NCBI RefSeq assembly: GCF_011045215.1
Contig: NZ_CP049202.1
Length of the DNA stretch: 64,000 nt
Source of the DNA: Escherichia coli
GTDB lineage: Bacteria > Pseudomonadota > Gammaproteobacteria > Enterobacterales > Enterobacteriaceae
Direction: 5' to 3' (one strand)
Shown: positions 1 to 64,000 of the stretch, one piece after another
How the letters are laid out: the number at the start of each line of letters is the position of its first letter
How positions within the stretch are numbered: position 1 is the first letter of the stretch
The notes under the pieces: generated by a model
What the model saw: the letters and a program-made list of their open reading frames with translations, nothing else
Told to the model about the DNA's origin: nothing
Database searches by the model: none
Translations under genes and position numbers: made by a program

Positions 1-11
1 CTGCTCAGGGA

Positions 12-635
12 ATGCAGGCTAACCAGCAGATATTCTTTTTATCCGACGGCGCGGATAATCTGAGGGAACTGCAGTTCGGTATGTACCCTGAGTCAATTCA
101 TGTGCTTGACTGGTTTCATATTACGATGAGGCTGACGGTGTTAATGCAGTATGCAAAGGGACTGCAGGCATCAGATCCAGCGACGGGCAGTAAGGTGTTA
201 TCGCTTCTGGAAAGCAGTAAACGATACATCTGGCACGGTAATGTTGCCACTGCACTGGATCGTATTGACGATTGCGTTATGTACTGTGATGACCCTGAAC
301 TCAACTATGCAAACCTGAAAGCCCTGCAAAAACAGCTGGATGAGATGTATACCTACATCCGTAATAATCAGATGATGATCCCAAACTACGGAGAAATGCG
401 CCGGTATGGTGAGCCAGTTTCAACAGCATTTGTAGAGTCAACAATCAACGAAGTGATCGCCCGACGAATGGCCAAAAAGCAGCAGATGCAGTGGAGTAGA
501 AAGGGGGCGCATTATTTGTTACAGACCAGAACTGCAGTCCTGAATAACGAACTACAGGACAAATTCGCCAGTTGGTATCCCGGTTGTACGACAGACGCTC
601 AGAGTAGAGGGACGTTATCCGCGATGGCAGCATAG
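12..635 (+). mobile_element. IS-element DDE transposase, C-terminal portion (ORF may run off the window start; family not resolved)
   Basis: 207-aa ORF with transposase-like composition (FLSDGADN, HVLDWFH motifs); sits inside a Tn3-family tnpA remnant. Confidence 0.45.
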
Positions 636-655
636 CTACGGCCCCAAGGTTTTTC

Positions 656-877
656 ATGCTCTCCATCTCCAACGCGATCGTTTATTACAACTCGGCGATC
701 CTGTCACGTTTGCTGAAGCGACTGGAAACAGAAGGTAATGAAAAGGCCATTGAGGCTCTGACCAGGATATCACCAGTAGCCTGGCAACACATTTTGCTGA
801 ATGGGCATTATACCTTTCAGAACAGTAATGAACTTATTGACCTGGATACATTGGTAGTCGGTTTAAAACTGGGATAG
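656..877 (+). pseudogene. Tn3-family transposase TnpA, C-terminal remnant
   Basis: 73-aa ORF matching the extreme C-terminus of Tn3-family TnpA as recalled (NAIVYYNS...ISPVAWQHILLNGHY); far too short to be functional. Confidence 0.6.
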
Positions 878-910
878 CGGAAATTTCGGCGGTTCCGGCG
901 TAGAACCCCG
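873..910. repeat. putative Tn3-family terminal inverted repeat (GGGG outer end on minus strand)
   Basis: tnpA remnant ends inside it; minus strand reads GGGGTTCTACGCCGGAACCGCC... Confidence 0.3.
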
Positions 911-1031
911 AGTAGACCCACTAAGTGATATCGGAGATATTGAGTCCGAATATGACGGTTAACAACATGATAAATAATGGTTTTTATGCTAAGAGTGAGA
1001 CTTTTGGAGGAAATGGGCGCAGAACCCCAAA

Positions 1032-1769
1032 TTAAGAAACTCTGCTTCTTTGATAAAGCTGGCTGATTATACTTACAACAGCTATACTTTTAGTTTTCTC
1101 CAAAAACTCTTCAGGCACAAATTTTTCTGAACTAAGTTCATTTTGGAGTAATGTAACAATCCTTGCTGTTTTATCTGCATATTTTTGCCATTCATTTTTT
1201 AATTCCTTAACACTCTCCTTACGCAATTCAATATCTGCATTAAGTTCGTTAACTGTCATTTTCAAAATTGATATGCTTCTCTCCAGTTGCTCATACTCAG
1301 ATTTAAGCAAAGCAGTATTAAGTTTTTCACGTTTTGCTATCTCTTCCTGCATCACCAGTTTTGTATCCTGGACAGATTGAGCTAACTTCTCAGCATTTAT
1401 CGCTTCCACTTTTTTATCTGCCGTTTCCTTCTGCATCTCATATTCAGCTATCAATGACTTTTTAAATCCTTCACGCTCCTTTGCTTCTAAATATCGTTTT
1501 GTCCATGCAATCCCATAATTTAAATATGGTGATATGACGGACAGAAAAATGCCTACTGTGACAGGAGCTACTAAATACAACCAATAGAACTTTTCAGCAC
1601 TTGTGATTTGCTCTATACGGGTAGTCACTGATGATTTACTCATAAACAGGATAGCCAGGTTTTGCCAGTTAAAGCCACACCATGAAAGGGTTATGTATCC
1701 CCATAATGGCTTTTTCAGACGCTCCTTAACAACGTCGTTTACAGAATCTGTGATTGACTCATTATTCAT
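1032..1769 (-). CDS. hypothetical protein, two predicted TM helices plus long coiled-coil
   Basis: 245-aa ORF in an AT-rich stretch; hydrophobic segments near N-terminus, then E/K/L/Q-rich heptad-like region. Confidence 0.55.
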   Translation of the reverse strand: MNNESITDSVNDVVKERLKKPLWGYITLSWCGFNWQNLAILFMSKSSVTTRIEQITSAEKFYWLYLVAPVTVGIFLSVISPYLNYGIAWTKRYLEAKEREGFKKSLIAEYEMQKETADKKVEAINAEKLAQSVQDTKLVMQEEIAKREKLNTALLKSEYEQLERSISILKMTVNELNADIELRKESVKELKNEWQKYADKTARIVTLLQNELSSEKFVPEEFLEKTKSIAVVSIISQLYQRSRVS

Positions 1770-1846
1770 TTAGAAATCCCCCTTTAACTTTGTCTCTATC
1801 ACTTACAGGAAAAGAGCCGTCGGAAAGAAAACTGCTGATTGAGATA

Positions 1847-2140
1847 TTATTTCATTCGCTCACTGGCAATATTATAAACGTTACACCGCTCTCGTTTCCC
1901 TACAGCAATCACCCATATAACAATTTCTTCATCAATGACCTTATAAATAAGCCTAAACCCAGATGCTCTCAGTTTTATTTTAAAACATCCAGCTAGATCA
2001 CCATGAAGCCTGGCAGCACCAGTGTAAGGATTATGCTGTAGTTTTCTGAGTTTCTTTTTAAACTGGTCACGTATTGTCTTGTCCAGCTTATTCCACTCTT
2101 TAAGGGCCCTTTCGTCAAAGTCGATATTAAAGGTCATCAA
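1847..2140 (-). CDS. RelE/ParE-family toxin (type II TA)
   Basis: 97-aa basic ORF with RelE/StbE-like sequence, overlapping the stop of the upstream antitoxin ORF. Confidence 0.7.
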   Translation of the reverse strand: MMTFNIDFDERALKEWNKLDKTIRDQFKKKLRKLQHNPYTGAARLHGDLAGCFKIKLRASGFRLIYKVIDEEIVIWVIAVGKRERCNVYNIASERMK

Positions 2141-2381
2141 TATTCACCCTGATGCGTCTGGCAGGATTTTTCAGTCGTTCTCTGACAATATTCAGAATAT
2201 CTTCGTCCTCATCATTATCACTGACAACAACAGACACTTCATTGAAAGGGAGTTTTTCATTTTCAGCGACATAACGGAGAAAAAGGCGGAGAGCTTCTGA
2301 AGGTGAAAGATTGAGCTTTTCGAAGACCTGCCAGGCATTTTTCTTCAGTTCTTCATCGACACGAATTTGAACAGTACTCAT
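2127..2381 (-). CDS. RelB/StbD-family antitoxin
   Basis: internal ATG at 2381 gives 84 aa (MSTVQIRVDEELKK...) with acidic C-terminus; overlaps toxin start. Confidence 0.65.
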   Translation of the reverse strand: MSTVQIRVDEELKKNAWQVFEKLNLSPSEALRLFLRYVAENEKLPFNEVSVVVSDNDEDEDILNIVRERLKNPARRIRVNIDDL

Positions 2382-3083
2382 GATAATACTCCGGTAATAA
2401 AGTATGCAGGCAGTATATACGTGAACAGATGTAATGACAAATGTATTGACATGTGACCTATGCCGCGTCAGCGGCATGGAAGGCGGCACTCCGTTGTTTC
2501 ATGTGATACTGGTGTAAAACCGCCGAAGCCCGGCGTAAGCCGGTACTGATTGACAGATTTCACCTTACCCATCCCCAGCCCTGCCAGACTATACCCGCTT
2601 TCAGCTATGAGAGAGCTTCTGTGCGCGGTCGGAGTGGTCCCGACGAGGGTTTACCCGAAGTCGGGGCGTATCTCCGCGTTAGCGGGCCGTCAGGGCCGCT
2701 TACGAGCGTGTACACGATACGTCCAGCCAGAAGACTGACAGCGATGATGATGTAGTTACAACATTCATAATTAAAAGCGACTCTGTTCCGGCCCTTTGGG
2801 CCGGGGCGGGGCCGCTTTTCAGTTATGAGGGATGGGCACGGTGTTTCAGAACTGTGTCTGTCGGGGCCCGCCGCTTGCGGTGGGAGGTGCTTTTAAATTC
2901 TGAGCGGCGCGGCTTTGGCCGCTGCAAGCGAAGGCCTTTTTGTATTTGTTCATAGACGTTTCAGAGATAAAGACTTTCCCTGCGGTGGAACAACGCAGGG
3001 GATTAAATGAAGGGGGTAAGACTATATTGCAGGTTTGCTGTTTCAGGTTTGCAGCTTCTTAAAGTTCTTTGTTTGCGGATTTA

Positions 3084-3092
3084 TGTGGATAA
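3084..3092 (-). promoter_or_regulatory. DnaA box (TTATCCACA on minus strand) in putative oriR
   Basis: plus strand reads TGTGGATAA, about 165 bp downstream of the 342-aa rep ORF stop, as in R1/R100-type origins. Confidence 0.5.
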
Positions 3093-3210
3093 CTGAAACG
3101 ACGTGGCCACGTTCTGACGACCGGTGAGAGATTTTATGGCCGTGTATGGACGGATGTGGGGATTTCAGGTGGTTACGGGGGATTTCTGGCCGGACAGAAC
3201 CTGCGCCAAA

Positions 3211-3225
3211 AGCCCCGAAGGGGCT
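3211..3225 (-). terminator. rho-independent terminator-like hairpin after the rep ORF
   Basis: AGCCCC-GAA-GGGGCT stem followed by a U-run on the minus strand, 35 bp after the stop at 3259. Confidence 0.5.
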
Positions 3226-3258
3226 GGCGATGATTCAGTGCTGAAGGAATGGTGTTGT

Positions 3259-4287
3259 CTAGTGCGGTGGCGGGGCAGCCAGCGTCAGTTCAAGCTGACG
3301 CAACTCCCTGATGGCCAGTCGCTTCAGATGGTCATCGGAACAAAAATAGGCTTCATCCGGCGGCAGACGCTTCCTGAGATACTCTGCCATCTCATGAATC
3401 TGCTGGTCGGCAGGCAGTTTCTTCAGGCGATTAGCACGCTTACAGGCTGCAGCTTTCGCCCGACGGTGTTTCAGCGCATCCTGGCTGCGCTGCAGATACC
3501 AGCGTTTTCTGGCCGCATGTACGGAGATATCTTCATCCTCACGCAGTACACCTTCCCGGATGAGCTGCTGGCGGATTTCACTTTCACGCAGCCGCTTCTG
3601 CTGCTGTTCGTGAAGTTTAACCATATCGACGCCCAGCATCTGCCACCCTGCCGGTGTTATCCAGACATAGCGCGGCAGACGCTGGCGGGTTTCACGGTCC
3701 CACATCGTTTCTTCCGACACACCCAGCACACCAAAACGTACCTGTTCGGTCAGCAGACGGGAAAGCCGGGAGACCGTCACTTCCAGTTCCGGAATAACCT
3801 TCCCCTTGCTGTCTTTCGGGCTGATTTCTCTGGCCAGACGGGAAACACTCATGCCTACGGTATGTGTGCCCGCATCACTGAAGCTGACCAGAACCGGCCA
3901 GATGGCATCGAGGAGGCGTTGTTTTTCCGGACGGAAAGCATATTTGCGACCGGCGAACGTCCGTTTCTGCACGTAAAAAGGATGCAGAGACATGTGCATG
4001 CGCAGGCTCTGTTCGCCAGTCACCGGGTCCTTTTTCACCAGGCGGTGATAAGCGTGCCCAAGCTGCCCGCTCAGCGCCTTATAGCGCGCAGGACGATACC
4101 AGGTCGGATTTTCGCATTTGGGTTTAGTGGAGTGCTCACCACGACGACGCTTTGTGCGCTTCCTTTCCGGTTCAACCAGGAAAGTGGTCGCCCTTCCCGC
4201 TTCATAATCTTCCCAGAAACGGATTTGCTCTTCGGGAGGCAACTGAGCCCAGTGGCCTGGACGGGTATTTTTAATCACCATACCCAC
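3259..4287 (-). CDS. replication-initiator-like ORF (342 aa, basic); relationship to RepA1 unresolved
   Basis: long ORF ending at the terminator and DnaA box; overlaps the RepA1-like ORF in another reading frame; opposite-strand 430-aa ORF judged a shadow. Confidence 0.45.
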
Positions 4288-4816
4288 TCCGTAAGACAGC
4301 CAGACGTGCTTCAGTCAGCGCCAACGGAAATATCCCTAAAAACTCAAAAAAACGAGGCGTCAGCGTTATTGTGCAGCGCTTATTGTAAAAATCTGATGAC
4401 GGGGAACAGACTATAAACCCAAAATCTTCTTCCAGTGATTTAATTGCTCTGACAGCTCGCTCAATGGCTAAATGACCATGAGCATTTTTTCTGGCTAATC
4501 CGCAATCAAGTGCAAGTTCGGTTATAGAACGATGCACTTGATTTGAAACAGGATCGTAGTAGAAGCACATGCCTTGCAACAGTGCATCAATAGCTCTGCG
4601 ACGAAGAACGGAAGGCTTGCGTTTACGTTTACCATTAGCGCGCGCGCACGCAGAAGCTATATCGAATGCAAATGTTTCGGTAAACCCCACCGCTTTGCCC
4701 ATTAGCTTCTCACAGAACGGCAGCGTCCTGGCACCTTCACGGGGTGTGAATACCGGATTAGGGTTCTTTACCTGACGGTAATACGTTTGTTGAAGATCAG
4801 TCACACCATCCTGCAC
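4271..4816 (-). CDS. repA1: RepA1-like replication initiator, N-terminal region (IncFII RepA family)
   Basis: N-terminus (V)[24 protein letters not shown] and [13 protein letters not shown] match IncFII RepA1 as recalled; ORF stops after 181 aa instead of about 285. Confidence 0.55.
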
Positions 4817-4839
4817 TTACAATGCACAGAAGGAGTGAG

Positions 4840-5100
4840 CACAGAAAGAAGTCTTGAACTTTTCCGGGCATATAACTATACTCCCCGCATAGCTGAATTG
4901 TTGGCTATACGGTTTTTAGATGGCCCCGGTAATCTTTCTAGCTCGCCAAAGTTAAAGAAGATTATCGGGGTTTTCACTTTTCTGGCCCCTGTAAATCCAC
5001 ATCAGAACCAGTTCCCTGCCACCTTATGGTGTGGCCAGCCATAAAATTCCTTAAACGATCAGCAATCTATCACTCACGCCTGAGATAAGCAATAATGTGA
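4840..5100. promoter_or_regulatory. copA antisense RNA / leader-peptide control region of the RepFIIA replicon (approximate)
   Basis: position between copB and repA1 with local hairpins; boundaries not determinable by eye. Confidence 0.3.
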
Positions 5101-5104
5101 ATAT

Positions 5105-5362
5105 TCACGAAATCGCTCTGCGTTTCAGCTCTGATTCAATCAGTTTTTCAAGCATCTGCGCCTGGGTAATACCTTCCTCATCCGCCAGTTCACTCAGCCT
5201 GTCTTTTAACCGGGCCTGGATAACCGCATGAAAAGCCTTATGAGTGTTGCTTCTGCGAGCCAGAGAAGCTCTTTGTCTCTCTCTGGCCGGAACAGGGTTA
5301 CCTTTCCGGTATGCACGCTTAGTGCCTGATGAGGAAGTCACTGCATTTTCTGTCTGCGGCAT
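5105..5362 (-). CDS. repA2: CopB/RepA2 copy-number repressor
   Basis: 85 aa; [11 protein letters not shown]...[16 protein letters not shown] resembles R100/R1 CopB as recalled; sits upstream of repA1. Confidence 0.8.
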
Positions 5363-5421
5363 CTCGCCTCCTCAATACTCAAACAGGGATCGTTTCGCAG
5401 AGGATACTACAGTTTTTTTTA

Positions 5422-5558
5422 ATCAGCGACTTGAAAGTTGTGACGATGACATGTGTTGGCGCACAAATCATGTCTGATTACGACCGTTTAATGTGATTTT
5501 GATAATGAAATGACTGAAAAGCAGGAAATGCCTTAACCTGTGTGCCCCCGGGCGGGGC
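5422..5558. repeat. direct repeat copy A (~135 bp)
   Basis: near-identical to 6552..6682 (TTGTGACGATGA...GCGCACAAATCATGTCTGATTACGACCGTTTAATGTGATTT...). Confidence 0.85.
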
Positions 5559-5669
5559 TGGCGGCATCAGAGATATGGAAGATAACCTGAGAGGTTATCA
5601 ATTAAAACTTATTAGTGCCCAAGTGTTACATATCATAAAGAAATGATGCCGCAATAAAATTGCTCAGTC

Positions 5670-6152
5670 TCAGACTTTATAAAATAAGGTGTCAGGTGCC
5701 ACAACTGACTGGACAAAACCAAAACGCTCATAAAACGCTCTGGCGTCATCATCAATTGCATGCACCATAACCGCCTTAACGCCAACCTGTTCAGCCACAT
5801 TTACAACCCGGTGAATAGCATCACTCAGCAGCCATTTACCGAAACCATGCCCCTGGGTACAAACATCAACAGCCAGACGCCCTAACAGAACAACAGGAAC
5901 AGGATTAGGCATGTTATGCCGCAAACTGCGCCCAAGCTCGGCATGTGTGACGGAACCCGTAGCTAATGAGTAGAACCCCACAACACGTAAAGTCCCCTCC
6001 AGGCAAATAACGAACGTGCGGGAAGCATTGAGCATCTGGTTTTTCATAGCCCGACCACGTAACCAGTTACTTAGCACCTCATTTCCACAGTCAAATGGCT
6101 GAAGTATATGCTCATCCGTCAGCAATGCCGGCGCGGTGACATTTATTTCCAT
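5670..6152 (-). CDS. GNAT-family acetyltransferase toxin (TacT/AtaT-like)
   Basis: 160 aa with GNAT-like core; overlaps the stop of an upstream DUF1778-like antitoxin ORF. Confidence 0.7.
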   Translation of the reverse strand: MEINVTAPALLTDEHILQPFDCGNEVLSNWLRGRAMKNQMLNASRTFVICLEGTLRVVGFYSLATGSVTHAELGRSLRHNMPNPVPVVLLGRLAVDVCTQGHGFGKWLLSDAIHRVVNVAEQVGVKAVMVHAIDDDARAFYERFGFVQSVVAPDTLFYKV

Positions 6153-6433
6153 TCAGGCTTTACCGCCATCAGACGTTCACGCCCTTCTGCATTCTGCACA
6201 GGAGCTTCCAGTTGCGTAATAAACGAATCATAACGTTCGTTATCCAGCACAAATAAGCGTTGATCCAGGATAATGTTTTTAGCTTCCTGGTAAGCCAGTT
6301 CAATGATGAAATCAGTACGGTTCTTATTGACCAGGCTCGCAGCATAATCAATAACGGCTCGTTCCTCATCAGTTGCCCGGATGTTAATCTGGTTTTCTCG
6401 CGGTGTTTTACGGACGCTTGCAGCTGTAGACAT
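6143..6433 (-). CDS. DUF1778-family antitoxin (TacA-like)
   Basis: 96 aa from internal ATG (MSTAASVRKTPRENQINIRATDEERAVID...); 4-bp style overlap with the GNAT gene. Confidence 0.65.
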   Translation of the reverse strand: MSTAASVRKTPRENQINIRATDEERAVIDYAASLVNKNRTDFIIELAYQEAKNIILDQRLFVLDNERYDSFITQLEAPVQNAEGRERLMAVKPEWK

Positions 6434-6551
6434 AAAAACCTCAATTGGTAACAATTTGCTATACAATTAATGTTATCGCAAATGGTAACAAAACGCTATA
6501 CAAAATCACTTACGGGAAAAGTGATCACTGATAAAAACAATGACAGAGGCC

Positions 6552-6682
6552 TGAAAATTGTGACGATGATATATGCTGGCGCACAAATCATGTCTGATTA
6601 CGACCGTTTAATGTGATTTCGATAATGAAATAACTGAAAAGCAGGAAATGCCTTAACCTGTGTGCCGGCCCCGGGCGGGACC
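6552..6682. repeat. direct repeat copy B (~130 bp)
   Basis: near-identical to 5422..5558. Confidence 0.85.
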
Positions 6683-6765
6683 GGCTGTTTCCGGCATGTC
6701 GGGTGTCTGCCCCTGAAATACCTCACACTTCCGGAAAGCGGGGACTTCCGTCTCCGCCCGGCAGC

Positions 6766-6915
6766 TTACTTCCGTGCTTCGTAGGCCAGAGTTATCTGCA
6801 CCACTGTATTTCTCCTGTGAATATTCAGCTCACACAACCGTTCCCTGAATATCAGTGAAAAACACAACAACGTGGCGCACACAGCGAGCAACCCTATAAG
6901 GGCATATTTCGTCAT
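6766..6915 (-). CDS. srnB: Hok/Gef-family membrane toxin SrnB-like, with overlapping mok-like leader frame to 6972
   Basis: MTKYALIGLLAVCATLLCFSLIFRERLCELNIHRRNTVVQITLAYEARK matches Hok-family SrnB. Confidence 0.75.
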   Translation of the reverse strand: MTKYALIGLLAVCATLLCFSLIFRERLCELNIHRRNTVVQITLAYEARK

Positions 6916-7260
6916 AAACTTTGACCTCTCTGCAAGGAAGAGGCTACAATCAGTAGTGTTAAGGTACTTCATGCAGACCTCACGAGTTAATGGATTAACG
7001 AGTGGGGTCTTCGCATTTCTGGTACCTGCGTCTTGCCTGAACCAGAAAGGCTCAGACACCCGCAGCGATAATACCACATTCCCGTTTGCCGGCCATGTAC
7101 CTGCATTTTCCGGTTATTATTATAAAAACGCCGGGGACGGGGAAAATTTGCTTTTTCCCGTTTCCGGGGTTGGACAACTGAGCAACGCGAAGGCGTCAGT
7201 TATTTCTGTTTATTACATTCTTCTGTATATTTTCTTTTTACAATTCGACACTGCCTTATC

Positions 7261-7470
7261 TCACCTGACATATGCCCAGACCTCTTTGGGAACTCTGTCA
7301 TATAACCTGTTCATCGTTAATTCAGCAAGACGGTGGTCTGCTGCTGAATTGAAGGCCTCACGCTCACTGTCCGGTAAATCATAGGTGTTCTTACAGATAA
7401 TCTTTTCCAGTGTATTCACCGATGAACACCGCCGTAACTGATATAACCATTCCTGTTTTGTTTTCGCCAT
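7261..7470 (-). CDS. Hha/YmoA-family nucleoid-associated regulator
   Basis: 69 aa; LRRC..NTLEKII.KN.Y.L...E...F.SAADHRLAELTMN.LYD..P resembles Hha. Confidence 0.7.
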   Translation of the reverse strand: MAKTKQEWLYQLRRCSSVNTLEKIICKNTYDLPDSEREAFNSAADHRLAELTMNRLYDRVPKEVWAYVR

Positions 7471-7530
7471 ATTTATTTCCAGTCAGCATGATAATTATAT
7501 GTATTAAAATTCAACGATACAGTCTTTCAT

Positions 7531-7767
7531 TTAATGACTACACCGCTGTCTTTCGCTACAGTTCCCCCTGCAGCGCCGCTGGCAATGCTCTGCTCTTTGC
7601 AGGGCAGACTGTTGCCACTCTGCCCGGGAAGCCATCTGTGCGGCCCGACGCCACGCTCCGGCAGCCTCTCTCCATCGCCCCCTGACCTCCAGTCTGACCG
7701 CCTGACTCCCGGCTTGCTGATAATTCTGGCTCTGCGCATTTCGTGAACTTCGTCTGAGTCCATTCAT
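7531..7767 (-). CDS. hypothetical small basic protein (low confidence; two overlapping frames open here)
   Basis: 78-aa ORF with plausible RBS in GC-rich DNA between hha-like gene and finO. Confidence 0.25.
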   Translation of the reverse strand: MNGLRRSSRNAQSQNYQQAGSQAVRLEVRGRWREAAGAWRRAAQMASRAEWQQSALQRAEHCQRRCRGNCSERQRCSH

Positions 7768-7974
7768 TTTTCCTGTCCCCTTTTACCTTTCCCGATACCA
7801 GCGGAATTCAGGATAAACGTTACTTTCTGATTATTTTTTATCTCTTTGTGTCAAAAGTCATTTCGGATATCCAGGATAATACCCCTCATTTAACTTAAGA
7901 ATAAACATGTGTTACTATATCGCTGCGTAACTTTGTTTGAAGTTCATAATAAAAAATCAGGGGTGAACAGGATT

Positions 7975-8003
7975 TCCTCCATCACGCGATGGAGGATTTT
8001 TTT
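7975..8003 (+). terminator. hairpin plus T-run (rho-independent terminator-like), just beyond the 3' end of finO
   Basis: TCCTCCATC-ACGCG-GATGGAGGA followed by TTTTTTT on the plus strand. Confidence 0.4.
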
Positions 8004-8009
8004 ACTGCT

Positions 8010-8570
8010 CTATTTTTCTTCAAGTACAGCCCTGAGCTCTGCTTTTATCCGGTTCTGGCAACGGATTTTCTCCAGACGCGCTGCCGCATACGCTTCCTCC
8101 TCCTGAGAAATATGCTCCGTCACATACCCTTCCGTGTCATACCGGCAGGCACCGGCTTTCATCGCGCCAAGATAGCTTTCTGAACGGGTGATGGCCTTCA
8201 GCGCCCTGCGCAGTTTTTTATGCGAGAGCGGGATATTCCGCTGCGCCACGTCTTCCAGTAACACGTCCCGGATACCGCAGGCCAGAAGCCGGGGTGTGTC
8301 ACCGTCAAATAATCCCGGCCACCAGGGCTTCAGGGTGTTCACAGCCTCATCCAGTGTGGGCAGGTTCAGATAAATGGACAGCGCCTGTCTGGCCTGCGCT
8401 TTTTTTGCCGCCAGCTCTGCTTCCCGGGCCGCTTTCTCGGCCAGTTTCTGCTTTTTCACCTTCCATTTTGGTGGCGTGGTGACATTGATGATGGTTTTCC
8501 GGCTGCGGACAGGCGTCTCTCCTTCTGTTTTCCGCTTCAGTGTCAGTACCGGTCGTTTCTGCTCTGTCAT
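8010..8570 (-). CDS. finO: FinO fertility-inhibition RNA chaperone (uninterrupted)
   Basis: 186 aa from [14 protein letters not shown]...; closely resembles F/R100 FinO. Confidence 0.85.
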
Positions 8571-8624
8571 GCTGTGTTCTGCCTCTGACGAATCATCCTG
8601 TTGCGGCCAAAGATACCACACCCT

Positions 8625-9371
8625 TTACAGCGCCAGAACGCCCAGTACAACCAGATGACCAGCGTAGAATACCGGGAAAAAATCCCCGGGCCAGAAACGG
8701 GGTAATGATTTCCCTGCACAGGACACCAGACCAACGGTCAGTACCGTCATCACAAGGCCGGCTACAGCCGCCGCATCACTGGCAGCAAGGTTCAGTGCCG
8801 GAATAACAACCAGCAGACATGCGACCAGCGCCAAGCGTTCCGCCCTGTCTTCCGCCCGGTACAATCGGTGACTGACCGCCAGCATCAGCAGCCCGGTAAT
8901 ACCGTAACTGGTGCCGGACAAAAGCAACCACACTGCCAGCAGCAACATGATTCCCACGGAACGCCACCCACTGCGTATTTCACACCATGTCAGCACCTGT
9001 GCCGCAACTGCAAAGGCAAACAGGATATTCCCCTCATACCAGGGAAAGCCGGCCAGATAATATGCGAACTGGGCAATCACCGCCCATCCCCACAGCCGGT
9101 TAATGGTCACCTGCCGGATATGCGCATGACGGGACAGATTCAGCCCCCACACCAGGGCAAAAAGCGGAAAGGCTCCTCGACCGGCCAGAAACATCCACGT
9201 CTTATCCAGATGCAGAATGCGGTTTGCATGGTCCAGAACCATCAGCACCAGTGCCACCGTTTTGATGATATCCCGCTGTCCGGGTGACCAGACCAGCAAC
9301 GACTGCAACCAGGTATCGGTCCGGGCAGCCAGTGAATCATTACGTGTTGTGTTCGTGTTATCCGTTGTCAT
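8625..9371 (-). CDS. traX: TraX pilin acetylase
   Basis: 248-aa polytopic membrane ORF directly downstream of traI. Confidence 0.85.
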   Translation of the reverse strand: MTTDNTNTTRNDSLAARTDTWLQSLLVWSPGQRDIIKTVALVLMVLDHANRILHLDKTWMFLAGRGAFPLFALVWGLNLSRHAHIRQVTINRLWGWAVIAQFAYYLAGFPWYEGNILFAFAVAAQVLTWCEIRSGWRSVGIMLLLAVWLLLSGTSYGITGLLMLAVSHRLYRAEDRAERLALVACLLVVIPALNLAASDAAAVAGLVMTVLTVGLVSCAGKSLPRFWPGDFFPVFYAGHLVVLGVLAL

Positions 9372-9390
9372 CAGCGTTTATCTTCCTGTG

Positions 9391-12300
9391 TCAGTCTCCG
9401 CCCAGGGTTTTCTCTTTCTGCAGGTCACGAACCATATCCCGCTCCATCTGCTGCAGTCGCTCCTGCAGCAGATTTTCCCGGGCAACCTCCCGGACCGCTT
9501 CCCGCACCCGTTGTGGTTCACGCAGTACACTCTCCGGCAGCGCGGCTTCCCGTTCAGTTATGGCAGCCCGGTCACGCTCCTGCCCGGCAATCTCCCTGAC
9601 AGCCTGCTCTGTTTTGCCATCCGGCAGGTCAGGTTTGTTCTCTGCCATTTTACGGACAATTTCATCTGCGCGACGTTCCGTTTCACGGCGGATGGCCTCT
9701 TCAGCCTGCCGCTGTGCCAGTACCTCTGCCGTGACCGGTTCGCCATTTCCGGCCCCCGGCTGGACGCTGTTGTCCGGAATATCTCCCCACACGCGACCAC
9801 CGGTGATGGCACCGGGATTCCACGGGCGACCTTCACCGGCAATTCTCACCACCACACCGCTGTCAGGATTATCACGAGCAATCCGGACGCCATCCTGCAT
9901 GTTATCAGCCAGCAGACTCTCTCCGTTACGGCTGCCCTGCAGGGCCACGAACTGCGCATCTCCGCTGCCTTTCACCCGGCCTTCACCGCTGAATCCCCGC
10001 AGCCCGTTTCCGTCATCCGTAGTCAGTGGGTTCAGCCAGATACCGGCGGACTTGCCGTTACGGTCAAAAGCCGGCAGTGCCACATACGGCTGCGGATATT
10101 TGCGCCCCGGTGCAATAAACCGTGCAGGACTGTCTCCCCCGGCAAGTCCCGCCTGACGGAGAACGGCACGCCCTGCCGCCACGTCCCGCAGTTCCCGTGC
10201 CGTACTGAACAGTCGCTCTGCATTCATGACCTCCCGGTCAGCTTTCGGCTCCAGCACATCGTGGGCAGTCCCTTTCTGTACGGCATTGTTGATGGCATCC
10301 GTCCAGCCCTGACGGTCATCAGTGTACACCTGCACATGCTGCTTCATACGCGACAGGGCAACGTAGGCTGACTCAAAGCCGGCCATCTGTTTCCGGCCAC
10401 CTTCCGTGCCTTCAAGCGCGATGGCAAAGGTTTCACTCGCCCCCTGTGCACCGTGGGCAGTGATGGCATAGGCCAGGTCAATATGTTGTTCTGCCTGCTC
10501 CTGACCGGGGCGAATCACCCGGGTCTGCAGTCCGTCAGAAAGCGTGACACTGTCACCGGAAACCGCCGTCACCGTCCAGACGCTGTTGGCCACATAGCCG
10601 CGCTCCCGGTCACTCTTCGTGAAGCGCATCCGGTCACCGGTCCCCACCCGGATGGTGTCCGGGGTGTACAGTGTGACACCTTCAGCCACCGCCTCCCGGG
10701 GCGAAATCAGCCGCGTGTTACCTTCCGCATCCTGCAGGGTTATCAGCCCGTCACCCTTACTGATACCGGCAATCCGGTGATACACATTATCCACCAGGAC
10801 AAGTGCGTCCCGATGTGTCTCCCAGGTGGAGAGACGACGCAACTCCCCGTCGCGTATATTCGCTGTGTTCAGGACAGGCACCATGACCTGCTCTTTTCCC
10901 AGCTCACCGGCCTTTTCCCGTGCATCATGAATCATGCTGTTCAGTACGCGCCGGTCCTCATTCAGATGCGTGACAATCAGCGTCTGCTCCCGTGCTTCCG
11001 GCGTCCTGCCGGTATAATCGCGGACAATGGCTTCATACAGTGTCATGGGAATATCCGGAAAAGCCTCACCTTTCAGCATCGCCTTCTGCTGCGCTTCTGC
11101 CAGTTTCGCTTCCTGGCTGTGACTGAACTCCGTCACGGAGTGCTCCGGTACCCATGCGCCCTCCTGACGTGGCACCTGAGACGGTTTCACACTCTCAAGC
11201 CCGGACAGTGCCCTTTCCACATCCCGGTTAATCAGGCTGTATACCGCCTCCCGCAGCTCCGGCGTCTGACGCACAATCTCCTTCATGATGGCCACATCGG
11301 CAGCACTGCGCGTCTGCTGGAGACGGAAAGGCTGACCGGGCGCGATGGCCTGCAGCTGGTCCGTGTCACCACTGGCCACGGCACGACCACCACCGGCCGC
11401 AATCAGGGCGTATGCCCGTGCCATGTCGGTATTGCCCACCATTGAGCTCTCATCGAGCAGGAACAGCGTGTTGCTGAAATCCGGCGTTTCTCCGCTGCGC
11501 TGCTGCAGCTGCGTGTCATGCAGAAAGGACGCCAGTGTCTGTGCATCCACGCCAGCGCTGCGCATCTCCCCGACCGCACGGTGCGTGGGCCCCAGCCCCA
11601 CGACACGGGGACGCTCACTCTCCGGCAGCATGTTCACGGCTGACATCACCGCCCGGAACTGTGTGGTCTTACCCACACCGGCATAACCCTGCACCACCGT
11701 GAAGCGGTCAGAGGTTTCCAGTATCATGCGGGTGGCGGCACGTTGCCCCGACGTCAGTTTCTCCATAAGTTCGCCAGGTACTCTCTCCATCAGCGGCGTG
11801 ACAGCCTCCTTACCTTCGAGAATATGGCGAATAATGCTTTTTTCAGCCTCATATGACGCACGGGAAACCAGCAGGTCTGTGCCATAACCTTTTGCCACAT
11901 CCACATGCAGTAAATCACCGCGTTTTATCTGTGCATCGATTTCCCGCCCCAGGTCAGCAAAACTGGTTCCTTCTGCAGCAAACGACTTTGCCTCTGTCAG
12001 CAGGTCCACATGGCTGAAGGCCAGGTTTTTACTTTCCACCACCGGAAGGGCCAGATGAATGGCCTGCTGTGCCGGCGTGTGAAGTGCGGACTTCTGATGA
12101 CTGATAGCGGTTTCCAGCGATGTCTCACCGGCCCGCGCCTTTATCTGCTCAGAAACCACCGTAAAGGAGGGATGGCGGGCAAGTTTTTCCGCAGTACGGG
12201 TTTCATCCAGTGAGGAATACAGCCGGACATCACGACCGCTGCGGGCCAGACCGTTCAGGGTGGCGTTGTCCATTGCCATCTGTGTGACGGAGGCAAAAAC

Positions 12301-14661
12301 CTTCGCACTGTCGCTGACGGAATGCCCGGGCGTTTCCACCCAGCCGTTCTCCAGCTTCAGTGCCGTGAACGGTGAATCAGCCACAGGCAGGGTGGCCGGT
12401 TCAGCCCGCCCCGGCACAACAACCGTCATCGCATCTTCACTGACGGATGCCACCTGCAGGCGGTCACCGCCGGAGACGCGGAGTCCGGGGATTTGTCCCG
12501 TCACCCTCAGACGCTCGCCGTCTGCCACCGGCATTTTTTCCGGCCGGAACAGCGACCAGCTGCTGTCCAGAGAAGAAATACGCACCACCTGCGTTTCACC
12601 CTGCGCATCCCGCAGGGTCAGGCTGTGACTCTGCGCCGTCACCCGGTCTATCACATAGCGGTCATGACTGCGTGTCTCCGGGTTCCACTGCTCCATCACC
12701 ATCCCCGGGCGGTACATATCCCGCAGATAACGGCTCCGGCTGTCCAGCCAGACCGGTGACAGGGCGGTCATGGTTACTTCCGGGTGTCCGAGCACGCCCT
12801 GTGTTTTCAGCTCACTGCGAATGGCCTGTGTCAGTATGGCCTGTTCCCGTACCCCGCTGACCTGTGCCACGCTCTCTTCTCCGGCTTTCACGCTGGCCGC
12901 AAAATCTCCTGCCAGCCGGGCATAGCGGACATTACGGTCCGGTTCACTGATGATGGTGGCCGGTCGCTGTTCTCCCCCCAGCCAGCGATATGTGTTCACC
13001 CCGGCATCCTTCATGGCCATCAGCGCACTGCCTGTACCGGTTCGCTGCCCGCTGTCGGTTATCAGGACCTGTACGTTATGACGTGCGGCACCGTCCAGCA
13101 GGGTTAACGTCTCTTTCAGGGAGAGTTTTTCGCCCTGGTCAACGATAACAGTACTGCCCGGCGTGAAGGCCATGCCTTCCAGCAACTGACGACGTCCGGT
13201 TATCAGCTCACCGGACAGCCGTTCATCCTGCTTCAGGTTCATCTGCGAGCGACGGTCAGCAGCGATAATCTGCACTTCCCGCCCCTGCTCCCGGGCCATC
13301 ATGACCAGTTCAGCCACCCGCTCACGCTGCCCGGCTGCACCGCCCTGCCCGGACACAATGGCCAGCGACGGACGGTCCTGTGCCAGAACACTGACCGCAT
13401 CGCTGTAACCAGCCGTCCGGGGGACACTTTTCTCCGGATGTACGGTCACCCGGTTCTGTTTCATGATGTCACGACTGAGTGCCCGGACGGACAGCTCATC
13501 GAGCACATGAATTCCTGATGTGAACAGCCCCTTCTCACGGTCGAGGGGGATGAGTTGCTCACGACTGATGGCCTCATCGATACCGGCGCGTGCCCGTTCA
13601 ATCACACCATTTTCCGGCGGCAGTATACCGACCGTTCTGGCCAGCACGTCCGTATACGTGAACTGCACTTTTCGTTCACTTAATCCGGCAATGGCCTGTG
13701 TCACCGCCTGCTGCACATCCGGCCCCTCCAGTGAAACAGCCCCGGGCGCCTGCGTGCGGGTCTCTGCCCGTTGCTCCGCCGCGTCACGATACGCCCGGAT
13801 ATCGAACCCGGTTTCCTTCAGTGTCTGCATCCACTCGGTCATTTTGATTTCAGGATCGACGTGCTGTTTGGATTTTCGCGTATCCAGTGCTGCCACATCC
13901 CGGGATTTCAGCGAGGCGTCTTCCCCGACGGCCTCCCTGATAGCCTGCGAACGACTGGAAAAGGCCTCCACCGGTACGCCCGGCATCTCCCACATCCCGT
14001 GCTTACCGACCACTTCGGTTTCATAGCCCAGCGCCTCAACCTGCTCTTTCAGCTTTTCCCGGTAGAGTCTGCCAAAGGCAATCTGATTAGCGTACACATT
14101 CTCAATGAACCCTGTTTTTCCCACTTTGTCACTGCTCAGTGTCTTCCACTCGCCGTTATGCTGTGTAACATTGGCCACCACCGCATGCGTGTGTAACTGT
14201 GGTTCCTGATCGCGACTGGTGTCGTGATTAAAAAGCGCCATCACCAGATTACCGGTCAGCACCGTTTCTGACTGTCCGTCCGTCATAACCCGTGTGGAGG
14301 CCAGCGCCTCCACCTGACGGACAGCAAAATCCACGGCCTGGTTATGTGCATCAATAAGACGTTTATCACCGCCTAACATGGCCATCACGGAGACACTTTT
14401 GGGGGCGGAGAAGGTCAGGTCGTAGCCGGGACGATGCTTATTACTGCCATCCTGCATGCGGCTTAAATCCGCTCCGTCCGGCAGCCTGCCCTCCAGAAGA
14501 CGGGTAAAAACATCCTTATCGACACTGCCCTGCAGCCCCAGCTGTTCAGCCCCCCTGCCGGCCCAGCGTTCTCCCATGCTGCCCAGCACATAGTAATTAT
14601 CCTTGTCGGTATAATAGTTACCGGCACTTCCGGCCGATCTGACCTGCGCGATACTCATCAT
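9391..14661 (-). CDS. traI: TraI relaxase/helicase
   Basis: 1756-aa ORF, same length as F TraI; N-terminal relaxase region and P-loop helicase region. Confidence 0.95.
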   Translation of the reverse strand: MMSIAQVRSAGSAGNYYTDKDNYYVLGSMGERWAGRGAEQLGLQGSVDKDVFTRLLEGRLPDGADLSRMQDGSNKHRPGYDLTFSAPKSVSVMAMLGGDKRLIDAHNQAVDFAVRQVEALASTRVMTDGQSETVLTGNLVMALFNHDTSRDQEPQLHTHAVVANVTQHNGEWKTLSSDKVGKTGFIENVYANQIAFGRLYREKLKEQVEALGYETEVVGKHGMWEMPGVPVEAFSSRSQAIREAVGEDASLKSRDVAALDTRKSKQHVDPEIKMTEWMQTLKETGFDIRAYRDAAEQRAETRTQAPGAVSLEGPDVQQAVTQAIAGLSERKVQFTYTDVLARTVGILPPENGVIERARAGIDEAISREQLIPLDREKGLFTSGIHVLDELSVRALSRDIMKQNRVTVHPEKSVPRTAGYSDAVSVLAQDRPSLAIVSGQGGAAGQRERVAELVMMAREQGREVQIIAADRRSQMNLKQDERLSGELITGRRQLLEGMAFTPGSTVIVDQGEKLSLKETLTLLDGAARHNVQVLITDSGQRTGTGSALMAMKDAGVNTYRWLGGEQRPATIISEPDRNVRYARLAGDFAASVKAGEESVAQVSGVREQAILTQAIRSELKTQGVLGHPEVTMTALSPVWLDSRSRYLRDMYRPGMVMEQWNPETRSHDRYVIDRVTAQSHSLTLRDAQGETQVVRISSLDSSWSLFRPEKMPVADGERLRVTGQIPGLRVSGGDRLQVASVSEDAMTVVVPGRAEPATLPVADSPFTALKLENGWVETPGHSVSDSAKVFASVTQMAMDNATLNGLARSGRDVRLYSSLDETRTAEKLARHPSFTVVSEQIKARAGETSLETAISHQKSALHTPAQQAIHLALPVVESKNLAFSHVDLLTEAKSFAAEGTSFADLGREIDAQIKRGDLLHVDVAKGYGTDLLVSRASYEAEKSIIRHILEGKEAVTPLMERVPGELMEKLTSGQRAATRMILETSDRFTVVQGYAGVGKTTQFRAVMSAVNMLPESERPRVVGLGPTHRAVGEMRSAGVDAQTLASFLHDTQLQQRSGETPDFSNTLFLLDESSMVGNTDMARAYALIAAGGGRAVASGDTDQLQAIAPGQPFRLQQTRSAADVAIMKEIVRQTPELREAVYSLINRDVERALSGLESVKPSQVPRQEGAWVPEHSVTEFSHSQEAKLAEAQQKAMLKGEAFPDIPMTLYEAIVRDYTGRTPEAREQTLIVTHLNEDRRVLNSMIHDAREKAGELGKEQVMVPVLNTANIRDGELRRLSTWETHRDALVLVDNVYHRIAGISKGDGLITLQDAEGNTRLISPREAVAEGVTLYTPDTIRVGTGDRMRFTKSDRERGYVANSVWTVTAVSGDSVTLSDGLQTRVIRPGQEQAEQHIDLAYAITAHGAQGASETFAIALEGTEGGRKQMAGFESAYVALSRMKQHVQVYTDDRQGWTDAINNAVQKGTAHDVLEPKADREVMNAERLFSTARELRDVAAGRAVLRQAGLAGGDSPARFIAPGRKYPQPYVALPAFDRNGKSAGIWLNPLTTDDGNGLRGFSGEGRVKGSGDAQFVALQGSRNGESLLADNMQDGVRIARDNPDSGVVVRIAGEGRPWNPGAITGGRVWGDIPDNSVQPGAGNGEPVTAEVLAQRQAEEAIRRETERRADEIVRKMAENKPDLPDGKTEQAVREIAGQERDRAAITEREAALPESVLREPQRVREAVREVARENLLQERLQQMERDMVRDLQKEKTLGGD

Positions 14662-16814
14662 CAGAAATCATCTCCCGGCTCAACATCCTCCCCGCGCTCC
14701 CGGTGCACATTAATGTTCACCTCTTCACGACGCTGCATCTGCTGCTGGATGTCCGGATGATTTTCCTGTTGCCATGCCTCATAAGCGGCCATATCCACTA
14801 CTTCACCGGATTCACTGATCCCGGGTGGCAGTTGCTGTTCCATCTCTTCTTCCGGTTTCATTTTCAGCTCCTGCTCGATCCCCCCTGCCGGAACATTCAC
14901 ACCTGCATCTGACTTCTTATCATTGATGACAGAAGACACTGGCTGTTGTGGCTGTTCAGCCTGAACCACGTCTTCTCCGGAAACAACCTCCGGGACATCC
15001 GGTTCGAAGAGGCTGGCCATCTGGCGACCTTCTGCTTCTCTTGCGGCAAGCACGGCACTCAGGCGATTCTCCATTTCCGGATTGATTTCACGCGGAATAA
15101 ACTCCGGAGCAACCTTCGGACGTTCCTGATATTTCAGTGAGAGTTTTACTGCCGGATACGGTCCGGGCAGGGTGACATAACAGGTCAGATCCGGCAGAGA
15201 CTGAATGTCGGAATAACTGACCAGCGTCTGGCGCTCCATATCCTTACCGGTCGATACCCCGTCACGCACGGGATCAGCACCGTAGGAATACTGCTCGCTG
15301 GCTTTCAGGTGCTCTTTCTCACCAATTTCACCGGCAGCGAACTCTGCAATCTTATGGCTGGGAGAACGGAAAAAGGCACGGGTGTTCATGACGTCAAACA
15401 GCGTGGCAGCCGCTTTCTCACCGTAGATATCTTCCAGCTGGGCATAGGACTGGATACCAAATACATAGCAGCCACCAAACTTACGGGCTTCCGGCAGGAT
15501 CTCCACCAGGTCCGGCAGTTTGTGTAACGTGGGTAACTCATCACAGAAAAACCACACACGACGGCTACGGTTTTCTCCCATTGCCAGCAGACCACGAATG
15601 GCAATGGACAGCCACATGGAGATCACCGGCTTCAGGGAGGCATGGGTGTCGGCGTTCGACGAGATAAACAGCCAGCCGTTTTTCTGATCTTCCCGGACAC
15701 CACGCATCCAGTCACGGATGGTGAAGGGCTCACCGTTATGCTCAATCCCCTGCAGGTAACGGATGGCTTTCACGTAGTTGGTCAGCACAGCACGGATGGA
15801 AATCGCCGTTTTCTCGATTTTCTCTTCCACCAGGTTGGCCGCCGGTGAATTACGCAGGAAGGTACGCAGTTTTTCGATTTTGATGGAAAGCAGTGTGTCC
15901 ACCAGTTTGCTGTAACTGCGGTTGGGGTCATTACGCATCAGGTACGCCGCTTCCGCAAAAATGGTACGTCCTGAACCCTGCCAGAACGGGTCCTCTTTTG
16001 TGCCCATCGGGATCAGCGTGTTCGCGGTATTATCAAAATCCGGCTGTGTCAGGCACTCCTTCCACAAATCCCAGGCGGCACAGCGGGCATCCAGCGGATT
16101 CAGGATTTTATCGATGGAGGGATCATAGTAACTTTTAACAAATTCCCCTGAACGGTCATAAATCACCACCATATCTCCACGCTGACGGGCGTAGTTGGCC
16201 AGACGACGGATAACTTCCGACTTACCGGCCCCGACCGTGCCGTGCAGACAGAAGTTCTGGATTTCGGAATCCCGGATAATCGGCAGGTCGCCAATCCGTA
16301 TATCGGAGTCCTTGCCGTCTTTTTTCAGCATCCGGGCAACGTCTTTCGGGTTCTCCGTCAGCTGACGACCACCTGTGACTTCATTTTCGCTCTGTTGTTT
16401 ACCCTGACGCCCCAGAATCCAGGAGACAACAAAGAAGGTAATCAGGCAAATAACCAGTGCCACAACTGTGGCCAGAACGAATGCGGACCATAGCTGCTCT
16501 CCGCACCAGATCATATATTTATCATGCAGTACCTGAGCAGCATTCATCCGGAAGGTTTTGCCGTAATACTGGATCTCATATACCGGCTGGGACCTGATTA
16601 AATCCCGCATGCCTTCCAGCGTGGTACACCACCAGTAAATACAGCCGTTCACAAACGTCTGCCAGCTTATTTTTACCCATAAAACCAGACCAACGAGTAT
16701 CCAGAAAAAAATAAACAGGCAGTAAAGCATGATATTGGCGATCTGGCTGAACATGCGGATACGCATGGACGCAATCTGACCGCCCTGGGTCATATCCTTT
16801 GCGTTAAAACTCAT
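14661..16814 (-). CDS. traD: TraD type IV coupling protein
   Basis: 717 aa, N-terminal TM helices, Walker A (GTVGAGKS), Q/E-rich C-terminal tail. Confidence 0.95.
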
Positions 16815-16864
16815 GATGAAACTCCGGGAAAATCTGGAACAGAGCAGAAAAGGATGATGTGGGA

Positions 16865-17602
16865 TTAATTCACAGAAACAGACCAGGTGTACCCTGTATG
16901 CCGGTGGTGATAACCGCCTGCAGTCCTGCCGGAAGAGACCTTCTTTGTAACAATGTCAGTCAGGCGCAATACTTCAGACCAGTCACTCCCATGCGGAAAC
17001 TGGATCTGAATAAAAAGGCGTACCCGTTCACGATGATCCAGAACTGTGTCCGGTTCATAAAGCAGACCACTATCAGGAGAAACACGGGACGTTTTATTGA
17101 TGAGTTCGTATTTATCGGCATGAGACAGTGATGAAAGCGCCCAGGTAATATTTTCGCCCTGATGACCATCAATACGACTGTTCCCCGGCGTCCAGGCAAT
17201 TTCCTGCGCATTCGCCACGATGATCTGTCTCGATACTTCTGCCAGCTTTTTTGAAGTACAGAATACCGGTGCCAGCACACACAGGGACAAAAAATTGCAG
17301 CTGACCGCTTCCGGTTTAACCGGACTGCTCCCGGATTTTTCAGGAAAAGATATTTTTGTCAGTATTTCAGTTAATTCCTTATGCCTGAGAGAGTTAATAA
17401 AGTGCATGACAAGCATCATGAGAAACAATATAACAATAAGCCCTCCGATAACCACTAAAAGGTCAGTATCAATATTATTGTTGTACAGATAGTCTTTAGT
17501 GGTCGCTGTATTATCCTGTATCACCGGGGGGTATTCAGTTACAGGCTTCTCAGTAAATTGATTATTCTCACCAACATATTCAGCGATATTGTCTGATGTC
17601 AT
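16865..17602 (-). CDS. hypothetical single-TM protein encoded in the traT-traD gap
   Basis: 245 aa from ATG at 17602 with GGAG RBS; one hydrophobic helix ([21 protein letters not shown]). Confidence 0.6.
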
Positions 17603-17804
17603 AATGACTTTCTCCGGAAGCTTCCGGCTTCGCCGGCAACACTTCACGGTCGCACAAAGAATTTGCACAACCGCTCAGTGTTTTCATATTTATTTCGGAA
17701 ACGCCGGGGAGAAATAAAATTTATTTTATTTCTTTCCGGGGTTGGACAACGAGCAAAGCGAGGCGTCAGTCAGGAGGCCGGTCAGACCAGCCTCCTGAAG
17801 ATAA

Positions 17805-18536
17805 TCAGAGAATATTTGCGATTGATTTGGCCAGCTGGTCTTCGAGAACAGGCTTCGCCTCTTCAAATTTCAGGTTAACCTTGTTCGCACTGGAGACCAC
17901 ACGGGTCTGGTATTTATGCTGGTTACCTGTTTCAGTACTGGTCTGAATTTTCGCACCTGATGTGCCCTGACGCAGGGCGGCAACATTATCCGTTGTCACC
18001 GTTGCCTTAGTACGCTCTGCAATCTGCACATCCGTGATCATGGTATAGTTCACATCTTCCACCATCGCATCTGCAGCCATACCCACCAGACCGGCAGCAA
18101 GGCCCACACCGAGTGTGGCACCGGCAGAACTGGAATTATATCCGGTGATACCGGCACCTAACGCTGCACCAACTGCTGCGCCTTCATAACCACGGTTCAG
18201 CCATCCCTGAGACTCCCGCAGATCCATCTTATCGGCCTTCAGCACATTCGCCTGAATCCAGTAGTAGGCTTTATCCGGAGAAGTCACCACCTGATATCCT
18301 TTTGCTTTCACAGCATCAGCAATTTTGCCCTGCAGCCCACTCATGTCTTTATCAGACGTGTTTTTGATCTGCAGAAATACCGTGCGTTCGCTGGCGGGTT
18401 CAAGCCAGATGGTCTCACTCATCTGAGTCTTCACCTCAAGGTTACGCTTCTTGATTGCTGTGCTCATCGCACCACACCCTGAAAGGGCCAGAGTGGAACT
18501 GACCAGTGCAACCATCATTAGTTTTTTTGTTTTCAT
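17805..18536 (-). CDS. traT: TraT surface-exclusion lipoprotein
   Basis: 243 aa; lipobox LALSGC; strong match to F TraT. Confidence 0.9.
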
Positions 18537-18549
18537 CCAAAATATCCTT

Positions 18550-19059
18550 TTAACTAACAGATTCTTTTTTGAACAGACCTATTACTGAGACTATTGCAGA
18601 GAGATTATAACGATTTATATCTATAGTATAAATAAAGGAAAAAATTACAAACAGAGTTATCGATAAAAAACCAAATAAGAACGTATGGGCGAAGGAAACT
18701 ATTGAAAAAACAATCACAAACAACAAGATATAAGTTTTGTTCTTATCATACATAAAAGATATAACTTTCGACTCATCTCTGAATTTTTTAGGGATAGCAA
18801 GATACAACATCATTCCATTAGTAATGGCAACAAAAAGGATAAACCCCATTACGCCACTAAAACATATATCAAATCCGGCATCTCGGATATCAACTTTATC
18901 TGCCAGCAAACGGAGAAATGTCGGCCATAATAAAATCCATAAAAATACATACCCCCCTGGCTTTATGACTTGTAATAATGGCGGAATATTAACACCCTCT
19001 ACAGAGAGTACATCCTTTAGTTTCTGTGTCTCCGTTTTTATATCATAGTGAGTAATCAT
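18550..19059 (-). CDS. traS: TraS-like entry-exclusion inner-membrane protein
   Basis: AT-rich, highly hydrophobic 169-aa ORF between traG and traT. Confidence 0.55.
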
Positions 19060-21902
19060 AATGGTCCCTTCAGTTGATTCTTTTTCTCATCAATCATTTT
19101 TTTCACAGTCTCTTCTGATGGCTCAGGTATTATCTTTTGACTTTCTCGCTCTTCATTATATTTATTATTCTGAGATAATGCTTCTGTTTTATGGTGATTT
19201 TGTAGTTCAGAATACTGTTTTCTTACAATATTTTCCTCGCCTCGGATGCTGTTCTGAGTATCTCCGATATTACCTCGATATTCTGTGACCATATTATCAA
19301 CCTGATGTTTTACATCATCACGGATATTACTGTCCTGCGTTCTTTGATCAATAATGGCCTGATGCCCCTGATGGTCAGCAATAATATCCTGGCTGCCACC
19401 ACCCGAAGGTACGCTCTCCATTCCTTTACCAATATCGCCACGGGATTCACGCCAGGCATTATCAACACCAGGCTGTATCTGTTCCTGCACAAAAGACCAG
19501 GCCATCGCCCGACGGCGTTCTGCAATCTCCGGCGAACTGGTATTTGTCAGAATAGCTTCGGCATCCTGCGGTGCGTGTTTCATCACATACTGTGCAAACT
19601 GTTGCGACAAATCTTCACTCATCTGCCCACTCATGCTTTCAGTACGGGATGCCATTTCAGCATATTCATGGCTGCGGGTCATATTCGTCGTGTACTGGTC
19701 GTAACTCTGTTTCGCTGAGTTCAGGGCTGCAGACAGCTGGTCCACACGGGAATCGGCATTATTGTCAGTATGGCTGCCGGACTCACTGACTTTGCGACTG
19801 GTAAAGTAATCGCTGGCCTCTTTAAAGTCCTTACTGGCTTTAGCATCGATATCATGTCGAGCATCATGGGTAGCCCTGCTGCCACTACTTGCAGAATGTG
19901 AATCATCATCCGTTCGATCAAGACTTCCCTTAAATCCGCCTCTGACACCAACTCCACCACCAACCCCAAGAATTTTAGGTTTAATCCCCCATTCAGCATG
20001 AGCATCTGCATATCCGCCATACGAGAACTTAGAACCTGTTGATGCCAGTTCCTGAGTCGCCTGCTCATTACTGATATTATGCGCTTTCGCATAGCTTTCC
20101 ACTGCACTGCGCATACGGCTGGCCATCATGGAGTCCTGTGCGCTCATCGTGCTGTCAGCGCCACCGGTGACAGAATCACTGCTCCCCCGGTTAGAACCAA
20201 ACTGACTGAGCGTATTCCAGGCACTGGCAATACTGCTGCTGAACCCATGCAGGGCGCTTTCTGCTCTGTTCGATGCCTCCCGGGCCATTTCCTGTTGTGC
20301 CGCCGCAATCTGACGCGTTGCATTGATACCGACCGGTAAACGGGACATCGCTCCGCTTGCATCCATAACCATATTACCGTCACGGGTCTGTGTGGCGGTT
20401 GCGCCACTGCCGGTCTGGTACATCATCTGACCAAACGACGTGGTGCTGTTGGTGCTCCAGCTGAAGCCGTTCACGTTTTCCGTCTGCATGTTGCCGTAGG
20501 AGTAATTACCGTCAACCACACTGCCTGCTGCACTGGCCGTCGGACTGATAGATGAAGAGGCGAAGTGGCTGTACACACTGGAAAAACCTGCGCCAAGGCC
20601 TTTTACCATCATCCATGACAACGGGGGTATCATGACAGATATATATCCGGCAGTGGACGCCAGGTCGGAGTATTTCAGCTGTATCTGAGAGAGTTCAGAG
20701 AGCACGACCGGTGCACCATTCTGCTTTGCATAGAATGTCATGGCACTGTTCAGAATGGCATACAGCAACGGCCAGGTCTGGAACCACATCAGGGCAAACA
20801 CATAGCCCTTCAGTACAGACAGCGTTAACCTGTTGAAGACCGCCGCCAGTACCAGGAGCGGGAAGATACCAATGGTAATGCCCACCAGAATGGTCTGCAC
20901 CATCGGCAGGTTTCGCATCAGCACATGACCAATGGAGACATGTGCCAGACGCTGTTTCTCCATCGACGAGGTCGTGGCCAGACTGACCAGGCTGGCGGTA
21001 TCACCGTTACGGGCTGCATTACTGGTGATACCCTCTTTCAGGGCATTCATGGTGACGTTCTGGCGCATAATATGGCTGGCAGACTGGCTGGAGCCGTAGA
21101 AATAACTGTAACTGTCACTCACCAGTTGCCTGAATAACAGGTCCGGGTCCGGTCTGCCGCCAAATATCTGCTGGACATAATAATGCCAGGTCTTGCCTCC
21201 GGTATTCGTATCAAAATTCAGCTTATCCTTCAGTCCGACGGATGCGTCCTTACAGGACACAAACGGCTCTGAACTGTGCAGAAAACTGTAATTATTATTC
21301 GGCACCTGACGTAAAGGGCTGGGCTGAGAAAAGATTATGGTGTACGGGTCAGAGGAGGCCATCAGGTCTTCCAGCGTGTATTTGTGATTCAGGTAAATAT
21401 CACCCAGCACGCAGTTCTGGACGTAGTCCTGAAACAGATTGATGATTTCCGGATTCCGGGACAGAAAATCGGTGCTTTTCACAATCAGGTTCGCCCCGAA
21501 CAGCATGCCTGTCTTGCTGTAGGTGGCGCTGTCAGGCTGAGCGAACACCATCTCATAGCCGGCCACCATTGCATGCCCGATACGGGTCGTCAGTGAAAGT
21601 GGCATCGCCAGTCCGACCGGCACATTATCCACCCGATGGACTTTGACCAGGTCACTGTTATCAATAATCTGCACCGACGTGCGGACATTAACCAGCAGGC
21701 TGATAAGCACAAACACGGCCACCCAGCCCAGCAAATCCATCACGTTGTGCCGCTGTACCCATATCACGGCCACCGCGAGAACAGACAATGTGAGCGCAAT
21801 TTTTTCAATGGAATCCCACGTCCTGGTTCCCATAAAGGCGGCAATGGCGTTCAGGTTATTCCGCAACCATTCACCACCGGCAATCACATAAACTTCATTC
21901 AC
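19056..21902 (-). CDS. traG: TraG mating-pair stabilisation / entry-exclusion protein
   Basis: 948 aa with N-terminal polytopic membrane domain; position and size as F TraG. Confidence 0.9.
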   Translation of the reverse strand: MNEVYVIAGGEWLRNNLNAIAAFMGTRTWDSIEKIALTLSVLAVAVIWVQRHNVMDLLGWVAVFVLISLLVNVRTSVQIIDNSDLVKVHRVDNVPVGLAMPLSLTTRIGHAMVAGYEMVFAQPDSATYSKTGMLFGANLIVKSTDFLSRNPEIINLFQDYVQNCVLGDIYLNHKYTLEDLMASSDPYTIIFSQPSPLRQVPNNNYSFLHSSEPFVSCKDASVGLKDKLNFDTNTGGKTWHYYVQQIFGGRPDPDLLFRQLVSDSYSYFYGSSQSASHIMRQNVTMNALKEGITSNAARNGDTASLVSLATTSSMEKQRLAHVSIGHVLMRNLPMVQTILVGITIGIFPLLVLAAVFNRLTLSVLKGYVFALMWFQTWPLLYAILNSAMTFYAKQNGAPVVLSELSQIQLKYSDLASTAGYISVMIPPLSWMMVKGLGAGFSSVYSHFASSSISPTASAAGSVVDGNYSYGNMQTENVNGFSWSTNSTTSFGQMMYQTGSGATATQTRDGNMVMDASGAMSRLPVGINATRQIAAAQQEMAREASNRAESALHGFSSSIASAWNTLSQFGSNRGSSDSVTGGADSTMSAQDSMMASRMRSAVESYAKAHNISNEQATQELASTGSKFSYGGYADAHAEWGIKPKILGVGGGVGVRGGFKGSLDRTDDDSHSASSGSRATHDARHDIDAKASKDFKEASDYFTSRKVSESGSHTDNNADSRVDQLSAALNSAKQSYDQYTTNMTRSHEYAEMASRTESMSGQMSEDLSQQFAQYVMKHAPQDAEAILTNTSSPEIAERRRAMAWSFVQEQIQPGVDNAWRESRGDIGKGMESVPSGGGSQDIIADHQGHQAIIDQRTQDSNIRDDVKHQVDNMVTEYRGNIGDTQNSIRGEENIVRKQYSELQNHHKTEALSQNNKYNEERESQKIIPEPSEETVKKMIDEKKNQLKGPL

Positions 21903-23275
21903 AGCGTGCTCCCTCCGAAGTGATAGTTGTTCTGGTAACGACTGAGCATGCGGGCGGAAAGCTGCTGACGCATATAGCTCATCTGACGATCGACAACCAG
22001 CAGCGCATCCTGCTGTACCTGCACCTGTGACTGAAACGCCGCAATCTGCCGGGTGGCATCATTCATGTTGTCGTTAATATGCTCGATAACCGCTTCGTCA
22101 TAATTTCCCGTGGCCACCATCGCCCGGGCCTGCTGTATCAGCTCCTGAATGTACTGCAGCAGGATGTCGTAACCGATATAGTCCGTCAGCTGGTAAATCA
22201 TGCTGTTGGAAACACCGAGCATCTGCGGGTCAACCAGGTATTTGAAGACGGGGATGGTGGTACTGGAAATAAAGCCTTTTTCCTTGTCATCCAGAGGTGT
22301 GTCACTGACCGCCTTGTTCTGAATGCTGGCCAGAAGTTTAGTAATCTGAGACTTCAGTGCATTATCCCGGCTGATGGTCACCGGTGTGTCAGCCACCACT
22401 TTCAGGCATTTATCAGAATCGTTGCAGTGATAAATTTTTGCTGTGCCGCCTTCCATCATGGCCCGGATAATTGAGCGGTCAGTGGTTCTGGCCGACAGCG
22501 GTGTGATTTCGCCGTTGGGACCAAACACCAGTGAGCCGGTCAGCGTCATCACAAACTCTTTCAGCTCTTTGTTGCCGTCAAACATTCTGTTTTTGGAAAG
22601 CGCATTCCACATGATGTTGATGTTTTTGGTCACCCGCTCCTTATCCTTGTCGCCGGCTTTATCCCTGACGCTGTCAGATTTCCCGCCAACGGTACATCCC
22701 TGCCGGGAAGCCGCCCAGTCAGCAAAAATATTGCTCTCACCGGCAATGTCCTGACAGACTTTCTGCTGGGACACCTGCGTCCGGGGGAAAAGCCCGCCGA
22801 TAATCCCCTGTGCAGCCTGGCAGGAACTGAGGTTCATACTGTTAATGTCGCTTGCCATTTTCTGCAGGAAGTCTTTTGCAGTTTTGATTTCCGGCACCGT
22901 TGTCTGCAGGGCAAGGTCAAAAAAGTAACCGGCAGCATTGCTCATAATCTGCTTAACAAAACGCTGCAACTGCTCACCATTGATGTAACTGAACGAACCG
23001 AGATAGGCGTCAATGCCGCCACATCCGGCATTGATATCCGGCAGCGTCATGGAAATCAGCTGAACATTTTTGACCTGAGTACGGGCATACAGGGAGCCAC
23101 CGTAAGCATAGCCGGCGGCCTGCCCCTGCCAGACGCCCGGCTGTGTGGTATTGGAAGCAAACCCCAGCTTGTTAAAGAACTGATTCATGTCGCTGTTCAC
23201 ATCCGCTGACGCTGCGGGTGTGACCGTCAGTAAAGCGGCACAAAGAACCAGAAGAGGTTTAATGCGTGGCATCAT
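21899..23275 (-). CDS. traH: TraH pilus assembly protein
   Basis: 458 aa with signal peptide, same size as F TraH. Confidence 0.9.
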   Translation of the reverse strand: MMPRIKPLLVLCAALLTVTPAASADVNSDMNQFFNKLGFASNTTQPGVWQGQAAGYAYGGSLYARTQVKNVQLISMTLPDINAGCGGIDAYLGSFSYINGEQLQRFVKQIMSNAAGYFFDLALQTTVPEIKTAKDFLQKMASDINSMNLSSCQAAQGIIGGLFPRTQVSQQKVCQDIAGESNIFADWAASRQGCTVGGKSDSVRDKAGDKDKERVTKNINIMWNALSKNRMFDGNKELKEFVMTLTGSLVFGPNGEITPLSARTTDRSIIRAMMEGGTAKIYHCNDSDKCLKVVADTPVTISRDNALKSQITKLLASIQNKAVSDTPLDDKEKGFISSTTIPVFKYLVDPQMLGVSNSMIYQLTDYIGYDILLQYIQELIQQARAMVATGNYDEAVIEHINDNMNDATRQIAAFQSQVQVQQDALLVVDRQMSYMRQQLSARMLSRYQNNYHFGGSTL

Positions 23276-23684
23276 TCTCGCCCTCCCTTAATTTGTTCTC
23301 CCGGCGCATACGGCGTTTCAGCAGGAATATCCGGACACCCCCGAATATTATTTCGCACAACGGCAACAGAGAAGCCGCAGCAAGAAAACCAGCTGCAAGC
23401 GCATATAACATAATCGGAATGACATACATCAGGATGTTCCACATATAACGAAAATTATTTAATTCCGGGTCAGCTTTCCACGAATCAATACCGGCACTGA
23501 AAAAATCATGCATAACGTTCCTTACAATCAATCCGGCAACAAAGAAAACCACAAAAAGCCAGAAATATTTTTTTGCATTATCACAGCTGCGCTCAATACC
23601 CCGCTTAATTTTTCTGATTTTGAATTCCTGATTCTTTTTGTTTTCTTTCATTATAAGTTTCCTCTGATATTTCTGATAATTCAT
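23259..23684 (-). CDS. trbF: TrbF-like small membrane protein
   Basis: position upstream of traH; hydrophobic; assignment by synteny. Confidence 0.45.
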   Translation of the reverse strand: MNYQKYQRKLIMKENKKNQEFKIRKIKRGIERSCDNAKKYFWLFVVFFVAGLIVRNVMHDFFSAGIDSWKADPELNNFRYMWNILMYVIPIMLYALAAGFLAAASLLPLCEIIFGGVRIFLLKRRMRRENKLREGENDATH

Positions 23685-23901
23685 TCAGACCGGTCATGCG
23701 GCTGTAATATATTTCAGACACCGAAATCCATCCCACAATTGCCCCCACAAAAAACACAACAGAAACAGAAAAGGTAAGACACAGCGAAACGACAATTTCT
23801 ACAGGGCTGGCGGGATAAAAAAGCCCCTGACGGATAAAGGGGATATTCAGGCTGACGATTATTCCTGTCGCGATGCCGGATATTCCGGCAATGAGTAACA
23901 T
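23605..23901 (-). CDS. trbJ: TrbJ-like small membrane protein
   Basis: about 98 aa from an internal start; position between trbB and trbF. Confidence 0.4.
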   Translation of the reverse strand: MLLIAGISGIATGIIVSLNIPFIRQGLFYPASPVEIVVSLCLTFSVSVVFFVGAIVGWISVSEIYYSRMTGLNELSEISEETYNERKQKESGIQNQKN

Positions 23902-23908
23902 CACCTGC

Positions 23909-24454
23909 TTATTTCGCACCTTTTTTCCCTCCGTACATCTGCAGAACGGTATCCATCCGCGCCATAAAACCAGCGGCATCCGTTGCCCCCTGTAAAAGCG
24001 GTAATGCCTCAAGCGTGTTGACGTTGACCAGGAAGGTGGTCGGTGTGGCCACCGGGATATTCGGGAAGAAGGTCTGCATTACGTCAGGTGGTGCCGGTAA
24101 TGCCTCCGGAAAAGCCGAATCCCCCTGACCATCCAGGGTGTAGGGAAAAACGGAAAAACCGTACTGTTGTGCCAGCTGTTTCAGCACCGGGTCAAACTGG
24201 TGACAGTAAGGGCAATGTCCCTGCATAAACAGCACCACCTTCCAGTCGGCCAGGTTAACCTGCCTGCCGTTGCTGAGGCGGAACCAGCGGGGAGCCGTTT
24301 TTTCTGTTCTGGCTGACGTACCTGCTGCTGGTTGTGCTGGCTGCGCGGCCATACCCTGCGGATTCCAGAGTCGTTCAATTTCATCCCGGGTGGAGGCCCG
24401 CACACCTGTGGCCATTATCAACAGAATGACCGGCAGTAATTTAGTGAGAGACAT
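23909..24454 (-). CDS. trbB: TrbB periplasmic thiol-disulfide isomerase
   Basis: 181 aa, signal peptide, CPYC thioredoxin-fold motif. Confidence 0.8.
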   Translation of the reverse strand: MSLTKLLPVILLIMATGVRASTRDEIERLWNPQGMAAQPAQPAAGTSARTEKTAPRWFRLSNGRQVNLADWKVVLFMQGHCPYCHQFDPVLKQLAQQYGFSVFPYTLDGQGDSAFPEALPAPPDVMQTFFPNIPVATPTTFLVNVNTLEALPLLQGATDAAGFMARMDTVLQMYGGKKGAK

Positions 24455-24725
24455 GTCCGCCCTCCTGCTGCCCTTCCATCATGGCCTGTTGCCTGGCTTC
24501 CAGTGCCTCACGCTCTTCCCGGCTGACACGTGCAATCCATGCATCCAGCACCTGGTATGCGCCGAACAACACAAGGATGGCCGCAATCAACTCCGCCAGA
24601 AAAAAAGCCATCCAGGGTTTGCTGTAAACAAGACGGGCGACGATATGAAACCAGACACCCAGGGAAAATACCCACATTCCCGTAATATCAAGCCGGGGTA
24701 AAGAGAATCTGCGTTTACCTATCAT
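24441..24725 (-). CDS. traQ: TraQ pilin chaperone
   Basis: 94-aa membrane ORF at the conserved position. Confidence 0.7.
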   Translation of the reverse strand: MIGKRRFSLPRLDITGMWVFSLGVWFHIVARLVYSKPWMAFFLAELIAAILVLFGAYQVLDAWIARVSREEREALEARQQAMMEGQQEGGHVSH

Positions 24726-24805
24726 GTTAAACTCCGGTTATTATTTACATGAGAGTATTTATGTCTGTAATATTCGCGTTTGTGTGATATTAATCAGAGG
24801 TACAA

Positions 24806-25120
24806 ATGGAAAAGCGATCTTTTAAAGAAAAACTGGAAATAATCAGAAACATAATAAGAGAGTCGTTACTGGGAAATGCGGCAATTATTGCGCTGATATA
24901 TGCAGCATCACATTCATTACCGGTCAATGCCTTCCCTGACTATCTTGTAATAAGTTTATTAAGTATCGCAGCAGGCATCGTTGTATTATGGTTATTTTCA
25001 ATTATCTATATTTATTTTTGTGAGCTATTCAGAAGCCACTGGATTGCGGTATGGTTTATCATATGGTCTTCAGTAATCAACCTCATTATTTTGTATGGTT
25101 TTTATGACCGTTTTATATGA
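24806..25120 (+). CDS. artA: ArtA-like ORF, antisense to the tra operon
   Basis: 104-aa hydrophobic ORF on the opposite strand between traQ and trbA, as in F. Confidence 0.45.
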   Translation: MEKRSFKEKLEIIRNIIRESLLGNAAIIALIYAASHSLPVNAFPDYLVISLLSIAAGIVVLWLFSIIYIYFCELFRSHWIAVWFIIWSSVINLIILYGFYDRFI

Positions 25121-25121
25121 C

Positions 25122-25469
25122 TTAGCCTGTCATAAGCCCCCTTATAAAAAACCACATCACTCCGGACCATACCGATGACAACATAATACAGATAAATATT
25201 CTTCTGAACCTGTCGAAGCTCGTAACGTCCGGTAATGCGGCCGCAACTATTGAAACAACCATTGCTGCGCCCTGATTCATAATTGCACCACACAGAAACC
25301 AGAGACTGGCGGTAAGCACATATAAACACGCAATATTAATAACAAGGAAAACCAGTGAGCTCAGGAGAAACATTTTCCTGTCATTACGCTCAGAAAAGAA
25401 ATAACCGGCAATAATGACAAATATTAACAGAACAACACCTGTAAACATTTTCAAATAATCTTCACTCAT
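25122..25469 (-). CDS. trbA: TrbA-like membrane protein
   Basis: 115-aa hydrophobic ORF between traF and artA. Confidence 0.5.
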   Translation of the reverse strand: MSEDYLKMFTGVVLLIFVIIAGYFFSERNDRKMFLLSSLVFLVINIACLYVLTASLWFLCGAIMNQGAAMVVSIVAAALPDVTSFDRFRRIFICIMLSSVWSGVMWFFIRGLMTG

Positions 25470-25484
25470 AAATCAAATCCGCGA

Positions 25485-26258
25485 TTAAAAATTGGGTTTA
25501 AAATCTTCAGAAACGTTCAGGAACTGTTTTGCCAGGTCGTCCTGCGAAATAAAGCCGTATGATAACGGGCGAACACTGCCCTGTTTCGGGTCAACCAGCA
25601 TCATGGCCGGGAAATATTTCACGCCGAGGCGCTGCGCCTGCCCCTGGTCAGTCCGGGAATCCGGCAACAGCGGATTAATCACGCCATCCACGGAAACGGG
25701 AATAACACTCAGACCATACGTATCCCGGAAGCCATTAATGACCTGCGCCAGCTGCCCGTCGATAGGGTCCTGACCCCGGTAAAAAAACATGATGCCGTAA
25801 TGCTCTGCCAGTCTGGCAATAGCCTGTCGCTGCTGCGCCTGGTCTGCCGCCAGCTGGTTCCGGACCGTGCCGTTGTAATGGCTGTACTGCAGGTTATAGT
25901 CCAGTTCGGGATGCGCCAGCATGGCCTTTCTGGCGCTCATGGTGAAAAGCCCGGCCTGCTGAGTCCAGTAATTCTGCAGCCGGAAATATTTCACAAAATT
26001 ATCCACGCCGGGATACAGAATGGCTTCGTACAGCGCCCGCTTTGTTGCCGTCTGCAGCGCGGCCAGTTTCTGCATAATATCCGGCTCCTGACGGGGGGCT
26101 GCAGGTACAGGTTTATTTTCTTTTTCCTTTGGACTTATTTTCTCGTTATACCACTGCCAGCCTGCATCTTTCCCTGACGCCGGAAAAATAAAGCAGCAGA
26201 GTAACAGTGGCAGTAATGCTTTATTCATCTTCATTCCTTTCATCATTTTTTCTTTCAT
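25485..26258 (-). CDS. traF: TraF thioredoxin-like pilus assembly protein
   Basis: 257 aa with signal peptide; synteny and recalled similarity. Confidence 0.85.
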   Translation of the reverse strand: MKEKMMKGMKMNKALLPLLLCCFIFPASGKDAGWQWYNEKISPKEKENKPVPAAPRQEPDIMQKLAALQTATKRALYEAILYPGVDNFVKYFRLQNYWTQQAGLFTMSARKAMLAHPELDYNLQYSHYNGTVRNQLAADQAQQRQAIARLAEHYGIMFFYRGQDPIDGQLAQVINGFRDTYGLSVIPVSVDGVINPLLPDSRTDQGQAQRLGVKYFPAMMLVDPKQGSVRPLSYGFISQDDLAKQFLNVSEDFKPNF

Positions 26259-26481
26259 CAGCTTTCTGCAGGCCAGTCAGGGCAGAAAAACAAAAATACA
26301 GAATAAACAGGAGCACACCGGAGTAAAGGATAACGAAAGCAGCGGCAAGCATCCCGTCTGCCGTGGTTTCTTTTACCGTATCCCACGACCAGATAATTAC
26401 CGGGGAAATGACAATCGCTGTAATCAAAAGCCGGATAAGAAAATCAATAAAACGGTTCGACGTGAATATGACTTTCATCAT
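26221..26481 (-). CDS. trbE: TrbE-like small membrane protein
   Basis: 86-aa hydrophobic ORF between traN and traF. Confidence 0.5.
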   Translation of the reverse strand: MMKVIFTSNRFIDFLIRLLITAIVISPVIIWSWDTVKETTADGMLAAAFVILYSGVLLFILYFCFSALTGLQKADERKNDERNEDE

Positions 26482-26504
26482 TTTCCCCGGTTATTTTCCA
26501 TACC

Positions 26505-28379
26505 TTACAGTCCTGCCTGTTTCAGCTGGTCAGCAATCTGCTCTTTCACTTTCTGCGTCAGAACACCACTGTCCGGGATTTTCTGGTTATTCATCAGGTC
26601 TTCGTAGAAGTTAGTGAAATCCAGTCTGTCGAACTGAATTTTCTGCAGCTCATCAACCGTAATCCCCCGACAGTCAGGATGCTTCGCACTGCCAAAACTG
26701 ATACGCAACTGACCGTTGCGCCCCTGCTGCTGGACTATCTGCGCCAGCTTCGAATCAAACTGACAGTAGCTGCGTTTTTTCTCCAGACAGACGCCCAGCA
26801 CTTTCTTCGAACAGAACTCCCCGACGCTGACGGTCAGTTTGTTTGATTTTTCTTTAGCCAGGGCTTTTTCATCACTGCTGCATTTGGCCAGCCCGATATC
26901 CTGTCCCCAGCCGCTGTCCTTACAGCAGTTGCTGTATCCGGCTGCTGCCTTCTTACAAAATTTCGCCTGACCGGTGAAAGCACGGACATCCACCCCGTTC
27001 AGCGCCGCAATATCCTTACCTGCAGCGGCCAGTGCCGCCAGCTGAGAAACAGCTTCGGCAAAATCATTACTCTGCCCGCTCTGAGCCTTATCGCATTCGC
27101 CATCGAGACAGAAGACGTCTCCCCCACAGAGCATCACTTTCCCGGATGTTTTTGACTCACAGGAGTACGTGGCATATTCATGCAGACAGGCACCTTCTTC
27201 GGAGTAAAAGGCGCACTGGTGTGACACCAGGGTACAGGCTGGATTGTCGGTGTAGGTCTGACAGGTTCCCTTGTCTGCTGACTGTGTGACATACGTGTCC
27301 CGGTATGCCCAGCAGCTCTGGTACATGCTGTATGACTGACCGTCTTTCACCAGCGTCCTGTTCCCGCCAGCCTCCGTACATTCTGTTTTTGTCAGTTTCC
27401 CCAGCTCCTTGCTGAACGGGCAGCTTTCAGACCAGACAACATACGGGGTGTACGAGGCTTTTTTTACCCTGACAACCAGACGCAGCTTCATTGCCGTATG
27501 ACGTTTGAATTTTGTATTCCCGACCCGGACGGGGTGAGATGACGTAAAAGCCACACCGGCAGTCAGTGTTTTCTGTACTGGTGTAAATGAGGCATCTGCT
27601 GAGTATTTGGCATTCCAGCTCAGTGGGGTTCCCAGTACTGTAATTGTCATAGGTACACTCTTCTGCAGGTAAGTACGACTCCAGCTGTAATGCGCATCGA
27701 CAATTTCACCGGTAACGGGAGAGGTAATGGAGACAACATACTGACCATTCACTTCACGTGCAGGTAGCTGACTCATTTCATACTCCAGCGTCCGGGTTTC
27801 CCATGTGGTACTCCCCTGCAGCTCCATACGGGCAGTTCGTGTGCAGTACTGCTCCACCTGTAAATCCCTCTCACAGGTATAATTCGTGTATTCACTCCGG
27901 CTAATCTCCTGCGCACTGCACTGCTGCCCGGTGTTTCCCACAATGCTGTCAGCCCGGTTCACCACATCCCTGTCGGTCTGGATAAACGGTGCATCCGGTG
28001 AAAGAATGTCTTTCGGCTTGTTCATGAATGACTCTGTGATGGTTTTTCCGGTTTCACCGGTCGCCCATTCCGTGGTGCCGTCATTTTTCAGGCCGCCATC
28101 CCCGCCGGCAGTCACGCCACCGTAATATTTTGTCTCGTCCGGATTCGCGTTATAGCCGGGGATACTCTCCTGTGGCTTAAAGCCCTGAATACTGCTGCTT
28201 CCCTGTCCTTTGATCTGGTGAGCAAAATCAGAGCCGGCCCGGTAATCACTGTTGCTGTCAGCAAACACAGAAAAGCTCAGGAAAAAAACAATTGCACAAA
28301 GATTGCACGGCTTTACGGAATAATTAAAATTCAGAGATCTGAAAAAGGTATTTATCTTTTCTTTCATAACCTGAACCAT
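26505..28379 (-). CDS. traN: TraN outer-membrane mating-pair stabilisation protein
   Basis: 624 aa, signal peptide, cysteine-rich C-terminal half. Confidence 0.85.
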   Translation of the reverse strand: MVQVMKEKINTFFRSLNFNYSVKPCNLCAIVFFLSFSVFADSNSDYRAGSDFAHQIKGQGSSSIQGFKPQESIPGYNANPDETKYYGGVTAGGDGGLKNDGTTEWATGETGKTITESFMNKPKDILSPDAPFIQTDRDVVNRADSIVGNTGQQCSAQEISRSEYTNYTCERDLQVEQYCTRTARMELQGSTTWETRTLEYEMSQLPAREVNGQYVVSITSPVTGEIVDAHYSWSRTYLQKSVPMTITVLGTPLSWNAKYSADASFTPVQKTLTAGVAFTSSHPVRVGNTKFKRHTAMKLRLVVRVKKASYTPYVVWSESCPFSKELGKLTKTECTEAGGNRTLVKDGQSYSMYQSCWAYRDTYVTQSADKGTCQTYTDNPACTLVSHQCAFYSEEGACLHEYATYSCESKTSGKVMLCGGDVFCLDGECDKAQSGQSNDFAEAVSQLAALAAAGKDIAALNGVDVRAFTGQAKFCKKAAAGYSNCCKDSGWGQDIGLAKCSSDEKALAKEKSNKLTVSVGEFCSKKVLGVCLEKKRSYCQFDSKLAQIVQQQGRNGQLRISFGSAKHPDCRGITVDELQKIQFDRLDFTNFYEDLMNNQKIPDSGVLTQKVKEQIADQLKQAGL

Positions 28380-28392
28380 ACTGGAGAATGAA

Positions 28393-28614
28393 GTGATGTC
28401 ATCTCAACTTCAGAACTGTGTTGATTGTGGTAAAGCATTAAGTCGAACAGCCACAACGTGCGGGAATTGCAGCTCAACGGACCCTTTTGGAAAAAAACGG
28501 CGCAGTGATCGCTTTTACCAGTGGTTTGTAGGGCTGTTTATTACGGCTATTATTATTGCTGGCGGATTATGGTACATGGGGCTTCTTGACGTACCGGGAT
28601 TACTACTCAGATAA
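28393..28614 (+). CDS. hypothetical zinc-ribbon plus TM protein, antisense to tra
   Basis: 73 aa; CVDCG...CGNC followed by a hydrophobic helix. Confidence 0.35.
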   Translation: MMSSQLQNCVDCGKALSRTATTCGNCSSTDPFGKKRRSDRFYQWFVGLFITAIIIAGGLWYMGLLDVPGLLLR

Positions 28615-28983
28615 CGACTTCAGTAACGATATCAGTGTTCTGAAATCGGCACATAACGAGTGACGACAATACCGGTTATACCAGTAATGAGGGGTGTCGG
28701 GCTGAAGCCTGAAACAGAGCTGAAACTCACTGTTAAAAGCCCCCTTCACCGACCATCCCCATGCCAGACGTGGTATTGCTGATTCAGCATCCTGCCGCAG
28801 TCGCTGCTCAAGAAGGGCAGCCATTTTTACCGGACAGGCAAAGGCAATATAAGGAGGCAGCTTTGTAACAGGGAAACCATGTCCCTGACAGGAAGCATAT
28901 GTGCGGAAGCCGTGAATGTTCATCGCGGCCACCAGGGCACGGATCTCCGGATCAATCTGATAATACCCGGCAGGTAAAGTCAT
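28603..28983 (-). CDS. hypothetical protein encoded between trbC and traN
   Basis: 126-aa ORF overlapping the trbC stop (tra-operon style coupling). Confidence 0.45.
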   Translation of the reverse strand: MTLPAGYYQIDPEIRALVAAMNIHGFRTYASCQGHGFPVTKLPPYIAFACPVKMAALLEQRLRQDAESAIPRLAWGWSVKGAFNSEFQLCFRLQPDTPHYWYNRYCRHSLCADFRTLISLLKSLSE

Positions 28984-29636
28984 TTTTGTTTATCTCCCGG
29001 GTTATTCAGCAACGCCCGAGCCACCTGCCGGCAGTCCCCCGTGGCGGCCACTTTCTCCAGCGCCTGGCCGACCCGCAGGTTCCCCCGGATAATGTCGTAT
29101 CCCTGACTGCAGAACACCACCAGTGCCGGTACACTGCGAATGCCGTACTGTGAAAACAGCGTCGGGTCGATCTGAACACCATCAGTCGCGCCGTCTTTCA
29201 CCAGGGACAGCACGGCTTCAGCGGTGGTCTTCAGGTCATTGTTCACCATGCCCCGCAGTGTGGCGGGTATACCGTAGTGCCGGGTTTCGCCCAGCATCCG
29301 TTTCAGCCCCTCTTCGGGAATGGAAAACGACACAAAATACAGGGCACCCTGCCGGGGTTTCCCGTCCTGCGAAGCCTGCTGTTTACGAACCAGCTCATCC
29401 AGAAAATGGTTATCTGAACGCTGAAGGGGGTTTTCCAGCACCAGTTTCTCCGCCCAGGCCTTCAGCTGATGGTCAGGTTTTTCACGCAGTTGTCTGCTTA
29501 AATTTTCCTGCTGCTTCAGGAACTGGCGGTTTTCAGGAGTGTTCACATTTTCTGAGGCATGAACAGTGATATGCATCCCTGCAGTCAGGGCAAAAAGCGC
29601 AAATATTTTCCAGTTCATGATATATCCTGATGGCAT
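28980..29636 (-). CDS. trbC: TrbC periplasmic pilus assembly protein
   Basis: 218 aa with signal peptide; size and position as F TrbC. Confidence 0.8.
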   Translation of the reverse strand: MPSGYIMNWKIFALFALTAGMHITVHASENVNTPENRQFLKQQENLSRQLREKPDHQLKAWAEKLVLENPLQRSDNHFLDELVRKQQASQDGKPRQGALYFVSFSIPEEGLKRMLGETRHYGIPATLRGMVNNDLKTTAEAVLSLVKDGATDGVQIDPTLFSQYGIRSVPALVVFCSQGYDIIRGNLRVGQALEKVAATGDCRQVARALLNNPGDKQK

Positions 29637-29645
29637 TATTACAAT

Positions 29646-30098
29646 TTAATTACCCGTAGGGTTTTCTCTCAGTTTTTCTGCCAGTTTTAAAAAAGCATCA
29701 AATTCTTTCTGATCTGCACATATTTTACTGGCTGTAACCGACACGGTTATTCCTGATATGTTATTGGCAGAGTCTTTAACATCATTATTATGGACGGAGA
29801 CATTATCGGGACTGAAAATATAAACCTTTTCTCTGGGATAATCCCTGTCCACATCCTCCCGCCACTGAATCTGTTCTTTATCAAAACGGTGATACATTAT
29901 TGAGGAAAACCGGCACAGCCAGTCGTCAATGCATGACAGCTTATCCAGTAATTGTTGCGAATGACGGACCTCACTGGCAAGCTGCCGGCACTCCATAATG
30001 CACCGTGACACACCACCATTTGCATTCACAAGCGCTTTCATTTCCAGCAGAACACCCATATCAAGTATTCTGGAGCCATATTTTATATTATTACTCAT
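29646..30098 (-). CDS. hypothetical soluble protein (AT-rich cargo between traU and trbC)
   Basis: 150-aa ORF with no recognisable motif. Confidence 0.5.
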   Translation of the reverse strand: MSNNIKYGSRILDMGVLLEMKALVNANGGVSRCIMECRQLASEVRHSQQLLDKLSCIDDWLCRFSSIMYHRFDKEQIQWREDVDRDYPREKVYIFSPDNVSVHNNDVKDSANNISGITVSVTASKICADQKEFDAFLKLAEKLRENPTGN

Positions 30099-30441
30099 TA
30101 CATCCTCCTCTGTTTTTGTTTACACACTTACCTGGCATAAACGCATCAGAGCACAAATATTTAAAAAACACAGCAGCAAAAGCACACACAAATGCAGCTT
30201 TCAGATATAGCCGGACCAGAAACATTTTCCCTGACATATCTGACTGTTGCCATTCATAAATAACCTCACTGAGGACACTATCAGGAACAAAATAAAACAA
30301 TATTGCAGGTGCCATTACCAGATTAAAAGGAAACCATTTTAATGGTTCATTTATCAGCCGGATAAGCACACAACCTGTTCTTTTTAAATTATGTGTGTAT
30401 TTACTTTTTATCATCTCAATTTTCATAGATATTCCTCTCAT
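30091..30441 (-). CDS. hypothetical membrane protein (AT-rich cargo between traU and trbC)
   Basis: 116-aa ORF with hydrophobic segments. Confidence 0.45.
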   Translation of the reverse strand: MRGISMKIEMIKSKYTHNLKRTGCVLIRLINEPLKWFPFNLVMAPAILFYFVPDSVLSEVIYEWQQSDMSGKMFLVRLYLKAAFVCAFAAVFFKYLCSDAFMPGKCVNKNRGGCNE

Positions 30442-30454
30442 TTGTTAACTCGAT

Positions 30455-31447
30455 TTACAGGAAGACACAGTTACGTTTACGCCACATCAGGTAGCCGAAG
30501 TTTTTCTTTGTGTTGGGCGGATTTTTCCCGGTTTCCCAGCGGGTCACGCTGCGCCCGAACGGGTGGCACTGTCCGCTGTCCGGGTACATATTCACCATCT
30601 GGTAACGCCAGCGTTCTTTGGGCAGGATTGGGGACGGATATTCATTACAGACGGCGTTATTTTTCCCGATGGTTTCCATAATCATGCCCTGACGGTGCAG
30701 CTTGAACGCCATGCGTTCACTGACCAGCAGGGAGGACTGCAACGGACTGGACTCATTACTCACCCAGCCATTGAACGGGTACATGCTGCCCTGCGAGCCG
30801 GCACACCAGAACAGAACATCGAGAGGCATATTAAAGGCGCTGGCAATCGCATCTGCTGCACAGGCCCCCTGTGCTATCGGATTGGCAAAGATGACAGCTT
30901 CCGGATTGAGAATGGTGGTCAGGCTGCTGTCCGTCCAGGTGGGGTCAATTTCAGAAAGATAAGCGATATCCAGGTCACCACCTTCCAGACAGCCCAGCGA
31001 TGTGATGATGTTAAGCCAGTACGTCAGCGGGTATTTGTACCAGTGAACGTGATAGAACGCCCCGTTCACCTGCTTCTCATCCTTTTTCGCCGTTCCCTGT
31101 GCCGTTTTACCAAAAGCCGGCAGGCTGAAGCCCAGGTTCACCATGCATCCCGGTGACCGGGTGACGTCCGTCAGCGCCATCGGCTCCCAGTAACCAATGG
31201 CCAGCCCGATACGCCTGAACAGCGGCGGCGGTGCCGGACAAATCTGAATGGGCATCGACGGGTTCGCCGTGTCGGGGACCTTACCCTGACTGACTTTGAT
31301 ACTGCCCAGCGAGAGCGGGAAAATACAGCTCCAGCAGATATCCGTGATCGGGTTTACAAAACGCCCCTCACAGGCAGAATCCGCAGACGCCGCAGGGACA
31401 TGACCGGCGAGAAGGAATAACATCAGCAGCCACAGGCTTCGCTTCAT
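30455..31447 (-). CDS. traU: TraU pilus assembly / DNA transfer protein
   Basis: 330 aa, same length as F TraU, signal peptide. Confidence 0.9.
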   Translation of the reverse strand: MKRSLWLLMLFLLAGHVPAASADSACEGRFVNPITDICWSCIFPLSLGSIKVSQGKVPDTANPSMPIQICPAPPPLFRRIGLAIGYWEPMALTDVTRSPGCMVNLGFSLPAFGKTAQGTAKKDEKQVNGAFYHVHWYKYPLTYWLNIITSLGCLEGGDLDIAYLSEIDPTWTDSSLTTILNPEAVIFANPIAQGACAADAIASAFNMPLDVLFWCAGSQGSMYPFNGWVSNESSPLQSSLLVSERMAFKLHRQGMIMETIGKNNAVCNEYPSPILPKERWRYQMVNMYPDSGQCHPFGRSVTRWETGKNPPNTKKNFGYLMWRKRNCVFL

Positions 31448-32076
31448 TTTCTGCCCTCCTCTGCCGGAATAAATTCCACCTTCAGGAAGCGATCGCCGGG
31501 AACGGCGCTCACCCGTGCCGGGACCTGATCAATGCCGAGGCGCTGGCAGAGCACACCGTTCTGGTCAAAGTAAACACGGCTGTCCAGAGACTTCTGCATC
31601 TCCGGGATACTGCCCTGCACGAGGATAATTTTGCTCTCCAGTGTGGGCGGCGTCTGGCGTTTCATCCAGGCCACCTGCGCCGGATCATCGCCATTGATGA
31701 AATACAGCGTCTGGTTAAAAGGAACATACTGCAGCGGATTCATCACTTCACCCTGACGGGCAAACACCCGCCCTTCGTTATCCCGGATATCCGCAGCCAG
31801 TCTGACGGACGGGTCAAACAACCGGCTGCCGTATTTCTCCGTGCGTCCGATACCGGGCACGGCAGGGGGCCGCAGACTGTTGCGGATCACCCGCTCCTTA
31901 AAGGCATCCATTTTCCGGCCCATCTCACCGGACTGCTCCAGTGCCGTCAGGCGCTGCATGATCACCGTCAGCATGTCCGGCTCCTTTACCGGCCACAGAT
32001 CGCCCCAGGTACCAAGATCGGCGGCGGCCACACTCTGCCCCCATATCAGCAGGGCAATCAGCCCCCGGCATCTCAT
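31444..32076 (-). CDS. traW: TraW pilus assembly protein
   Basis: 210 aa from internal ATG at 32076, overlapping the trbI stop. Confidence 0.8.
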   Translation of the reverse strand: MRCRGLIALLIWGQSVAAADLGTWGDLWPVKEPDMLTVIMQRLTALEQSGEMGRKMDAFKERVIRNSLRPPAVPGIGRTEKYGSRLFDPSVRLAADIRDNEGRVFARQGEVMNPLQYVPFNQTLYFINGDDPAQVAWMKRQTPPTLESKIILVQGSIPEMQKSLDSRVYFDQNGVLCQRLGIDQVPARVSAVPGDRFLKVEFIPAEEGRK

Positions 32077-32453
32077 GGTTCCGCCCTCATTCGCCGGGCA
32101 ATATCCTGCTGGATTTCCCGGGTGATATCCGGTGCCCCCTGTACCACAGCAGGCGACACCAGAATGACCGCGTGGTGTTTCTGCTGCCACGCCTGCAGGC
32201 TGGCTTCCAGTGCCGTGTTAAAACGCGCTGAAAGGGCTTTTGACTGCGCTTCTGACAGTTGTTTCTGACTGGCGCTGTCAAAAAACGCATCCACGGTCTG
32301 TTTCATGTTGAAGGCGACAGTCACCGGTGCGTTCAGTCTGACAATGCCGTAACTGACGACCGTATTTATTGCCAGTATCCCTGCCAGCGCCAGCCACCAC
32401 GAATGTCGTGATACCTTCTTTCTTCGGTCTTTTAATTTCACATCAGTACTCAT
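32073..32453 (-). CDS. trbI: TrbI inner-membrane protein
   Basis: 126 aa with one TM helix, downstream of traC region. Confidence 0.7.
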   Translation of the reverse strand: MSTDVKLKDRRKKVSRHSWWLALAGILAINTVVSYGIVRLNAPVTVAFNMKQTVDAFFDSASQKQLSEAQSKALSARFNTALEASLQAWQQKHHAVILVSPAVVQGAPDITREIQQDIARRMRAEP

Positions 32454-32536
32454 AATAATGCCCCTGTTTTCTCTGTTTCCTCTTTGCGGTAATATGCTTC
32501 CCTGATTTTCAGGTAAGTTAAAAAGGTGCGTTTTAT

Positions 32537-33644
32537 ATGACGAAAAAAATCCTCTTATTTTCCCTGATTTTTATTTTTAGTATCACCGGCACTTTTTCTC
32601 TTATGATAAACGGCAAACAGAAAAAAAGTGCAGATAAAATCATTCCCGCAATCAACGCTAAATATAATAATAAATGGCTTACACACAGATTAATAAAAAT
32701 GGACTATGATAATGGAACGGCTTTATCTGTTATTCAGAAAGCATGGAATAACACCGAATACTTCATCCTCTCAGCCAGAAAAAAAATGCCAGTCAGCCAC
32801 AACCACTCTTAATTTTCTTTACTGCACAAATGATTTGCTTGGCGAAATGTTTCCTTATAAGGAATCCAATATGGTCAGCCCGGCATATGCCAGTCAGTTC
32901 TCTGATTGCGATCTGAATGTCTATCTTCTCATTGACGCAGCAAAAGAATCTGGCAGGCAGATTGAGATCATATTCGCCCCCTTCCACGCTTTTATTTCAT
33001 ATATTGATGATAATAATGCAAGAGCATACTGGGAAACAACCGCCAACCATAATAAAGGTTCTGTTGCGGATTTAAATGATAATCACTGGTATCAAAAAAC
33101 ATTCAATAAATTCTATTATGTTCCTCGTAGTGAAAATTACATAGAATCACTCTACTCTGTACTGATTGCAAATAGTGTAGACTCATCACATAAAAAAGAA
33201 ATATACAACAATCTTAAGCCGGAAATAAAAAAGACACCATTAGCCTATGATCTGTACTACAGCATGAAAAATGAAATCTCGTCTCAGGATGCCGAACAGA
33301 TTAATCTTTTGTTAAGAGAAGACATTACCTCATCATATAAACAACTTCTTCTTACCGGATACTTCATTAAAAACAACAATACAGAAGCAGCCCAAAAAAT
33401 CATTGACAACATACGAGCAAAAAACTGTAAATCAGACTGCATTAGGTTTAAGAAAAAAGTGTACTGGTACTTTTTTCCATCATATCTGATCTCTCAATAT
33501 GCATCGGAATTTGGCGTCACACTATCCCTTGAAGATATATATTATTATTACGCATTCAATATTATCATTATTCTGTTTAGTTCCCTTTTATTTTTGCCTA
33601 AAAGCAGAGATAAGAACAAGAAAAGGCGTGAGAACAATAAATAA
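32537..33644 (+). pseudogene. secreted Y/N/K-rich protein gene, antisense to tra, apparently frameshifted at an A8 tract
   Basis: 91-aa ORF with signal peptide continues as a 312-aa ORF in another frame; both frames read KK across the A8 run at 32779..32786. Confidence 0.45.
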
Positions 33645-34004
33645 CAGAGCAGGCACACCCCCATCCATAAGGAAACTCAGGGGGAGACTGCAGGTTACAG
33701 GCACCATGATATAGCATCCCATCACGATCAAAGGGCGATGACGACACAGTTCTGTATATTCATATAACCCGGTTCTGCCATATAAATCCCTGACAAGCAA
33801 AGACGGAGCAATCATAAACAAAACGCTTACAATGGCATAAATCATCAGCACATATTTTGTTTCTCTCAGAAATGGTTCCGGTGTATTTATTTCTGATTCA
33901 ACAAAACGCTCATACCAGTACAGAAACAGGTCGCCACAGGCCACACTGTTAAGGATAAAAAATAAGACAATATCAGATACCTTCTTTATATGACAAAATT
34001 TCAT
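33588..34004 (-). CDS. hypothetical polytopic membrane protein between traC and trbI
   Basis: about 138 aa from internal start; convergent 3' overlap with the plus-strand ORF. Confidence 0.4.
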   Translation of the reverse strand: MKFCHIKKVSDIVLFFILNSVACGDLFLYWYERFVESEINTPEPFLRETKYVLMIYAIVSVLFMIAPSLLVRDLYGRTGLYEYTELCRHRPLIVMGCYIMVPVTCSLPLSFLMDGGVPALLFIVLTPFLVLISAFRQK

Positions 34005-34026
34005 ATATACCCCTTGTGACCAACCC

Positions 34027-36672
34027 TTAACCCCAGTTTCCTGACATTCGTTCGCCGGACATTTCATGCTCTTTTAACCAGGCTTCCAGCGAAGCCATCT
34101 CCGGCCCTGACTTCTTCCACGCCAGCTGCCACACCGCCTCATGAATACTCAGGCCCTCTTTACGCTTCTGCTGCACAAACTCAAAATCCGGGCCGTCGGA
34201 GCTGTACATGGCACGGCTTAACGGGTCCACAAACAGACGGTGCCAGGAGGAATGGTTTTCCACCTGCAGCAGGAAGGAACTGAACCACTGGTCTTTAGCC
34301 GCACCAAACTTGCCAATCATGTCCCGCTGCAGTGGCAGGAACTGGTCCGGGAATAACTGGTTATATTTCGCGAACTCCTTCGCACTCTGTTTGAGGATAA
34401 TTTTGTAGGAGGAGTTACCCCATGCCGCACGGGCCGCACTGGAGGCCTTGTCAGAGTCAAAGTCGACGATGTTCTGTGTGATGGTGATATAGGCACCGGT
34501 ATGACGGCGACAGGTGCGGTAACCTTTTTGAATAAACTCACCGACTTTACGATTTTTGAAGTCCAGCAGACGCCAGCCTTCATCAATGACGTTCAGTTTT
34601 TTGAGAGTACGCGGCGTGCGGTACATCCTGTTCTCGATGTAGATAATCAGGGAGAACATCACCGCAACCAGCAGGGACGGACGGTCTTCCAGTCCACCCA
34701 GCTCCAGCACCACCATTCTGGCATCATCCCGCAGGGACGGTTCATCAGAGTTAAAATACCGGCCGTAAGTGCCGCCAGCGGTATATTGATCCAGAAGGAC
34801 AATCATTTCATCCAGACGGCTGCGGATGGTCGGAGACTCGACATACTGGTCGTTATCACGGGCGTTTTTCAGGAAATCCACCACATCATCGATGCGCGCC
34901 TTATTCTTTTTAGCCAGCCAGGAGGCCCTGACCGCCTGCAGCAGCAGACCTTCATGTACTTCATCCAGGTTACCGTTGGGGCTGGCCATCACCGACAACT
35001 GGTCACGGACACGCTCCGCTGACTGGTCAATATCAGTGATGTTCGCAAACGGGTTAAAACGCAGGGTTTCACCGTCCAGATATACGCCCCCCATGTTCTC
35101 ACACAGGGACTTGTAGCCATCCCCCATGTCGAACACCACGGCAAAGCCCCCGGAGTCCAGCACGCTGCGGATAAGTGGCTGTATCAGTCCGGTTTTACCG
35201 GCCCCGGAGGTGCCACAGACCGCCATGTTGTAGTTGGTGTTATTCATCCCCTTAAAGAAGATATCGATAAACGCCAGCTGGTTACGGTAGGTGGGCGCCA
35301 GCAGACCTGCCGGTGTCAGGGGATTATCCGCCACTAACGGCATCAGGTTGGCCACATTAAAACTCTCTGCCCGCTGTACCACTCCGGCCTCTTTCAGCTG
35401 TTTAAACAGCCCTTTCCCGGCCATAAAGGGCAGGCAGGTCAGGAAATTGCGCATGTGGTTAAAGCGCGGTGAAATCAGCTCAAAACCGTTTTTACGAAAG
35501 CTGTTCAGGATGTCCTGCTCCACTTCCAGTGCCGTTTCATTATTGTCCCTGCAGAAGGCTGTGATGTTGAGGAAGTAGGACACGACAGAAGACTGGCCGG
35601 AGCCCAGCCGCTGGCGCAGTTCCCCCCACTCCTTCGCCTCCTTTTCAACTGACGGAAACCATTTGGCATAGGAGGTCTTCGACTTTTTCTCCAGGTCCAT
35701 GTACTTCAGGTTGGCTTCGCTGTGGGTTTTCACCTGGTCTTCCACCACCAGAGTCAACGTCAGGATGAACGGGCAGGAAATGGACATTTCCGGGTTCAGC
35801 AGATTGCTGTAGTTGTCGGCCATGTTCCACAGGAAGGCGATTTCCGGGTTACGGGCCAGATGGAAATTCAGGATGCGGGCCGTGCTGTTCCTGCCGTTCT
35901 CACGCAGGCCCAGCGTCAGGTAATCAGCCCGGACTTTCAGGTCAAAACTGTCCTCCACACACTGATAATTCAGATCAGAATACGGATCCAGCTGACGTCT
36001 TTTCGGGTACAGAGAGTCCGGATTATGGTTAATCATCTCCCCGACAATCTCGATGAAAGCCTGTGCATCCACTGTCTGTGTGGTGATTTTTGCGCCGTGA
36101 AAAGAGGCACGGATGATTTTCACCAGATTTTCCATTTCCAGAATGTCAGCCCGGCTTTTTTTCTTCGAGGGAGAACAGTACGAGATAAACACCCGGTAAT
36201 GGCGCAGGGTCAGGGGCAGATTCATCCCCTCCGGCAGCGGGAACTGTGTCGCTGCCGCTTTCATATAATAGGCACGGGTAATGGCGTTAAACCGTTCAGC
36301 CTGTTCACCTGACCAGGAGAACTCACGCAGCCCGTATTCAATCCTGTCACCAACCAGCTGACTGGACATCAGATGGATACACAACGGAATACCGCGCGGC
36401 AGTTTGGTGCGCAGCATATGATCGAGAGCCTCCACAATGGACTCATTCGCACCATTGATGGGAATGGCTTCCAGCATAAAGCCCATCGTGGTGTCATTCA
36501 TGAACAGGCCGGACTCCTGGTTGTAATCACGGTACGGCAGCAGACGGCTGAACTGCGGGAAGCTCATCTCACCGAGGATCTGATTAGCCTGAGAGGATTC
36601 ATCCGGTAATTTAAGCGCAGTCAGCAGTGAATTAACCGCCTGAGTGACGGTCTCAAGTGGGTTTTTACTCAT
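34027..36672 (-). CDS. traC: TraC VirB4-like ATPase
   Basis: 881 aa; Walker A GTSGAGKT. Confidence 0.95.
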   Translation of the reverse strand: MSKNPLETVTQAVNSLLTALKLPDESSQANQILGEMSFPQFSRLLPYRDYNQESGLFMNDTTMGFMLEAIPINGANESIVEALDHMLRTKLPRGIPLCIHLMSSQLVGDRIEYGLREFSWSGEQAERFNAITRAYYMKAAATQFPLPEGMNLPLTLRHYRVFISYCSPSKKKSRADILEMENLVKIIRASFHGAKITTQTVDAQAFIEIVGEMINHNPDSLYPKRRQLDPYSDLNYQCVEDSFDLKVRADYLTLGLRENGRNSTARILNFHLARNPEIAFLWNMADNYSNLLNPEMSISCPFILTLTLVVEDQVKTHSEANLKYMDLEKKSKTSYAKWFPSVEKEAKEWGELRQRLGSGQSSVVSYFLNITAFCRDNNETALEVEQDILNSFRKNGFELISPRFNHMRNFLTCLPFMAGKGLFKQLKEAGVVQRAESFNVANLMPLVADNPLTPAGLLAPTYRNQLAFIDIFFKGMNNTNYNMAVCGTSGAGKTGLIQPLIRSVLDSGGFAVVFDMGDGYKSLCENMGGVYLDGETLRFNPFANITDIDQSAERVRDQLSVMASPNGNLDEVHEGLLLQAVRASWLAKKNKARIDDVVDFLKNARDNDQYVESPTIRSRLDEMIVLLDQYTAGGTYGRYFNSDEPSLRDDARMVVLELGGLEDRPSLLVAVMFSLIIYIENRMYRTPRTLKKLNVIDEGWRLLDFKNRKVGEFIQKGYRTCRRHTGAYITITQNIVDFDSDKASSAARAAWGNSSYKIILKQSAKEFAKYNQLFPDQFLPLQRDMIGKFGAAKDQWFSSFLLQVENHSSWHRLFVDPLSRAMYSSDGPDFEFVQQKRKEGLSIHEAVWQLAWKKSGPEMASLEAWLKEHEMSGERMSGNWG

Positions 36673-36798
36673 ATGAGTATTCCTTAGTGCGTTTAAAAAA
36701 GGAAAATATCAGTCTGTGGGCCGTGGATATATCACGCAGTGCCATTCTTAAAACCACAGCACAAATAAGAGATGGAGGCTTTTAACAGGAAAACAGGA

Positions 36799-37161
36799 TT
36801 AACGTTCCTTTACTGAATGAGCATCATTTAATGCCTGAAGTTGTTTTTCGCGTATCTTATTGCGCTCGTTTTCTCTTACCCGTTTCACCTCTGCCATTTC
36901 GTTTCTTTCTCTACACGCTGATGCAAGCTCTTTTGCCTTACCAAGACTTAAAGGTTCAGGCTGATAATCAGATGTGTCAGACTTAATAGCTTCCTTAAAT
37001 GCTTCTGCTGCACAGGGGGTATCCTGTGTAATCTCTGTCAGTTGTTCTGGTGTTGCAGGTTGTTGCTCAAGGTAATCATTGTAAAAAAGACCACATATCA
37101 ACATAGCCATAACACCAACAAATATAAAAGCCAGAACAGATTTTAAATATATCGACTTCAT
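36799..37161 (-). CDS. hypothetical single-TM protein (traR-traC gap)
   Basis: 120-aa ORF, hydrophobic N-terminus, charged C-terminus. Confidence 0.45.
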   Translation of the reverse strand: MKSIYLKSVLAFIFVGVMAMLICGLFYNDYLEQQPATPEQLTEITQDTPCAAEAFKEAIKSDTSDYQPEPLSLGKAKELASACRERNEMAEVKRVRENERNKIREKQLQALNDAHSVKER

Positions 37162-37406
37162 TTCATTTTAGCCTTATATAATTCCCATTGTCGGATATAC
37201 TCCTCATACTGAGCCACTGGCACATTAACGATGACTCCGGCACACTCCAGTTTATTAACCGGTTCAGTAAATGCGCCTGTCGGTATATTCACTTCCAGAA
37301 ATTTACAGTCATTTTTCCAGTATCTCCCGACATCCAGTTCATCCATCGTGAATGACTGACTGGCGAACACAACAAGCGTAATAAAAGAAAAACATCCAGT
37401 AAGCAC
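37158..37406 (-). CDS. hypothetical small protein (traR-traC gap)
   Basis: 82-aa ORF with N-terminal hydrophobic segment. Confidence 0.4.
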   Translation of the reverse strand: MLTGCFSFITLVVFASQSFTMDELDVGRYWKNDCKFLEVNIPTGAFTEPVNKLECAGVIVNVPVAQYEEYIRQWELYKAKMK

Positions 37407-37558
37407 ACTACAAACTAATATTTTTCATCTGCTGATCTGCAGACTGAATTTTTCAGGGATAACAAACATAGCCAGTAAGTTAACAACACAGATAACCACA
37501 AGAAAGAGACACAGGAATATAAACCAGTCGATATTATTTCCTTCGAAGTAGTAAGCTC

Positions 37559-37777
37559 TCATTGCCCACCACCATTCAGTGTTTCCATCACATTGTTCAA
37601 AGGTTCATTTGTTTTAACTTCAATACACTCCCCTGTATTTCCAAAGCCCCTGCCTCCATGCGCTTCGATTGTCCGAAGAACCTGCACGCATACGTCCGTA
37701 TTTGGCATGGGAGTAACATTCCAGCTTCCGCCACCGTTAATATTTTTTATCAGCACAAGAAAAATAAAGGTATGCAT
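37559..37777 (-). CDS. hypothetical small secreted protein (traR-traC gap)
   Basis: 72-aa ORF with signal-peptide-like start. Confidence 0.35.
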   Translation of the reverse strand: MHTFIFLVLIKNINGGGSWNVTPMPNTDVCVQVLRTIEAHGGRGFGNTGECIEVKTNEPLNNVMETLNGGGQ

Positions 37778-37855
37778 TCTTTATTACCTCCAGTTAAATA
37801 TTAATCACTGAATATTCATTCAGTTAACTATGAGGTCAGAAACACCGCAGATTTT

Positions 37856-38329
37856 TCATTCGGATTTACTCTCTTCAGAAAACTGCCGGATGGTATCCTG
37901 TTCACGCTGACGAGTGGCAGACTCCTGCATTGCATCCACTTTCTCCTGCCAGAGACGCCGGATATCCTTTTCATCCCGACCAGTCAGTTTTTTACCGGAC
38001 AGCAGACGGTTAAGCAGTTCCTGTCTCGCATCCGGTATGTCTTCAGTCAGACGCATAAGCTGAAGCAGGCTCTGACGGCTGAGGACCATGAGTGATTCTG
38101 GCAGGAGGGTGAAGAAGCAAATAAAACAGCATACCGCACCACTGCAGGCAAGGACCGCAAACAGGATTTTCAGATATATACCATCAACGCCGAACGCAGC
38201 AATAACACAGGGAATCCATGCAATACACGCACAAAACGCCAGGATGTTATATATTCGGTTATGTCTGCGATATATCTGTTGATGTTCATCCAGAATAAAA
38301 TCGATTTTTTCAGCTTCTGATTTATGCAT
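37856..38329 (-). CDS. hypothetical membrane protein (traR-traC gap)
   Basis: about 157 aa from internal start MHKSEAEK...; two hydrophobic helices. Confidence 0.45.
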   Translation of the reverse strand: MHKSEAEKIDFILDEHQQIYRRHNRIYNILAFCACIAWIPCVIAAFGVDGIYLKILFAVLACSGAVCCFICFFTLLPESLMVLSRQSLLQLMRLTEDIPDARQELLNRLLSGKKLTGRDEKDIRRLWQEKVDAMQESATRQREQDTIRQFSEESKSE

Positions 38330-38543
38330 AGTGTTTCCTCTGCCTTTCCTGATACGCCTGACATTCAACACATAACGTCACACCGGGAAATATTTTCCGC
38401 CGGGCTTCCGGAACAGGATTTCCGCATGCTTCACAGAGATAAACAGGAATACCATGAACATTTATTTTCTGGCGTATCCGGTTTATTCCTGTCATGGTCA
38501 GTTGTTCTGTCACTGAATATGCTTCATCGGCTTCATCACTCAC
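38322..38543 (-). CDS. traR: TraR DksA-like zinc-finger protein
   Basis: 73 aa with C4 zinc finger (CEACGNPVPEARRKIFPGVTLCVEC). Confidence 0.85.
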   Translation of the reverse strand: MSDEADEAYSVTEQLTMTGINRIRQKINVHGIPVYLCEACGNPVPEARRKIFPGVTLCVECQAYQERQRKHYA

Positions 38544-38677
38544 GGAATATTCCTCCCGACATGTTCTGACACGCTACCGCCCATCCCTTTTCACGCACAG
38601 GGCACTCGTTTTACAGGCAGATTTTGAATACAGAAAGCCCGCCGGCATTGCCGGCTGATATACAACTTCAGGGCCAG

Positions 38678-39193
38678 TTAATTAATACGTGGTTTTCCCC
38701 ACGCAGACGGTTTAATAACAAAAAACACACTGGATGGCTGATGATAAACATCCTGATTATCAATATAAGGCGCTATCCATAATGCTGCCGTCTGCTCACC
38801 CGTTCTTAGCGGACGGGGAGGCGTTACCGGCACAACTGAACTGACCGGAACAACCGTTTTCACTTCCCGGGCAGCGGTAAACAGCGGGCGTGGCGCCAGC
38901 AGTTTCTGCTCCGGAAGTGCCGTCACCGCAGGTCTGCTGCCGGACGGAGTGGTCGCGGTGACGGTCTGCACCGGCATTGTCCGGAAGTTCCCTTCAGCCA
39001 GGCGCGGCAGTGATGCCGCAACCGGCTTTGCTTCTGAGGACTGCTCCAGTTTTTTGGCCTTATCATTGGCCTGCTCCATCGTCATACAGGTATCGGATGT
39101 GGTGGCGTTACACTCAAATTCCGTACTGGTTCCGGCACAGCCGGAAAGTAATAAGGTCCCCAGCAGAGGAATAAATAAAGAAATCTGTTTCAT
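38678..39193 (-). CDS. traV: TraV outer-membrane lipoprotein
   Basis: 171 aa; lipobox LLSGC. Confidence 0.85.
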   Translation of the reverse strand: MKQISLFIPLLGTLLLSGCAGTSTEFECNATTSDTCMTMEQANDKAKKLEQSSEAKPVAASLPRLAEGNFRTMPVQTVTATTPSGSRPAVTALPEQKLLAPRPLFTAAREVKTVVPVSSVVPVTPPRPLRTGEQTAALWIAPYIDNQDVYHQPSSVFFVIKPSAWGKPRIN

Positions 39194-39441
39194 TGTCCCT
39201 CACCTTTCTCATCGCAGTTCACAAAATCATTCTTCAAATCCCTGACCGTACAGGTTTTTACAATGTCAGGATTTTCAAAAACCGTACTCCGTGATGATTT
39301 ATAAACATATGCCACAATGCGTTTCCCACCCGCATCAGGTTCTGGTGCACTGACTTCACATAACGGAGGTGTTATTCCGGACTCATACAGCACCGGATAA
39401 TTTATTTTTTTGACGCTGCCATCAGAAACCAGCTTATTCAT
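39190..39441 (-). CDS. trbG: TrbG-like protein
   Basis: 83 aa, same size and position as F trbG. Confidence 0.5.
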   Translation of the reverse strand: MNKLVSDGSVKKINYPVLYESGITPPLCEVSAPEPDAGGKRIVAYVYKSSRSTVFENPDIVKTCTVRDLKNDFVNCDEKGEGQ

Positions 39442-39754
39442 CGAAGGGGTCCTTATATTTCTGAATAATTCTGTCGATTAGTTCTTTCACCGGAACAGAT
39501 TTTCCGCCACCGGATTGTCCGGCAACCACAATATGCCCCGGAGAAGAAAATAAACTCATCGACATACCCTTCTTCATCACACCGACAGCAGCCATATTAA
39601 AATTGTCCGGCAATGACTCAGAACCGAATTTCTCCGGTGCAGGAAGGACGATTCTTGTGGCGCAGTTACTGAGAACAGCATGAATAAAATCATCTGACAC
39701 GGTTTTACCCGGCACAGAGAGGGCTGTAATAACATTAATATTACGCATGTTCAT
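39434..39754 (-). CDS. ORF at the trbD position with a C-terminal Walker-A-like motif
   Basis: about 106 aa from internal start; GQSGGGKS motif near the C-terminus. Confidence 0.4.
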   Translation of the reverse strand: MNMRNINVITALSVPGKTVSDDFIHAVLSNCATRIVLPAPEKFGSESLPDNFNMAAVGVMKKGMSMSLFSSPGHIVVAGQSGGGKSVPVKELIDRIIQKYKDPFDE

Positions 39755-40331
39755 TTTTATCTCCGTTGTTTCTGATTGTTCTGTCATCAGGGAAATAAAC
39801 ATGGCATTCCCTGATTTTTCCCGGCAGGGAAGTGTCTTCTGCAAGAACTTCCTTCAGACGCTCATCTGCAGTTGCCACCCGGACACATTTCATTTTTCCG
39901 GGTCGCATCGGATATTTTCCGGAGATCACCGCCAGCGAGACATACATCAGTGCCAGCGTTGCCCATAATGCGGTGAACAGTTGCATCAGAGACTAGTCAG
40001 TCTCCCTGGCATATTCTGCAGCATCCCCCCGGCGAAAACCGCACGTTACAGACGGAGGCATCGCTAAATCGGAACCAAAACTGTTCGAGCAGTATCGGAC
40101 CGGATACAGCCCGGCTGGCGTTCTGCCCCTTACAAACTCGATCTCCTGAACCAGCAATTTCCCCGGTGTGGTGTTGTCCTTCCATAAAACAAACAGAGCC
40201 ATCAGGGCCATTGTGGCCAGTGGCAGAATGACGGCGTATTTCAGACACCAGAACAGTCCTCGCAGAACCCGGGCGACAACATACCGGGCGGCATGGCCCG
40301 CCTGACGGGACGACGTATTATTTGCCATCAT
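39741..40331 (-). pseudogene. traP: traP interrupted by an in-frame amber codon
   Basis: 112-aa and 81-aa ORFs share one frame, separated by TAG at 39993..39995; total about 196 codons as F TraP. Confidence 0.6.
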
Positions 40332-41745
40332 TGCCCCCTCCCTGACTGCCGGACATAAACTGCTGCGGATTCAGGTTGCCCAGTTGCTTCAGCATCTGGT
40401 CAGTATTAAAGCCGTTAAGATGACTTTCAGCTGATGGCGGAACAGGAACCGGACTTTCCGGATTGTCTTCTTCCGCTCTGCTCTGCGTGCGTTCCAGCGC
40501 CATCTCTTCCACGGTTTTCAGCTGGAAGCCGTCCTGGAACACCACGGTCACTTCGTTGCCCGCACCAATCGGTATCACCGGGTGATACTGTTCGGCACGT
40601 TTGATGTAGTAGTCACTTAGCGTCTGTGCGGCTTTCGATGCGCCGCCACCGATACCCATTTTAAGGACATCGCCGACCCCGTAAGCAGCAGTGGCACCCA
40701 GCCCGACAGCCGGCTGGGAGGCGCGCTCCATTCCCTGACCGATACCGTCAACAAATCCCGCGCCCCATGCCCAGCCGAGGATTTTGCCGTTACGCATCAC
40801 CACTTCGCCCTTGATACCGTTTTTACCCCGGAAGCTGACATGCCCCTTAATCGGCATATCAATGGTTTTGCCGTCCTTCAGGCAGCTGATATTGCGGGTG
40901 CGTACAATGGCACGCTCACTGGACACATCCCCCCAGGCTTCCAGACCCACAAAACATCCCGTTGCGTCATACGTCTTGCTGTTCGGCATTTCCACCAGGC
41001 CGGTGATACGCAGCTGCATCGGCACCGTGGATTCATTACCGGTGACAGAGGCATTGGCATCAGCCCCTTCAATCAGCATGGCTTTCGCAAAACTTCCTGA
41101 CGGAATGTACGGCAGTGATGGTCCCTGTTTTCCCTCATTACGGGTAAACACCTTACGCTGTATCCGGTTAGGTACCGGCACAGACTGGTACGTCACCTGT
41201 GGTGGTGGCGTGACACCATTCCCGGGATAAAACGCCGTCGGCGGTGGAACAGCAACGCTGCCCTGCGGCGGGAAGGATACGGGGGTGTTTCCTGGCTGTG
41301 GTTCGCCTTCCGGGCCGGGCGGTGAGGCAGGCATCTGCGGTACAGGCTCACCGGTCGCCGTGACGGGATTAGCACCCAGGGCTTTTACCTGCTCTGCCAG
41401 GGCGGCATTGTCCTGTCCCAGCTTTTCAATACGACGCTGGTCATCACCGCGCTGTTTGTTCAGAACATCCAGCTCACGACGGATTTCCTCATACTGCTTC
41501 TGCATCTGCGCTGCCGTCACCTGCATCTCGGTGGTGGCATGCTGACGCACCTTGTCATCAAAGGTCGTATCCACCACACCGGTCATATCCGGCACAGGCT
41601 CCTGTTCAGCCACGGTTTCACCGTTACCGGACATGTCCACATCAGACAGATACAGTGCCCCACCAATCGCGGAGGCTGTACCGACAACCACAATCCCCAG
41701 CCACAGGTACTGCTTGCGTTTCACAATGGTATTGATACTGGCCAT
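40318..41745 (-). CDS. traB: TraB VirB10-like protein
   Basis: 475 aa, same length as F TraB; proline-rich linker. Confidence 0.9.
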   Translation of the reverse strand: MASINTIVKRKQYLWLGIVVVGTASAIGGALYLSDVDMSGNGETVAEQEPVPDMTGVVDTTFDDKVRQHATTEMQVTAAQMQKQYEEIRRELDVLNKQRGDDQRRIEKLGQDNAALAEQVKALGANPVTATGEPVPQMPASPPGPEGEPQPGNTPVSFPPQGSVAVPPPTAFYPGNGVTPPPQVTYQSVPVPNRIQRKVFTRNEGKQGPSLPYIPSGSFAKAMLIEGADANASVTGNESTVPMQLRITGLVEMPNSKTYDATGCFVGLEAWGDVSSERAIVRTRNISCLKDGKTIDMPIKGHVSFRGKNGIKGEVVMRNGKILGWAWGAGFVDGIGQGMERASQPAVGLGATAAYGVGDVLKMGIGGGASKAAQTLSDYYIKRAEQYHPVIPIGAGNEVTVVFQDGFQLKTVEEMALERTQSRAEEDNPESPVPVPPSAESHLNGFNTDQMLKQLGNLNPQQFMSGSQGGGNDGK

Positions 41746-42473
41746 CAGTTGCCCTCCCCGTCACGGATGACATACACATCCATGCGCGCACCTGCCAGTA
41801 ACTGGCTGGCAGGCTGGCTGAACATCACGGCACGGGTTCCCGGCTGCCAGAAGTCACTTTCCCGGATATTCAGGGCAGACAGCGTTTTATTTTCCACGGC
41901 AAAGCGGACCATCTTCAGGTGATTCCCCGTCCATACGGCATCTGCCACTGAAGACAGCCCCGCCGGGGCCTGCAGGGTTTCCTTTGTCACCGGGACCTGA
42001 TACCAGCCTGCGGGTAATTTTCCGCCACGGACGGCCTGGCTGATGGTCACAAGCAGGGATTCGTAAGGCGTGGACGTTTCCCACGCACCGGCTTCTTCTC
42101 CGGTTCCGCGCAGGTCACTGACCAGCTGAATGGTACGCCCCGCGCCTTCACGGGGAACGGCCTGAATGGAAAGATTCAGACCACGTTCTGTTTCCAGAAT
42201 GAACGTAAAGGGCTTTTTGTTGACGGTGGCAACCACCACACCGCCGGAGGCGGTCTGCTCATTATTGGTCAGGGCACCATCCAGACTGTTCACGGCGATA
42301 ATCCGGTCACCGGGAACGGTAAACAGATTCGGGCTGGTATTGCTGATGGCAATACTGGCCTGACCACCGTTCACCATTGGCACCACGGTGGGGGCCAGCG
42401 TACCGTTTGCGGCCATCACGCTGCAGGAAAAAAACAGGCTGCCGAATATTATTGCCGTATTATTTTTTCTCAT
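41745..42473 (-). CDS. traK: TraK secretin-like protein
   Basis: 242 aa with signal peptide. Confidence 0.9.
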
Positions 42474-43026
42474 CGTCTGTTTCCCCGAAATTATCCAGCC
42501 AGGTCACCCCGTTTTCCCGCTTCAGAATAAGGATGTAATGTTTGATATCAGTGAAAGGTTTTGAATCACCAATCCAGGTTTTAAGCACACCACGAATTTC
42601 CACACGGCCATACTGAGGCCAGACACGAACACTGGTCTGGAAAAAGGCTGAGTTCACGTTATCGTTTTTAATACGCTTCGCTTCTTCAGCCAGAATAACT
42701 TTCATCTGGTTCTGTGCGCCCGGACGGATATATTGCAGAAGCGCCTGATGTGAGGCATCGACGGTTTCTGATGAAACATTCAGGCGGAGGGCAATAAATG
42801 ACAGCGCCATCTGCTGTAAATAAGAGGCATCTGCACTATTCTGCGACACGGCAAAGGGGGCATTAAATGCCATTGGCGTCACGGCAGTGCGTTGCTCATT
42901 CTGAAGACGGTAGTTATTCACCCCCTGAATGACGTTAACAGAGAGGCTGAGAACAATAAGCACTGACATAAATATAAAGGCGATGGCCATTACACGACTG
43001 GTACTTAAACGGGCACCGTGTTCCAT
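42460..43026 (-). CDS. traE: TraE pilus assembly protein
   Basis: 188 aa with N-terminal TM helix. Confidence 0.9.
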
Positions 43027-43047
43027 ATAACAATCCTGGTATCAGTT

Positions 43048-43359
43048 CTATTTAATCCACTGCCGGAAACACGAATCGGGAATATTATGAAAAATACCGC
43101 GCAGCAGGGCTGTTGGCATATACCAGTAAATCAGGTCACGTAACCAGGAACTGCCCCGCCCCTTTTTCAGTTTTTTAATCCCGAAATAAACCAGAACCGC
43201 TGCACCAATACCGAACAGATATTTCGATGTTGTGATACCCCAGCCAGTACAGATTGCTGCGGGTATCAGTTCATCCAGTGGCAGGCCAAAGTAGCGGCTC
43301 TGGTTGGTCAGTGTTTCCGGGAAACGATATTTCTTAAGTTTATTCTCGTCTCCCGACAT
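43048..43359 (-). CDS. traL: TraL pilus assembly protein
   Basis: about 100-aa membrane ORF between traA and traE. Confidence 0.8.
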
Positions 43360-43373
43360 CGTTTTATTTCCTG

Positions 43374-43733
43374 TCAGAGGCCAACGACGGCCATACCCAC
43401 AGCAATAAATACAGAAATGATGGCAAAACCGGCCAGGAACTTGACGTTTTTGGTCATCATGTACATGACCGCACCGACCAGAACTTCAGCCAGAACAACC
43501 CATTTAACAACACTGGAGTCCTTACCGAAGGTCGCCTTAACCGTGGTGTTACCGCTTGCCATCAGGTCCTGGCCCTGTGCTGCCATTGCCAGCTGCGGGA
43601 AGAACATCATCAGAACAGCAGCCGGGATCACAGCGCGAACCAGGCGAAGCATATTCAGACGAGTGAATTTAGAAAAAAACGACTTCTTTTTGACGGGCGC
43701 AGAAGCACCCTGAACACTTAAAACGGCGTCCAT
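43374..43733 (-). CDS. traA: TraA propilin (F-type)
   Basis: 119 aa; ...[75 protein letters not shown] near-identical to F-like pilins. Confidence 0.95.
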
Positions 43734-43775
43734 ATGATTCCTCTGTTTAATATTGATAGTAAAAAATAAAACTCT

Positions 43776-43991
43776 TTATATATCGTCTATGTCTTCAGCT
43801 TCCTCCTTTACTAAAGATGCATTATAAAAGTCGGGAAAACGATTGAGATGATCTTTTAGTCTAATGAACACCTCATTAGTTTTTGTTCTTCCGCTACGAT
43901 CCCTGGCTGCTAAAAGTTTCTGATTAGTTGTCTCATCCAGTATTAATAAGACTTTGTTACCTGGTGCGGCTCTGGTTCTCCCTCTGCTCAC
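43776..43991 (-). CDS. traY: TraY ribbon-helix-helix oriT-binding protein (non-ATG start likely)
   Basis: 71 aa resembling the short R100-type TraY. Confidence 0.75.
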   Translation of the reverse strand: MSRGRTRAAPGNKVLLILDETTNQKLLAARDRSGRTKTNEVFIRLKDHLNRFPDFYNASLVKEEAEDIDDI

Positions 43992-44126
43992 GTTCCCTCC
44001 GCATAATTACTTGAGATAATAAAATATAATCATATAAATCATCTTTAATGAAAACAAAAATAGAGTAAATTATATTAACAAAAACGGGAACCAATGGTTC
44101 CCGCAAAATAACAAAAAGTTAACAGC

Positions 44127-44774
44127 TTATCTTCCCAATATTTCTTTTACTTTAGCATATAAAGGAAGTATCTTTTCCGTTCTAATCATTTCATCCAACC
44201 AGAGATCTCTAGAACTAAATCCATATCGTTTAAATAATTTCATGGTTTTCTTCTTTGATTTAGACACAGTGATGTTCATCTTTGCTGATGAATAATGATG
44301 GCTAAACCCTATCAGATATGGCTCAATGCCTACATATTCATCAGAGGGTACAATTAATTCATTGGAGTATTTAGACACAACAAACGATGACAGATTATCA
44401 TTTGCTACCCAAATAAACCTCCAGATGAAGAAATAGCCGCATGGTGTTATAACACTTTCTATGATCACACTCCATAACGTATTATTAAGTAATATGTCAT
44501 TATTACAATTTACACCATAAATAGAAGAGCATGATTCAATCTCTGCTCTGGATAACTGTAATTTACATTCCAACGTTAAACTATCAAACCATTCATCACA
44601 TGAATTAAAGGACGATCTGATAAGTTTTTCAAAGCAGTTATTTTCCTTAATAAAAGAACCATCCTCGAAGCGGATACATACAGGATATTTTAAAAACGAA
44701 ATAGCCTCTCCAAGACTATGAGGGAAATGCAATTGACTGATGAGTGCTCTTTCTCTACGATCCATCGCACACAT
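44127..44774 (-). CDS. traJ: TraJ transfer activator
   Basis: 216 aa from ATG at 44774 preceded by GGAGG; position between traY and traM. Confidence 0.7.
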
Positions 44775-44857
44775 AGGAACCTCCGTTAAGGATTCTATGG
44801 ACAGTCGATGCAGGGAGTGGCTGCTCCCTGCATCGGCGATTTTCAGTTTCAATTTTT
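44771..44857 (+). ncRNA. finP: FinP antisense RNA (approximate ends)
   Basis: plus-strand stem-loop over the traJ RBS/start, then perfect stem-loop GATGCAGGGAG...CTCCCTGCATC followed by a U-rich tail. Confidence 0.45.
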
Positions 44858-44964
44858 AACGTGGCATTAACCACGTAATCAATATACTAATTATTCTGAT
44901 TATTGTCATCAGTTCGAACCATAAAAAACTCTGATATTTGAACAAAGTCAAAATTTATTTCCCT

Positions 44965-45348
44965 TTATTCATCATCATTTTTTGGAAAGAACCTTTCCAT
45001 CTCAACCGACACCTTCTCTCTGATATCTTCAACCATATTGGCATATTCAAACTTCGGGTTTCCGGAAACATGAGGGCTAAGAGACTCAATACCTAAAATC
45101 TTTGCCACTGTTGACTGCGTTTTTACAACACATTCAAGAAGAAGTTTATTAAACTCTGCCTGATTAAATGCTGATTCTTTTCGTTCCATCTGCGCTTCAT
45201 AAACTCGCAATCCTAACTCAAGCAACATAGAGGCAATACTTGAATAACTAACATCTTTCTCTTTTGCTCCCTCTGCTCGCCTCTGCACAGCAATAGCATT
45301 TATTTTTTCAGACACATGGTCATTAACATAAACCTGAATTTTGGCCAT
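44965..45348 (-). CDS. traM: TraM relaxosome accessory protein
   Basis: 127 aa; closely resembles F-like TraM. Confidence 0.9.
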   Translation of the reverse strand: MAKIQVYVNDHVSEKINAIAVQRRAEGAKEKDVSYSSIASMLLELGLRVYEAQMERKESAFNQAEFNKLLLECVVKTQSTVAKILGIESLSPHVSGNPKFEYANMVEDIREKVSVEMERFFPKNDDE

Positions 45349-45779
45349 AACACACCTTATTTATCTTCCTAAACAAACAATATGTTTTCGTGCTCTCTAT
45401 TCTTCACCTTACGACGAATCGCCATTAGATTCATCATACTAAAATTACGATTCACTATACGAATCAGCAATCATCAAATGACGAATCTAATATAGATTCA
45501 CGCGCCAAGTAAATAGATGTTTTCAAAAAAATAGTCATTACTGAATCATTGACAATTCGTGATAGATTCACTATCGAATCTATCACGAATCCCTGCAATA
45601 TAATTCAAAATTATATAATATAAATACACTTCATTAATTACATGATTTAAAACACAAATCAGCAAAAACTTGTTTTTGCGTGGGGTGTGGTGCTTTTGGT
45701 GGTGAGAACCACCAACCTGTTGAGCCTTTTTGTGGAGTGGGTTAAATTATTTACGGATAAAGTCACCAGAGGTGGAAAA
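45349..45779. promoter_or_regulatory. oriT with nic site between 45688 and 45689 on the plus strand, plus TraM-binding repeats
   Basis: TTTTTGCGTGGGGTGT/GGTGCTTTTGGTGGTGAGAACCACC matches the F oriT nick region; GAATC/GATTC repeat motifs at about 45400-45590. Confidence 0.85.
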
Positions 45780-46289
45780 ATGAAAAAATGGATGTTAGCC
45801 ATCTGCCTGATGTTTATAAATGAGATCTGCCATGCCAATGATTGCTTTGATCTTTCAGGCCGGGATTACAAAATAGATCCTGATTTACTGAGAGCAATAT
45901 CATGGAAAGAATCCCGTTACCGGGTTAATGCCATCGGTATTAATCCGGTAACGGGATATGGCAGCGGACTGATGCAGGTAGATTCCCAGCATTTTAACGA
46001 ACTGGCCCGCTATGGAATTAATCCGGAACATCTGACAACAGATCCCTGCATGAACATTTATACCGGTGCTTATTATCTGGCAATAGCCTTTAAAAAATGG
46101 GGCGTCTCCTGGGAGGCCGTTGGTGCATACAATGCCGGATTCAGGAAGACCGAACGCCAGAACCAGAGACGTCTTGCCTACGCATCAGATGTTTACCGGA
46201 TTTATACCGGGATAAAAAGCAGTAAAGGTATCCGGATTCCGGCCACGAAGAAATCACTTCCGGAAATTAACAGCGTGCAGAACAATTAA
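45780..46289 (+). CDS. lytic transglycosylase, gene X / orf169
   Basis: 169 aa from ATG at 45780; signal peptide; SLT-like core. Confidence 0.85.
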
Positions 46290-46707
46290 TCTTACAGACA
46301 TTGTCAGATACCGGTTATGCCGCAAAAGCGGCATGGAAGGCCACACACAAAAATATCATATGAGTGACAATACTGACTGGCCGAAGCCCCGCGAAGCGGG
46401 AACCCATCTTATATATACCCGGTAACTGCGCAGCCTCCTGCCAGACCATTTTTCGCGGGCACAATATTTACAGACAACCGGAAAGCCAGTTGATGAAATT
46501 GAGGTATATCAGACGACACAGCGATGCCGAAGAATGATAATATAAGTAAAGCCCCGAAAATTTTTCGGGGCTTTACTTATATTATCATGACTTCCACTTT
46601 CTGAACTGTTCGGCAATCACCCATAACGCCTTGTTGATTCTTATATCACCATCAATACCTGTAATGGCTCTTGTCCTAGTATTTTTCCCGGAGGCACTTT
46701 GCCCCGA

Positions 46708-47406
46708 TCATCCACCTTTTATCATATTCTCCTGAACCCGCTGCCAGGTTGTCCAGAGATCGTTCTGTTTATCCTCCCAACGATGGGGAGTAATTATCTG
46801 TTCAGGCGTCACTGGCGTTTTATTTTCATCTTCATACCTGACCATCAGTGCAGCTCTGCTAAATAAATGTTGCTCGTCACTGTTAAGATGAATTTCTTTC
46901 ATCGCCTCCATATTATCAGTGACCTTATCAAAGATACCGAGTACTTCATACGCTCCCTCGATAACCTGCTCGACAATATCACCTTTATGTGGAACGCGGA
47001 TTTCGCCAAAATTATTTCCGCACACCAGGCCATTTGTGCAGACAAAACGAAAAATTCCGGGGATCATCTGATAACTGGATGAACCATCATGTGAATTAAG
47101 CAGGATAATTTCAGGAACTTCCTGCCCGTTAATATGCCCTTCCCTGCGAAGACGTAACATATGTTTACTGTATTCGCGACGTCCCAAATCACGAACCCGA
47201 CTCTGACAGGCAAAGAATGGCTGGAAACCTTCATCACGTAACTTATTGATGATATTGATTGTTGGAATATACGTATAACGTTCACTCCGGGACTCATGTT
47301 TATCACCGGAAAATACCGAAGGCACGAACTGCATTAATTCATCATCCGTTAAAGGACGTTCACGGCGGATGGAATTATACCGACCAAAACGGGAAGCTAA
47401 TCGCAT
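46708..47406 (-). CDS. leading-region hypothetical protein (orf273-position)
   Basis: about 232 aa from internal start; conserved position next to gene X. Confidence 0.5.
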   Translation of the reverse strand: MRLASRFGRYNSIRRERPLTDDELMQFVPSVFSGDKHESRSERYTYIPTINIINKLRDEGFQPFFACQSRVRDLGRREYSKHMLRLRREGHINGQEVPEIILLNSHDGSSSYQMIPGIFRFVCTNGLVCGNNFGEIRVPHKGDIVEQVIEGAYEVLGIFDKVTDNMEAMKEIHLNSDEQHLFSRAALMVRYEDENKTPVTPEQIITPHRWEDKQNDLWTTWQRVQENMIKGG

Positions 47407-47524
47407 AACAGCTACTCCTTTATGAAAGAATAAATTTAATAAAAAATTTTTCCGCTTAATATCATCCCTCCTGGTCACCATTAACAAGATTGCAACAATC
47501 AGGAGGAATATTCATCACATCCAG

Positions 47525-47811
47525 TCAGCAGATCGCCCGGATATCGAGGCCGGCACGCTTAATCTGACGCAGGAACTGTTTGAAGTGATCGGCTTCCGCA
47601 ATGTTGATATGGCGGAACTGCGTATCCACACCCCGGCTGAGCGCGTAGCTATAGCTGAAGGCCATCTTTTCCGGGTGGCTTTTGCGATATTTTTTCAGCT
47701 CAGTCAGGCTGCTGAATTCTAGGACGTCCCACTCTTCCCCGGTGTTTTTTTCTTCCCGGCAACAAGAAGCGTGTACGACGCGGTGTTAACGTGGATATTT
47801 CGGGTACTCAT
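47525..47811 (-). pseudogene. orf95-like leading-region gene with a frameshift in an A7 tract
   Basis: MSTRNIHVNTASYTLLVAGKKKTPG then stop; a 1-nt shift at 47745..47751 restores a 95-codon protein. Confidence 0.5.
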
Positions 47812-47837
47812 CCTGCTTTCTCCTCTCTCTGGTTTTC

Positions 47838-48380
47838 AGCCCCCATCATCTTTTGAGTTTCGGGAGCCGCGGTTTTGACGTTTTGCGGGGACCTGCCTTT
47901 TGTTCCCTCCGGTATTCACCATCATCTTTTTGAGAACCTTCGCCGCAAGGGGCATCACTGCCACGGCCGGAAACGACTGTCCGGGGGCAGACCGCAAAAG
48001 TTTTTGCCTGCTTCTGGGCAAAAACTTTTGCGGGATGTGCATTTCACCCCTGGACTGGCGGAGACGGTTGTGGCTGTATCAGCCCCCGGCGACAGGGGAT
48101 TAAACAGGTGAATGGCACCGGACAGAACAACGGGCAGGGACCCGCCGCAGCGACGTGAAGCGCGGTTTGCGAAACGGCGTTGCCCCTTACATCCCGGCGG
48201 CCTTTTGCCGGGATGCCGGGAGCGCAGGCCACGGCGCGACAGAGGCGGCGCGACCGGAACGGTCGCTGCAAGCCCGGGGTTTCGCGTCAGGGATGGAAGC
48301 CCGCCAGGGCGGAGACAGCTTCGCTGGCTCCGTTCACGACAGCCCGCCCCGCCAGGGGGACGCCCGGAAAAGGCATAAGC
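47838..48380. repeat. ~540-bp structured repeat, copy 1 (candidate single-strand promoter, Frpo/ssi-like)
   Basis: about 95 percent identical to 53226..53790; contains perfect 15-bp inverted repeat GCAAAAGTTTTTGCC...GGCAAAAACTTTTGC and longer imperfect arms. Confidence 0.6.
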
Positions 48381-48709
48381 AGGAGAACAACAAAACAGAC
48401 AATAATCAGGGCAGCAGTAATCAGAGTCAGAACAGGAGGAAAAAGAGAATAATCAAAGGGAAGGTGATGTGATTTCTGACAGGTCATAAACAGAGAAGGC
48501 GGGGGAAAAGAACGGGCGCCGCAGGCGCACGTTCATCCCCGTTCCCGGAGGGAAACGGCCTTCCTGGCAGTCTGGTTGTTCATGCCCGTACAATGCCAGC
48601 AAGGAGAAAGGGGCCACCGGCGAACCAGCAGCCCCTTTATAAAGGCGCTTCAGTGCAGTCAGACCAGCATCAGCCCTGAAAAGGCGGGCCTGCGCCCGCC
48701 TCCAGGTTG

Positions 48710-48868
48710 CTACTTACCGGATTCGTAAGCCATGAAAGCCGCCACCTCCCTGTATCCGTCTCTGTAACGAATCTCGCACAGCGATTTTCGTGTCAGATAA
48801 GTGAATATCAACAGTGTGAGACACACGATCAACACACACCAGACAAGAGAGCTGCGTGGTAGTTTCAT
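48710..48868 (-). CDS. hok: Hok/FlmA membrane toxin, with overlapping mok-like frame to 49009
   Basis: [52 protein letters not shown], near-identical to Hok. Confidence 0.85.
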
Positions 48869-49142
48869 GGCCTTCTTCTCCTTGCGCAAAGCGCGGTAAG
48901 AGGCTATCCTGATGTTGTCTAAGCATGCAGGGGCCTCGTGGGTTAATGAAAAATTAACTACGGGGCTTTTGTCCTTCTGCCACACAACACGGCAACAAAC
49001 CACCTTCACGTCATGAGGCAGAAAGCCTCAAGCGCCGGGCACATCATAGCCCATATCCCTGCACGCTGACCACACTCACTTTTCCTGAAAATAATCCGCT
49101 CATTCAGGCTGTTTACGGGTAATCTGTGTGATTGTTGCCGCA

Positions 49143-49862
49143 TCACGCTGCCTCCCGGAGTTTGTTCGGCACCATCCACCGCTCCATCTCACGGACAGCG
49201 TGACCGGCCTCTCTTGCTGCAAGACTGGCTTCCGCAATAACCTGCCAGAACGGCATATCCTGCCACTGCCAGCGTTCCATTCCGGACAGTGACGGAAAAC
49301 GCTCGCCCCACTGCCAGAACAGGGTTTCCAGGTCATGCTCTGCCACCCGGTCACTCCAGCGTGCATGCCAGCTTCCGACTGTTTCCGGCGAATGGAATGC
49401 CAGTTCGATTTCAGCCTGAGCGACCAGCTCCTGGTACGCACGGGCTTTCTGCTCTGCCTCCCGTGCCTGCTGGCGGCTGTACTTCTGCATGACCAGCGCG
49501 GATTTATGGCGACTGCGCTCCCTGACACGAAACCGCACCGACGGAAACAACCGCTCTGCTGCATCACCGGGAAGGGGAAGGAGGCAGACCTCGCCCTGTA
49601 TTTCAATCAGCACATCGATGACATACAGCCACTGAAGACGGTTGCCGTGCAGTTCTTCTGCGGTCAGGGACGGCATGAAAAATCGCAGGTCAGACAGCGA
49701 TATCCTGCGGCTTCCGTTCAGACAGCGGAAAAACGCCCCCGCATACGGATATTCCGCCAGCGTGTTACCCTGATGGCGGCGTTTTTCTGTCTCCGCCACC
49801 GCCCGCCATGCGGCCTGTTGCTCTGTGCTGAGCGGAACCAGTGCCTGTGAACGTACGCTCAT
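49143..49862 (-). CDS. psiA: PsiA
   Basis: 239 aa, directly downstream of psiB with overlapping stop/start. Confidence 0.85.
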
Positions 49863-50296
49863 ACCTGACCTCCTTCCGCCATCAGGATATGGATGATGTC
49901 GTTAACGCTGTACCCTTGCGTATCCAGTGACGCCGCCAGTGCCAGTGAATGGCTGACGGCTTCCGGTGCAAACCGCCGCTGTACCTGAACCACCGCAAAC
50001 GGCTCACCACCGGCATTCACCAGAACCAGCACCCAGACCTGAGAGACATCGCCCGGTGAACATAACGCCAGGTGAAAACGTTCGTGGGCAGGCGTGAAAC
50101 GGACCTGGACGGGGAAAAAGCCGCCAAACTCGCTGCCGTACTCGCCGTTCATCGTCCAGTTATCCGGCGCATCCAGCTCCCGCATCACGGCGTGAGTCAG
50201 CTCACGGCGTTCATCACTTCCGGCAGCCCGGATATCTTCATATTCCTGTGCGTTCATGGTCTGTAATACATTCAGGGTCAGTTCAGTTTTCATCAC
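49859..50296 (-). CDS. psiB: PsiB SOS inhibitor
   Basis: 145 aa; strong resemblance to F PsiB. Confidence 0.9.
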
Positions 50297-50347
50297 GGTA
50301 TCTCCCTTGCTGCCGCCCCGTCTCCGGCGGGGCGGTGTGGTTGTTCA

Positions 50348-52306
50348 TCAGGCGGCATCAGCCAGGTTATCGGTGCGTTCAGTGGCATCCGTCTGTGGGC
50401 GTGGTGCACACATCCAGCCAGGCACCCAGCGGTTGTCTTTCATGTGGAACTCTGCATGTTCAGCCGCATCGCCTTTCTTCATCTTCTCCGCGTCCCGTGC
50501 AGCACCGGACAGTCCTGCCTCATTCAGGGCTGCGATAATCTGCGGCTTTTTCAGGTGTCCGAAGAAGTTTGCTTTTGTCGGCTGCCACCAGTCGCGCATG
50601 TGAAAGCCGATGGCGCTTTCCAGCGAATCCAGCGGACTGCGTGACGTGTGACCATACTCACGGGTCTGAACACCGTGGATGCTGCACGCAGTGCAGAAAC
50701 TGAGCAGGGACAACAGCACCTCCTGACTGAGTGACAGGAACGTCGCCATGTCCCGTGACCATCCCTCCGGTAACAGGGCCGCAAGACGGGCTTTTTCTGC
50801 CATCATCGCCATGAACGCGGCACCTTCCTTCCCTGACGGCGCATCGCTGGTCAGCGAATAATGTTTACATTCCAGGCTGATTTGTGCTGGTTTACTGTAC
50901 GCTCCGCTGCCAAACACATTCAGGCAGAGCGTCCATGCCAGCAGTGCCAGAGATTTGTCCGGTTGCTGCATGAGTGCTGTCTGGACTGCCAGCGTGCGTT
51001 CGGAAGACATTTTCGTCAGCAGTGGCAGACTGATTTCCTCCACTGATGCTTTCTCCTGCACCTGTTCCGTGCGGTCAGCGTCATCAGTCGCGTCATCTTC
51101 ACTGCGCAACTGCACACCACGCTGGACACATACGTTTCCATAACGCCAGGACACCACCACGCCACTTCCGGCACGCATCTCCGGCGTCCACGCCCTGACC
51201 TTCGCCATGCAGTCAATCAGCTTCATTTCTGCTTCCAGCAGGTCGGATTCCTCACACTGATTTTCCAGCGCGTCGTAACGTGCCATCAGTTCGTTCAGGC
51301 GTTCTTCTTCCGCCTCCGTCAGCACAGCTTCCGGCTCCGGCAGACTGCGGTATGTTCCGGCATCCTCACGGCAGAAACCGACAGGCTCCATACGTCCAGC
51401 ACACCATTCCCAGCCTTCGGCTTCCCGAAGGTGTTCAGCAACAGCCTGGAGTTTTTCCAGCAGGGCGGCATCGAGCGCCACGCAGTCCACATAGCCACCC
51501 TCGTTGTCGCTGAACAAATCGGTGCGCAGTTCATCTGGCGAGAAGGCATCAGCCCCCACGAAGCGGAATTTACTGTTCCCCGCCACCACCACTTCACTTT
51601 CGGTCACCAGACGACGAATGGTCTGTACTTCCGGTTTTCCGCCCCATCCCGACTGACAGGCAGCTTCAAACACCTGTACCTGACGTGCGGTGTCGTTCTC
51701 CAGCGCCAGCGCCTGACAGTGCTCTGTGGTGATGCGGTCTTCTGCCAGCGCATCGAGGATGACAGGCGCAAGGTCAGCCAGTTTCAGCATTCGCTGAACG
51801 TGGCGGGGTGAATAGCCCAGCAAATCACCGATTTGTGCAGGTGTTTTGCCTTCCTGCGCCATTGCGCGGAATCCGGCAATCTGTTCGGCAGGGTGCATAT
51901 CCCGACGATGACCGTTTTCAGTCATTGATGCGGCAGTCGCCAGTTCCTGCGGAATGACCTTCACACGGACAGGCCAGTCAGCCGGAATGATGCCACGCTC
52001 TGCCAGCATGTTGAGTGCTGCCAGTCGGCGACCACCTGCGGCGACACCGTGGCGGTCACCTGGCAGGGCATGAACAACCAGATTCTGTAACAGGCCGACA
52101 CCTTTAATGGAGTCCGCCAGTTCGCTGACGGACTCCGCAGAATACGGCACCGTGCGCACATTCAGCGGTGACTTAATCAGTGAGGACAGCGGCACGCTCA
52201 CTTCCTCCGTCTGCGCCAGCAGGGCAGACAGGGCAGTCTCCTGCTCTTTTGACGGTTTACGGCTGGATTTACGCTCCGTTTTTGTCTTAGACTCTGTAAC
52301 TGACAT
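50348..52306 (-). CDS. ParB-like nuclease-domain protein (leading region)
   Basis: 652 aa with N-terminal ParB/Srx-like region. Confidence 0.75.
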   Translation of the reverse strand: MSVTESKTKTERKSSRKPSKEQETALSALLAQTEEVSVPLSSLIKSPLNVRTVPYSAESVSELADSIKGVGLLQNLVVHALPGDRHGVAAGGRRLAALNMLAERGIIPADWPVRVKVIPQELATAASMTENGHRRDMHPAEQIAGFRAMAQEGKTPAQIGDLLGYSPRHVQRMLKLADLAPVILDALAEDRITTEHCQALALENDTARQVQVFEAACQSGWGGKPEVQTIRRLVTESEVVVAGNSKFRFVGADAFSPDELRTDLFSDNEGGYVDCVALDAALLEKLQAVAEHLREAEGWEWCAGRMEPVGFCREDAGTYRSLPEPEAVLTEAEEERLNELMARYDALENQCEESDLLEAEMKLIDCMAKVRAWTPEMRAGSGVVVSWRYGNVCVQRGVQLRSEDDATDDADRTEQVQEKASVEEISLPLLTKMSSERTLAVQTALMQQPDKSLALLAWTLCLNVFGSGAYSKPAQISLECKHYSLTSDAPSGKEGAAFMAMMAEKARLAALLPEGWSRDMATFLSLSQEVLLSLLSFCTACSIHGVQTREYGHTSRSPLDSLESAIGFHMRDWWQPTKANFFGHLKKPQIIAALNEAGLSGAARDAEKMKKGDAAEHAEFHMKDNRWVPGWMCAPRPQTDATERTDNLADAA

Positions 52307-52369
52307 ATATTTCTCCTTTGACCGGGATGGTTGTATGTCTGCCGGACGCGTTCCCGTCCGGCACCTCTC

Positions 52370-53205
<836 letters not shown>

Positions 53206-53225
53206 GATGTGTCTCCTTCTGTTGA

Positions 53226-53790
53226 TGTTTTCAGCCCCCATCATCTTTTGAGTTTCAGGAGCCGCGGTTTGACGTTTTGCGGGGACCTGCCTTTTGTTCC
53301 CTCCGGTATTCACCATCACCTTTTTGAGAACCTTCGCCGCAAGGGGCATCACTGCCACGGCCGGAAACGACTGTCCGGGGGCAGACCGCAAAAGTTTTTG
53401 CCTGCTTCTGGGCAAAAACTTTTGCGGGATGTGCATTTCACCCCTGGACTGGCGGAGACGGTTGTGGCTGTATCAGCCCCCGGCGACAGGGGATTAAACA
53501 GGTGAATGGCACCGGACAGAACAACGGGCAGGGCCCCGCCGCAACGACGGAGAGCGCGTGCGCGAAACGGCGTTGCCCCTTACATCCCGGCGGCCTTTTG
53601 TCGGGATGCCGGGAGCGCAGGCCACGGCGCGACAGAGGCGGCGCGACCGGAACGGTCGCTGCAAGCCAGGGTTTCGCGTCAGGGATAGAAGCCCGCCAGG
53701 GCGGAGACAGCTCCGCTGGCTCCGTTCACGACAGCCCGCCCCGCCCCGCCAGGGGGACGCCCGGAAAAGCCATAAACAGGAGAGGAACGG
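53226..53790. repeat. ~540-bp structured repeat, copy 2 (candidate single-strand promoter upstream of ssb)
   Basis: near-identical to 47838..48380, ends about 20 bp upstream of the ssb RBS. Confidence 0.6.
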
Positions 53791-53817
53791 AAAGAAGAGG
53801 AAGAGGAAAAAGAAAAA

Positions 53818-53841
53818 GAAGAAGAAGAAGAAGAAGAAGAA
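53818..53841. repeat. (GAA)8 trinucleotide microsatellite
   Basis: gaagaagaagaagaagaagaagaa read directly; absent from repeat copy 1. Confidence 0.9.
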
Positions 53842-54018
53842 CAATAACAAGCACGGTAACCACAGAAAAATAACATCAGAAAAAAACATTCCGGACACAT
53901 CACAAACAGGAAGGGTAACGGGCGACGCGTCAGCGTGGCCCGCTTCCCTTCCGGCAGGCGTCAGCCTGCCAGGGGTTTTCGCGCGGGCTGACAGGCGGCC
54001 TCCACCGCCTGCCCTGTA

Positions 54019-54210
54019 TCACCTGTTTCTGCTGCCCTGAAGGATGTACTGACCGCCGAGGAATACAGCCTGCTGATTCGCCACAAAATCGCAGATTTCA
54101 TCAACAATCTGCGCCGTGGTGAGCGGTTTCTGCCCCATTTCACGACGTCGTGCATTAATCACAGCTTTGTAATTACGCAGAATTTCGCGGGTTTCCGTGC
54201 TGATATTCAT
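54019..54210 (-). CDS. hypothetical small protein
   Basis: 63-aa ORF coupled to the stop of the upstream ORF. Confidence 0.4.
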   Translation of the reverse strand: MNISTETREILRNYKAVINARRREMGQKPLTTAQIVDEICDFVANQQAVFLGGQYILQGSRNR

Positions 54211-54629
54211 TACCCGTTCTCCCCGTCCAGCGCCTGACGCATCACCCGCATAATCTCACGTTCTTCCCTGACAAATGCGTCACCGTCGCCCCCGTTCTCG
54301 CTCCCGACAGCATGGAGGCGATAAATTTCACTACCAGCCATCACCATCACTTTTTCCAGCAGCACCGCAGGGACTGTTACAAGACGGTTTACGCGCTTTT
54401 CCTCCATCAGTTCATTGACAATATCGGAAACAACTCTGTCACATGCGCCATATACAAAAGCATCGTCCAGCCGCTGCATGACGGTTTCCAGCTCATCGTC
54501 TGTCAGACTCCAGTCCTGGGCTATGTGACGCACATCCCCACGGGTCAGCACCACGGCAAAAACGCATTCACTGTCCGGCACGTCTGTATCCAGTACATCG
54601 CGAATGATTTCTTTAACAGTACAGTACAT
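54210..54629 (-). CDS. leading-region hypothetical protein, paralogous to 56333..56767
   Basis: 139 aa; shares MY.T..E...., SLTD.E..TV..R..D and VTVPA.LL motifs with the 155-aa ORF. Confidence 0.55.
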   Translation of the reverse strand: MYCTVKEIIRDVLDTDVPDSECVFAVVLTRGDVRHIAQDWSLTDDELETVMQRLDDAFVYGACDRVVSDIVNELMEEKRVNRLVTVPAVLLEKVMVMAGSEIYRLHAVGSENGGDGDAFVREEREIMRVMRQALDGENG

Positions 54630-54675
54630 GTTCTCGTCTCCTTTACAGGGGCGGCATTGCCGCCCCGTCCGTTAA

Positions 54676-55101
54676 TCAGTCCAGTGCCGCGTAAATCGCG
54701 TTGCATTCAGGGTGAAATTCGATGTGACGCCACAACTGCGCATCACGCATCCGGTAAAGCTGAGTCAGCCCCGCATCACCGCTGTCGTGGTACAGCCACA
54801 ACTGACGGTTAATCACAAGGGAAGTCAGAATGACACCTGCGGCATCAGCACTCACAGTACGGTCAAACCAGTTTGCACCGTTCACCATGTGGAAACGGTC
54901 GCCATCCGGCATCATGTAACCGCCACCGTCCGGCAGGCGGATGAAGTGCCAGAATCCGCCTTCATATTCCGGCATCATTTTTTTCGCCAGCGCGTATACA
55001 GACGCTTCGGCATACAGAAAATCCTGGCCAAACAGGTAAGGCAGAAAAGACAGACGGTCGCACTCTTCAACGTTCAGAGTGACAGATTTCGCATATTGCA
55101 T
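54676..55101 (-). CDS. antirestriction-like protein (KlcA/ArdB-type, tentative)
   Basis: 141-aa acidic protein at the position where F-like leading regions carry an antirestriction homolog; assignment from recall only. Confidence 0.45.
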
Positions 55102-55138
55102 GATGTTTTCCTCCGTTGTTCACATATTCCGCGACACC

Positions 55139-55372
55139 GGGCGGTGCCGTGCCTCCATAAAAGCCGGGCGATAAGGCGGGGATGCAGGGGCGCAAGGGAA
55201 GCCGCAGCCTGACGCACACGGCTGACGGGAGTTGGAGGGTGAGACCGCGAAATCTGAGCGGGTGAACGACCGGAAAATCACGGCAGACGGGAAGAAAGGA
55301 CCGGGTGACCGCAGCGGCAAAGCGTACCCTTGCATCCCTGCCAGCCCGGCTAAGATGGAGGCACGGCACAGC
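55139..55372. promoter_or_regulatory. long imperfect inverted repeat (candidate single-strand promoter)
   Basis: arms GGCGGTGCCGTGCCTCCAT... and ...ATGGAGGCACGGCACAGCC with about 60-nt pairing, directly upstream of 54676..55101. Confidence 0.45.
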
Positions 55373-55517
55373 CCGCACACGACGCTGAGGCCACATAACT
55401 GAAAAACCACAAGGCCATGCCCTGCATGGCCGGGTAAAGCGGAGCCGGCGGCGACTTCCTTTGTGCTCTGTCCGGGGACCGGCAGGAAAAAGGCGGGGAT
55501 TTACCCCGCCAACGTCA

Positions 55518-56288
55518 TCATTTCCGGATTTTTGCCAGGGCATCCGCCATGCTGCGGATTTCGGCCCGGGCTTCCCGGACCACCTCCCGCAGAACACCAC
55601 GGTCAAACCAGCGGCGGGGCGGTTCATCCGGTATACGCAGCACATCGCAGGCCAGCCCACTGGACAGGATATGCTCAATACAATCGCTGACCAGGTACAT
55701 TTCCACCGACGAAAAACGTGCTCCCCGGTTCACGATGGCATCGAGCACCACGGGCAGGTTTTCGTCATCTTCATCGAGCCAGCAGGGGTGATCGCTTTCC
55801 TTCACAACCAGACGAAAGCGGCGCGTCTGGCGGGTCAGCAACGTCTGACCGGTGGTGGTCAGCGCCGCCCGGATACGCCGCGCATCGTCTGCCACCTGGT
55901 AACAGATGCTTCGTATTGCATCGCGCACCGCCGCAAGTACAGCCCTGATTTCGTCTTCTGCCAGCCACTCACCGGCATACGGGAAAGACACCTGCGTTCC
56001 GTCTGCCGGAAGTACCGGCAGCGACTGCCACTGACTGCCGGACAGAACAAGTTCCGCCCCGGTTCCGGTCAGTTTCTGAATGGCAGAGGCCAGGTGCGGC
56101 GGCAGTACGCCGCCGTGACGGTTGATAAGTAACGTCGCCAGCCGGGGCGTATCCAGCCGCACGTAAATGCTGATCCAGCCCGGATGGTTCGGATTTCGCT
56201 GGTCAACATCCGTCTCTTCCGGCCAGCCCTGCGCCAGCAGCAGGTTACGGGCGTGGCGACAAATCAGTGCATTCAGCGTTTCGTTCAT
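55518..56288 (-). CDS. leading-region hypothetical protein (256 aa)
   Basis: long ORF with protein-like composition; no motif recognised. Confidence 0.55.
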
Positions 56289-56332
56289 GATTCATGGTCT
56301 CCCTGAATCGCCGCCCGCAGGCGGCGATAACA

Positions 56333-56767
56333 TCAGTCGTTTTCGCGTGTGTTGTTTTTCAGCAGGGCGCGGGCCTGATTAACCACCGCCAGTCGGCGGG
56401 TGACGCATTCCGGGACGACGAGGCCGTTATCACGGGCGGCCCACTCACGTTTCCACAGTGCCTGTTCAGCGGTCTGAATCAGGGACGCCAGCAGTTCAGC
56501 AGGGACGGTCACCTGGCGGTTTTCGCTCACGTTGCTGATAATCTCCATCACCGCGGCGGAAGAAATACCGGATTCAGTCCTCTGGTCTTCCGGGATGTCC
56601 TCCATGCGCGCCAGGACGGTCCTGATTTCATGATCGGTCAGAGAAATTTCCATACCGTCAGCCAGTGCCTGAATCTCTTCCGGAGACCAGATAACCAGCA
56701 TCAGCGGCGTGTCTCCCGGATACTTTGCTGCCAGCTCCCGGCAGAGCGTTTCGCATGTTCCGTACAT
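56333..56767 (-). CDS. leading-region hypothetical protein, paralogous to 54210..54629
   Basis: about 144 aa from internal start MYGTCETL... Confidence 0.55.
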   Translation of the reverse strand: MYGTCETLCRELAAKYPGDTPLMLVIWSPEEIQALADGMEISLTDHEIRTVLARMEDIPEDQRTESGISSAAVMEIISNVSENRQVTVPAELLASLIQTAEQALWKREWAARDNGLVVPECVTRRLAVVNQARALLKNNTREND

Positions 56768-56780
56768 TCTCGTCTCCTTC

Positions 56781-57002
56781 TCAATCTTTAAAGCACGCAT
56801 CCAGTTCCAGAATTTCGGTATATGCCTCCATCAGGAGGCGGTTTGCGCGAAACAACGTCTGACGCACCAGACGTTCCGGCAGGGTGTCAGCATTAAAGCT
56901 GTACCGCCGCTCCATCTCATTCATGGTTGTACGCAGGTCGCACATGGCATTGGCCACCTCCGCCACTTCGGCGCGAAGTTTTTCGTGTCCGGCATAGTTC
57001 AT
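56781..57002 (-). CDS. hypothetical small protein
   Basis: 73-aa ORF abutting the methyltransferase gene. Confidence 0.35.
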   Translation of the reverse strand: MNYAGHEKLRAEVAEVANAMCDLRTTMNEMERRYSFNADTLPERLVRQTLFRANRLLMEAYTEILELDACFKD

Positions 57003-57686
57003 TTACGCAGCCTCCGGCATAAACCAGTCATCATTCGCGGCCCCCTGCTGCATGGCCCGTTGCACGGCGGCAAGGCGTTGCTGCCCGGCACGGTGATACT
57101 GCTCAAGCAGCTCGATACCGATATACCGGCGTCCGGACTGGAGGGCGGCGACGCAGGTTGAGCCGCTGCCTGCAAACGGGTCCAGCACAATTGCGTTCGG
57201 GTGTGTGAAGCTCTCAATCAGCGGTTGCAGGCTGGTAACGGGCTTTTCCGTCGGGTGATGGCGATTGCCCGAATATTTCCAGCCCAGCACGTCCGGCGGC
57301 GGGTTTTGTGGCAGACGTGGACGGCCTTTTGCCAGGATGTAGGCGCATTCGTGGCGATAGCCCACATATGCGGCCTTCGATGTGTAGTTTTTGGTGAAGA
57401 CCAGGTGACCAACAACGCTGAATCCCGCATTTTTCCAGGCGGCAATAAAGCGATCGACGCGGTTCCAGCCATAGAAGCTCACCATTAACGCGTCTTTTTT
57501 CAGCACGCGGTACATCTCATTACAGGCCGGTTGCAGCCATTCATCGGTTTTATCTCCGGCGATGGTGCGCCCGGAACGGTCACGAAAACCGACGAGATAT
57601 GGCGGGTCAGTTAATATGAAATCAATGGCGTTATCAGGGATACGCGTCATAACATCGATGCAGTTACCAAGAACAAAACGGGACAT
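57003..57686 (-). CDS. orphan DNA methyltransferase (DPPY motif, N6-adenine/N4-cytosine class)
   Basis: 227 aa with DPPY catalytic motif and FAGSGST AdoMet-binding motif; no adjacent restriction endonuclease gene. Confidence 0.85.
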   Translation of the reverse strand: MSRFVLGNCIDVMTRIPDNAIDFILTDPPYLVGFRDRSGRTIAGDKTDEWLQPACNEMYRVLKKDALMVSFYGWNRVDRFIAAWKNAGFSVVGHLVFTKNYTSKAAYVGYRHECAYILAKGRPRLPQNPPPDVLGWKYSGNRHHPTEKPVTSLQPLIESFTHPNAIVLDPFAGSGSTCVAALQSGRRYIGIELLEQYHRAGQQRLAAVQRAMQQGAANDDWFMPEAA

Positions 57687-58034
57687 AATAACGCTCCTTC
57701 TCTTACAGAGGGCACCGGGAGGGCACCCCTGTGGTGCCCGTTCCCCGCTGCCTGTGGGCTGTTCACCGCGTCCGGTAACGGGTCAGGCCGACCGTGGAAT
57801 ATCGCAGCCGTCGTCTTTTTGACGGCGAGAATATGCCGCGAAAGCGGCTTGAAGGGCGTTCATCAGAAAAGGGCGACAGGCTGGCGTACACTGTCACCGG
57901 TACCAGCCGGGAGCAGTAAAAGCGCCCGTCCCGTGCCCGCCGGACGCGGGACACTGACCACAGGCAGCGTTCCTGCCGCGCCGCGTCAGCCGGCGCAGTA
58001 AAAAGAGGAGCACGGCGACATCCTTTGTCGGAAA

Positions 58035-58062
58035 AGAAACGGGCGGTTGCCCGCCCGTCTCC
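58035..58062 (-). terminator. rho-independent terminator-like hairpin after the 323-aa ORF
   Basis: GGGCGG-GCAA-CCGCCC then U-rich run on the minus strand. Confidence 0.45.
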
Positions 58063-58070
58063 GTCATACT

Positions 58071-58997
58071 TCATCCGCCATAATGCGCCACATTGTCGAC
58101 TATCCACGCAGGTCCGGTGACTTCCGGCAGCTCATCGTCATCTGTCGGGGAAGAGCATTCCAGTTCCCCCCACAGCACATCAACGAGCTCTCCGCGCTCA
58201 TACAACTGCCAGCCACAGAAATTGCAGCCCTGTTCGGCGTACCAGTGCTCCAGCGTGCAGCCGAAACGGCGGCTTAATTCTGCAACAACGTTGCTTTCCG
58301 GCTGACACCACGGCGTGTCGAAATCCACCTGAATGAAGTTGTCTCCCTGACGGCTGATATTCACCTCATACCTCACAGGCCACTTCACGCCATACTGTTC
58401 CGTATACCAGTGATACGCAGAAGGAACACCGTTCAGAACACCACCGTTAAAGCCATTCACTTCAACATCCAGGCGGGTGGGCAGAACCGTCAGCAGGTCA
58501 AACGGCATGGTTTTTTCCGGCAGTACATTGTCACACAGACGGTTCCACCACACCGATACATCCTCGTTACTCCAGAAGCCACACCAGTCACCTCTTTTGG
58601 CGGTGAAATGCACGGTGATGGTTTCTCTGACCTCATCCGGTAATCCTTCCCAGCGACGCTGGCCAGTACCACTCTGCAGCCAGAGTTCATGCAGCATCAG
58701 GCAGTTTTGCTCATCCAGCAGTACACCGTCCTGCAGGTATGTCAGCCAGCGGGTGAACGCGATATTCTCCGGCGATACAACACCACGTCCGGCAGCCGTC
58801 AGTCCGGGGCACGGTTCAAACTGCACATCTTCAGTGGTCTGCAGAAGTCCGGCACTTCCGGCCAGAAATAGCTGAATACCTTCATTTGTGGCGCGGCGAT
58901 AAAGCGGTATGACTGCACCGCTGGCCAGTCGTTTAATCTCAGCGATCTGTGCCGGTTCACCAGAAAAATACATACGATTCGAGCACCAGTTTAGCAT
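58071..58997 (-). CDS. leading-region hypothetical protein (about 309 aa)
   Basis: W-rich ORF with its own upstream hairpin and downstream terminator. Confidence 0.55.
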   Translation of the reverse strand: MLNWCSNRMYFSGEPAQIAEIKRLASGAVIPLYRRATNEGIQLFLAGSAGLLQTTEDVQFEPCPGLTAAGRGVVSPENIAFTRWLTYLQDGVLLDEQNCLMLHELWLQSGTGQRRWEGLPDEVRETITVHFTAKRGDWCGFWSNEDVSVWWNRLCDNVLPEKTMPFDLLTVLPTRLDVEVNGFNGGVLNGVPSAYHWYTEQYGVKWPVRYEVNISRQGDNFIQVDFDTPWCQPESNVVAELSRRFGCTLEHWYAEQGCNFCGWQLYERGELVDVLWGELECSSPTDDDELPEVTGPAWIVDNVAHYGG

Positions 58998-59019
58998 GGG
59001 AATTCTCCTCTCACATGCG

Positions 59020-59195
59020 GCCTCCATCAGGCCGTGCCGCACCTGTAACCGGGCGACCGCATACGAATGCAGGTGCGGCCCCGAAGCCGCAGCGCGTGGA
59101 GGAGGAACGACGAAACGTGACCGGGTGAGGAGGCCTGCGACAGCGACACACTTGCATCGGATGCAGCCCGGTTAACGTGCCGGCACGGCCTGGGT
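59020..59195. promoter_or_regulatory. long imperfect inverted repeat (candidate single-strand promoter)
   Basis: arms CAGGCCGTGCCGCACCTG and GTGCCGGCACGGCCTGG with nested inner arms, about 25 bp upstream of the 58997 start. Confidence 0.4.
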
Positions 59196-59351
59196 AACCA
59201 GGTATTTTGTCCACAGAACCGTGCACAAAATGCTGTGGATAAGCTGGACACAACAGTCCACAGCAGGCATACAGCCACACTCTCAGAGAATTGAGCGTTT
59301 TTTAGTCACAATAATGACATTTGACTGTGTGTGGATTCAGTTATTAGAATA

Positions 59352-59367
59352 CTGTATATACATACAG
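59352..59367. promoter_or_regulatory. LexA (SOS) box
   Basis: CTGTATATACATACAG fits CTGT-N8-ACAG, 24 bp upstream of the impC-like start. Confidence 0.75.
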
Positions 59368-59390
59368 CAAAAGAAAAGGGAGATGAGAAC

Positions 59391-59639
59391 ATGATCCGCA
59401 TTGAAATTCTTTTCGACCACCAGAGCACAAAAAACCTCAAATCAGGCACACTTCAGGCGCTACAGAATGAAATCGAACAACGTCTGAAACCACACTACCC
59501 GGAAATCTGGCTACGTATAGACCAGGGCAGCGCCCCGTCTGTATCTGTCACTGGAGCCCGCAACGACAAGGATAAAGAACGTATCCAGTCTCTGCTGGAA
59601 GAAATCTGGCAGGACGACAGCTGGCTGCCCGCAGCATGA
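59391..59639 (+). CDS. impC: DinI-like protein (ImpC-type)
   Basis: 82 aa from ATG with GGGAG RBS; DinI-like sequence; first gene of an SOS operon. Confidence 0.7.
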   Translation: MIRIEILFDHQSTKNLKSGTLQALQNEIEQRLKPHYPEIWLRIDQGSAPSVSVTGARNDKDKERIQSLLEEIWQDDSWLPAA

Positions 59640-60073
59640 GTACCGTTTATCACCGTCCGGCTGACCCTTCAGGCGATGACAGTTACGTGCGACCGTTGTT
59701 TGCCGATCGTTGCCAGGCCGGTTTTCCTTCGCCTGCCACTGATTATGCTGAGCAGGAACTGGATCTGAACAGCTATTGCATCAGCAGACCTGCAGCCACC
59801 TTCTTTCTGCGCGCCAGCGGTGAATCGATGAACCAGTCTGGCGTGCAGAATGGTGATCTGCTGGTAGTGGACAGGGCCGAAAAACCACAACACGGGGACA
59901 TCGTTATCGCTGAGATCGACGGTGAGTTCACCGTCAAACGACTGCTGTTGCGCCCACGCCCGGCACTGGAGCCGGTTTCAGACAGCCCGGAGTTCCGCAC
60001 ACTGTATCCGGAAAACATCTGTATTTTTGGTATTGTCACTCACGTGATACACAGGACGCGGGAGTTACGCTGA
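59636..60073 (+). CDS. impA: UmuD-like protein (ImpA-type)
   Basis: 145 aa with LexA/UmuD-like peptidase region (...GESMNQSGVQNGDLLVVDR...). Confidence 0.85.
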   Translation: MSTVYHRPADPSGDDSYVRPLFADRCQAGFPSPATDYAEQELDLNSYCISRPAATFFLRASGESMNQSGVQNGDLLVVDRAEKPQHGDIVIAEIDGEFTVKRLLLRPRPALEPVSDSPEFRTLYPENICIFGIVTHVIHRTRELR

Positions 60074-61343
60074 TGTTTGCACTGGCTGATATCAACAGTT
60101 TCTACGCCTCATGTGAAAAAGTTTTCCGCCCGAACCTTCGCAACGAACCGGTCATCGTACTCAGCAATAACGATGGCTGTGTGATCGCGCGCAGCCCGGA
60201 GGCAAAAGCCCTTGGCATCAGAATGGGGCAGCTCTGGTTTCAGGTGAGACAAATGCGCCTGGAGAAGAAAATACATGTATTTTCCAGCAATTATGCGCTG
60301 TACCACAGCATGAGCCAACGGGTTATGGCTGTTCTGGAGTCGCTTTCTCCCGCAGTTGAGCCCTACTCAATTGATGAAATGTTCATTGATTTGCGGGGGA
60401 TAAATCATTGCATCTCTCCGGAGGTTTTTGGTCATCAGCTCAGGGAACAGGTAAAGAGCTGGACAGGACTCACCATGGGGGTGGGCATTGCGCCTACAAA
60501 AACGCTGGCTAAAAGTGCACAGTGGGCAACAAAGCAATGGCCACAGTTTTCCGGTGTGGTCGCGCTGACGGCAGAAAACCGTAATCGGAGCTTGAAGCTA
60601 CTGGGGCTGCAGCCAGTTGGTGAGGTCTGGGGAGTAGGACGCAAACTGACGGAAAAGCTGAATGCGCTGGGTATTAACACAGCACTGCAACTGGCGCAGG
60701 CTAACACGGCATTCATCCGGAAAAACTTCAGCGTCATTCTTGAGCGTACGGTACGCGAACTCAACGGCGAGTCCAGCATATCCCTGGAAGAAGCACCACC
60801 GGCAAAACAGCAGATTGTCTGTAGTCGCAGTTTTGGTGAACGAATCACAGACAAAGATGCCATGCACCAGGCTGTTGTTCAGTATGCAGAGCGGGCCGCA
60901 GAGAAACTACGTGGGGAGCGTCAGTATTGTCGGCAGGTGACGACATTTGTACGGACATCCCCCTTTGCAGTAAAAGAACCCTGTTACAGCAATGCCGCTG
61001 TGGAAAAGCTTTCATTGCCACACAGGACAGCCGGGACATTATTGCCGCCGCATGCAGAGCCTTAAACCATGTCTGGCGTGAAGGGTACCGCTATATGAAG
61101 GCAGGAGTCATGCTGGCTGATTTCACACCATCGGGTATAGCGCAGCCGGGATTATTTGATGAAATCCAGCCCCGTAAAAACAGTGAAAAGTTAATGAAAA
61201 CACTCGATGAACTGAACCAGTCGGGAAAAGGGAAAGTGTGGTTTGCGGGGCGAGGAACCGCCCCTGAATGGCAAATGAAACGGGAAATGCTATCGCCTTC
61301 GTATACAACACAATGGACTGAGATCCCCATTGCTTCATTCTGA
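60073..61343 (+). pseudogene. impB: UmuC-like Y-family DNA polymerase (ImpB-type) with frameshift near 61010-61020
   Basis: 330-aa ORF (MFALADINSFYASCEKVFRP...) continues as a 138-aa ORF in another frame; together about 423 codons. Confidence 0.75.
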
Positions 61344-61347
61344 TATA

Positions 61348-61776
61348 TCAGAATAATTTTTTCATTTTAAGACGCACATCATTCATTGCCTCCTGCACCG
61401 AATCAGTAGCAGAAGGAGGCATTTTTTCAACAGATTGCGAAGCACCGAGTTCAGTCAACACAGCTCTGATATCGGCCTGAGAAGGCTTCCATCCAGTCGT
61501 CTGACTGAGTAAGGTTACAACCTGATCTGCTGAAAACTCCTCGCTCAAAATGGCTGTCAGCAATACAGGCAGGCGAGGATCAAGTTGGTGTAACGCCATT
61601 CCAGAAATAAATGCATTCCGGAACAGCTCACCACGCTCAGAACGCGGAACGGACTCTATCGCTTCCAAAGTTTGAAAGTCTGCAGCTTTTTCCGGATGCA
61701 GATAAAGTGTGTATTTTTTCCTTTTCCGTTCATCGTCCACAATATTACTCCTCTTTGAAAGCCGCGATAGCTTCAA
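61348..61776 (-). CDS. parR: ParR/StbB-like partition adaptor
   Basis: 142-aa ORF directly downstream of the ParM-like gene. Confidence 0.6.
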   Translation of the reverse strand: MKLSRLSKRSNIVDDERKRKKYTLYLHPEKAADFQTLEAIESVPRSERGELFRNAFISGMALHQLDPRLPVLLTAILSEEFSADQVVTLLSQTTGWKPSQADIRAVLTELGASQSVEKMPPSATDSVQEAMNDVRLKMKKLF

Positions 61777-62716
61777 CCAGTGCTGTCTGTGGCGACTCCA
61801 TCATCACTACTTTTTGCCCAAGATGGTGCCATGCCGTTTTTATCGAATCATAGATCAACGGGGCCCCACCACCGACAACATAAACACGATTCACATGATG
61901 GAAATCACCGAGCTCATTGACTACTTGCTCCCCCAAACTGGCAATAGCCCCCTCAATGGTATTAAGGACCAGATCAGTTTTTGTTTCGTCATTTATAACC
62001 TGCCGAACAAAGTCCGGGTCATTACGACGTTTAATCAATTCATCTGCAACGAGGAAACTGGTATCACTGGATGCCATGCGCAATGCACTCATTGCAGCTT
62101 TCGTAACTGAAGACACACCAATGCCAGAATTACCATGAATGGCACTTACAGAGTCAAATTGACCAACGATAACACCAACATCAAGCGTAGTGCCGCCAAT
62201 ATCAACTACCAGCGATTTTTCGAACTGACCAACTTTATCCACGACCAGACGAGAAAACACAGCTGGCAATGATTCAGGCATCACATCAACGTGTTCAATG
62301 GTGAAAACATCGCCTTTATTAAGACGAATCGGCCTCATTAAATTCTCAATTTTACGCTGAATGTTGAGTTCATTTTTTTGACACTCTTTCGTATAGAACT
62401 CACTGATAGGCAAAGTCACAGTCAATGATACAGGCTGAGGCGCTAATCCACTATTCAGTAAAGCGTGATGCACAGCTAACAGGTTAACATCCGTATATTG
62501 ATACTCAATATGAGTCGTAAGAATAGATTGGTTGCTAACTTCATCATACGTGTATTTTTTACCATCCAGTTCATAGTTAAATGTCTGGCGAATTCCTAAC
62601 CCGTCAACCTTCCATCCATGACGAAATGAGTTTTGCGACAACGACTTACAGATTTTTCCATTATCATTCCATGCCAACTTGATTGTTGTTGAACCATCAT
62701 CGCAGTATACGTTCAT
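61745..62716 (-). CDS. parM: ParM/StbA actin-like partition ATPase
   Basis: 323 aa; DDGSTTIKL, DIGGTTLD and VVGGGA motifs as in R1 ParM. Confidence 0.85.
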   Translation of the reverse strand: MNVYCDDGSTTIKLAWNDNGKICKSLSQNSFRHGWKVDGLGIRQTFNYELDGKKYTYDEVSNQSILTTHIEYQYTDVNLLAVHHALLNSGLAPQPVSLTVTLPISEFYTKECQKNELNIQRKIENLMRPIRLNKGDVFTIEHVDVMPESLPAVFSRLVVDKVGQFEKSLVVDIGGTTLDVGVIVGQFDSVSAIHGNSGIGVSSVTKAAMSALRMASSDTSFLVADELIKRRNDPDFVRQVINDETKTDLVLNTIEGAIASLGEQVVNELGDFHHVNRVYVVGGGAPLIYDSIKTAWHHLGQKVVMMESPQTALVEAIAAFKEE

Positions 62717-62719
62717 CTA

Positions 62720-62940
62720 TAGCCCCTTAAATACTCAATCTGAGTAAATCATTGTTTCTAGTTGCAAGGTAATACTCAATTTGAGCACTATCATAGTTAT
62801 GAAATCACAAAACACAAGTATTATTTATTACATCACATAACGCACTTCATATTTCACACTTCATAAATATGAACACATATTGACACCTCAGGTTACCGTG
62901 TCAAAATATCATCATACTTCACATATCACATTTATGAGGT
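62720..62940. promoter_or_regulatory. centromere-like repeat region between the divergent par operons
   Basis: AT-rich, iterated AATACTCAAT and TCACA/TTCATA motifs. Confidence 0.45.
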
Positions 62941-62944
62941 TGCA

Positions 62945-63589
62945 ATGATTACTGTAGTTGGTGGGAACAAAGGTGGTTCAGGGAAAACTACCATTGCATC
63001 AAACCTGGCTATTGCTCTCGCAAATAAAGGAAGGGAAGTCTGCCTGTTAAACGGAGATCTACAACGAACAGCCGCAAAACATCATGCGGAACGAGAAGCT
63101 GCAGGACTGTTACCAGCAATAACCCTTGTTGAGAAATTTGATAACCTGACACAAACACTACAGGCTCTGAATGAAAAGTTCGATGATGTAATAGTGGATG
63201 TCGCAGGAAGAAACTCAAAGGAATTCATAACGAGTGGAGTTGTCGCACATCAAATAATTGCGCCACTACAGTGTTCTCAACCAGATCTGGATACTCTTAC
63301 AGAACTAGAACAACAGATAGACGCAATGCGTAACCTTAACCCGGAACTTAAGGTTTATTGTTTACAAAGTATGGCAACAACCAATCCGGTTTTGAGGGGA
63401 AATGAGAGAAAAGAATTCCTTGAATATCTTGAAGAATTCCCAACAATTCAAGTCCTTGATTCAGTTATTTGTTTCAGAAAAGTCTATCGCGATTGCATGA
63501 GCAACGGCACCGGTGTAGTAGAAACGAACAATACAGCAGCCAAAGCAGAAATTGAACATTTAATGAATGAGGTATTTGGCCCATGGTGA
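62945..63589 (+). CDS. parA: ParA-family small Walker ATPase (type Ib partition)
   Basis: 214 aa; deviant Walker A GGNKGGSGKTT. Confidence 0.85.
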   Translation: MITVVGGNKGGSGKTTIASNLAIALANKGREVCLLNGDLQRTAAKHHAEREAAGLLPAITLVEKFDNLTQTLQALNEKFDDVIVDVAGRNSKEFITSGVVAHQIIAPLQCSQPDLDTLTELEQQIDAMRNLNPELKVYCLQSMATTNPVLRGNERKEFLEYLEEFPTIQVLDSVICFRKVYRDCMSNGTGVVETNNTAAKAEIEHLMNEVFGPW

Positions 63590-63858
63590 AGAAACCCAGC
63601 CAGCAAGCATTAAACAGAGCTGCAGTTACGGTAGAACAAGCAGAGGCTCTGGCTCAGCGCCTTGCGGATAAACCATACGGCGCGCCGGAAAAACCCGAAC
63701 CAGAAAAACAATGTCGGACGACAATCTCTCTTGGTGAAAGCATGCTTGTCACAATAGAAGATCTGGCATTGAGGAATAAACGCAATGGTAAAGATCCAAA
63801 AAATGTAAGTGCCATCGTCAGAGTAGCCCTTGAGCAATACTTAAAAACACTAACGTAA
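63583..63858 (+). CDS. parB: small ParB/ParG-like ribbon-helix-helix protein
   Basis: 91-aa ORF translationally coupled to parA; basic; followed by repeats at 63860-64000. Confidence 0.6.
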   Translation: MVKKPSQQALNRAAVTVEQAEALAQRLADKPYGAPEKPEPEKQCRTTISLGESMLVTIEDLALRNKRNGKDPKNVSAIVRVALEQYLKTLT

Positions 63859-64000
63859 TAATCAATAAGTTATTACTTATGAAATCACACTTGTGAATTC
63901 ATACTTTTTAAGCACCCTTGCATACAAGAGATCACATATTGCAGTGGTCTCTTTTTTTACAGAATAAATCACAATTCATAATTATGATTTATGAATTATG

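Follow-up and report, generated by a model that had tools for sequence, protein, structure and literature searches.

The open reading frame (ORF) at positions 39434-39754 of the analysed window, a 64,000-nucleotide stretch of Escherichia coli contig NZ_CP049202.1, is best read as an intact and ordinary 106-codon trbD gene whose product is a probable vestige of a VirB4-type ATPase with a residual, dispensable role. We put the probability of this reading as a whole at about 0.8. The gene, the 106-aa length of its product and its position are already known and are annotated in thousands of records. What may be new is the VirB4-vestige reading. In the searchable literature we found no account of a function for F TrbD, of its Walker-like motif, of a relationship to VirB4 or of DUF2689, and TrbD is missing from a review table of F Tra proteins published in 2020.

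Identity, start site and surroundings of trbD

The original prediction described an ORF bigger than F TrbD at this position, and 106 codons followed by a stop are indeed present on the minus strand. Comparison with protein families shows this ORF to be an intact trbD of the DUF2689 family and an ordinary full-length allele. The NCBIfam TrbD equivalog model NF010282 matches the 106-aa product over its entire length (1-106/106) with 229.6-230.7 bits at a cut-off of 194, and Pfam PF10894 (DUF2689) matches it with 34.5-38.7 bits at a threshold of 25. The RefSeq protein WP_001057287.1, a 106-aa "conjugal transfer protein TrbD" of the E. coli plasmid pBCE049-1, is 99.1% identical to it and has the same neighbours; the two differ in one residue (E there, D102 here). 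Long TrbDs of the pBCE049-1 type share the length, the position between traP and trbG and the overlaps found here, whereas in the window the upstream traP is interrupted by an amber codon. A 106-aa TrbD was tabulated in 2009 as ORF091 of pEntH10407 (PMC2762410).

By tblastn coverage, at least 2,529 of the 3,912 records with a TrbD match in the plasmid collection cover 80% or more of the 106 residues; in this allele census the probe for the F junction is confounded, with long alleles matching it as two joined pieces. The TrbD family is narrow, comprising 211 clusters in a set of 5.8 billion proteins and 45 representatives among 1.8 billion, essentially all of them from enterobacterial F-like plasmids. 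The most divergent full-length relative that we found (P0150, locus L014, positions 269-607 of a 1,108-bp Logan contig of SRR33321306; E 1.5e-7) is 112 aa long and reads ...TKRSNNKGS... where other TrbDs have Walker A. Its contig is short, has a high GC content and carries no recognisable tra neighbours.

The gene lies in an F-like transfer operon that occupies the minus strand at 34-43 kb of the window, as seen from the ORF listing and NCBIfam matches:

34027-36672, minus strand: traC (ORF listing and NCBIfam)
38322-38543, minus strand: traR (ORF listing and NCBIfam)
38678-39193, minus strand: traV (ORF listing and NCBIfam)
39190..39441, minus strand: trbG, downstream of trbD (NCBIfam NF010307, 1-83/83, 198.7 bits)
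39434..39754, minus strand: trbD coding sequence, 106 codons and a TAA stop (ORF listing, sequence, NF010282, PF10894 and RefSeq identity)
39434-39844, minus strand: maximal ORF containing trbD, 136 aa, TTG start at 39844
39761..39764, minus strand: Shine-Dalgarno sequence GGAG, 6 nt upstream of the trbD ATG (39752-39754)
39741..40331, minus strand: traP, upstream of trbD (NCBIfam NF010299), split by an in-frame TAG
40318-41745, minus strand: traB, VirB10 homologue (ORF listing and NCBIfam)
41745-42473, minus strand: traK (ORF listing and NCBIfam)
42460-43026, minus strand: traE (ORF listing and NCBIfam)

The ATG at 39754 is supported as the start of trbD translation, with a predicted product of 106 aa. 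The Shine-Dalgarno sequence and this ATG, in the context GGAGATAAAAATG or GAGGGTGATAAAAATG, are kept in each of the 11 loci that we compared, the pSLT-type lineage among them, and translation from this codon produces the N-terminus MNMRNINV that is typical of the family. Of the original range of 106-136 aa the lower value stands, whereas 136 aa is the length of the maximal ORF only: its TTG has not been conserved, most relatives having ATA instead. Some annotations arrive at 122 aa from an upstream ATG, a codon that reads CTG in 5 of the 10 E. coli-type loci; stops close the frame upstream of the trbD ATG in the pSLT lineage, and the upstream extension sits inside the traP coding frame. The conserved start thus gives a 106-aa product that includes the Walker A-like motif, rather than a product of 65 aa from which the motif is excluded.

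The same observations bear on the proposal that the ORF encodes an accessory protein that is divergent or fused, is found in this plasmid alone and may have 136 aa. The existence of a 136-aa ORF opening with TTG speaks for it, as do pipelines that annotate 117-122 aa from upstream ATGs. However, the product is 99% identical to a RefSeq TrbD and is found in thousands of plasmids, other lineages have lost the upstream ATGs or have stops ahead of them, and the downstream start is universal among the loci compared. We regard this proposal as hardly credible. "Divergent" does not describe a standard allele, and "fused" fails relative to the TrbD family; the latter word is defensible solely in a deep evolutionary sense, as the protein contains two VirB4-like segments out of order (see below). 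Pipelines do disagree on the start, giving 106, 117 or 122 aa for one gene. Similarly, RefSeq gives F TrbD (locus L015, NC_002483.1, 750-947) as 63 aa from the second ATG, whereas the conserved Shine-Dalgarno sequence favours the first (65 aa).

The trbD gene is placed between traP and trbG/traV on one strand, and this gene order is the same in annotated relatives. The overlap between the traP stop and the trbD start measures 14 nt, that between the trbD stop and the trbG ATG 8 nt, and that between the trbG stop and the traV start 4 nt. These overlaps suggest that the four genes may be translationally coupled. Around trbD, no Rfam matches were found, and promoter-like and terminator-like sites showed no excess.

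Two further features of the region concern the neighbours of trbD. In traP, an in-frame amber TAG is found at 39993-39995 on the minus strand (context ...ARETD, stop, SL MQLF...), so that positions 1-113 and 117-197 of the TraP profile NF010299 are split over two adjacent in-frame ORFs. The codon is CAG (Gln) in relatives, which implies a single C-to-T change. Over the surrounding 71 nt, 267 related plasmid records include no identical sequence, the best reaching 98.6%. The nonsense allele looks private to this plasmid, and it may weaken the coupling into trbD. The second feature is the gap between traC and traR (36673-38321, minus strand), which is about 1.65 kb long and contains five small ORFs of 171, 72, 45, 82 and 120 aa, none of which matches an NCBIfam model. 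The corresponding gap in pBCE049-1 is about 160 nt; in R100-type loci hypothetical ORFs are likewise present after traR.

The F allele and the deep lineages of trbD

The trbD of plasmid F (NC_002483.1) translates into 65 aa, MNMRN...GVMKNSEI followed by a stop, as stated in the original prediction (about 65 codons). An alignment with the TrbDs of F-like plasmids, the check proposed there, accounts for the difference in length. At the DNA level, the window and F-type alleles are separated by a single gap of 104 bp, and the flanks are otherwise almost identical:

39466..39569, minus strand: 104-bp segment absent from trbD of F and its relatives (DNA alignment of the window, F-type and R100-type alleles)

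The deletion junction of the F-type allele is 100% identical in F itself. The loss of 104 bp shifts the frame after ...GVMK, so that the protein ends in NSEI and the C-terminal third, including the P-loop, is gone. F TrbD shares the start context and neighbours of the window TrbD and is about 95-97% identical to it over residues 1-61, but lacks the FSSPG core, the P-loop and the C-terminal helix, all of which are present in the window TrbD. The segment absent from F is present in three deep lineages, namely the window type, the R100/pEG356 type and the pSLT type. Given that these three lineages have the segment and that F has window-type flanks, the 106-codon trbD is the ancestral form, and the 65-codon F form arose from it by the deletion. 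The long form is also the common one. With the textbook F plasmid carrying a truncated allele, F is a poor length reference for trbD.

The other two lineages are considerably more distant. R100/pEG356-type TrbD has 106 aa and is 67% identical to the window TrbD, and pSLT-type TrbD, annotated as DUF2689, has 78-81 aa and is 37% identical. Both share with the window protein the N-terminal motif SNCxT[RK]I and a Walker A (GHPCAGKT, GMPGAGKT), but downstream of the P-loop they carry a tail allele that has diverged deeply (dS about 0.85-1.4). Also, plasmids of both types have no trbG and their trbD directly adjoins traV. Where trbG is absent, as in three R100-type loci (L003, L009 and L010), TrbD ends in ...NKKGEGQ; where trbG is present, it is TrbG that ends in ...EKGEGQ. 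This common GEGQ-type tail is encoded by the conserved ribosome-binding region of traV, and the breakpoint between the two deep trbD alleles falls in the P-loop codons. From these comparisons, trbG looks like an insertion that arrived with a replaced trbD 3' end.

About one third of TrbD-bearing plasmids, F included, have lost the motif-bearing third or carry other truncations, and most of them are still typed as conjugative. Variants with GKC, GRKS or GKE, with frameshifts and with in-frame deletions are also in circulation. The frameshifted ORF of F stops 11 nt before trbG. As F is transfer-proficient and has no P-loop half, this half is dispensable for conjugation.

Resemblance of TrbD to VirB4-type ATPases

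Two separate segments of TrbD resemble motifs of VirB4-type ATPases:

39629..39748, minus strand: TrbD residues 3-42, resembling the VirB4 'RK..TQSPED...TKIxLPNP' region downstream of Walker B (TIGR00929, hhalign)
39461..39544, minus strand: TrbD residues 71-98, strand, P-loop and helix, PGHIVVAGQSGGGKSVPVKELIDRIIQ (hhalign, Pfam, conservation)

Among 11 diverse TrbDs, VirB4_CagE (TIGR00929) was the most consistent NCBIfam match other than TrbD itself. Its positions 669-704 match residues 7-42 of the window protein with E 0.0011, and 9 of the 11 proteins match it (best E 4e-4). This part of the model lies well downstream of Walker A as placed by the F-type TraC model. TrbE, TraC and coupling-protein models gave weaker NCBIfam matches. 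Among ten shuffled or reversed TrbD controls, none matched VirB4_CagE; the lone control match was to an unrelated family with E 0.014. Pfam FtsK_SpoIIIE matches the C-terminal part of TrbD below threshold in 7 of the 11 members.

The two segments were then compared by hhalign with an alignment of 12 VirB4 C-terminal domains, consisting of eleven diverse MPF_T VirB4s, gathered with an IncI2 VirB4 query, and the TraC of the window:

TrbD 3-42 against positions 310-349 of the VirB4 C-terminal domain: 40 ungapped columns, probability 88%, score 39.7, P 3e-6; best of 200 column shuffles 19.7
TrbD 71-98 against the VirB4 "(P/A)GH....G.TG.GKT" Walker A region: probability 93-95%, score 50.5, P 3e-7 to 2.5e-8; best of 200 column shuffles 20.1

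Neither score was reached by any of the 200 column shuffles. The match of the N-terminal half is specific, since profiles of PilT/VirB11/DotB, of coupling proteins and of F-type TraC alone scored an insignificant 13-15 against it; that of the P-loop half is less so, with a score of 39 against PilT. When the 608 ORFs of the window were scanned blind with an HMM built from the eleven VirB4 domains, TraC excluded, TraC came first (E 3e-13) and the TrbD ORF second (E 3e-4); all others, including the P-loop proteins TraD and TraI, were not below E 1.7. The order of the segments in TrbD is reversed relative to VirB4, profile positions 292-330 aligning with residues 3-41 and positions 64-83 with residues 71-90.

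These comparisons show that both halves of TrbD have a statistically supported local similarity to VirB4 motifs, in a permuted order as judged from the alignments. They place both segments on motifs of the C-terminal RecA-like domain of VirB4/TraC ATPases (TIGR00929). However, TrbD is about one eighth of the size of these proteins and lacks their Walker B, N-terminal domain and sensor Gln. It also falls far short of the family cut-offs, with 16-17 bits against 643 for TIGR00929 and 9.9 bits against 567 for the F-type TraC model. On this evidence TrbD is a putative VirB4/TraC fragment at most and not a member of the family.

The likeness could in principle be due to chance or convergence, TrbD being an unrelated small protein whose ORF is kept mainly to deliver ribosomes to trbG and traV. 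The ATPase matches are short (28-40 residues) and all lie below curated thresholds. Pairwise Smith-Waterman alignment was too noisy on such short segments and produced a spurious match to the YggR His-box at z = 6. The chain of overlaps from traP to traV is what ribosome delivery would call for, and even the frameshifted F ORF ends close to trbG. A chance match, however, would have to arise in two independent segments, at P 3e-6 and 2.5e-8, and then single out TrbD from all ORFs of the window ahead of TraD and TraI. We consider chance or convergence unlikely, and lean towards descent of TrbD from a VirB4-type ATPase domain as the probable source of the similarity.

Several more specific relationships were considered and rejected. 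The location of trbD just downstream of the VirB10 homologue traB raised the idea of a VirB11 relic, but no VirB11 model matched. As to a wider VirB11/PilT kinship, the pilT_fam model matches only the P-loop (E at least 0.089), and the N-terminal half scores 15.3 (P 0.085) against a four-sequence PilT/VirB11/DotB alignment. Direct descent from the plasmid's own traC is half supported. The best match to the P-loop half of TrbD elsewhere in the window is the TraC Walker A, whereas the TraC equivalent of the N-terminal motif (SYKIILKQS) has no detectable likeness to TrbD. Finally, the TrbD of IncP (RP4) and Ti plasmids is a VirB3 homologue and has only the name in common with F-type TrbD; reviews equate RP4 TrbD with F TraL, not F TrbD. 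No VirB3-type family appeared among the Pfam and NCBIfam matches of the window protein up to E 1.

AlphaFold2 gave no confident fold for TrbD (pLDDT of 41 and 46 with alignments of 11 and 66 sequences). An HMM search of 1.8 billion representative proteins revealed no intermediate or longer ancestor of TrbD; the long proteins matched were ankyrin, BACON, Calx-beta and UvrA, which we judged spurious, and one FtsK-family P-loop protein. Searched against PDB sequences, the profile gave generic P-loop matches only, with E of at least 0.4.

Walker A-like motif, selection and possible role

The motif GQSGGGKS, with which the ORF had been predicted to end, is encoded at 39497-39520 and corresponds to residues 79-86. 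It is thus inside the coding region and near the end of the protein, but not at it, as 20 residues follow. It conforms to Walker A, GxxxxGK[S/T], and is placed between a hydrophobic strand (HIVVAG) and a helix: HIVVAGQSGGGKSVPVKELI. G79, G84 and K85 occur without exception in 11 diverse TrbDs, the three deep lineages among them, and the motif is intact in 97 of the 114 cluster representatives that keep the FSSPG core. The window-, R100- and pSLT-type tails all retain GxxxxGK[S/T] and the ELI helix.

For a 106-aa protein of this composition, 0.0025 occurrences of the pattern G....GK[ST] are expected. Among the 608 six-frame ORFs of at least 50 aa in the window it was seen 8 times against 1.6 expected, and three of the eight occurrences, which are probably due to chance, are in unannotated out-of-frame ORFs. 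TraH (21899-23275, minus strand; NF010279, 916 bits) contains GCTVGGKS, which also fits the pattern. TraH is not known to be an ATPase, and this is probably another chance match that illustrates the weakness of the bare motif. The Walker A pattern alone is weak evidence, and its credibility in TrbD comes from its conservation and from the strand-loop-helix context.

A Walker B (a run of hhhhD/E) was found nowhere in the 106 residues of TrbD, and neither a catalytic Glu nor an Arg finger is present downstream of Walker A. A protein lacking Walker B and the catalytic Glu cannot hydrolyze ATP on its own, and autonomous ATPase activity is therefore excluded for the predicted product. No NTPase family matched above its curated threshold, the best being FtsK_SpoIIIE with 20.6 bits against 24; the other AAA, HerA and TrwB matches had E of at least 0.006.

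Selection on trbD was estimated by the Nei-Gojobori method from nine alleles, which are non-independent and recombining sequences, so that the following dN/dS ranges are to be read with this in mind:

trbD overall: 0.34-0.64
trbD residues 56-78: 0-0.29, with dS unreduced
traP: 0.33-0.66
traV: 0-0.37

Conservation of the motif extends across alleles in which the synonymous sites of the tail are saturated (dS about 0.85-1.4). A dN/dS below 1 with normal dS means that selection acts on the TrbD peptide and not just on an open frame, and this argues against retention of the ORF mainly for delivering ribosomes. Weak purifying selection together with the retained GxxxxGK[S/T] suggests that TrbD may have a residual, dispensable role.

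A stronger version of such a role would be that of an active mini-protein that binds a nucleotide (ATP or GTP) through its P-loop and modulates the hexamers of TraC or TraD, e.g. by completing or capping an ATPase interface. The presence of the motif in three deep lineages and in most cluster representatives, the low dN/dS of the residues just upstream of it and the canonical flanking strand and helix are in agreement with this possibility. Nevertheless, we find it quite doubtful. The residues required for catalysis are missing, just 20 residues follow the motif, the AlphaFold2 confidence is low, and F and roughly one third of TrbD plasmids, most of them typed as conjugative, do without the motif third or are otherwise truncated. 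Furthermore, the substitutions in the motif (GKC, GRKS, GKE) and the in-frame deletions described above circulate in natural plasmids.

The most likely explanation is that TrbD is a vestigial accessory protein: it has no Walker B and no confident fold, and F manages without its P-loop half. We propose that TrbD would be a small soluble cytoplasmic protein derived from the ATPase domain of a VirB4-type (FtsK-HerA class) type IV secretion protein. It may have originated by duplication and deletion in which two non-adjacent pieces were kept in reversed order. The first piece would correspond to the strand-helix-strand unit that follows the VirB4 Walker B, and the second to the Walker A strand, loop and helix. 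The strand order of this ATPase fold is 5-1-4-3-2. In such a sheet, the retained strands 4, 5 and then 1 with its P-loop would be three neighbouring strands of the parent sheet. In its residual role, such a protein might still bind phosphate or a nucleotide, or dock onto one of the ATPases TraC and TraD. As a combined claim, VirB4 ancestry with a retained biochemical role is rather improbable; a circularly permuted VirB4 mini-vestige with any selected, P-loop-dependent role, be it phosphate or nucleotide binding or TraC/TraD docking, is slightly less so but still unlikely.

The picture of F-type conjugation is unchanged by these findings because F transfers efficiently without the P-loop half of TrbD. 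If confirmed, however, a VirB4-type ancestry would provide an origin for an orphan tra gene of F-like plasmids, and TrbD would represent a natural case of a minimal P-loop fragment persisting under selection.

Follow-up and report, generated by a model that had tools for sequence, protein, structure and literature searches.

The closest described counterparts of the gene considered here are the traP genes of the plasmids F and R100, which lie between traB and trbD and encode proteins of 196 aa (F TraP, WP_000002792.1) and 188 aa (R100 TraP, WP_000896599.1). The topology given for F TraP has two helices, Leu25–Trp49 and Leu118–Pro141 (PMC7555446). Reviews that cite Anthony et al. 1996 assign TraP an accessory role, that of stabilizing the assembly complex or the extended pilus, and they state that traP mutations affect pilus extension only minimally and that F conjugation can proceed without TraP (PMC7555446, PMC10516633). 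We analyzed a 64-kb stretch of DNA, called the window below, in which the reading frame of traP is interrupted by an in-frame TAG.

An amber codon at position 113 of traP

The traP gene of the window occupies positions 39741..40331 on the minus strand and consists of 196 codons plus a terminal stop. Translation of this strand gives 112 residues, the TAG, and then 83 sense codons, the last 81 of which begin with an ATG; the peptide context is RETD immediately before the stop and SLMQLF immediately after it. The premature amber codon is codon 113, which lies at 39993..39995, is read from 39995 to 39993, and appears as CTA on the plus strand. The 5′ part of the gene (39993..40331, minus strand) is an ORF of 112 codons plus the premature TAG and encodes membrane helix 1 and a variable periplasmic loop. 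The 3′ remnant (39741..39992, minus strand) is in frame and undecayed and encodes membrane helix 2 and a conserved C-terminal tail. Within this remnant, a second ORF of 81 aa (39741..39986, minus strand) begins in the same frame at an ATG (39984..39986) located 6 nt after the TAG. The original prediction of two same-frame ORFs of 112 and 81 aa that are split by a TAG, and that together match F TraP in size, is borne out by this translation, with 196 codons in the window and 196 aa in F.

The gene occupies the position of traP in an F-type tra operon, in the order traB-traP-trbD-trbG-traV and with every gene on the minus strand. Upstream, traB (40318..41745, minus strand, 475 aa) overlaps the start of traP by 14 nt; the syntenic gene carries the traB annotation in relatives, and PF03743 is listed for the identical Logan gene. 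Downstream, the start of trbD (39434..39754, minus strand, 106 aa) and the end of traP overlap by 14 nt. The trbD product matches the NCBIfam profile NF010282 (TrbD) with 230.7 bits against a cut-off of 194, and the gene has its own GGAG, 6 nt 5′ of its start. It is followed in operon order by trbG (39190..39441, minus strand) and then by traV (38678..39193, minus strand). The same gene order is found in F, R100, and four relatives, with trbG annotated only in F, pBCE049-1, and pEC404/03-1. In an ORF survey of the window, the other tra ORFs from traM to finO were all of F-like length, including those of traI (1756 aa), traD (717 aa), traG (948 aa), traH (458 aa), traC (881 aa), and traB (475 aa), and by this measure they look intact.

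The two halves of traP match the same protein family end to end. The N-terminal fragment aligns with positions 1–113 of the 197 in the NCBIfam TraP profile NF010299 (158.5 bits, E 1.3e-46), and the C-terminal fragment aligns with positions 117–197 (125.6 bits, E 1.6e-36). Each fragment alone is below the cut-off of 177 bits for this profile, and together they sum to 284 bits. In addition, the identical Logan gene (5′ part) is recorded with Pfam PF07296. When the stop is replaced by Gln, the restored protein has the same total length as F TraP and is 77% identical to it, and it is 67% identical to R100 TraP. Two hydrophobic helices are present, as in F and R100 TraP, together with the conserved series RETD-x-SLMQL...GKYP...PGKMKC...PDDRT..NGDKNEHA. 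In a Kyte-Doolittle analysis of the restored protein with 19-residue windows, the hydropathy reached at least 1.6 only at centers 34–43 and 124–129, with peaks centered near residues 38 and 127, consistent with two membrane helices and in accord with the F TraP topology cited above. The stop falls just before the second predicted helix, so that helix 2 and the conserved C-terminal tail would be lost. Conservation in the protein alignment is highest in the segment that follows the stop (RETD-x-SLMQL ... NGDKNEHA).

When 5.8 billion proteins were searched, 282 relatives were retrieved. The length is 180–199 aa in 112 of the best 120 cluster representatives, which indicates that TraP is normally intact and that the truncation described here is an exception. 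The alignment column that corresponds to codon 113 contains Arg in 100 of these best 120 representatives, Gln in nine, and Leu in one.

In DNA alignments, codon 113 is CAG in the plasmids pBCE049-1, p727A3-78K, pEC404/03-1, and pESA139_1 and in an SRA contig from SRR28636963, and it is CGG (Arg) in F (reference sequence NC_002483.1) and R100. The window has an A at plus-strand position 39995 in place of the ancestral G, which on the coding strand is a single transition from CAG (Gln) to TAG without an indel. None of the six reference genes (those of the four close plasmids, F, and R100) has an internal stop in traP. In contrast to the window gene, whose frame is broken at codon 113, those of F and R100 are intact, and the idea that reference traP genes might also be split at this codon did not hold.

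The nearest traP found is that of pBCE049-1 (NZ_CP042247.1; from a bovine mastitis E. coli isolate, China), which has the same traB-traP-trbD-trbG-traV order and shares 589 of 591 traP nt with the window. One of the two differences is the TAG, in place of which pBCE049-1 has CAG, and this is the sole nonsynonymous difference between the two genes; the other, a synonymous CGT/CGG difference, is the only one found in the 3′ remnant. The two plasmids are less alike around the gene, with the flanking 5 kb only 98% identical. Because the remnant is undecayed and has only one synonymous difference from pBCE049-1, we consider the event to be recent. The tetranucleotide CTAG is also rare in the window, with nine occurrences against ∼248 expected from the base composition, and CTAG depletion is well known in enterobacterial DNA; the CTAG in traP is therefore most readily interpreted as derived and young.

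Megablast searches with traP matched 3,603 PLSDB plasmids and 2,964 complete E. coli genome records, and no identical traP was present in PLSDB or in the complete RefSeq E. coli genomes. The exact 29-nt context of the TAG had no matches in GTDB representative genomes or JGI metagenomes. Among the collections searched, the TAG allele is confined to a single lineage. As the source of the transition, a deamination hotspot at a Dcm site was considered and rejected, as the mutated base lies in the context CCAGT and not in CC(A/T)GG.

These results make it very probable that the window belongs to a natural conjugative plasmid of the F-like type (IncF, MPF-F) whose traP has recently acquired a spontaneous CAG (Gln-113) to TAG nonsense mutation. 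Of the origins offered in the original prediction, the one supported is thus natural nonsense mutation of a dispensable gene, by the single C-to-T change from the CAG of the closest plasmids, by the unsplit genes of F and R100, and by an assembly of SRA reads that also has TAG (described below).

The downstream start codon and the symmetry around the stop

The in-frame ATG 6 nt past the stop raises the possibility that translation reinitiates at 39984..39986 to yield a split, partly functional TraP. A 112-aa piece (helix 1 and the loop) and an 81-aa piece (helix 2 and the tail) could then co-assemble, and continued translation would limit polarity on trbD, trbG, and traV. The 81-aa ORF starts exactly at helix 2, the downstream remnant is undecayed, and translational restarts near nonsense codons are well documented for lacI of E. 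coli and rIIB of phage T4. However, a very recent mutation equally predicts an undecayed remnant, TraP halves are not known to complement each other, and a split architecture of this kind was seen in no other lineage. We rate a restart low because a single Shine-Dalgarno-like motif precedes the ATG, a GGGAG that stops 15 nt short of it and is sequestered in a hairpin stem. A split TraP is thus an unlikely account of the locus, if the best placed of those that compete with simple loss of the gene product.

As for read-through of the TAG, the stop codon is not conserved, and every aligned relative has a sense codon at this position. ARAGORN detected no suppressor tRNA (CUA anticodon) in the window. 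A supE-type suppressor inserts Gln and would therefore restore the ancestral residue exactly; natural suppressor hosts are rare. The earlier suggestion that this is a suppressible amber allele is trivially true, as it is of any amber codon, but there is no sign that suppression is used. The sole ARAGORN call in the window was a tRNA-Thr (GGT) at 22451..22522 on the plus strand, which lies wholly inside traH (21899..23275, minus strand) and is probably a false positive.

The stop lies, as originally predicted, within a near-perfect inverted repeat that contains ACTAGT. This repeat, GAGACTAGTCAGTCTC in the plus-strand reading (39989..40004), has 6-bp arms (GAGACT and AGTCTC) and a 4-nt spacer (AGTC) that holds the mutated base. 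The mutation converted the ancestral plus-strand sequence GACTGGTC into the perfect 8-bp palindrome GACTAGTC (39991..39998), within which ACTAGT (39992..39997) is the sole SpeI site in the window. The arms of the repeat are identical in the four close relatives and in the SRR28636963 contig, and the 6-bp repeat is absent from F and R100. The repeat is native coding sequence for Glu-Thr-Asp-Gln-Ser-Leu, and the predicted energy of the RNA hairpin is −11.4 kcal/mol for both alleles. Across the window, the geometry of 6-bp arms and a 4-nt spacer is shared by 37 inverted repeats, and there are 304 16-mers at least as self-complementary as GAGACTAGTCAGTCTC, and 212 perfect 8-bp palindromes; the inverted repeat is no more than expected by chance. 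Taken over spacer lengths, the window contains 32–43 inverted repeats with 6-bp arms per spacer length against a naive expectation of 15.6, an excess of about 2-fold.

The SpeI site carries no independent information, because any CAG-to-TAG change in the native context GAC CAG TC yields ACTAGT. Both the site and the 8-bp palindrome arose incidentally through the base change, and the emphasis that had been placed on them was misplaced, as they follow from the native sequence and a single substitution. A functional hairpin or terminator was also considered and rejected, given that the arms consist of ordinary coding sequence and lack conservation in F and R100, that neither strand has a T-run after the repeat, that the fold energy is equal in both alleles, and that 37 like repeats occur in the window. 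In F (L008) and R100 (L010), where the codons read RETDRSL, a perfect 10-bp palindrome, TGACCGGTCA, which contains an AgeI site, is present at the same center. On this comparison, the center of symmetry is old, and its central dinucleotide would have been CG (as in F and R100), then CA (as in the close relatives), and then TA (as in the window).

This symmetry bears on a second way in which the base could have changed, namely quasi-palindrome correction, in which the imperfect coding-strand sequence GACCAGTC would have become the perfect GACTAGTC through a short template switch during replication. It is precisely this substitution that renders the 8-mer fully self-complementary, and the CAG lineage can be described as the F/R100 palindrome broken at its central dinucleotide. 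However, only 3 bp pair on each side of the mismatched dinucleotide, and documented E. coli quasi-palindrome hotspots have arms of roughly 9–18 bp. C to T is the commonest spontaneous transition, the 6-bp repeat is unaffected by the change, the allele does not recur in any other lineage or collection searched, and a single event cannot distinguish the two mechanisms. We therefore regard templating of this base as improbable, slightly more so than the split TraP discussed above. The same low probability attaches to the broader proposal that a split TraP made by reinitiation keeps some function and that the mutation may stem from a very short quasi-palindrome correction. If either were true, the locus would be a small natural case of a gene fission rescued by a restart, or of templated mutagenesis with minimal arms.

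Authenticity of the base and the natural setting of the plasmid

A sequencing or assembly error at a true CAG was considered as an alternative. Two observations would suit such an error: the TAG allele is known from a single lineage, and other seemingly broken traP genes in public data are artifacts or doubtful. The latter include one with a scaffold gap of Ns (L011), one with many indels (L014), and one with a frameshift in a G6 run (L007). The change in the window is, however, a substitution rather than a homopolymer indel, and the same base is present in an independent assembly from SRA reads. In an exact-sequence look-up in the protein collection, the 112-aa product was found on a single contig, Logan SRR11014969_132 (41,267 bp), and the 81-aa product was found on two, this contig and one from SRR28636963. 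SRR11014969_132 and the window agree at every base over 6,339 bp (100% identity), TAG included, and the run is possibly from the same isolate as the window; no mention of SRR11014969 was found in the literature. Because the change is a substitution and a separate read-based assembly agrees with it, an error in the consensus is very unlikely.

We do not claim recurrent natural loss of traP from the other interrupted genes. Besides the gap in L011, two of them are cut by contig ends (L012 and L013), and L014 is unconvincing as a genuine loss, since its four indels and several frameshifts look like assembly noise. In L007 (Logan SRR28636963_1216, 1506..2095, corresponding to 39741..40331 of the window), traP is nearly identical to that of the window and CAG is intact, and the lesion is a −1 frameshift that affects the G6 run located 35 nt 5′ of the position of the TAG and gives ORFs of 114 and 81 aa. 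The traB gene of this contig is called as fragments too, and the traP lesion may be independent or may be an assembly error.

The rest of the plasmid was compared with known relatives. The leading region (46000..64000, on the psiB, ssb, and parB side) shares 99.8% identity with ∼90-kb plasmids from fecal samples of UK cattle (CP057013 and others), and the tra region (1..46000) is 93–98% identical to farm-animal plasmids, its best matches in the database. Judged from these alignments, the plasmid is a natural mosaic.

Within the tra operon, non-F cargo is present at 32537..34067, between trbI (32073..32453, minus strand) and traC (34027..36672, minus strand). It comprises ORFs of 91 aa (32537..32812, plus strand), 312 aa (32706..33644, plus strand), and 159 aa (33588..34067, minus strand), none of the three with an NCBIfam match, and pSA31IncF has hypothetical proteins at the equivalent place. 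The gap between traR and traC (36799..38371, minus strand) holds four small ORFs of 171, 72, 82, and 120 aa. Hypothetical proteins likewise fill this gap in R100-type plasmids (R100 and pSA31IncF), whereas F has no genes of such kind there. Three further ORFs had no NCBIfam match, namely 1032..1769 (minus strand, 245 aa), 3124..4416 (plus strand, 430 aa), and 16865..17668 (minus strand, 267 aa), the last of which sits between traD and traT.

A laboratory origin of the allele, also raised in the original prediction, is scarcely credible either as an engineered amber codon with a diagnostic SpeI site or as a linker insertion, for although a stop that coincides with a new, unique 6-cutter site is a common design in site-directed mutagenesis, the native context alone gives ACTAGT upon this change, the gene length is unchanged, the gap-free alignments contain no linker and only one base difference (which rejects an engineered insertion), the repeat arms are native and the flanks identical to natural plasmids, the livestock-type mosaic backbone has no exact database twin, and no vector or marker sequences were noticed in the ORF survey of the window.

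Consequences for TraP and comparison with F

We propose that the plus-strand G-to-A change at 39995, by making codon 113 amber, would end translation after 112 residues, before the second transmembrane helix. No full-length TraP would then be made, the product would be missing its most conserved portion, and the plasmid would still transfer, with at most a mild pilus defect. Transfer is probably little affected, because the reviews call TraP accessory, its dispensability being taken here from reviews that cite Anthony et al. 1996. Judging from its gene content, the plasmid is probably still conjugative.

Polarity on the downstream genes is expected to be weak. From the TAG to the start of trbD, 238 nt of mRNA would be left untranslated, and these are not C-rich but richer in G (C 0.22, G 0.26); with the separate GGAG of trbD, strong Rho-dependent polarity would not be predicted. 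TraP is intact in nearly all F-like plasmids, so that selection evidently acts on it in nature, and losing it may be costlier there than laboratory assays suggest.

The traP of this plasmid should be annotated as a pseudogene (Q113*). The mutation is an ordinary pseudogenizing one, and both the accessory gene and the system to which it belongs are already well known. The isolate, if available, would offer a ready-made natural traP-null for asking what TraP contributes outside the laboratory.

The traP mutant of Anthony et al. was reportedly built in the laboratory with an inserted marker. As that engineered F insertion mutant is described in passages of a review (Anthony et al. 1996, via PMC7555446), full-length TraP was lost, as in the window, and the rest of the tra operon was complete; the effect on pilus extension was minimal and conjugation was kept, and by analogy the same phenotype would be expected for the plasmid studied here. 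The window adds one natural F-like plasmid that lacks the accessory TraP and keeps every essential transfer gene, which fits laboratory reports that TraP is not required. Unlike the F insertion mutant, its allele is a natural single-base amber mutation, with both halves of traP still in frame.

Follow-up and report, generated by a model that had tools for sequence, protein, structure and literature searches.

The window, by which we mean the whole 64,000-nt stretch of Escherichia coli DNA analyzed here (contig NZ_CP049202.1), contains a small gene, ygeA, whose reading frame is broken in a run of A's. Read along the gene strand, ygeA lies behind a hok-family toxin gene and a 555-nt GC-rich element and is followed by the DUF932 gene ygeB and then by an SLT-domain transglycosylase gene, which has the opposite orientation and adjoins traM and oriT (Table 1). 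We based the name ygeA on the gene order and strain list in a published study of F (PMC9849209), together with the F RefSeq coordinates. In that study, by Couturier et al. 2023, the F element is named Frpo1, the genes behind it are ygeA and ygeB, the opposite-facing gene on the oriT side is ygfA, and a strain "ΔFrpo1-ygeA-ygeB" is listed (PMC9849209). Thus, ygeA corresponds to orf95, and ygeB to the DUF932 gene, orf273. The intact F counterpart of ygeA is at 64032..64319 of NC_002483.1, and the window and F have hok, the Frpo1 hairpin, ygeB, ygfA, and oriT in common. That study and its preprint were the only papers we found that name ygeA and ygeB, and our searches for literature on the orf95 leading region, the pMAR7 leading region, and IncF homopolymer pseudogenes found nothing.

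Table 1. Features of the ygeA region and its surroundings (positions in the window)
Feature	Coordinates	Strand	Remarks
ygeA (orf95) pseudogene	47525..47811	-	287 nt versus 288; copies in relatives labeled "frameshifted" by PGAP
A7 tract, site of the -1 deletion	47745..47751	-	T7 on + strand; A8 in intact alleles
Premature TAG in shifted frame	47719..47721	-	from window-specific SNP at 47720
Frpo1-type single-strand promoter element ("repeat copy 1")	47832..48386	+	97% identity to F; hairpin
ygeB (orf273, DUF932), second gene of Frpo1 operon	46585..47406	-	truncated at codon 233
SLT-domain transglycosylase gene ygfA/orf169, beside oriT	45687..46289	+	fixes synteny
hok-family toxin gene, flmA-like, upstream of Frpo1 element	48710..48868	-	context
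Repeat copy 2, Frpo2-like, upstream of ssb	53227..53783	+	repeat of 47832..48386; PMC9849209

The element upstream of ygeA matches its F equivalent at 97% identity over 889 nt. The first-pass annotation had described ygeA as the first gene after a repeat copy, and this was borne out, with 96% identity between the two copies. As single-stranded DNA the element forms a long imperfect hairpin (-162 kcal/mol, z = -8.5). The + strand is both the transferred strand and the template for ygeA, and we found no duplex sigma-70-like site upstream of ygeA on the gene strand. By its homology and its hairpin the element belongs to the Frpo / ssi class 1, and its promoter activity is predicted.

We made two side observations on this element. 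A 68-aa open reading frame lies inside the Frpo1 hairpin (47836..48042, minus strand). It is labeled "hypothetical protein" or "single-stranded DNA-binding protein" in public records, has no Pfam match, and is probably a spurious call. Separately, in PSUO103 and 2011C-4315 (our loci L005 and L006), an antirestriction gene, a DUF1380 gene, a hypothetical gene, and a single repeat copy precede ygeA, and the stretch from ssb through psiB and psiA to hok that separates the two Frpo copies appears to have been deleted. A recombination outcome of this kind was discussed by Couturier et al. (PMC9849209).

The start codon of ygeA itself is the ATG at 47811, and a good Shine-Dalgarno sequence (AGGAG) lies upstream of it. 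Translation in frame 0 gives 30 codons, MSTRNIHVNTASYTLLVAGKKKTPGKSGTS, before the TAG is reached, rather than the 25 codons reported in the first-pass annotation. The remainder of YgeA is encoded in the -1 frame and ends at 47527..47525. The tract has exactly the length and position that had been assigned to it, A7 on the gene strand, whereas the intact alleles have A8, read as AAG AAA AAA AAC (KKKN). Inserting one A into A7 yields an open reading frame of 95 codons whose product is identical at 95/95 residues to F YgeA (WP_000107542.1), the 95-aa protein encoded behind Frpo1. Both the proposed restoration by a one-base slip and the likeness to F orf95 were therefore correct. The plasmid pP393F10 has A8, and its ygeA is annotated as a 288-nt coding sequence with the same product, WP_000107542.1. 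One A in the tract was the only difference in ygeA length between the window and its relatives. Among the 26 homopolymers of at least 7 nt in the window, the ygeA tract is where the window differs, by a single base, from the intact alleles, and chance is thus not at issue.

The early TAG is a separate, smaller change. It arises from a SNP at 47720 that converts CTG to CTA, which is silent (Leu31) in the true frame and specific to the window; in other A7 plasmids the frame-0 stop comes after 35 codons. The window gene has full-length similarity to F YgeA and lies in the same position, but it is one A short of A8 and lacks an intact 95-codon frame. It is a pseudogene allele of the YgeA/ORF95 family of F, a family whose homologues are confined to plasmids of Enterobacterales.

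Homopolymers are classic sites of base-calling error, and the first-pass annotation had proposed either sequencing error or recurrent slippage for this tract. If the missing A were an error of sequencing or assembly, the true state would be A8 and ygeA would be intact. A second split gene in the window, with which the ygeA tract had been paired, looks at first to favor an error. At 32779..32786 (plus strand) an A8 run splits a 368-aa AT-rich accessory gene downstream of trbI into open reading frames at 32537..32812 and 32706..33644. The only close relative at this site, pRHBSTW-00673_2 (98.8% identical), has A7 and an intact 368-aa gene, and more distant relatives have AGAGAAA. The A8 at 32779 thus appears to be a +1 change private to the window, arising from a recent slip or from an error in base calling. 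Pairing the two sites is misleading: the change at 32779 is an apparently private +1, while that in ygeA is a shared -1, and of the two sites it is 32779, not the ygeA tract, where a read-level error is the more plausible.

The ygeA variant is not private to this assembly. Over 39570..60000 the window is collinear with pWY517IncF, its nearest plasmid in PLSDB; ygeA and ygeB contain no indels, and homopolymer differences are few across about 20 kb, which speaks against error. (In the oriT region, the window has an A7 run at 45525..45531, between traM and the SLT gene, where pWY517IncF has A8.) The tight clade of the window comprises seven plasmids from China, Nigeria, Thailand, and the UK that are 99.5 to 99.8% identical over 1651 nt, and all have A7; the best match to the window is NZ_CP159135.1 (99.7 to 99.8%). 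A7 was also present in pSA31IncF, pMAR2, pMAR7, pSFO157, an O157:H7 plasmid, O103 plasmids, and the Salmonella plasmid pAR-0401-2. Two relatives carry the RefSeq label "hypothetical protein; frameshifted" from PGAP. A7 and the haplotype around it are common to all close relatives, which were sequenced by independent laboratories on different platforms, and the A7 plasmids include pMAR7, pMAR2, and pSFO157, whose sequences we take to date from the Sanger era.

We then counted tract lengths in three collections, using exact matches with 60-nt context for PLSDB and RefSeq and a gapped-pattern scan for metagenome assemblies. The 2275 PLSDB plasmids with the region included 1653 with A8, 148 with A7, 8 with A9, and 2 with A6. 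The 2148 RefSeq complete E. coli records with the region gave 1573 with A8 and 93 with A7. In 108 metagenome contigs there were 94 with A8, 9 with A7, none with A6 or A9, and 5 with an interrupted tract, AAAAAATA. The nine A7 metagenome contigs have SPAdes-style NODE names and are presumably short-read assemblies, which also speaks against error. The PLSDB A6 records do look error-prone, since pSME98_1 has additional indels and the metagenomes lack both A6 and A9, and long-read errors may account for some of the A6 and A9 records. For A7, however, an error in the window would have to match the state of all its relatives. An inherited allele is for this reason far more likely, and an intact gene hidden by a miscall is extremely unlikely. 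We conclude that A7 is very probably a genuine, vertically inherited allele, the base call in the window being backed by descent from identical relatives. Of the two explanations offered in the first-pass annotation, error was unsupported, given A7 in the nearest relatives and in all three collections. Recurrent slippage stood as a mutational pattern across plasmids, with several haplotypes and with A6 and A9, but not as a process within this plasmid or during expression.

The evidence for recurrence comes from the flanking haplotypes. In an alignment of 24 sequences the region sorted into two haplotype families, distinguished by many sites to either side of the tract. A7 was found on the F-like type I (the window clade, pMAR, PSUO103, 2014C-4135, pSFO157, and pO157) and on type II (pAR-0401-2, pCFS3273-2, and ATCC 700415), and A9 was found on both types. 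Neighbor-joining trees with Fitch parsimony on these 24 sequences gave 6 to 7 changes of tract length, with A7 in three separate groups. The A7 haplotypes from metagenomes were of type I in five cases, type II in three, and a mixed type in one. With the tract repaired, no further ygeA lesion was present among the 108 metagenome contigs, as would be expected if the tract were a hotspot that mutates far more readily than the remainder of the gene. Together, these data support the view that the ygeA A-run is a recurrent hotspot of replication slippage whose length has been altered independently in several plasmid lineages. The interrupted tract (Asn23Tyr) was a separate variant, found in loci L073, L121, L128, L131, and L139; there the run is cut to A6 and the gene remains in frame.

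A-runs are recognized slippery sites. Transcriptional slippage rescues poly(A) frameshifts in endosymbionts, and dnaX uses programmed -1 frameshifting. We therefore considered recoding, in which the A7 allele would still yield full-length YgeA through transcriptional slippage or through a -1 slip on AAG AAA AAA A. As in those systems, an A-run lies at the frameshift point, and the exact wild-type YgeA would be regained if the mRNA acquired an extra A or if tRNA-Lys slipped by -1 on AAA. However, the arrangement at ygeA differs from both. RNA polymerase slippage is efficient only on runs longer than seven A's, and the seven A's of ygeA are too short for it. The zero-frame G AAA AAA A is not the canonical heptamer X XXY YYZ, and the 90 nt 3' of the tract had no structure beyond that of shuffled sequences (z = -0.01), so that a heptamer with a stimulatory structure was not found. 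Nor is the frameshifted arrangement the conserved state. The frame-intact A8 is the majority state (73 to 87% of sequences) and the ancestral one, and the slippery site is not conserved in homologues: distant YgeA homologues lack the run and have EKPKN, ENEKN, and similar residues in its place. Recoding is therefore very unlikely.

The A7 alleles themselves are compatible with relaxed constraint and with some possible residual use. A7 lineages carried five nonsynonymous changes and one synonymous change, which are tiny counts, and the changes included the invariant F77 and the near-invariant S12; these substitutions are consistent with relaxed constraint. The downstream 73 codons were open in all 14 A7 alleles that we fetched. 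One metagenome allele (L026:737-1024, Logan SRR29869000) combines A7 with a compensating +1, GTTAAC to GTTAAAC, 37 nt upstream of the tract; the frame is regained for residues 23 to 95, and residues 9 to 22 are scrambled. A7 alleles may thus retain some use of the C-terminal part of YgeA or some low-level accidental slippage.

Simple-sequence contingency loci are known from Haemophilus and Neisseria, and we asked whether the A-run could be kept since reversible slippage between A8 and A7 toggles ygeA to the benefit of the plasmid. The likeness is real in several respects. As at those loci, the homopolymer falls within the 5' portion of the coding sequence and its length varies among close relatives, with A6, A7, A8, and A9 found on shared haplotypes; the variation goes in both directions and across several haplotypes. 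ygeA is inactivated via the tract only, whereas ygeB is inactivated by at least nine different irreversible lesions, and the downstream frame of the A7 alleles is still open. However, the run is missing from distant homologues, the natural interrupted variant exists, changes at conserved residues accumulate in A7 lineages, and no reversion event was demonstrated. High-frequency reversible switching and selective upkeep of the tract, which mark the Haemophilus and Neisseria loci, are without support at ygeA. Homopolymers have high indel rates relative to the surrounding sequence, and a hotspot whose mutability greatly exceeds that of the other positions in the 288-nt gene accounts for the pattern without selection. 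We therefore regard a contingency switch as unlikely.

The next gene, ygeB, was also often broken. In the window, TTA is changed to TGA at codon 233 of ygeB (L233*, 46708..46710), a difference from F that adds to the short ygeA. Within the tight clade, 9 of the 14 polymorphic sites fall in ygeB; all nine changes are nonsynonymous or nonsense, the nonsense ones being W221*, Q225*, and L233*, and the probability of at least three nonsense changes among nine was 0.0066. NZ_CP159135.1 carries two of these three stops. In metagenomes, 14 of 98 complete ygeB copies (about 14%) were disrupted, by at least nine different lesions (loci L032 to L139).

A link between the ygeA frameshift and ygeB loss, in the sense of compensation, was considered and rejected. 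In a hand-picked set the association seemed strong (7/22 versus 1/38, p = 0.003), but it was unsupported in unbiased samples. In metagenome contigs, ygeB was disrupted in 12 of 90 with in-frame ygeA and in 2 of 8 with A7 (p = 0.32), and adding a spread sample of PLSDB plasmids to these contigs gave p = 0.13. Thus, the value from the hand-picked set is a sampling artifact. The broader reading, in which the A8 run is a reversible or leaky switch of the Frpo1 early-establishment operon and ygeB is repeatedly truncated under selection, is likewise improbable. If it were true, plasmid lineages would toggle ygeA, the gene that weighs most in F establishment in the laboratory, or turn it down by rare slippage, and the ygeA-ygeB operon would be costly in some hosts and its loss would be recurrent and adaptive. 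What the counts do suggest is frequent natural loss of the Frpo1 operon.

The reading we prefer is as follows. A one-base deletion in the ygeA run would have changed A8 to A7, and the allele would then have been inherited vertically. A7 would end translation of ygeA at 30 codons rather than 95, and new recipients would be expected to have no YgeA, or only traces made through accidental slippage. The window gene is thus very probably the first gene behind Frpo1 in the leading region of an F-like (IncF) plasmid, carrying an inherited slippage frameshift that makes it a loss-of-function pseudogene. The gene is a slippage pseudogene of the ordinary sort that standard annotation already flags, and it calls for no new mechanism. 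It is of the same kind as other homopolymer-slippage pseudogenes that PGAP labels "frameshifted", with a single-base change in a run, clonal inheritance, and independent recurrence.

What the loss means can be judged from F. There, YgeA is produced from single-stranded DNA via Frpo1 within minutes, and a YgeA-sfGFP fusion was seen before the plasmid turned double-stranded, which needed Frpo1 (PMC9849209). In the published experiments, ygeA is the gene whose deletion had the largest effect on F conjugation efficiency: transconjugants were at 92.6% for the wild type and 3.9% for ΔygeA, with 25.2% for ΔFrpo1, 32.7% for ΔFrpo1 ΔygeAB, and 14.5% for ΔFrpo1 ΔygeA (PMC9849209). As for the protein, we found no family match for YgeA in Pfam, NCBIfam, PHROG, or PADLOC and no sequence match in the PDB, and its AlphaFold model, which is of moderate confidence (pLDDT 66.7), gave no significant fold match (best E = 0.3).

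By extrapolation from the F deletion mutants, the A7 allele probably weakens establishment after transfer. The allele is of mild interest in that, of the genes in the leading region, it disables the one reported to affect F conjugation efficiency most strongly. For annotation, ygeA with A7 should be kept as a true pseudogene and not "polished" away as an assembly error. A null ygeA is present in about 4 to 8% of natural F-like plasmids, always via the tract, and these include the EPEC/EHEC virulence plasmids pMAR2, pMAR7, and pSFO157. Such natural ygeA null plasmids are ready-made mutants, and they suggest that in some settings plasmids can do without the gene or pay a cost for it.

Follow-up and report, generated by a model that had tools for sequence, protein, structure and literature searches.

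The window analyzed here, which is the whole 64-kb stretch of Escherichia coli DNA, contains two long near-identical repeats located directly in front of minus-strand gene blocks, one beginning with ygeA (orf95) and the other with ssb. The question raised by this locus is what such a pair of repeats does at these two positions. A preliminary description made from the letters of the sequence proposed that they are promoters of the Frpo/ssi type, which function on single-stranded DNA. We examined this proposal by alignment, folding, and comparison with known plasmids, together with the functional literature on Frpo (Couturier 2023, Samuel 2024, Wen 2025, and the Fraikin 2026 preprint). The two repeats are very probably Frpo1 and Frpo2 of an F-like (IncF) plasmid, that is, class 1 leading-region single-strand-DNA promoters, for which the function is carried over by homology from F and ColIb-P9. 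These elements are already known in detail, and the present locus is one further instance of them.

Extent and Identity of the Repeats

Two repeats of approximately 540 bp had been placed at 47838-48380 and 53226-53790. Both exist, and these limits were already close to the refined units that we denote copy A and copy B (Table 1). The copies are in direct orientation with an offset of 5394 nt (5.39 kb) and exhibited 95.9% identity in blastn, differing by scattered substitutions, a 5-nt CCCGC indel, and three 1-nt indels. The spacing to the genes had to be corrected, as the repeats were described to end about 20 bp upstream of the RBS; their ends in fact abut the RBS and are 21-22 nt from the start codons at 47811 (ygeA) and 53205 (ssb). 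At the other side, a purine-rich (GAA)n-like tract (53796-53840) is located directly past the distal end of copy B, and the matching flank of copy A is A-rich and non-repetitive.

Table 1. Positions of the features described in the text, numbered along the 64-kb window.
Feature	Position	Strand	Description
oriT nick region	45662-45710	+	exact match to the 49-nt TraI substrate; nic between 45688 and 45689
ssiE homologue	46284-46472		between the SLT gene and ygeB; 97.9% identical to F ssiE, the other leading-region single-strand initiation signal
ygeB (DUF932)	46585-47406	-	second gene of the copy A unit; premature TGA at 46708-46710 (TTA in F)
ygeA (orf95)	47526-47811	-	first gene downstream of copy A; frameshifted
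Copy A, whole repeat unit	47832-48391 (560 nt)	+	orthologue of F Frpo1 (= ssp1a, class 1 single-strand promoter, ssiD)
Copy A, domain 1 hairpin	47857-48175 (319 nt)	+	-99.4 kcal/mol on + vs -85.4 on -
Copy A, candidate -35 on left arm (TTGAGA)	47930-47935	+ (left arm, non-template)	invariant in 10 of 10 aligned copies; pairs with right-arm bases in the consensus fold
Copy A, candidate -10 on left arm (CATCAC)	47953-47958	+	17 nt after TTGAGA, in the conserved internal loop; predicted start opposite template T at ~48069
Copy A, hairpin tip	47992-48033	+	perfect 17-bp A+T-rich inverted repeat with 8-nt loop
Copy A, candidate boxes on right arm	TGGACT 48051-48056, 18-nt spacer, TGTATC 48075-48080	+ (right arm)	predicted start opposite ~47943
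Copy A, domain 2	48176-48391 (~215 nt)	+	G+C-rich, several predicted small hairpins; inside the published Frpo1 deletion
Plasmid ssb	52666-53205	-	first gene downstream of copy B; intact, 179 aa
Copy B, whole repeat unit	53227-53788 (562 nt)	+	position of F Frpo2 (ssp1b); ssb immediately downstream
Copy B, domain 1 hairpin	53252-53568	+	-96.6 kcal/mol on + vs -86.7 on -; tip repeat 53386-53427
Copy B, candidate boxes	left arm 53324-53329 / 53347-53352; right arm 53445-53450 / 53469-53474	+	positional equivalents of the copy A candidates
Class 2 / Frpo3 / ssp2 element	55131-55465 (arms 55138-55169 / 55344-55375)	+	long hairpin, unrelated to the repeats
Class 3 candidate	~57690-58060	+	-109.5 kcal/mol, z = -7.4; upstream of DNA methylase gene 57003-57686

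For comparison with published elements, the reference F ssiD/Frpo sequence D90178 was taken from supplementary file 4 of Samuel et al. 2024, which lists known Frpo/ssi sequences. It was aligned in the plus orientation with both copies, giving 95.2% identity to 47840-48189 of copy A and 93.2% to 53235-53582 of copy B. When the 560-nt units were compared with F itself (NC_002483), copy A was 95.9% identical to the region upstream of ygeA and 91.2% to that upstream of ssb, and the corresponding values for copy B were 92.9% and 89.1%. These two F regions, located ~5 kb apart with flm between them, received the names Frpo1 and Frpo2 from Couturier et al. 2023, who showed that each is required for the early production of downstream proteins in transconjugants. 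The homology arms of their lambda-Red deletion oligos (OL473/474 and OL476/477) stop at both boundaries of the repeat unit, which indicates that the repeats first noted at ~540 bp are Frpo1 and Frpo2 as now defined. According to a 2026 preprint, the second copy had been spotted by Masai and Arai already in 1997. The Frpo identity is hence established by the D90178 homology, the alignment with F Frpo1 and Frpo2, the deletion oligos, and an F-like gene order, all of which support the proposal of Frpo/ssi-type single-strand promoters on the transferred strand.

Copy A shares with F Frpo1 (Frpo/ssiD; Masai & Arai 1997, Couturier et al. 2023) 95-96% of its sequence, the strand, the hairpin, and the position in the order hok/sok - element - ygeA - ygeB - ssiE - orf169 - oriT. 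It differs from F Frpo1 in a small number of substitutions, among them one compensatory pair through which the 17-bp tip becomes perfect, and in that both ygeA and ygeB behind it are broken. Copy B occupies the same position as F Frpo2 (Couturier et al. 2023) with the same operon, ssb-yfjA-yfjB-psiB-psiA, and 89% identity, but its upper hairpin is of the Frpo1 type. In the range of unit positions 161-240, copy B (53387-53466) is 100% identical to copy A (47992-48071), whereas Frpo1 and Frpo2 of F are only 74-76% alike there. This Frpo1-type upper hairpin accounts for the 96% similarity between copies A and B as compared with 89% for the F pair (by blastn; 92% is given in the paper of Couturier et al.). 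Judged from these alignments, segments have clearly been exchanged between copies. The right-arm base of copy B resembles a Klebsiella copy.

At least 5000 plasmids in PLSDB contain elements of this kind; the listed records mostly have them at 2-3 places, with up to 7 places in a single record. The layout of promoter and early operon is common to F, a Klebsiella IncF plasmid, and a Salmonella Typhimurium IncF plasmid. Three class 1 copies were identified in the Klebsiella IncF plasmid CP148997.1 (20001-20319, 25477-25795, and 28777-29093), the third of which is located upstream of a DUF3560/methyltransferase block. The number of class 1 copies therefore varies with the number of early operons.

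Plasmid Context and Transferred Strand

Rfam matches in the window comprised CopA, two sok RNAs, FinP, and the traJ leader, which identify it as an IncF plasmid, and the tra genes are on the minus strand. The earlier statement that the plus strand is the transferred strand, and hence the template for the minus-strand genes, was examined by using the 49-nt TraI single-strand substrate of Ilangovan et al. 2017 (PMC5422253). Its exact match on the plus strand confirmed that statement and, with the location of nic, implies that this strand enters the recipient with the 5' end first, towards higher coordinates. Strand and orientation were thus established for both elements. Copies A and B are located 2.1 and 7.5 kb beyond nic, respectively, that is, in the leading region, and ygeA and ssb are both on the minus strand. 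The order beyond oriT is as in F: SLT/orf169, ssiE, ygeB, ygeA, copy A, hok/sok, psiA, psiB, yfjB, yfjA, ssb, and copy B, in which hok/sok (flm) is again located between the two copies. A perfect 27-bp palindrome with a 1-nt centre (ATGATAATATAAGTAAAGCCCCGAAAA / TTTTCGGGGCTTTACTTATATTATCAT) was also detected at 46534-46588. SLT and ygeB converge on this palindrome, which overlaps the stop codon of ygeB and probably acts as a bidirectional terminator.

Folding of the Transferred Strand

The fold energy of the plus strand was evaluated to be -158.5 kcal/mol for copy A (z = -8.3) and -150.9 kcal/mol for copy B (z = -6.8), and the complement of copy A folded at -140.9 kcal/mol. A stable hairpin on the transferred strand, on which the promoter proposal depends, is hence present in both copies. 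Each fold is bipartite and consists of a 319-nt imperfect hairpin and a distal G+C-rich domain of ~215 nt. The longer imperfect arms noted in the preliminary description are real and correspond to this hairpin. The perfect inverted repeat at its tip (CCGCAAAAGTTTTTGCC / GGCAAAAACTTTTGCGG; 47992-48008/48017-48033 in copy A and 53386-53402/53411-53427 in copy B) was also found as described except for its length, which is 17 bp with an 8-nt loop and not 15 bp. When the hairpin was folded alone, the plus strand was more stable than the minus strand by 10-14 kcal/mol and contained 6-7 G-T pairs compared with 2-3, so that the fold is strand-biased.

To locate comparable structures, a 300-nt folding window was slid across the whole 64 kb with a cut-off of -75 kcal/mol on the plus strand. 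Only four loci fell below -75 kcal/mol per 300 nt, namely the two repeats, 55101-55400, and 57701-58000, which reproduces the survey of F and pESBL by Wen et al. 2025. The repeat signal, consisting of 560 nt at 96% identity, the above z values, and the most stable 300-nt windows in the 64 kb, is far beyond chance.

Conservation of the fold was examined with an alignment of ten class 1 copies, of which two each were obtained from the window, F, a Klebsiella plasmid, and an insect metagenome, and one each from Serratia and a Salmonella Typhimurium IncF plasmid. RNAalifold gave a single long hairpin with 92 consensus pairs for these copies, in which 95.4% of the alignment cells were paired, compared with 42-47% when the partners were slid by 1-3 columns. 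Changes on both sides, which preserve the pairing, were observed for 13 of the 92 pairs, and neither this value nor the covariation score was reached in any of 500 shuffles. Compensatory conservation of the fold is hence established. The alignment also contains invariant G-T wobbles, for example at columns 20/323 and 110/235, which would be C-A mismatches on the other strand. Among the family members, the A+T-rich tip was the most variable part of the hairpin, and the insect-metagenome copies have a short G+C hairpin in its place; as the tip is variable and absent from these copies, it was rejected as an essential element. A search across genome contigs with the loose two-block pattern GTCCGGGG N45-75 CCCTGGAC gave only chance matches in G+C-rich genomes. 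The distal domain is kept in the F, Klebsiella, and Salmonella plasmid copies, and its first ~70 nt are recognisable in the ColIb-P9 and insect copies. Covariation in this domain was also sought across the family copies, for which the variation was too low to give a signal either way.

These data bear on another explanation, in which the repeats would be duplicated DNA of a passive kind (for example, a small mobile repeat or one generated by recombination) or would code for small hypothetical proteins. ORFs of 67-105 codons overlap the repeats, and one of them, a 68-codon minus-strand ORF at 47836-48042, is annotated by PGAP as a "hypothetical protein" of 68 aa inside the element in many records; the exchange of segments between copies would also be in line with such duplicated DNA. 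However, the variation tracks base-pairing and not codons, as seen in the 13 compensatory pairs, and the fold is strand-biased. No NCBIfam match was obtained for any ORF internal to the repeats, no Rfam family was found on the repeats at the gathering score or at E up to 1, and there are no transposase and no terminal repeats; the repeats are thus neither an IS nor a coding sequence, either of which would have refuted the promoter proposal. Furthermore, their position and orientation relative to the genes are fixed across thousands of plasmids, and experimental Frpo deletions give a phenotype (Couturier 2023). Passive or coding DNA is therefore a highly improbable explanation. The PGAP "hypothetical protein" and a 256-codon in-frame extension of ssb through copy B (52666-53436, minus strand) are likely annotation artefacts.

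Candidate Promoter Boxes

A linear scan for sigma-70-like sites with at least 9 of 12 matches detected none on either strand of the duplex. Our own PWM scan of 10 family members, also performed on both strands, yielded no hexamer pair near the consensus in quality and spacing, and the best -10 candidates lack either A-11 or T-7. The repeats hence contain no conventional double-strand promoter at these thresholds, with which silence in the duplex state fits, and the boxes have to be inferred from conservation. TTGACG at 47875 was the best linear match to a -35 element (with TTTTGT), and it was rejected, as no part of the left arm varies more than the sequence 17 nt downstream of it. The consensus fold possesses one conserved internal loop, which is formed by columns 97-101 and 244-249 and is common to the two box placements considered below.

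In the first placement, the candidate -35 TTGAGA and the candidate -10 CATCAC are both located on the left arm (Table 1). The ssiD record of the 1990s reads CATACT at the position of CATCAC, which would make a near-canonical pair with TTGAGA. To enlarge the sample, 99 distinct metagenome copies were gathered via a hairpin-base pattern that favours neither placement. TTGAGA was invariant in 98 of 98 anchored copies, though this count is partly circular because the anchor contains the hexamer (up to 2 mismatches). The -10 region followed at a spacing of 17 nt in 75 of these 98 copies; in the others, whose -10 regions are of the TAAAC type, the spacing was 18-19 nt. Within the internal loop, the left strand was identical in ~72 F-type copies, and the right strand occurred in at least four forms, none of which is complementary to it. 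If the boxes are so placed, the polymerase would use the right arm as the template, start opposite ~48069, where there are two invariant wobble pairs, and read round the tip to the genes. Two observations speak against this placement. In the minimum-energy folds of the window's own copies, TTGAGA sits in a small side loop outside the stem, and the functional 290-nt Frpo2 fragment of Samuel et al. 2024 stops short of the partner of TTGAGA, which fits the right arm better.

The alternative is a promoter on the right arm, composed of TGGACT, an 18-nt spacer, and TGTATC, which would use the tip as an UP-like element and fire towards the hairpin base, giving a leader of ~130 nt instead of ~260 nt. 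The conserved TGGACA-like hexamer has 4-5 of 6 matches, with all of its bases paired, and the truncated Frpo2 fragment of Samuel 2024 retains all parts of this arrangement. Samuel et al. 2024 also reported an A+T-rich UP element upstream of the -35, and the class 2 element in the window exhibits equal geometry with a good TAAGAT in a mismatched bubble of its right arm. However, family members differ in the hexamer spacing on the right arm, which ranges over 17-21 nt and amounts to 21 nt in the Frpo2 type, an element with activity in vivo. None of the -10 candidates TGTATC, TGTCTT, TGTCTA, and TGTCTC has A-11 or T-7, and they differ between copies in which the left-arm loop strand is invariant; some family members have no A+T-rich tip. 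On this evidence we favour the left-arm placement, to which we give about an even chance of being correct, over the right-arm placement, which is a possible but less probable location of the boxes.

Genes Downstream of the Repeats

The window is unusual in one respect only, namely the disruption of the two genes that copy A serves. In ygeA, the T-run at 47745-47751 consists of 7 residues instead of 8 as in F, so that the reading frame stops after 30 codons. NZ_CP061340 has this run of 7 as well; the frameshift may be genuine or may reflect a sequencing error in the homopolymer. In ygeB, the premature stop is located at residue 233 of 273 and is absent from F and NZ_CP061340. A search of PLSDB and RefSeq E. 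coli gave no record that is 100% identical over 46560-47835, the best being 99.7%. Couturier et al. reported that loss of ygeA strongly reduces F transfer and that ygeB alone is not deletable. As ygeA and ygeB are both broken, copy A cannot serve their expression in this plasmid. If the lesions are real and old, copy A may have been kept for a job other than driving its operon, most plausibly the RNA priming of the complementary strand, to which the distal domain (48176-48391) could contribute; we consider this quite improbable.

Another reading is that the elements are primarily single-strand initiation (ssi) signals. It overlaps the main explanation, as priming is a second documented function. 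The first isolation of ssiD was as a priming signal (Nomura 1991), and Masai & Arai described transcripts that persist as RNA-DNA hybrids usable by DNA polymerase. The Fraikin 2026 preprint reported rifampicin-sensitive early conversion near psiA and ygeB, and copy A is intact here despite the broken ygeA and ygeB. These lesions may however be recent or sequencing errors. In addition, F without Frpo1 or Frpo2 loses the early production of downstream proteins (Couturier 2023), and every copy abuts an RBS and is oriented towards the gene in all plasmids examined. A primary role in initiation is therefore rather unlikely, and we retain the reading of the repeats as promoters for the genes behind them.

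Related Elements

The other two loci of the folding scan are also located in front of genes. The hairpin at 55131-55465 corresponds to class 2, a published single-strand promoter that is also a replication roadblock. The locus of the folding scan, 55101-55400, exhibits 82.8% identity to the candidate "Frpo' 4" of Samuel et al. 2024, and the hairpin is located directly upstream of an antirestriction (klcA/ardB-like) gene (54676-55101), with TAAGAT at 55351-55356 in the mismatched bubble of the right arm. The segment at ~57690-58060 is expected to be the class 3 single-strand promoter, an assignment made by position. Class 2 (Frpo3/ssp2) and class 3 elements of F and pESBL (Wen 2025; Fraikin 2026 preprint; bioRxiv 2025.04.03.647016) share with the two repeats the leading region and the strand and, like them, are long hairpins directly upstream of genes (anti-restriction and methylase, respectively); both classes are present in the window. 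They have no sequence similarity to the two repeats, and class 2 is in addition a replication roadblock.

The elements ssi1-ssi3 of IncI1 ColIb-P9 / pESBL (Bates 1999; Nasim 2004; "class 1" of Wen et al. 2025) are a further related group. They have in common with the repeats the core CTGTCCGGGGG ... CCCCTGGAC round the A+T-rich tip, a hairpin architecture in which a -35-like hexamer is followed at 17 nt by a mismatched loop, and part of the distal domain (GGAGCGCAGG.CACGGCGCGAC). Unlike the repeats of the window, with which they exhibit ~75% identity over ~115 nt, they possess a different lower stem, and TGGACC replaces TTGAGA.

The minus-strand origin of M13/f1 and the sso of rolling-circle plasmids are likewise single-strand hairpins that are recognised by host RNA polymerase to begin RNA synthesis. 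They differ from the repeats in that only a short primer is made and no gene is expressed, and their sequences are unrelated.

Proposed Mechanism and Significance

The following steps have been established in the literature for F and ColIb-P9, and their function is carried over here by homology. During conjugation, the plus strand, nicked between 45688 and 45689, would enter the recipient with its 5' end first, and each repeat, while still single-stranded, would fold into the long imperfect hairpin. The stem may thereby restore the -35 and -10 elements in double-stranded form, the -10 region being mismatched. There, the host sigma-70 RNA polymerase, aided by SSB, would start and transcribe the transferred strand towards lower coordinates. 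Copy A would serve ygeA-ygeB, and copy B would serve ssb-yfjA-yfjB(parB-like)-psiB-psiA. The transcripts may also prime the synthesis of the complementary strand. Once the strand has been copied, the hairpin would no longer form and the genes would fall silent.

The practical value of this result lies in annotation, as the region is to be labelled Frpo1/Frpo2. In biological terms, Frpo elements explain how genes for SOS inhibition, ssDNA binding, and anti-defence are expressed within minutes of entry, before the second strand is made. This was established for F and ColIb-P9 and extended genome-wide by Samuel 2024 and Wen 2025, and such early expression of plasmid genes matters for the spread of antibiotic resistance.

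Follow-up and report, generated by a model that had tools for sequence, protein, structure and literature searches.

The eight-unit GAA repeat that borders the single-stranded-DNA promoter Frpo2 in the leading region of an F-like plasmid is fairly likely to be an ordinary slippage-prone microsatellite of the Frpo2-flanking spacer, with a copy number that has no detectable role. It was read directly from the 64,000-nt stretch of Escherichia coli DNA analyzed here (the window) as eight perfect units, GAAGAAGAAGAAGAAGAAGAAGAA, in agreement with an earlier reading of the same letters without database searches (the sequence-only reading). Its coordinates and those of the surrounding features are collected in Table 1.

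The window comes from an F-like (IncF) plasmid and represents its transfer and leading region. FinP with the traJ 5' untranslated region (positions 44768 to 44876) and sok (48866 to 49037) are its only Rfam matches, and no Rfam family is found at the tract. An exact match to GTGGGGTGTGGTGCTTT, which we take to be the F oriT nick-site motif, is on the plus strand, and the plus strand is therefore the transferred strand; in F biology this strand is also the template of the leading-region genes. The tract is ∼8.1 kb from the nick, in the part of the leading region that remains single-stranded for the longest time after entry. The minus strand carries every leading-region gene (hok, psiA, psiB, a ParB-like gene, DUF905, and ssb) and, upstream of ssb, a 63-aa gene, DUF1380, an antirestriction (KlcA/ArdB-like) gene, and a DNA methylase. 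The order is hok-psiA-psiB-parB-DUF905-ssb-Frpo2-tract-63aa-DUF1380-antirestriction, which places the tract ∼600 nt away from where ssb starts, with Frpo2 on one side and the 63-aa stop codon on the other. The Shine-Dalgarno sequence of the ssb leader is AGAAGGAGA, at 53212 to 53220. Two further features of the region are of note. The closest relative, CP057508.1 (L001), has an IS21-family element, ISEc12, directly past psiB (its positions 1 to 1847), where the window has psiA. Upstream of the KlcA/ArdB-like gene, positions 55102 to 55517 of the window form a long hairpin as single-stranded DNA (z = -4.9), which corresponds by position to the class-2 single-stranded-DNA promoter (ssp2) described in a 2026 preprint.

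Table 1. Features at and around the GAA tract (window coordinates)
Feature	Position	Strand	Remark
F-type oriT nick-site motif	45680..45696	+	exact match to GTGGGGTGTGGTGCTTT
Frpo1 (ssp1a), repeat copy 1	47832..48391	+	
ssb, first gene downstream of Frpo2	52666..53205	-	from the open reading frame list and the annotation of L001
Frpo2 (ssp1b), class-1 single-stranded-DNA promoter, repeat copy 2	53227..53788	+	upstream of ssb
(CCCGC)3.2 pentanucleotide repeat	53735..53750	+	in distal Frpo2
A-rich, T-poor noncoding spacer	53774..53900	+	transferred strand
53-nt pure-purine run	53789..53841	+	decayed GAA/GAG/AAA triplet array holding the GAA run
Perfect (GAA)8 microsatellite	53818..53841	+	(TTC)8 on the gene-sense strand
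GC-rich hairpin region between 63-aa gene and spacer	53901..54018		hairpins in MFE and centroid structures
63-aa hypothetical gene	54019..54210	-	last gene of the upstream klcA/DUF1380 operon

The GAA run stands out sharply from the rest of the window. No other trinucleotide repeat in the 64 kb reaches four units, and the run is far beyond chance, because dinucleotide-preserving shuffles of the window give an expectation of 0.00 matches even when three mismatches are allowed. Period-3 sequence without interruption extends over 53816 to 53841, and Tandem Repeats Finder reports a degenerate AAG array of 16.7 copies with 82% matches at 53792 to 53841. The purine run that holds it is the longest in the window (the runner-up is 16 nt), and the uninterrupted period-3 portion is, by inspection, a perfect 26-nt mirror repeat within the homopurine sequence. 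T is absent across 53774 to 53844, and the 130-nt flank has an A fraction of 0.58 and a T fraction of 0.05. The spacer also holds a 14-nt tandem (CAGAAAAATAACAT, two copies) at 53863 to 53889 and an A7 run at 53880 to 53886. The adjoining GC-rich hairpin region has a paired probability of 0.69 and may be the end of the upstream operon; a consensus scan found no canonical terminator in it.

The window has two copies of a structured repeat, each ∼560 nt and 95.8% identical to one another, and each predicted to fold as single-stranded DNA into a very stable long hairpin (z-scores of -9.3 and, for Frpo2, -10.4). By position, the copy upstream of ygeA/B matches Frpo1 and the one upstream of ssb matches Frpo2; both Frpo1 and Frpo2 are experimentally characterized class-1 single-stranded-DNA promoters (PMC9849209; PMC12672017). 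Promoters of this Frpo/ssi class are described by Masai and Arai 1997, as cited in PMC9849209, and the names ssp1a and ssp1b for Frpo1 and Frpo2 are those of the 2026 preprint. Homology between the two copies stops at 48391 and 53788, the purine run begins at 53789, and the GAA run begins 30 nt past the end of Frpo2, in unique flank. The sequence-only reading had described the repeat as embedded in the second copy and missing from the first; the former does not hold, as the run lies beyond the repeat end, but the latter does, with no GAA run in the distal flank of Frpo1 (48392 to 48470), which is A-rich with period 3. The possibility that the tract is conserved Frpo sequence was rejected because the repeat homology ends at 53788.

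Nor does the tract belong to the promoter fold. In both MFE and centroid structures of the single-stranded DNA, it forms a large unpaired loop, with paired probabilities of 0.01 for (GAA)8, 0.09 for the purine run, and 0.22 for 53842 to 53900, against 0.69 for Frpo2. Membership in the Frpo stem-loop was rejected on the basis of this predicted unpaired state, and the ssb leader and distal Frpo showed no covariation that would extend the stem to the tract.

Comparison with other plasmids separates the promoter from its flank. F and an R100-like plasmid have the same ssb leader and different distal sequences; R100-like plasmids have (CAGTAG)n in place of the GAA tract, with three, six, and seven copies in three loci; and ColIb-P9 (IncI1) has a homologous promoter upstream of ssb, without an adjoining purine tract or repeat. 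The tract is thus missing in ColIb-P9 and exchanged in R100-like plasmids, and it is therefore dispensable for class-1 promoter function. The four IncF flank types examined (GAA, the Frpo1 flank, R100 CAGTAG, and that of L006 and L007) are all A-rich and T-poor on the transferred strand, and the repeat units in all four are multiples of 3. The distal promoter flank in IncF plasmids is a general hotspot for A-rich, T-poor repeats with such units, and the shared composition of the flank sequences suggests some compositional selection on the spacer.

Several of the related loci have further differences in this region. The (CAGTAG)n arrays of the R100-like loci (seven copies in L019 at 20541 to 20680, six in L031, and three in L023) are accompanied by (AAC)3 and lie beside the ssb-proximal Frpo copy, and the Frpo1 flank of L019 and L024 has an 18-nt tandem duplication (CAGTAATCAGAGTCAGAG). 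L019 also has a group II intron coding for an ltrA reverse transcriptase/maturase at 24462 to 26129, between a third Frpo copy and the 63-aa gene, and it occupies the position of the spacer in other plasmids. In six loci (L008, L012, L014, L015, L020, and L021), the tract with its right flank adjoins another Frpo copy; the left flank is only ∼88% identical, and the downstream operon consists of hypothetical, DUF3560, and methyltransferase genes instead of ssb. From the sequences, the altered junction is consistent with recombination between Frpo copies.

The tract is highly variable in length among relatives. The region is present in more than 5,000 plasmid records and in 923 of 5,426 complete E. 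coli genomes (megablast), and the tract was read in 73 loci; their sources are plasmid records, E. coli genomes, 55 metagenome contigs, and a single contig of a metagenome-assembled genome (MAG). Between fixed anchors, 43 distinct sequences of 20 lengths (7 to 97 nt) are found among these 73 loci, with 1 to 16 units in the longest pure GAA run. A run of three units is the most common, in 40 loci, and eight units are present in seven. The window and five plasmids with a 100% identical 2.5-kb right flank have five tract alleles among them, and runs of 6, 7, 8, and 9 units are seen with right flanks identical over this distance. L008 and L014 have seven and six units, respectively, with 3.4 kb of identical flank, and three loci from one stool study (L017, L016, and L018) have 14, 15, and 16 units with identical flanks on both sides. 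Two near-identical records have total lengths of 52,054 and 52,051 bp, a difference of exactly 3 bp. The sequence-only reading had proposed that the triplet repeat is prone to slippage and could vary in length between isolates; the copy-number comparison across related plasmids bears this out, with repeat number far from invariant and whole-unit differences between identical flanks.

Variability depends on the length of the pure run. The (GAA)3 alleles recur unchanged across many sources, and ∼20 pO157-type records keep the same aligned length, whereas runs of at least six units vary between nearest relatives; this rise of instability with run length is qualitative only. Insertions and deletions in the tract among relatives are of 3, 6, 9, 12, and 18 nt and larger multiples of 3, and tandem changes within it involve units of 6 nt (GAAAAA), 9 nt (GAAGAAGAG, in up to seven copies), and 18 nt. 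The relatives also include two deletions inside the tract that run from one short direct repeat to another. Assembly error is a possible source of length differences, but the whole-unit changes between hybrid or long-read assemblies speak against it. The tract is accordingly a microsatellite of the VNTR kind, with perfect units, whole-unit differences, and length-dependent instability.

A scan of genome contigs with the Frpo end motif gave 21 matches, of which five are real Frpo loci and the remainder are mostly chance matches in GC-rich genomes. Four loci (L023, L024, L027, and L031) have an E. coli-type IncF leading region filed under Oscillospiraceae, Oscillibacter, and Collinsella MAGs and a Streptomyces assembly, which probably reflects mis-binning or contamination.

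The GAA run is not the only unstable element here. The (CCCGC)n repeat is a second slippage-prone site, and this one is inside the promoter element: the window (CCCGCCCCGCCCCGCC) is one unit longer than the 46 scorable relatives of the common form, and two other loci have variants shorter by 1 nt (24 loci were unscorable). The A run at 53880 to 53886 also varies, from A6 to A9, in ∼12% of related loci.

These observations fit a simple account. The spacer would hold an old GAA-type microsatellite that has decayed, and (GAA)8 would be the core of it that is expanded at present. This microsatellite would fill the noncoding sequence that separates distal Frpo2, the promoter that drives ssb-psiB, from the final gene of the klcA-type operon. 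Slipped-strand mispairing during DNA synthesis is probably the mechanism, and would lead to gain and loss of whole triplets and of 6-, 9-, and 18-nt multiples, with fast change in long pure runs and stability of the (GAA)3 alleles. The tract itself would encode nothing and would lie outside the promoter hairpin, and its copy number, with no detectable role, is probably neutral. Two observations weigh against this account: the shared A-rich, T-poor composition of the IncF flanks, and the stronger predicted masking of the ssb Shine-Dalgarno sequence by the natural flank than by random ones.

The most serious rival, although we consider it unlikely, is that selection maintains the purine-rich spacer (pyrimidine-rich in its RNA form) as an insulator that separates the klcA operon from the ssb operon. 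Transcripts reading through from the upstream operon would carry a CU tract that pairs with the ssb Shine-Dalgarno sequence and perhaps loads Rho, such that only transcripts started at Frpo2, without the tract, would be translated for ssb-psiB. The GAA run would be one redundant part of this device, and its expansion would add spare anti-Shine-Dalgarno copies. A Rho-utilization site is expected to be ∼60 to 80 nt of untranslated RNA that contains C, has little G, and lacks structure. The RNA of the purine run is composed only of U and C, with U in the majority, and provides 53 nt without G just past a stop codon, but it is only half unpaired in the RNA fold (paired probability of 0.51). The (UUC)n repeat is complementary to AGAAGGAGA with eight Watson-Crick pairs and one G-U pair, at a predicted pairing probability of ∼0.8. 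In partition-function folding of read-through transcripts, all performed in silico, the probability that the Shine-Dalgarno sequence is unpaired is 0.13 with the natural flank, compared to 0.44 ± 0.06 with random flanks, none of 25 being as low; it is 0.45 without the flank and 0.43 when 53789 to 53905 is deleted. Folding likewise predicts distal-flank partners in F, L016, both L019 copies (A and B), and Frpo1.

The same folding exposes the weakness of this proposal. The effect is mostly compositional, as shuffled flanks give 0.21 ± 0.09, with 20% of them at or below the wild-type value, and the Shine-Dalgarno sequence is still masked (0.06) when the purine run alone is deleted. GAA copy number is irrelevant, with values of 0.10 to 0.18 for 0 to 16 units, and the effect at Frpo1 is weak (0.17 versus 0.29 ± 0.08). 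The failure to find covariation between leader and distal end, and the ColIb-P9 arrangement, also argue against it. If insulation is real, flank composition would decide it and copy number would not. As a separate observation, GUGAUGUGUCC (53891 to 53903, gene-sense strand) is complementary to the ssb leader/start region GACACAUCAU (53206 to 53216), and it is the top predicted leader partner in plasmid F.

A second rival, which we regard as highly improbable, is triplex (H-DNA) formation by the homopurine mirror repeat, or trapping there of the polymerase that copies the transferred strand, just before it arrives at Frpo2. The length of the purine run and its perfect 26-nt mirror symmetry are the kind of sequence this would need, and the tract is directly upstream of Frpo2 on the path of complementary-strand synthesis. 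Another single-stranded-DNA promoter, ssp2, is a proven roadblock to complementary-strand synthesis in the accessible portion of the 2026 preprint, but that text maps the roadblock to the ssp2 stem and reports none at Frpo2. Moreover, most alleles have only (GAA)3, and the flanks of R100-like, L006/L007-type, and ColIb-P9 plasmids are not homopurine. Polymerase stalling at Frpo2 as the driver of slippage is speculation.

That the tract is coding, either for a lysine- and arginine-rich protein on the plus strand or for a small leucine-rich membrane peptide on the minus strand, has very little to recommend it, although triplet insertions and deletions would then be in-frame length changes. Tract lengths are congruent modulo 3 in all 73 loci, every flank type has one phase that is open on both strands, and a RefSeq coding sequence, WP_000388237.1, spans the tract in F (NC_002483.1; L013, 2986 to 3342). 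However, slippage of a triplet unit alone explains the modulo-3 pattern, and a tract of purines only is free of stop codons in all six frames. The adjacent (CCCGC)n repeat and A run vary by 5 nt and 1 nt, shifting both open reading frames, and this free variation by other than multiples of 3 in neighboring repeats means that there is no reading-frame constraint across the region. The ATG used by RefSeq in F is ATA in the window, and the plus-strand frame exists in 55 versions with differing N termini and start codons. No Shine-Dalgarno sequence precedes the GTG of the minus-strand frame (VVTV..LLLLLLLL..MAFPGVPLAGR..), and a frameshift removes the C terminus of this frame in 5 of the 43 alleles. 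Substitutions are few and, by inspection, mostly nonsynonymous on both strands, and Pfam and NCBIfam give no matches to the tract open reading frames. The poly-K (53558 to 54040, plus strand) and poly-F (53494 to 53898, minus strand) frames that the sequence-only reading dismissed as artifacts do exist, together with poly-R, poly-S, and poly-L frames, and they are rightly so described, having no conserved start, breaks at the 5-nt and 1-nt indels, and no protein-family match. Coding on either strand was rejected because there is no conserved start or Shine-Dalgarno sequence, the neighboring repeats introduce frameshifts, and no protein family is matched. WP_000388237.1 in F is probably spurious, as are the other lysine-rich "hypothetical proteins" annotated across the tract in public records.

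Least credible of all is a contingency (phase-variation) locus, with a neighboring gene turned on or off by repeat number. Copy number is indeed hypervariable among near-identical plasmids, but changes of 3 nt leave a reading frame in phase, and no validated open reading frame includes the tract. No sigma-70-like promoter is found in 53100 to 54300, a promoter and terminator scan gave no promoter-like or terminator-like site at or beside the tract, and the tract is outside the hairpin promoter, at ∼600 nt from the start of ssb.

Even an ordinary microsatellite in the Frpo2-flanking spacer may be of practical use. The tract tells apart F-like plasmids that are identical over kilobases, and it is a possible cheap, high-resolution marker of plasmid transmission; total record length can differ by exactly this GAA repeat. 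The instability of the distal flank is relevant to engineering or modeling Frpo2. Mechanistic importance would follow only if the spacer were an insulator for the ssb-psiB operon. A literature search of incomplete coverage found no published description of this locus as a leading-region polypurine tract or VNTR.

The tract shares some features with each of four known systems. Like the phase-variable loci of Haemophilus and Neisseria, it is a hypermutable repeat, but it has a 3-nt unit, lies outside any open reading frame and promoter hexamers, and has no identified switchable gene. GAA·TTC repeats are known from Friedreich ataxia and from polymerase self-arrest on single-stranded purine templates; the tract has the same unit as these and other H-DNA-forming repeats, together with a 53-nt homopurine run and mirror symmetry, but it is far shorter than pathogenic GAA·TTC tracts, and most natural alleles have three pure units. 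It directly adjoins Frpo2, on the same strand, and is thus associated with the Frpo/ssi class-1 promoters, but unlike them, it is outside the conserved repeat and is predicted to be unpaired; neither Frpo1 nor ColIb-P9 has it, and R100-like plasmids have (CAGTAG)n instead. It also resembles the bacterial simple sequence repeats and VNTRs used in MLVA, with a perfect short unit, whole-unit changes, and instability that grows with length, although unlike MLVA VNTRs, it is plasmid-borne, located in an F-like leading region, and always has its purine strand on the transferred strand.

Follow-up and report, generated by a model that had tools for sequence, protein, structure and literature searches.

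An F-type plasmid leading-region block with two anti-restriction orthologs, six further conserved genes and a candidate third single-stranded DNA promoter

Introduction

What do the genes between ssb and an impCAB-like operon contribute when a plasmid enters a new host? Eight minus-strand open reading frames occupy this interval in the window, the whole 64,000-nucleotide stretch of Escherichia coli DNA analysed here, and an earlier note described them as an uncharacterised block. That description does not stand: at least 5000 PLSDB plasmids carry the block at 90% identity or more, the IncI1 plasmid pESBL is colinear with it gene for gene at 93.5% DNA identity over 5.46 kb, and two of its genes have orthologs with a published anti-restriction role. 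The block is thus not new, but ordinary and largely explained already. We examined sequence identity, synteny, hairpins and selection on the reading frames directly, and consider it likely that the region is the half of an IncF/IncI-type leading region farther from oriT, organised as early transcription units for 'establishment'. Beyond what has been published, we add a shortened hairpin at 59010–59214, the covariation of its hairpin family across diverged plasmids, and a YchA model that has no fold relative in the PDB.

Results

Where does the block lie, and from which strand is it read? An exact F-type nic sequence is found on the plus strand at 45682–45696, 8.3–13.4 kb from the block. Transfer thus proceeds with the plus strand, which serves as template for every minus-strand gene of the block, in agreement with the leading-region placement and the transcription from the transferred strand proposed earlier. 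The flanks are likewise as described: ssb at 52666–53205 on one side, and a DinI-like gene with umuD/umuC from 59331 on the other. A near-identical plasmid is typed IncFIA/FIB, MOBF in RefSeq. All eight frames are present with the coordinates first listed, except that the last encodes 308 residues from its ATG, not 309. The features are as follows.

53437–53790, plus: Frpo2-type (class 1) ssDNA promoter region, outside the block, upstream of ssb
54019–54210, minus: orf63, 63 aa, basic (pI 9.6); last gene of the klcA operon
54210–54629, minus: DUF1380a (YcjA in some sources), 139 aa, acidic; directly downstream of klcA
54676–55101, minus: KlcA/ArdB-family antirestriction protein (YubI/yfgB in F; KlcA/ArdB in pESBL), 141 aa
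55119–55394, plus: class-2 ssDNA promoter hairpin (ssp2 of F), upstream of klcA
55518–56288, minus: YchA (YubG, NgrC; Hp11 of pESBL), 256 aa; last gene of the methyltransferase operon
56333–56767, minus: DUF1380b, 144 aa from the ATG at 56767 (155 aa from 56800, the RefSeq start)
56781–57002, minus: YubE-family protein, 73 aa
57003–57686, minus: orphan beta-class N6-adenine DNA methyltransferase (YubD/YfeA of F; YfbB of R64), 227 aa; M.EcoGIX ortholog
57700–58009, plus: class-3 ssDNA promoter hairpin, upstream of the methyltransferase
58071–58997, minus: DUF1281/Api92-like protein (Hp8 of pESBL), 308 aa from the ATG
59010–59214, plus: shortened class-2-type hairpin, candidate ssDNA promoter; ends 31 nt upstream of the DUF1281 start codon

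Genes are separated by 0, 13 and 44 nt from the methyltransferase through YubE and DUF1380b to YchA (unit 1), and by 46 and −1 nt from KlcA/ArdB through DUF1380a to orf63 (unit 2), a spacing that fits operons. Outside the block, nhmmer finds two copies of the Frpo-type element. They belong to a 560-bp direct repeat (53227–53788 and the Frpo1 copy at 47832–48391; identity 92–98%), so that the Frpo1/Frpo2 duplication of F, described in PMC9849209, is also present in the window; the Frpo2-type region folds on the plus strand with z=−4.5.

Are all eight frames genes, or could some of them, notably those of 63 and 73 codons, be chance ORFs in GC-rich DNA? These two are short and lack a significant Pfam-A match, and overlapping spurious ORFs are abundant across the window. 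Each of the eight is preceded by a GGAG-type ribosome-binding site. Compared with the pESBL orthologs, dN/dS lies at 0.03–0.35 for the block ORFs and substitutions favour third codon positions, which identifies the eight as real genes under purifying selection. The two short frames are no exception: dN/dS is 0.03 for orf63 and 0.07 for the YubE gene, with nearly all substitutions in third positions; both have Shine-Dalgarno sites; the start of orf63 overlaps the DUF1380a stop and that of the YubE gene abuts the methyltransferase stop; and syntenic homologs persist in diverged loci, at 60% identity for orf63 (L010) and 55% for YubE (a 73-aa protein of L011, itself matching PF27407 YubE). A 103-aa ORF annotated by RefSeq across the class-3 hairpin (57763–58074, minus) fails the same selection test, unlike the two short frames. 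Its substitutions are spread 6/4/4 over the codon positions, with no bias, and the amino acid changes at 10 of its 14 substituted sites; it is probably not a gene. For the short frames of the block we regard a chance origin as highly improbable.

Database searches gave matches for the two proteins whose role had been guessed before, a DPPY methyltransferase and, tentatively, an antirestriction-like protein. The methyltransferase matches NCBIfam NF010253 (E=2e-149) and is 94.3% identical to the pESBL methylase encoded at 54782–55465, M.EcoGIX (PMC4288162). Its translation contains DPPY at residues 27–30 and FAGSGS downstream. It shares with the ssDNA-specific orphan methyltransferases M.EcoGIX and M.BceJIII the beta-class layout, with DPPY before an FxGxG-type motif, the leading-region site, and the orientation required for transcription from the transferred strand; no difference in kind from these enzymes is detectable. 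M.EcoGIX methylates ssDNA at SAY sites and protects against restriction, and its deletion reduces transfer up to 1000-fold with EcoGIII or EcoRI recipients (PMC7736820, PMC4288162); its activity reportedly depends on host partners (PMC7736820).

The second protein is 95.7% identical to its pESBL counterpart and matches KlcA (PDB 2KMG, E=8e-18), ArdB (PDB 2WJ9, E=4e-7) and the anti-restriction family PHROG 10132 (E=4e-19). Homology to KlcA of RP4/pBP136 and to ArdB is full-length and the sizes are equal, although the KlcA of known structure is a distant relative. In F, the corresponding gene yfgB lies behind ssp2, and transfer into restriction-proficient hosts drops when ssp2 is deleted (bioRxiv 10.64898/2026.01.09.698686). 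Deletions of klcA/ardB have no effect in some other plasmids, and antirestriction strength in this family reportedly varies with expression level and context (PMC11602122). We assign both products as anti-restriction proteins, the function being transferred from their orthologs.

The leading region of pESBL (and of R64/ColIb-P9) reads Hp8 - M.EcoGIX - Hp9 - Hp10 - Hp11 (YchA) - KlcA/ArdB - Hp12 - Hp13, with the same gene order, orientation and intergenic hairpins as here and protein identities of 83–99%. The backbones differ, IncI1 in pESBL versus IncF (MOBF, F-type nic) here; the segment between orf63 and ssb holds an (AAG)n tract here and a 123-aa ORF in pESBL; and the ardA unit of pESBL is missing from the block. 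F, as published, follows the same four-operon plan (yub/yf series; Frpo1, Frpo2, ssp2, ssp3), with the M.EcoGIX homolog YfeA, reported to be 91% identical, behind a class-3 promoter (PMC12672017; bioRxiv 10.64898/2026.01.09.698686; PMC4288162). Six ssDNA promoter operons are reported in pESBL and four in F (PMC12672017). Early-transcription RNA-seq in recipients, put forward in the earlier note, is also published for both plasmids: together with 5' RACE it shows the klcA and M.EcoGIX operons to be induced early in new transconjugants, driven by hairpin promoters active on single-stranded DNA (PMC12672017).

Which elements could drive such expression here? The class-2 hairpin upstream of klcA has arms at 55138–55169 and 55344–55375 (inverted repeat I1), folds as DNA with z=−4.9 relative to shuffles, and is homologous to the klcA and ardA hairpins of pESBL. 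Its 3' arm contains TTGCAT (55330–55335) and TAAGAT (55351–55356); the linear spacing of 15 nt between these −35-like and −10-like hexamers, which were picked here, is short for sigma-70. Class assignment, transcription start and roadblock role are taken from PMC12672017 and bioRxiv 10.64898/2026.01.09.698686. The class-3 hairpin (arms at 57746–57775 and 57940–57969, inverted repeat I2; z=−7.9 relative to shuffles) recurs before the methyltransferase gene in pESBL, L010 and L011. Both hairpins occupy the same positions in diverged loci, and members of the class-2 family, which shows strong covariation, stand before single leading genes in diverged plasmids. In its consensus structure 94.6% of cells are paired, and 22 of the 41 pairs show compensatory change, as against 12±1.8 in shuffles (0 of 500) and 6–10 when partner columns were slid.

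The class 1 Frpo/ssi single-stranded DNA promoters, reportedly described by Masai and Arai in 1997, share the principle: the transferred strand folds back into a hairpin that restores −35/−10-like duplex elements, the −10 region being mismatched, and that works only as long as complementary-strand synthesis has not taken place. The class-2 and class-3 hairpins have no sequence similarity to class 1, and an nhmmer search with class 1 returned Frpo copies only.

A further hairpin, at 59010–59214, is matched in nhmmer at E=1e-52 and folds as DNA with z=−3.6 relative to shuffles. It carries TTGCAT (59152–59157) and TAACGT (59173–59178) and aligns with the klcA hairpin, the two having common motifs and spacing, TTGCAT-15 nt-TAnnnT-3 nt-GGCACGGC. 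The published sets of six pESBL and four F promoters do not include it (PMC12672017). Beside the four ssDNA promoters reported for F, the window has it as a fifth candidate.

Do the six other proteins have a known role? DUF1380a, DUF1380b, YchA, YubE, orf63 and DUF1281/Api92 still have no described function in the profile libraries or literature searched, as the earlier note held, and none matched a known anti-defence family in NCBIfam and PHROG searches. TnSeq in pESBL scored no gene of the block as essential when E. coli K-12 was the recipient (PMC4288162). The proteins of 139 and 144 aa had been called clear paralogs. They are true DUF1380 paralogs (BLASTP E=1e-9; PHROG 9024 matched by DUF1380b at E=6e-73 and DUF1380a at E=6e-4; joined by intermediate sequences in alignment A4), but distant ones, with 28% identity over 120 aa. 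DUF1380a matches Pfam DUF1380 at E=0.0036 and has a net charge of −14. DUF1380b, so named by RefSeq, is 89% identical to pESBL Hp10, and its AF2 model is all-helical at moderate confidence (pLDDT 78, pTM 0.44). YchA has no Pfam family; its structure model is confident, yet structural searches with YchA and DUF1380 gave no functional lead. The YubE protein matches PHROG 4830 (E=3e-34). orf63, 98% identical to pESBL Hp13, has no NCBIfam or PHROG family, its best Pfam match being a non-significant DUF7420 (E=0.036). The DUF1281 protein, 93% identical to its pESBL counterpart, matches Pfam DUF1281 (E=4.5e-49), DUF1281_C (E=1e-14) and PDB 2IJR, 'hypothetical protein api92' (E=1e-50).

Discussion

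How might the block work on entry? We propose that long imperfect hairpins in the entering plus strand rebuild promoter-like duplexes, from which host RNA polymerase would transcribe in the direction of oriT for as long as the complementary strand is missing. From the class-3 hairpin, unit 1 would yield the M.EcoGIX-type methyltransferase, YubE, DUF1380b and YchA, and m6A placed by this enzyme at degenerate SAY sites of the entering single-stranded DNA would blunt Type II restriction. From the class-2 hairpin, unit 2 would yield KlcA/ArdB, DUF1380a and orf63, with KlcA/ArdB opposing Type I restriction; in F, synthesis of the complementary strand is additionally halted at this hairpin, and expression is thereby prolonged. 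For the enzymatic and antirestriction activities, for early induction and for the starts of transcription, this scheme draws on published orthologs at 91–96% identity.

Unit 3, in which the 59010–59214 hairpin would drive DUF1281 as an additional ssDNA promoter, is a candidate. Could the element instead be a decayed class-2 relic, or a regulatory element of the promoter region of the divergent impCAB/umuDC genes, with DUF1281 expressed conventionally or barely? Compared with the klcA hairpin, the element is reduced in both length and stability (−48 versus −74 kcal/mol, hairpin alone), its −10-like TAACGT is weaker than TAAGAT, and a sigma-70-like site serving the plus-strand operon lies in this divergent intergenic region too. 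Its absence from the published promoter lists points the same way, as does the finding that some leading genes are not induced (PMC12672017), by which DUF1281 may lack early expression. The published screen, however, set its threshold at −75 kcal/mol per 300 nt, and the 330-nt intergenic region with this element folds at only −67.6, so it would probably not have passed. Place, strand and distance to the DUF1281 start are moreover kept in pESBL and in the far more diverged L006 and L008, with paired changes and covariation supporting the family's structure, and other shortened hairpins (about 190–215 nt, longer than the one here) precede the antirestriction genes klcA of L006 and ardA of L004. 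We consider a relic or a feature of the neighbouring promoter region quite possible, if short of probable, and retain the hairpin as a candidate promoter.

Are the six other proteins, then, directed against host defences? They might be establishment or host-reprogramming factors, or accessory partners or regulators of the KlcA and methyltransferase beside them, a reading that we find rather doubtful but still well worth weighing. The ParB-like YfjB/HerB of the same window (50348–52306) reprograms host transcription and does not block defence (PMC13370423). KlcA is followed by DUF1380 in diverged loci L006 (40% identical) and L011, DUF1380b and YchA stay adjacent in diverged elements, and the latter pair is found in nature as in-frame fusions (for example P0100, in 15 contigs). 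The reported need of M.EcoGIX for host partners and the lack of matches to anti-defence families are in keeping with this. Against partnership, YchA-like genes also occur without DUF1380, beside an unrelated 156-aa protein, each with its own hairpin. Perhaps the six act in establishment or anti-defence, possibly partnering their conserved neighbours. The strong acidity of DUF1380 and DUF1281, the latter with a net charge of about −22, is also compatible with an inhibitor or DNA-mimic role.

Gene content, orientation and spread of the block

The eight genes between ssb and the impCAB-like operon are a standard, very widespread leading-region segment; it is already known, and nothing is unusual in the copy carried by the window. 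The earlier note had presented it as an uncharacterised block. This holds for six proteins, which lack a described function, but not for the segment itself, which is widespread and whose logic has been published. Every ORF claimed for this interval is present on the minus strand in an ORF list of 50-64 kb, but the supposed 309-aa ORF has 308 aa from its ATG at 58997.

Genes of the block (ORF list), with identity to their counterparts in pESBL-EA11 (pESBL), an IncI1 reference plasmid
54019-54210, minus strand: orf63, 63 aa; 98.4% identity
54210-54629, minus strand: DUF1380a, 139 aa; 83% identity
54676-55101, minus strand: KlcA, 141 aa; 95.7% identity
55518-56288, minus strand: YchA, 256 aa; 92% identity
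start ATG 56767, minus strand: DUF1380b, 144 aa (155 aa from 56800); 89% identity
56781-57002, minus strand: YubE, 73 aa; 98.6% identity
57003-57686, minus strand: methyltransferase, 227 aa; 94.3% identity over all 227 aa (pESBL gene 54782-55465)
start ATG 58997, minus strand: DUF1281 protein, 308 aa; 93% identity

A GGAG-type ribosome-binding site precedes every one of the eight ORFs, and the intergenic gaps are operon-like. Compared with the pESBL orthologs, the ORFs of the block show dN/dS values of 0.03-0.35, with substitutions concentrated at third codon positions, which argues that all eight are real genes. pESBL has the same gene content and order, in a single colinear alignment of 5461 bp (93.5% identity) that spans 59400-53949 of the window. 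At least 5000 PLSDB records match 53400-59400 by megablast, and at least 3944 cover 80% or more of it, all at 90% identity or higher; the host genera listed for the matches are Escherichia, Klebsiella, Salmonella and Shigella.

Which strand enters the recipient? An exact F-type nic sequence lies on the plus strand at 45682-45696, called with a consensus that we take to be the F oriT sequence. Genes resembling a tra operon, judged by size and order alone, occupy the minus strand below 45.3 kb, and the genes for PsiB, a 652-aa ParB-like protein, DUF905 and SSB come next, in their customary order. The orientation of nic and this gene order indicate that the plus strand is transferred and enters with its 5' end first, in the direction of increasing coordinates. 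It is thus the template of all the minus-strand genes, in agreement with the orientation proposed earlier. The distance between nic and the block is 8.3-13.4 kb. For a near-identical plasmid (99.8%) the typing is IncFIA/FIB, MOBF, conjugative.

Hairpin promoters and early expression

Each of the two large gaps inside the block contains a long inverted repeat.

Inverted repeats in the large gaps of the block
55138-55169/55344-55375, plus strand: klcA-side gap, class-2 hairpin
57746-57775/57940-57969, plus strand: methyltransferase-side gap, class-3 hairpin

Folded as single-stranded DNA, the plus strand of the klcA-side gap (55102-55517) scores z=-4.9 against shuffled sequences, and that of the methyltransferase-side gap z=-7.9. 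The klcA-side hairpin aligns with those of klcA and ardA in pESBL (class 2); the methyltransferase-side hairpin aligns with the one upstream of M.EcoGIX, the pESBL methyltransferase (class 3), and is kept before the methyltransferase in two diverged loci. A duplex sigma-70 scan of the region returned one site only, on the plus strand at the impCAB side.

Donor-elimination RNA-seq combined with 5' RACE has shown the induction of six pESBL operons, every one of them preceded by an ssDNA promoter of the hairpin type (PMC12672017). Three promoter classes were distinguished, namely Frpo/ssi (class 1), the hairpins upstream of klcA and ardA (class 2) and that upstream of M.EcoGIX (class 3); transcription starts were mapped by 5' RACE at the pESBL klcA and ardA hairpins, and in F the klcA and M.EcoGIX operons are likewise induced (PMC12672017). 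In a 2026 preprint the leading region of F is divided into four hairpin-promoter operons; ssp2, the hairpin upstream of yfgB, is reported there to stall complementary-strand synthesis as well, and its deletion to lower transfer into restriction-proficient hosts (bioRxiv 10.64898/2026.01.09.698686). For delta-ssp2 F the loss amounts to at least 21-fold with the non-isogenic recipients HS, IAI1, B and ED1a. The early-transcription RNA-seq check suggested by the earlier note has therefore already been done, with a positive outcome in pESBL and F, for the klcA and methyltransferase operons, two of the three transcription units considered here. In the published scheme, an ssDNA methyltransferase and an antirestriction protein of the KlcA/ArdB type are expressed early and transiently from hairpin ssDNA promoters.

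At 57763-58074 on the minus strand, both in this plasmid family and in pESBL, the RefSeq annotation has an arginine-rich "hypothetical protein" of 103 aa that overlaps the class-3 hairpin. Substitutions in this ORF are distributed 6/4/4 over the three codon positions, and the amino acid is altered at 10 of 14 substituted sites; it is probably spurious, a mis-annotation.

The methyltransferase and KlcA are homologs of known antirestriction factors

The DPPY protein had been proposed to be an orphan methyltransferase, and the sequence bears this out in an M.EcoGIX-type form. It matches NF010253, the plasmid PRK13699 subfamily, at E=2e-149 (score 495, cut-off 244). In the translation, DPPY (motif IV, residues 27-30) lies N-terminal to DPFAGSGST, which is in the C-terminal third, the order of beta-class enzymes; together with 94.3% identity to M.EcoGIX this places it by sequence criteria among the M.EcoGIX-type orphan N6-adenine enzymes, and methylation of single-stranded DNA at SAY is predicted from the ortholog. 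Its neighbours are YubE and, upstream, the class-3 hairpin, with no nuclease, so that it is an orphan; by the orientation of nic, it can be transcribed from the transferred strand. M.EcoGIX places m6A on single-stranded DNA at SAY, asymmetrically, and targets the entering strand (PMC7736820). Its deletion reduces transfer up to 1000-fold into recipients with EcoGIII or EcoRI, and homologs were reported in F (YfeA, 91%) and R64 (YfbB, 94%) (PMC4288162). In the pESBL TnSeq experiment, all genes of the block scored as non-essential for transfer into E. coli K-12 (PMC4288162).

The 141-aa protein, tentatively called antirestriction-like before, proved to be a full-length KlcA/ArdB homolog: it matches the structures of KlcA (2KMG, E=8e-18, residues 11-141) and ArdB (2WJ9, E=4e-7) as well as the anti-restriction family PHROG 10132 (E=4e-19), and its syntenic homologs carry PF03230 (Antirestrict). 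Inhibition of Type I restriction is reported for ArdB(R64)/KlcA and implied by the delta-ssp2 phenotypes for yfgB of F, which is 93% identical to ArdB of R64 (bioRxiv 10.64898/2026.01.09.698686).

A candidate class-2-type hairpin upstream of DUF1281

Could the third unit, that of DUF1281, also be served by an ssDNA promoter? DUF1281 is separated by 288 nt from the divergent DinI-like/umuD genes, and this gap holds a plus-strand hairpin (z=-3.6 for 59001-59330), weaker than the klcA hairpin. The hairpin itself, at 59010-59214, is homologous to the class-2 type but shortened, and has the blocks GCCGTGCC, CCGGGCG, ATGCAGG, AAGCCGCAGC and CGGGTGA in common with the klcA hairpin. Both hairpins follow the layout TTGCAT-15 nt-TAAGAT/TAACGT-3 nt-GGCACGGC, with putative -35/-10-like hexamers on the 3' arm; an internal bubble faces the -10-like one, and the 15-nt spacing is atypical. 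The hairpin ends about 31 nt before the start codon of DUF1281, versus about 37 nt before that of klcA. On these grounds we propose 59010-59214 as a candidate ssDNA promoter for DUF1281. The published screen for hairpins required -75 kcal/mol per 300 nt, a cut-off that this element would probably not reach, since the 330-nt intergenic region around it folds at -67.6.

An nhmmer class-2 profile, built from the two window hairpins and the pESBL klcA and DUF1281 counterparts, matched 55119-55394 (E=7e-83), pESBL klcA (5e-81), pESBL ardA (8e-79) and 59010-59214 (1e-52); the four source sequences match by construction, and the independent matches are pESBL ardA and the diverged loci. Further copies, in loci found through distant YchA homologs (23-40% identity), always lie on the transferred strand directly upstream of single genes, among them those for DUF1281, a YchA-like protein, a 156-aa protein, KlcA, ArdA and a second methyltransferase-like protein. 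The consensus of 18 aligned class-2 hairpins has 41 pairs, with 94.6% of cells paired. Compensatory change was found in 22 of the 41 pairs, against 12+/-1.8 in shuffled alignments (0 of 500 reached 22) and 6-10 when partner columns were slid; the consensus structure was taken from the tested alignment itself, which favours this result somewhat.

Two segments, AAGCCGCAGC and G(A/C)CGGGTGA, are almost invariant in the 18 diverged copies (columns 82-92 and 190-200 of A5, the alignment of class-2 hairpins; window 55198-55208 and 55296-55306), and they pair with each other over three bases only. Near-invariance with so little pairing suggests sequence-specific recognition beyond the stem.

In four diverged loci of other plasmids (L006 4691-8322, L004 3400-5521, L008 2809-6355 and L011 5465-12964) nearly every leading gene is preceded by its own class-2-type hairpin on the transferred strand. 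The genes concerned encode DUF1281, the 156-aa protein, YchA-like, KlcA, ArdA and methyltransferase-like proteins, and L011 has two YchA paralogs. In these plasmids the class-2 hairpin thus behaves like a portable promoter cassette.

Six proteins as candidates for anti-defence or establishment roles

Searches of the block proteins against NCBIfam, PHROGs and Pfam returned a functional family for the methyltransferase and KlcA only, and a literature search found no functional study of DUF1380, DUF1281/Api92, YchA or YubE. The DUF1281 protein matches PF06924 (E=4.5e-49) and PF18406 (DUF1281_C, E=1e-14), and has a net charge of about -22. Its only match in a PDB sequence search is 2IJR ("hypothetical protein api92"; E=1e-50, residues 3-275), an unannotated structural-genomics entry; the same kind of search gave no match for YchA or a DUF1380 profile. 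The 73-aa protein had no match in a Pfam-A scan, and its provisional YubE label comes from 55% identity to a 73-aa protein of the diverged locus L011 with a precomputed PF27407 (YubE) annotation. Searches with YubE and orf63 yielded syntenic homologs only.

The 139-aa and 144-aa proteins, described earlier as clear paralogs, are indeed paralogs, but distant ones (28% identity over 120 residues, E=1e-9). RefSeq names the 144-aa protein DUF1380; the 139-aa protein matches Pfam DUF1380 (PF07128) weakly (E=0.0036). Both match PHROG 9024 (E=6e-73 for the 144-aa and 6e-4 for the 139-aa protein), and intermediate sequences from other plasmids bridge the two.

KlcA followed by a DUF1380a homolog is an order kept in diverged plasmids, as is methyltransferase-YubE-DUF1380-YchA in the diverged loci L010 and L011. 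There are also natural in-frame DUF1380b-YchA fusions of 375 aa (P0058, P0100 and similar proteins) on several contigs, one variant in up to 15; in them, residues 1-136 of DUF1380b are followed by residues 9-256 of YchA, and the junction is an 'AR.LL' microhomology common to both proteins. Kept neighbours and fusions would fit proteins that act with their neighbours, and we take them as weak hints. A 'W..LT(D/E)xEI' module seemingly shared by DUF1380, YchA and the 156-aa protein was rejected (pairwise E 0.004-0.1, profile-profile probability 0.6%), and this 156-aa neighbour of distant YchA homologs has no detectable DUF1380 relation.

Leading regions are generally enriched in anti-defence genes and uncharacterised families (PMC11541004), and the six co-transcribed proteins are reasonable, if unproven, candidates for anti-defence or establishment roles. 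Our further reading is speculative and we hold it with considerable doubt: there may be one ssDNA-promoter unit beyond those published, in which the short class-2-type hairpin drives expression of DUF1281/Api92, a very acidic protein, and one or more of the six proteins that are uncharacterised and expressed early (DUF1281, both DUF1380 paralogs, YchA without a recognisable fold relative, YubE and orf63) may newly be found to inhibit a defence or DNA-processing system of the host, perhaps together with a conserved neighbour. To the published picture we add the candidate DUF1281 hairpin, a modular, covarying hairpin family before individual leading genes in diverged plasmids, a YchA protein lacking a fold relative and a likely spurious ORF over the class-3 hairpin.

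Resistance and virulence plasmids of the IncF and IncI groups carry the segment in their thousands, and it is expressed in the first minutes that the plasmid spends in a new host. Two of the encoded proteins, the methyltransferase and KlcA/ArdB, already account for part of plasmid evasion of restriction; the other six are conserved and count among the most widespread proteins of plasmids that lack an assigned function. A role for them would help to understand, and possibly block, plasmid establishment, a question already recognised in the field, to which the candidate hairpin upstream of DUF1281 is one concrete addition that is cheap to test.

Features flanking the block

The umuC/impB-like polymerase gene (60073-61343, plus strand) is present as two overlapping ORFs of 330 aa (60073-61065) and 138 aa (60927-61343), which jointly cover the span of the intact pESBL gene (423 aa). 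Such an arrangement indicates a frameshift, in a pseudogene or through an error in sequencing; in the closest PLSDB record no CDS is given at 60073-61343.

The interval that separates the stop codon of orf63 from the Frpo2 repeat contains about 17 units of (AAG)n (53792-53841), within a longer purine-only stretch of the transferred strand; the colinear match to pESBL stops at 53949, so this segment is not common to both plasmids. A 560-bp direct repeat (47832-48391 and 53227-53788, 92-98% identical, 5.4 kb apart) corresponds to the class-1 regions Frpo1 and Frpo2, which have been described (PMC9849209), and flanks the hok/sok, psiA, psiB, parB-like and ssb genes. An Rfam search matched sok alone, outside the block: this antitoxin RNA, part of the hok/sok (flm) module, is found at 48866-49037 on the minus strand (92.6 bits), with one Frpo copy on either side.

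The 652-aa ParB-like protein (50348-52306, minus strand), which adjoins psiB, belongs to the YfjB family. A July 2026 preprint, in which YfjB was renamed HerB, reports that the protein attaches to the chromosome of the recipient and, once transfer has occurred, reprograms host transcription (PMC13370423). HerB is an example of a leading-region protein with a role other than anti-defence.
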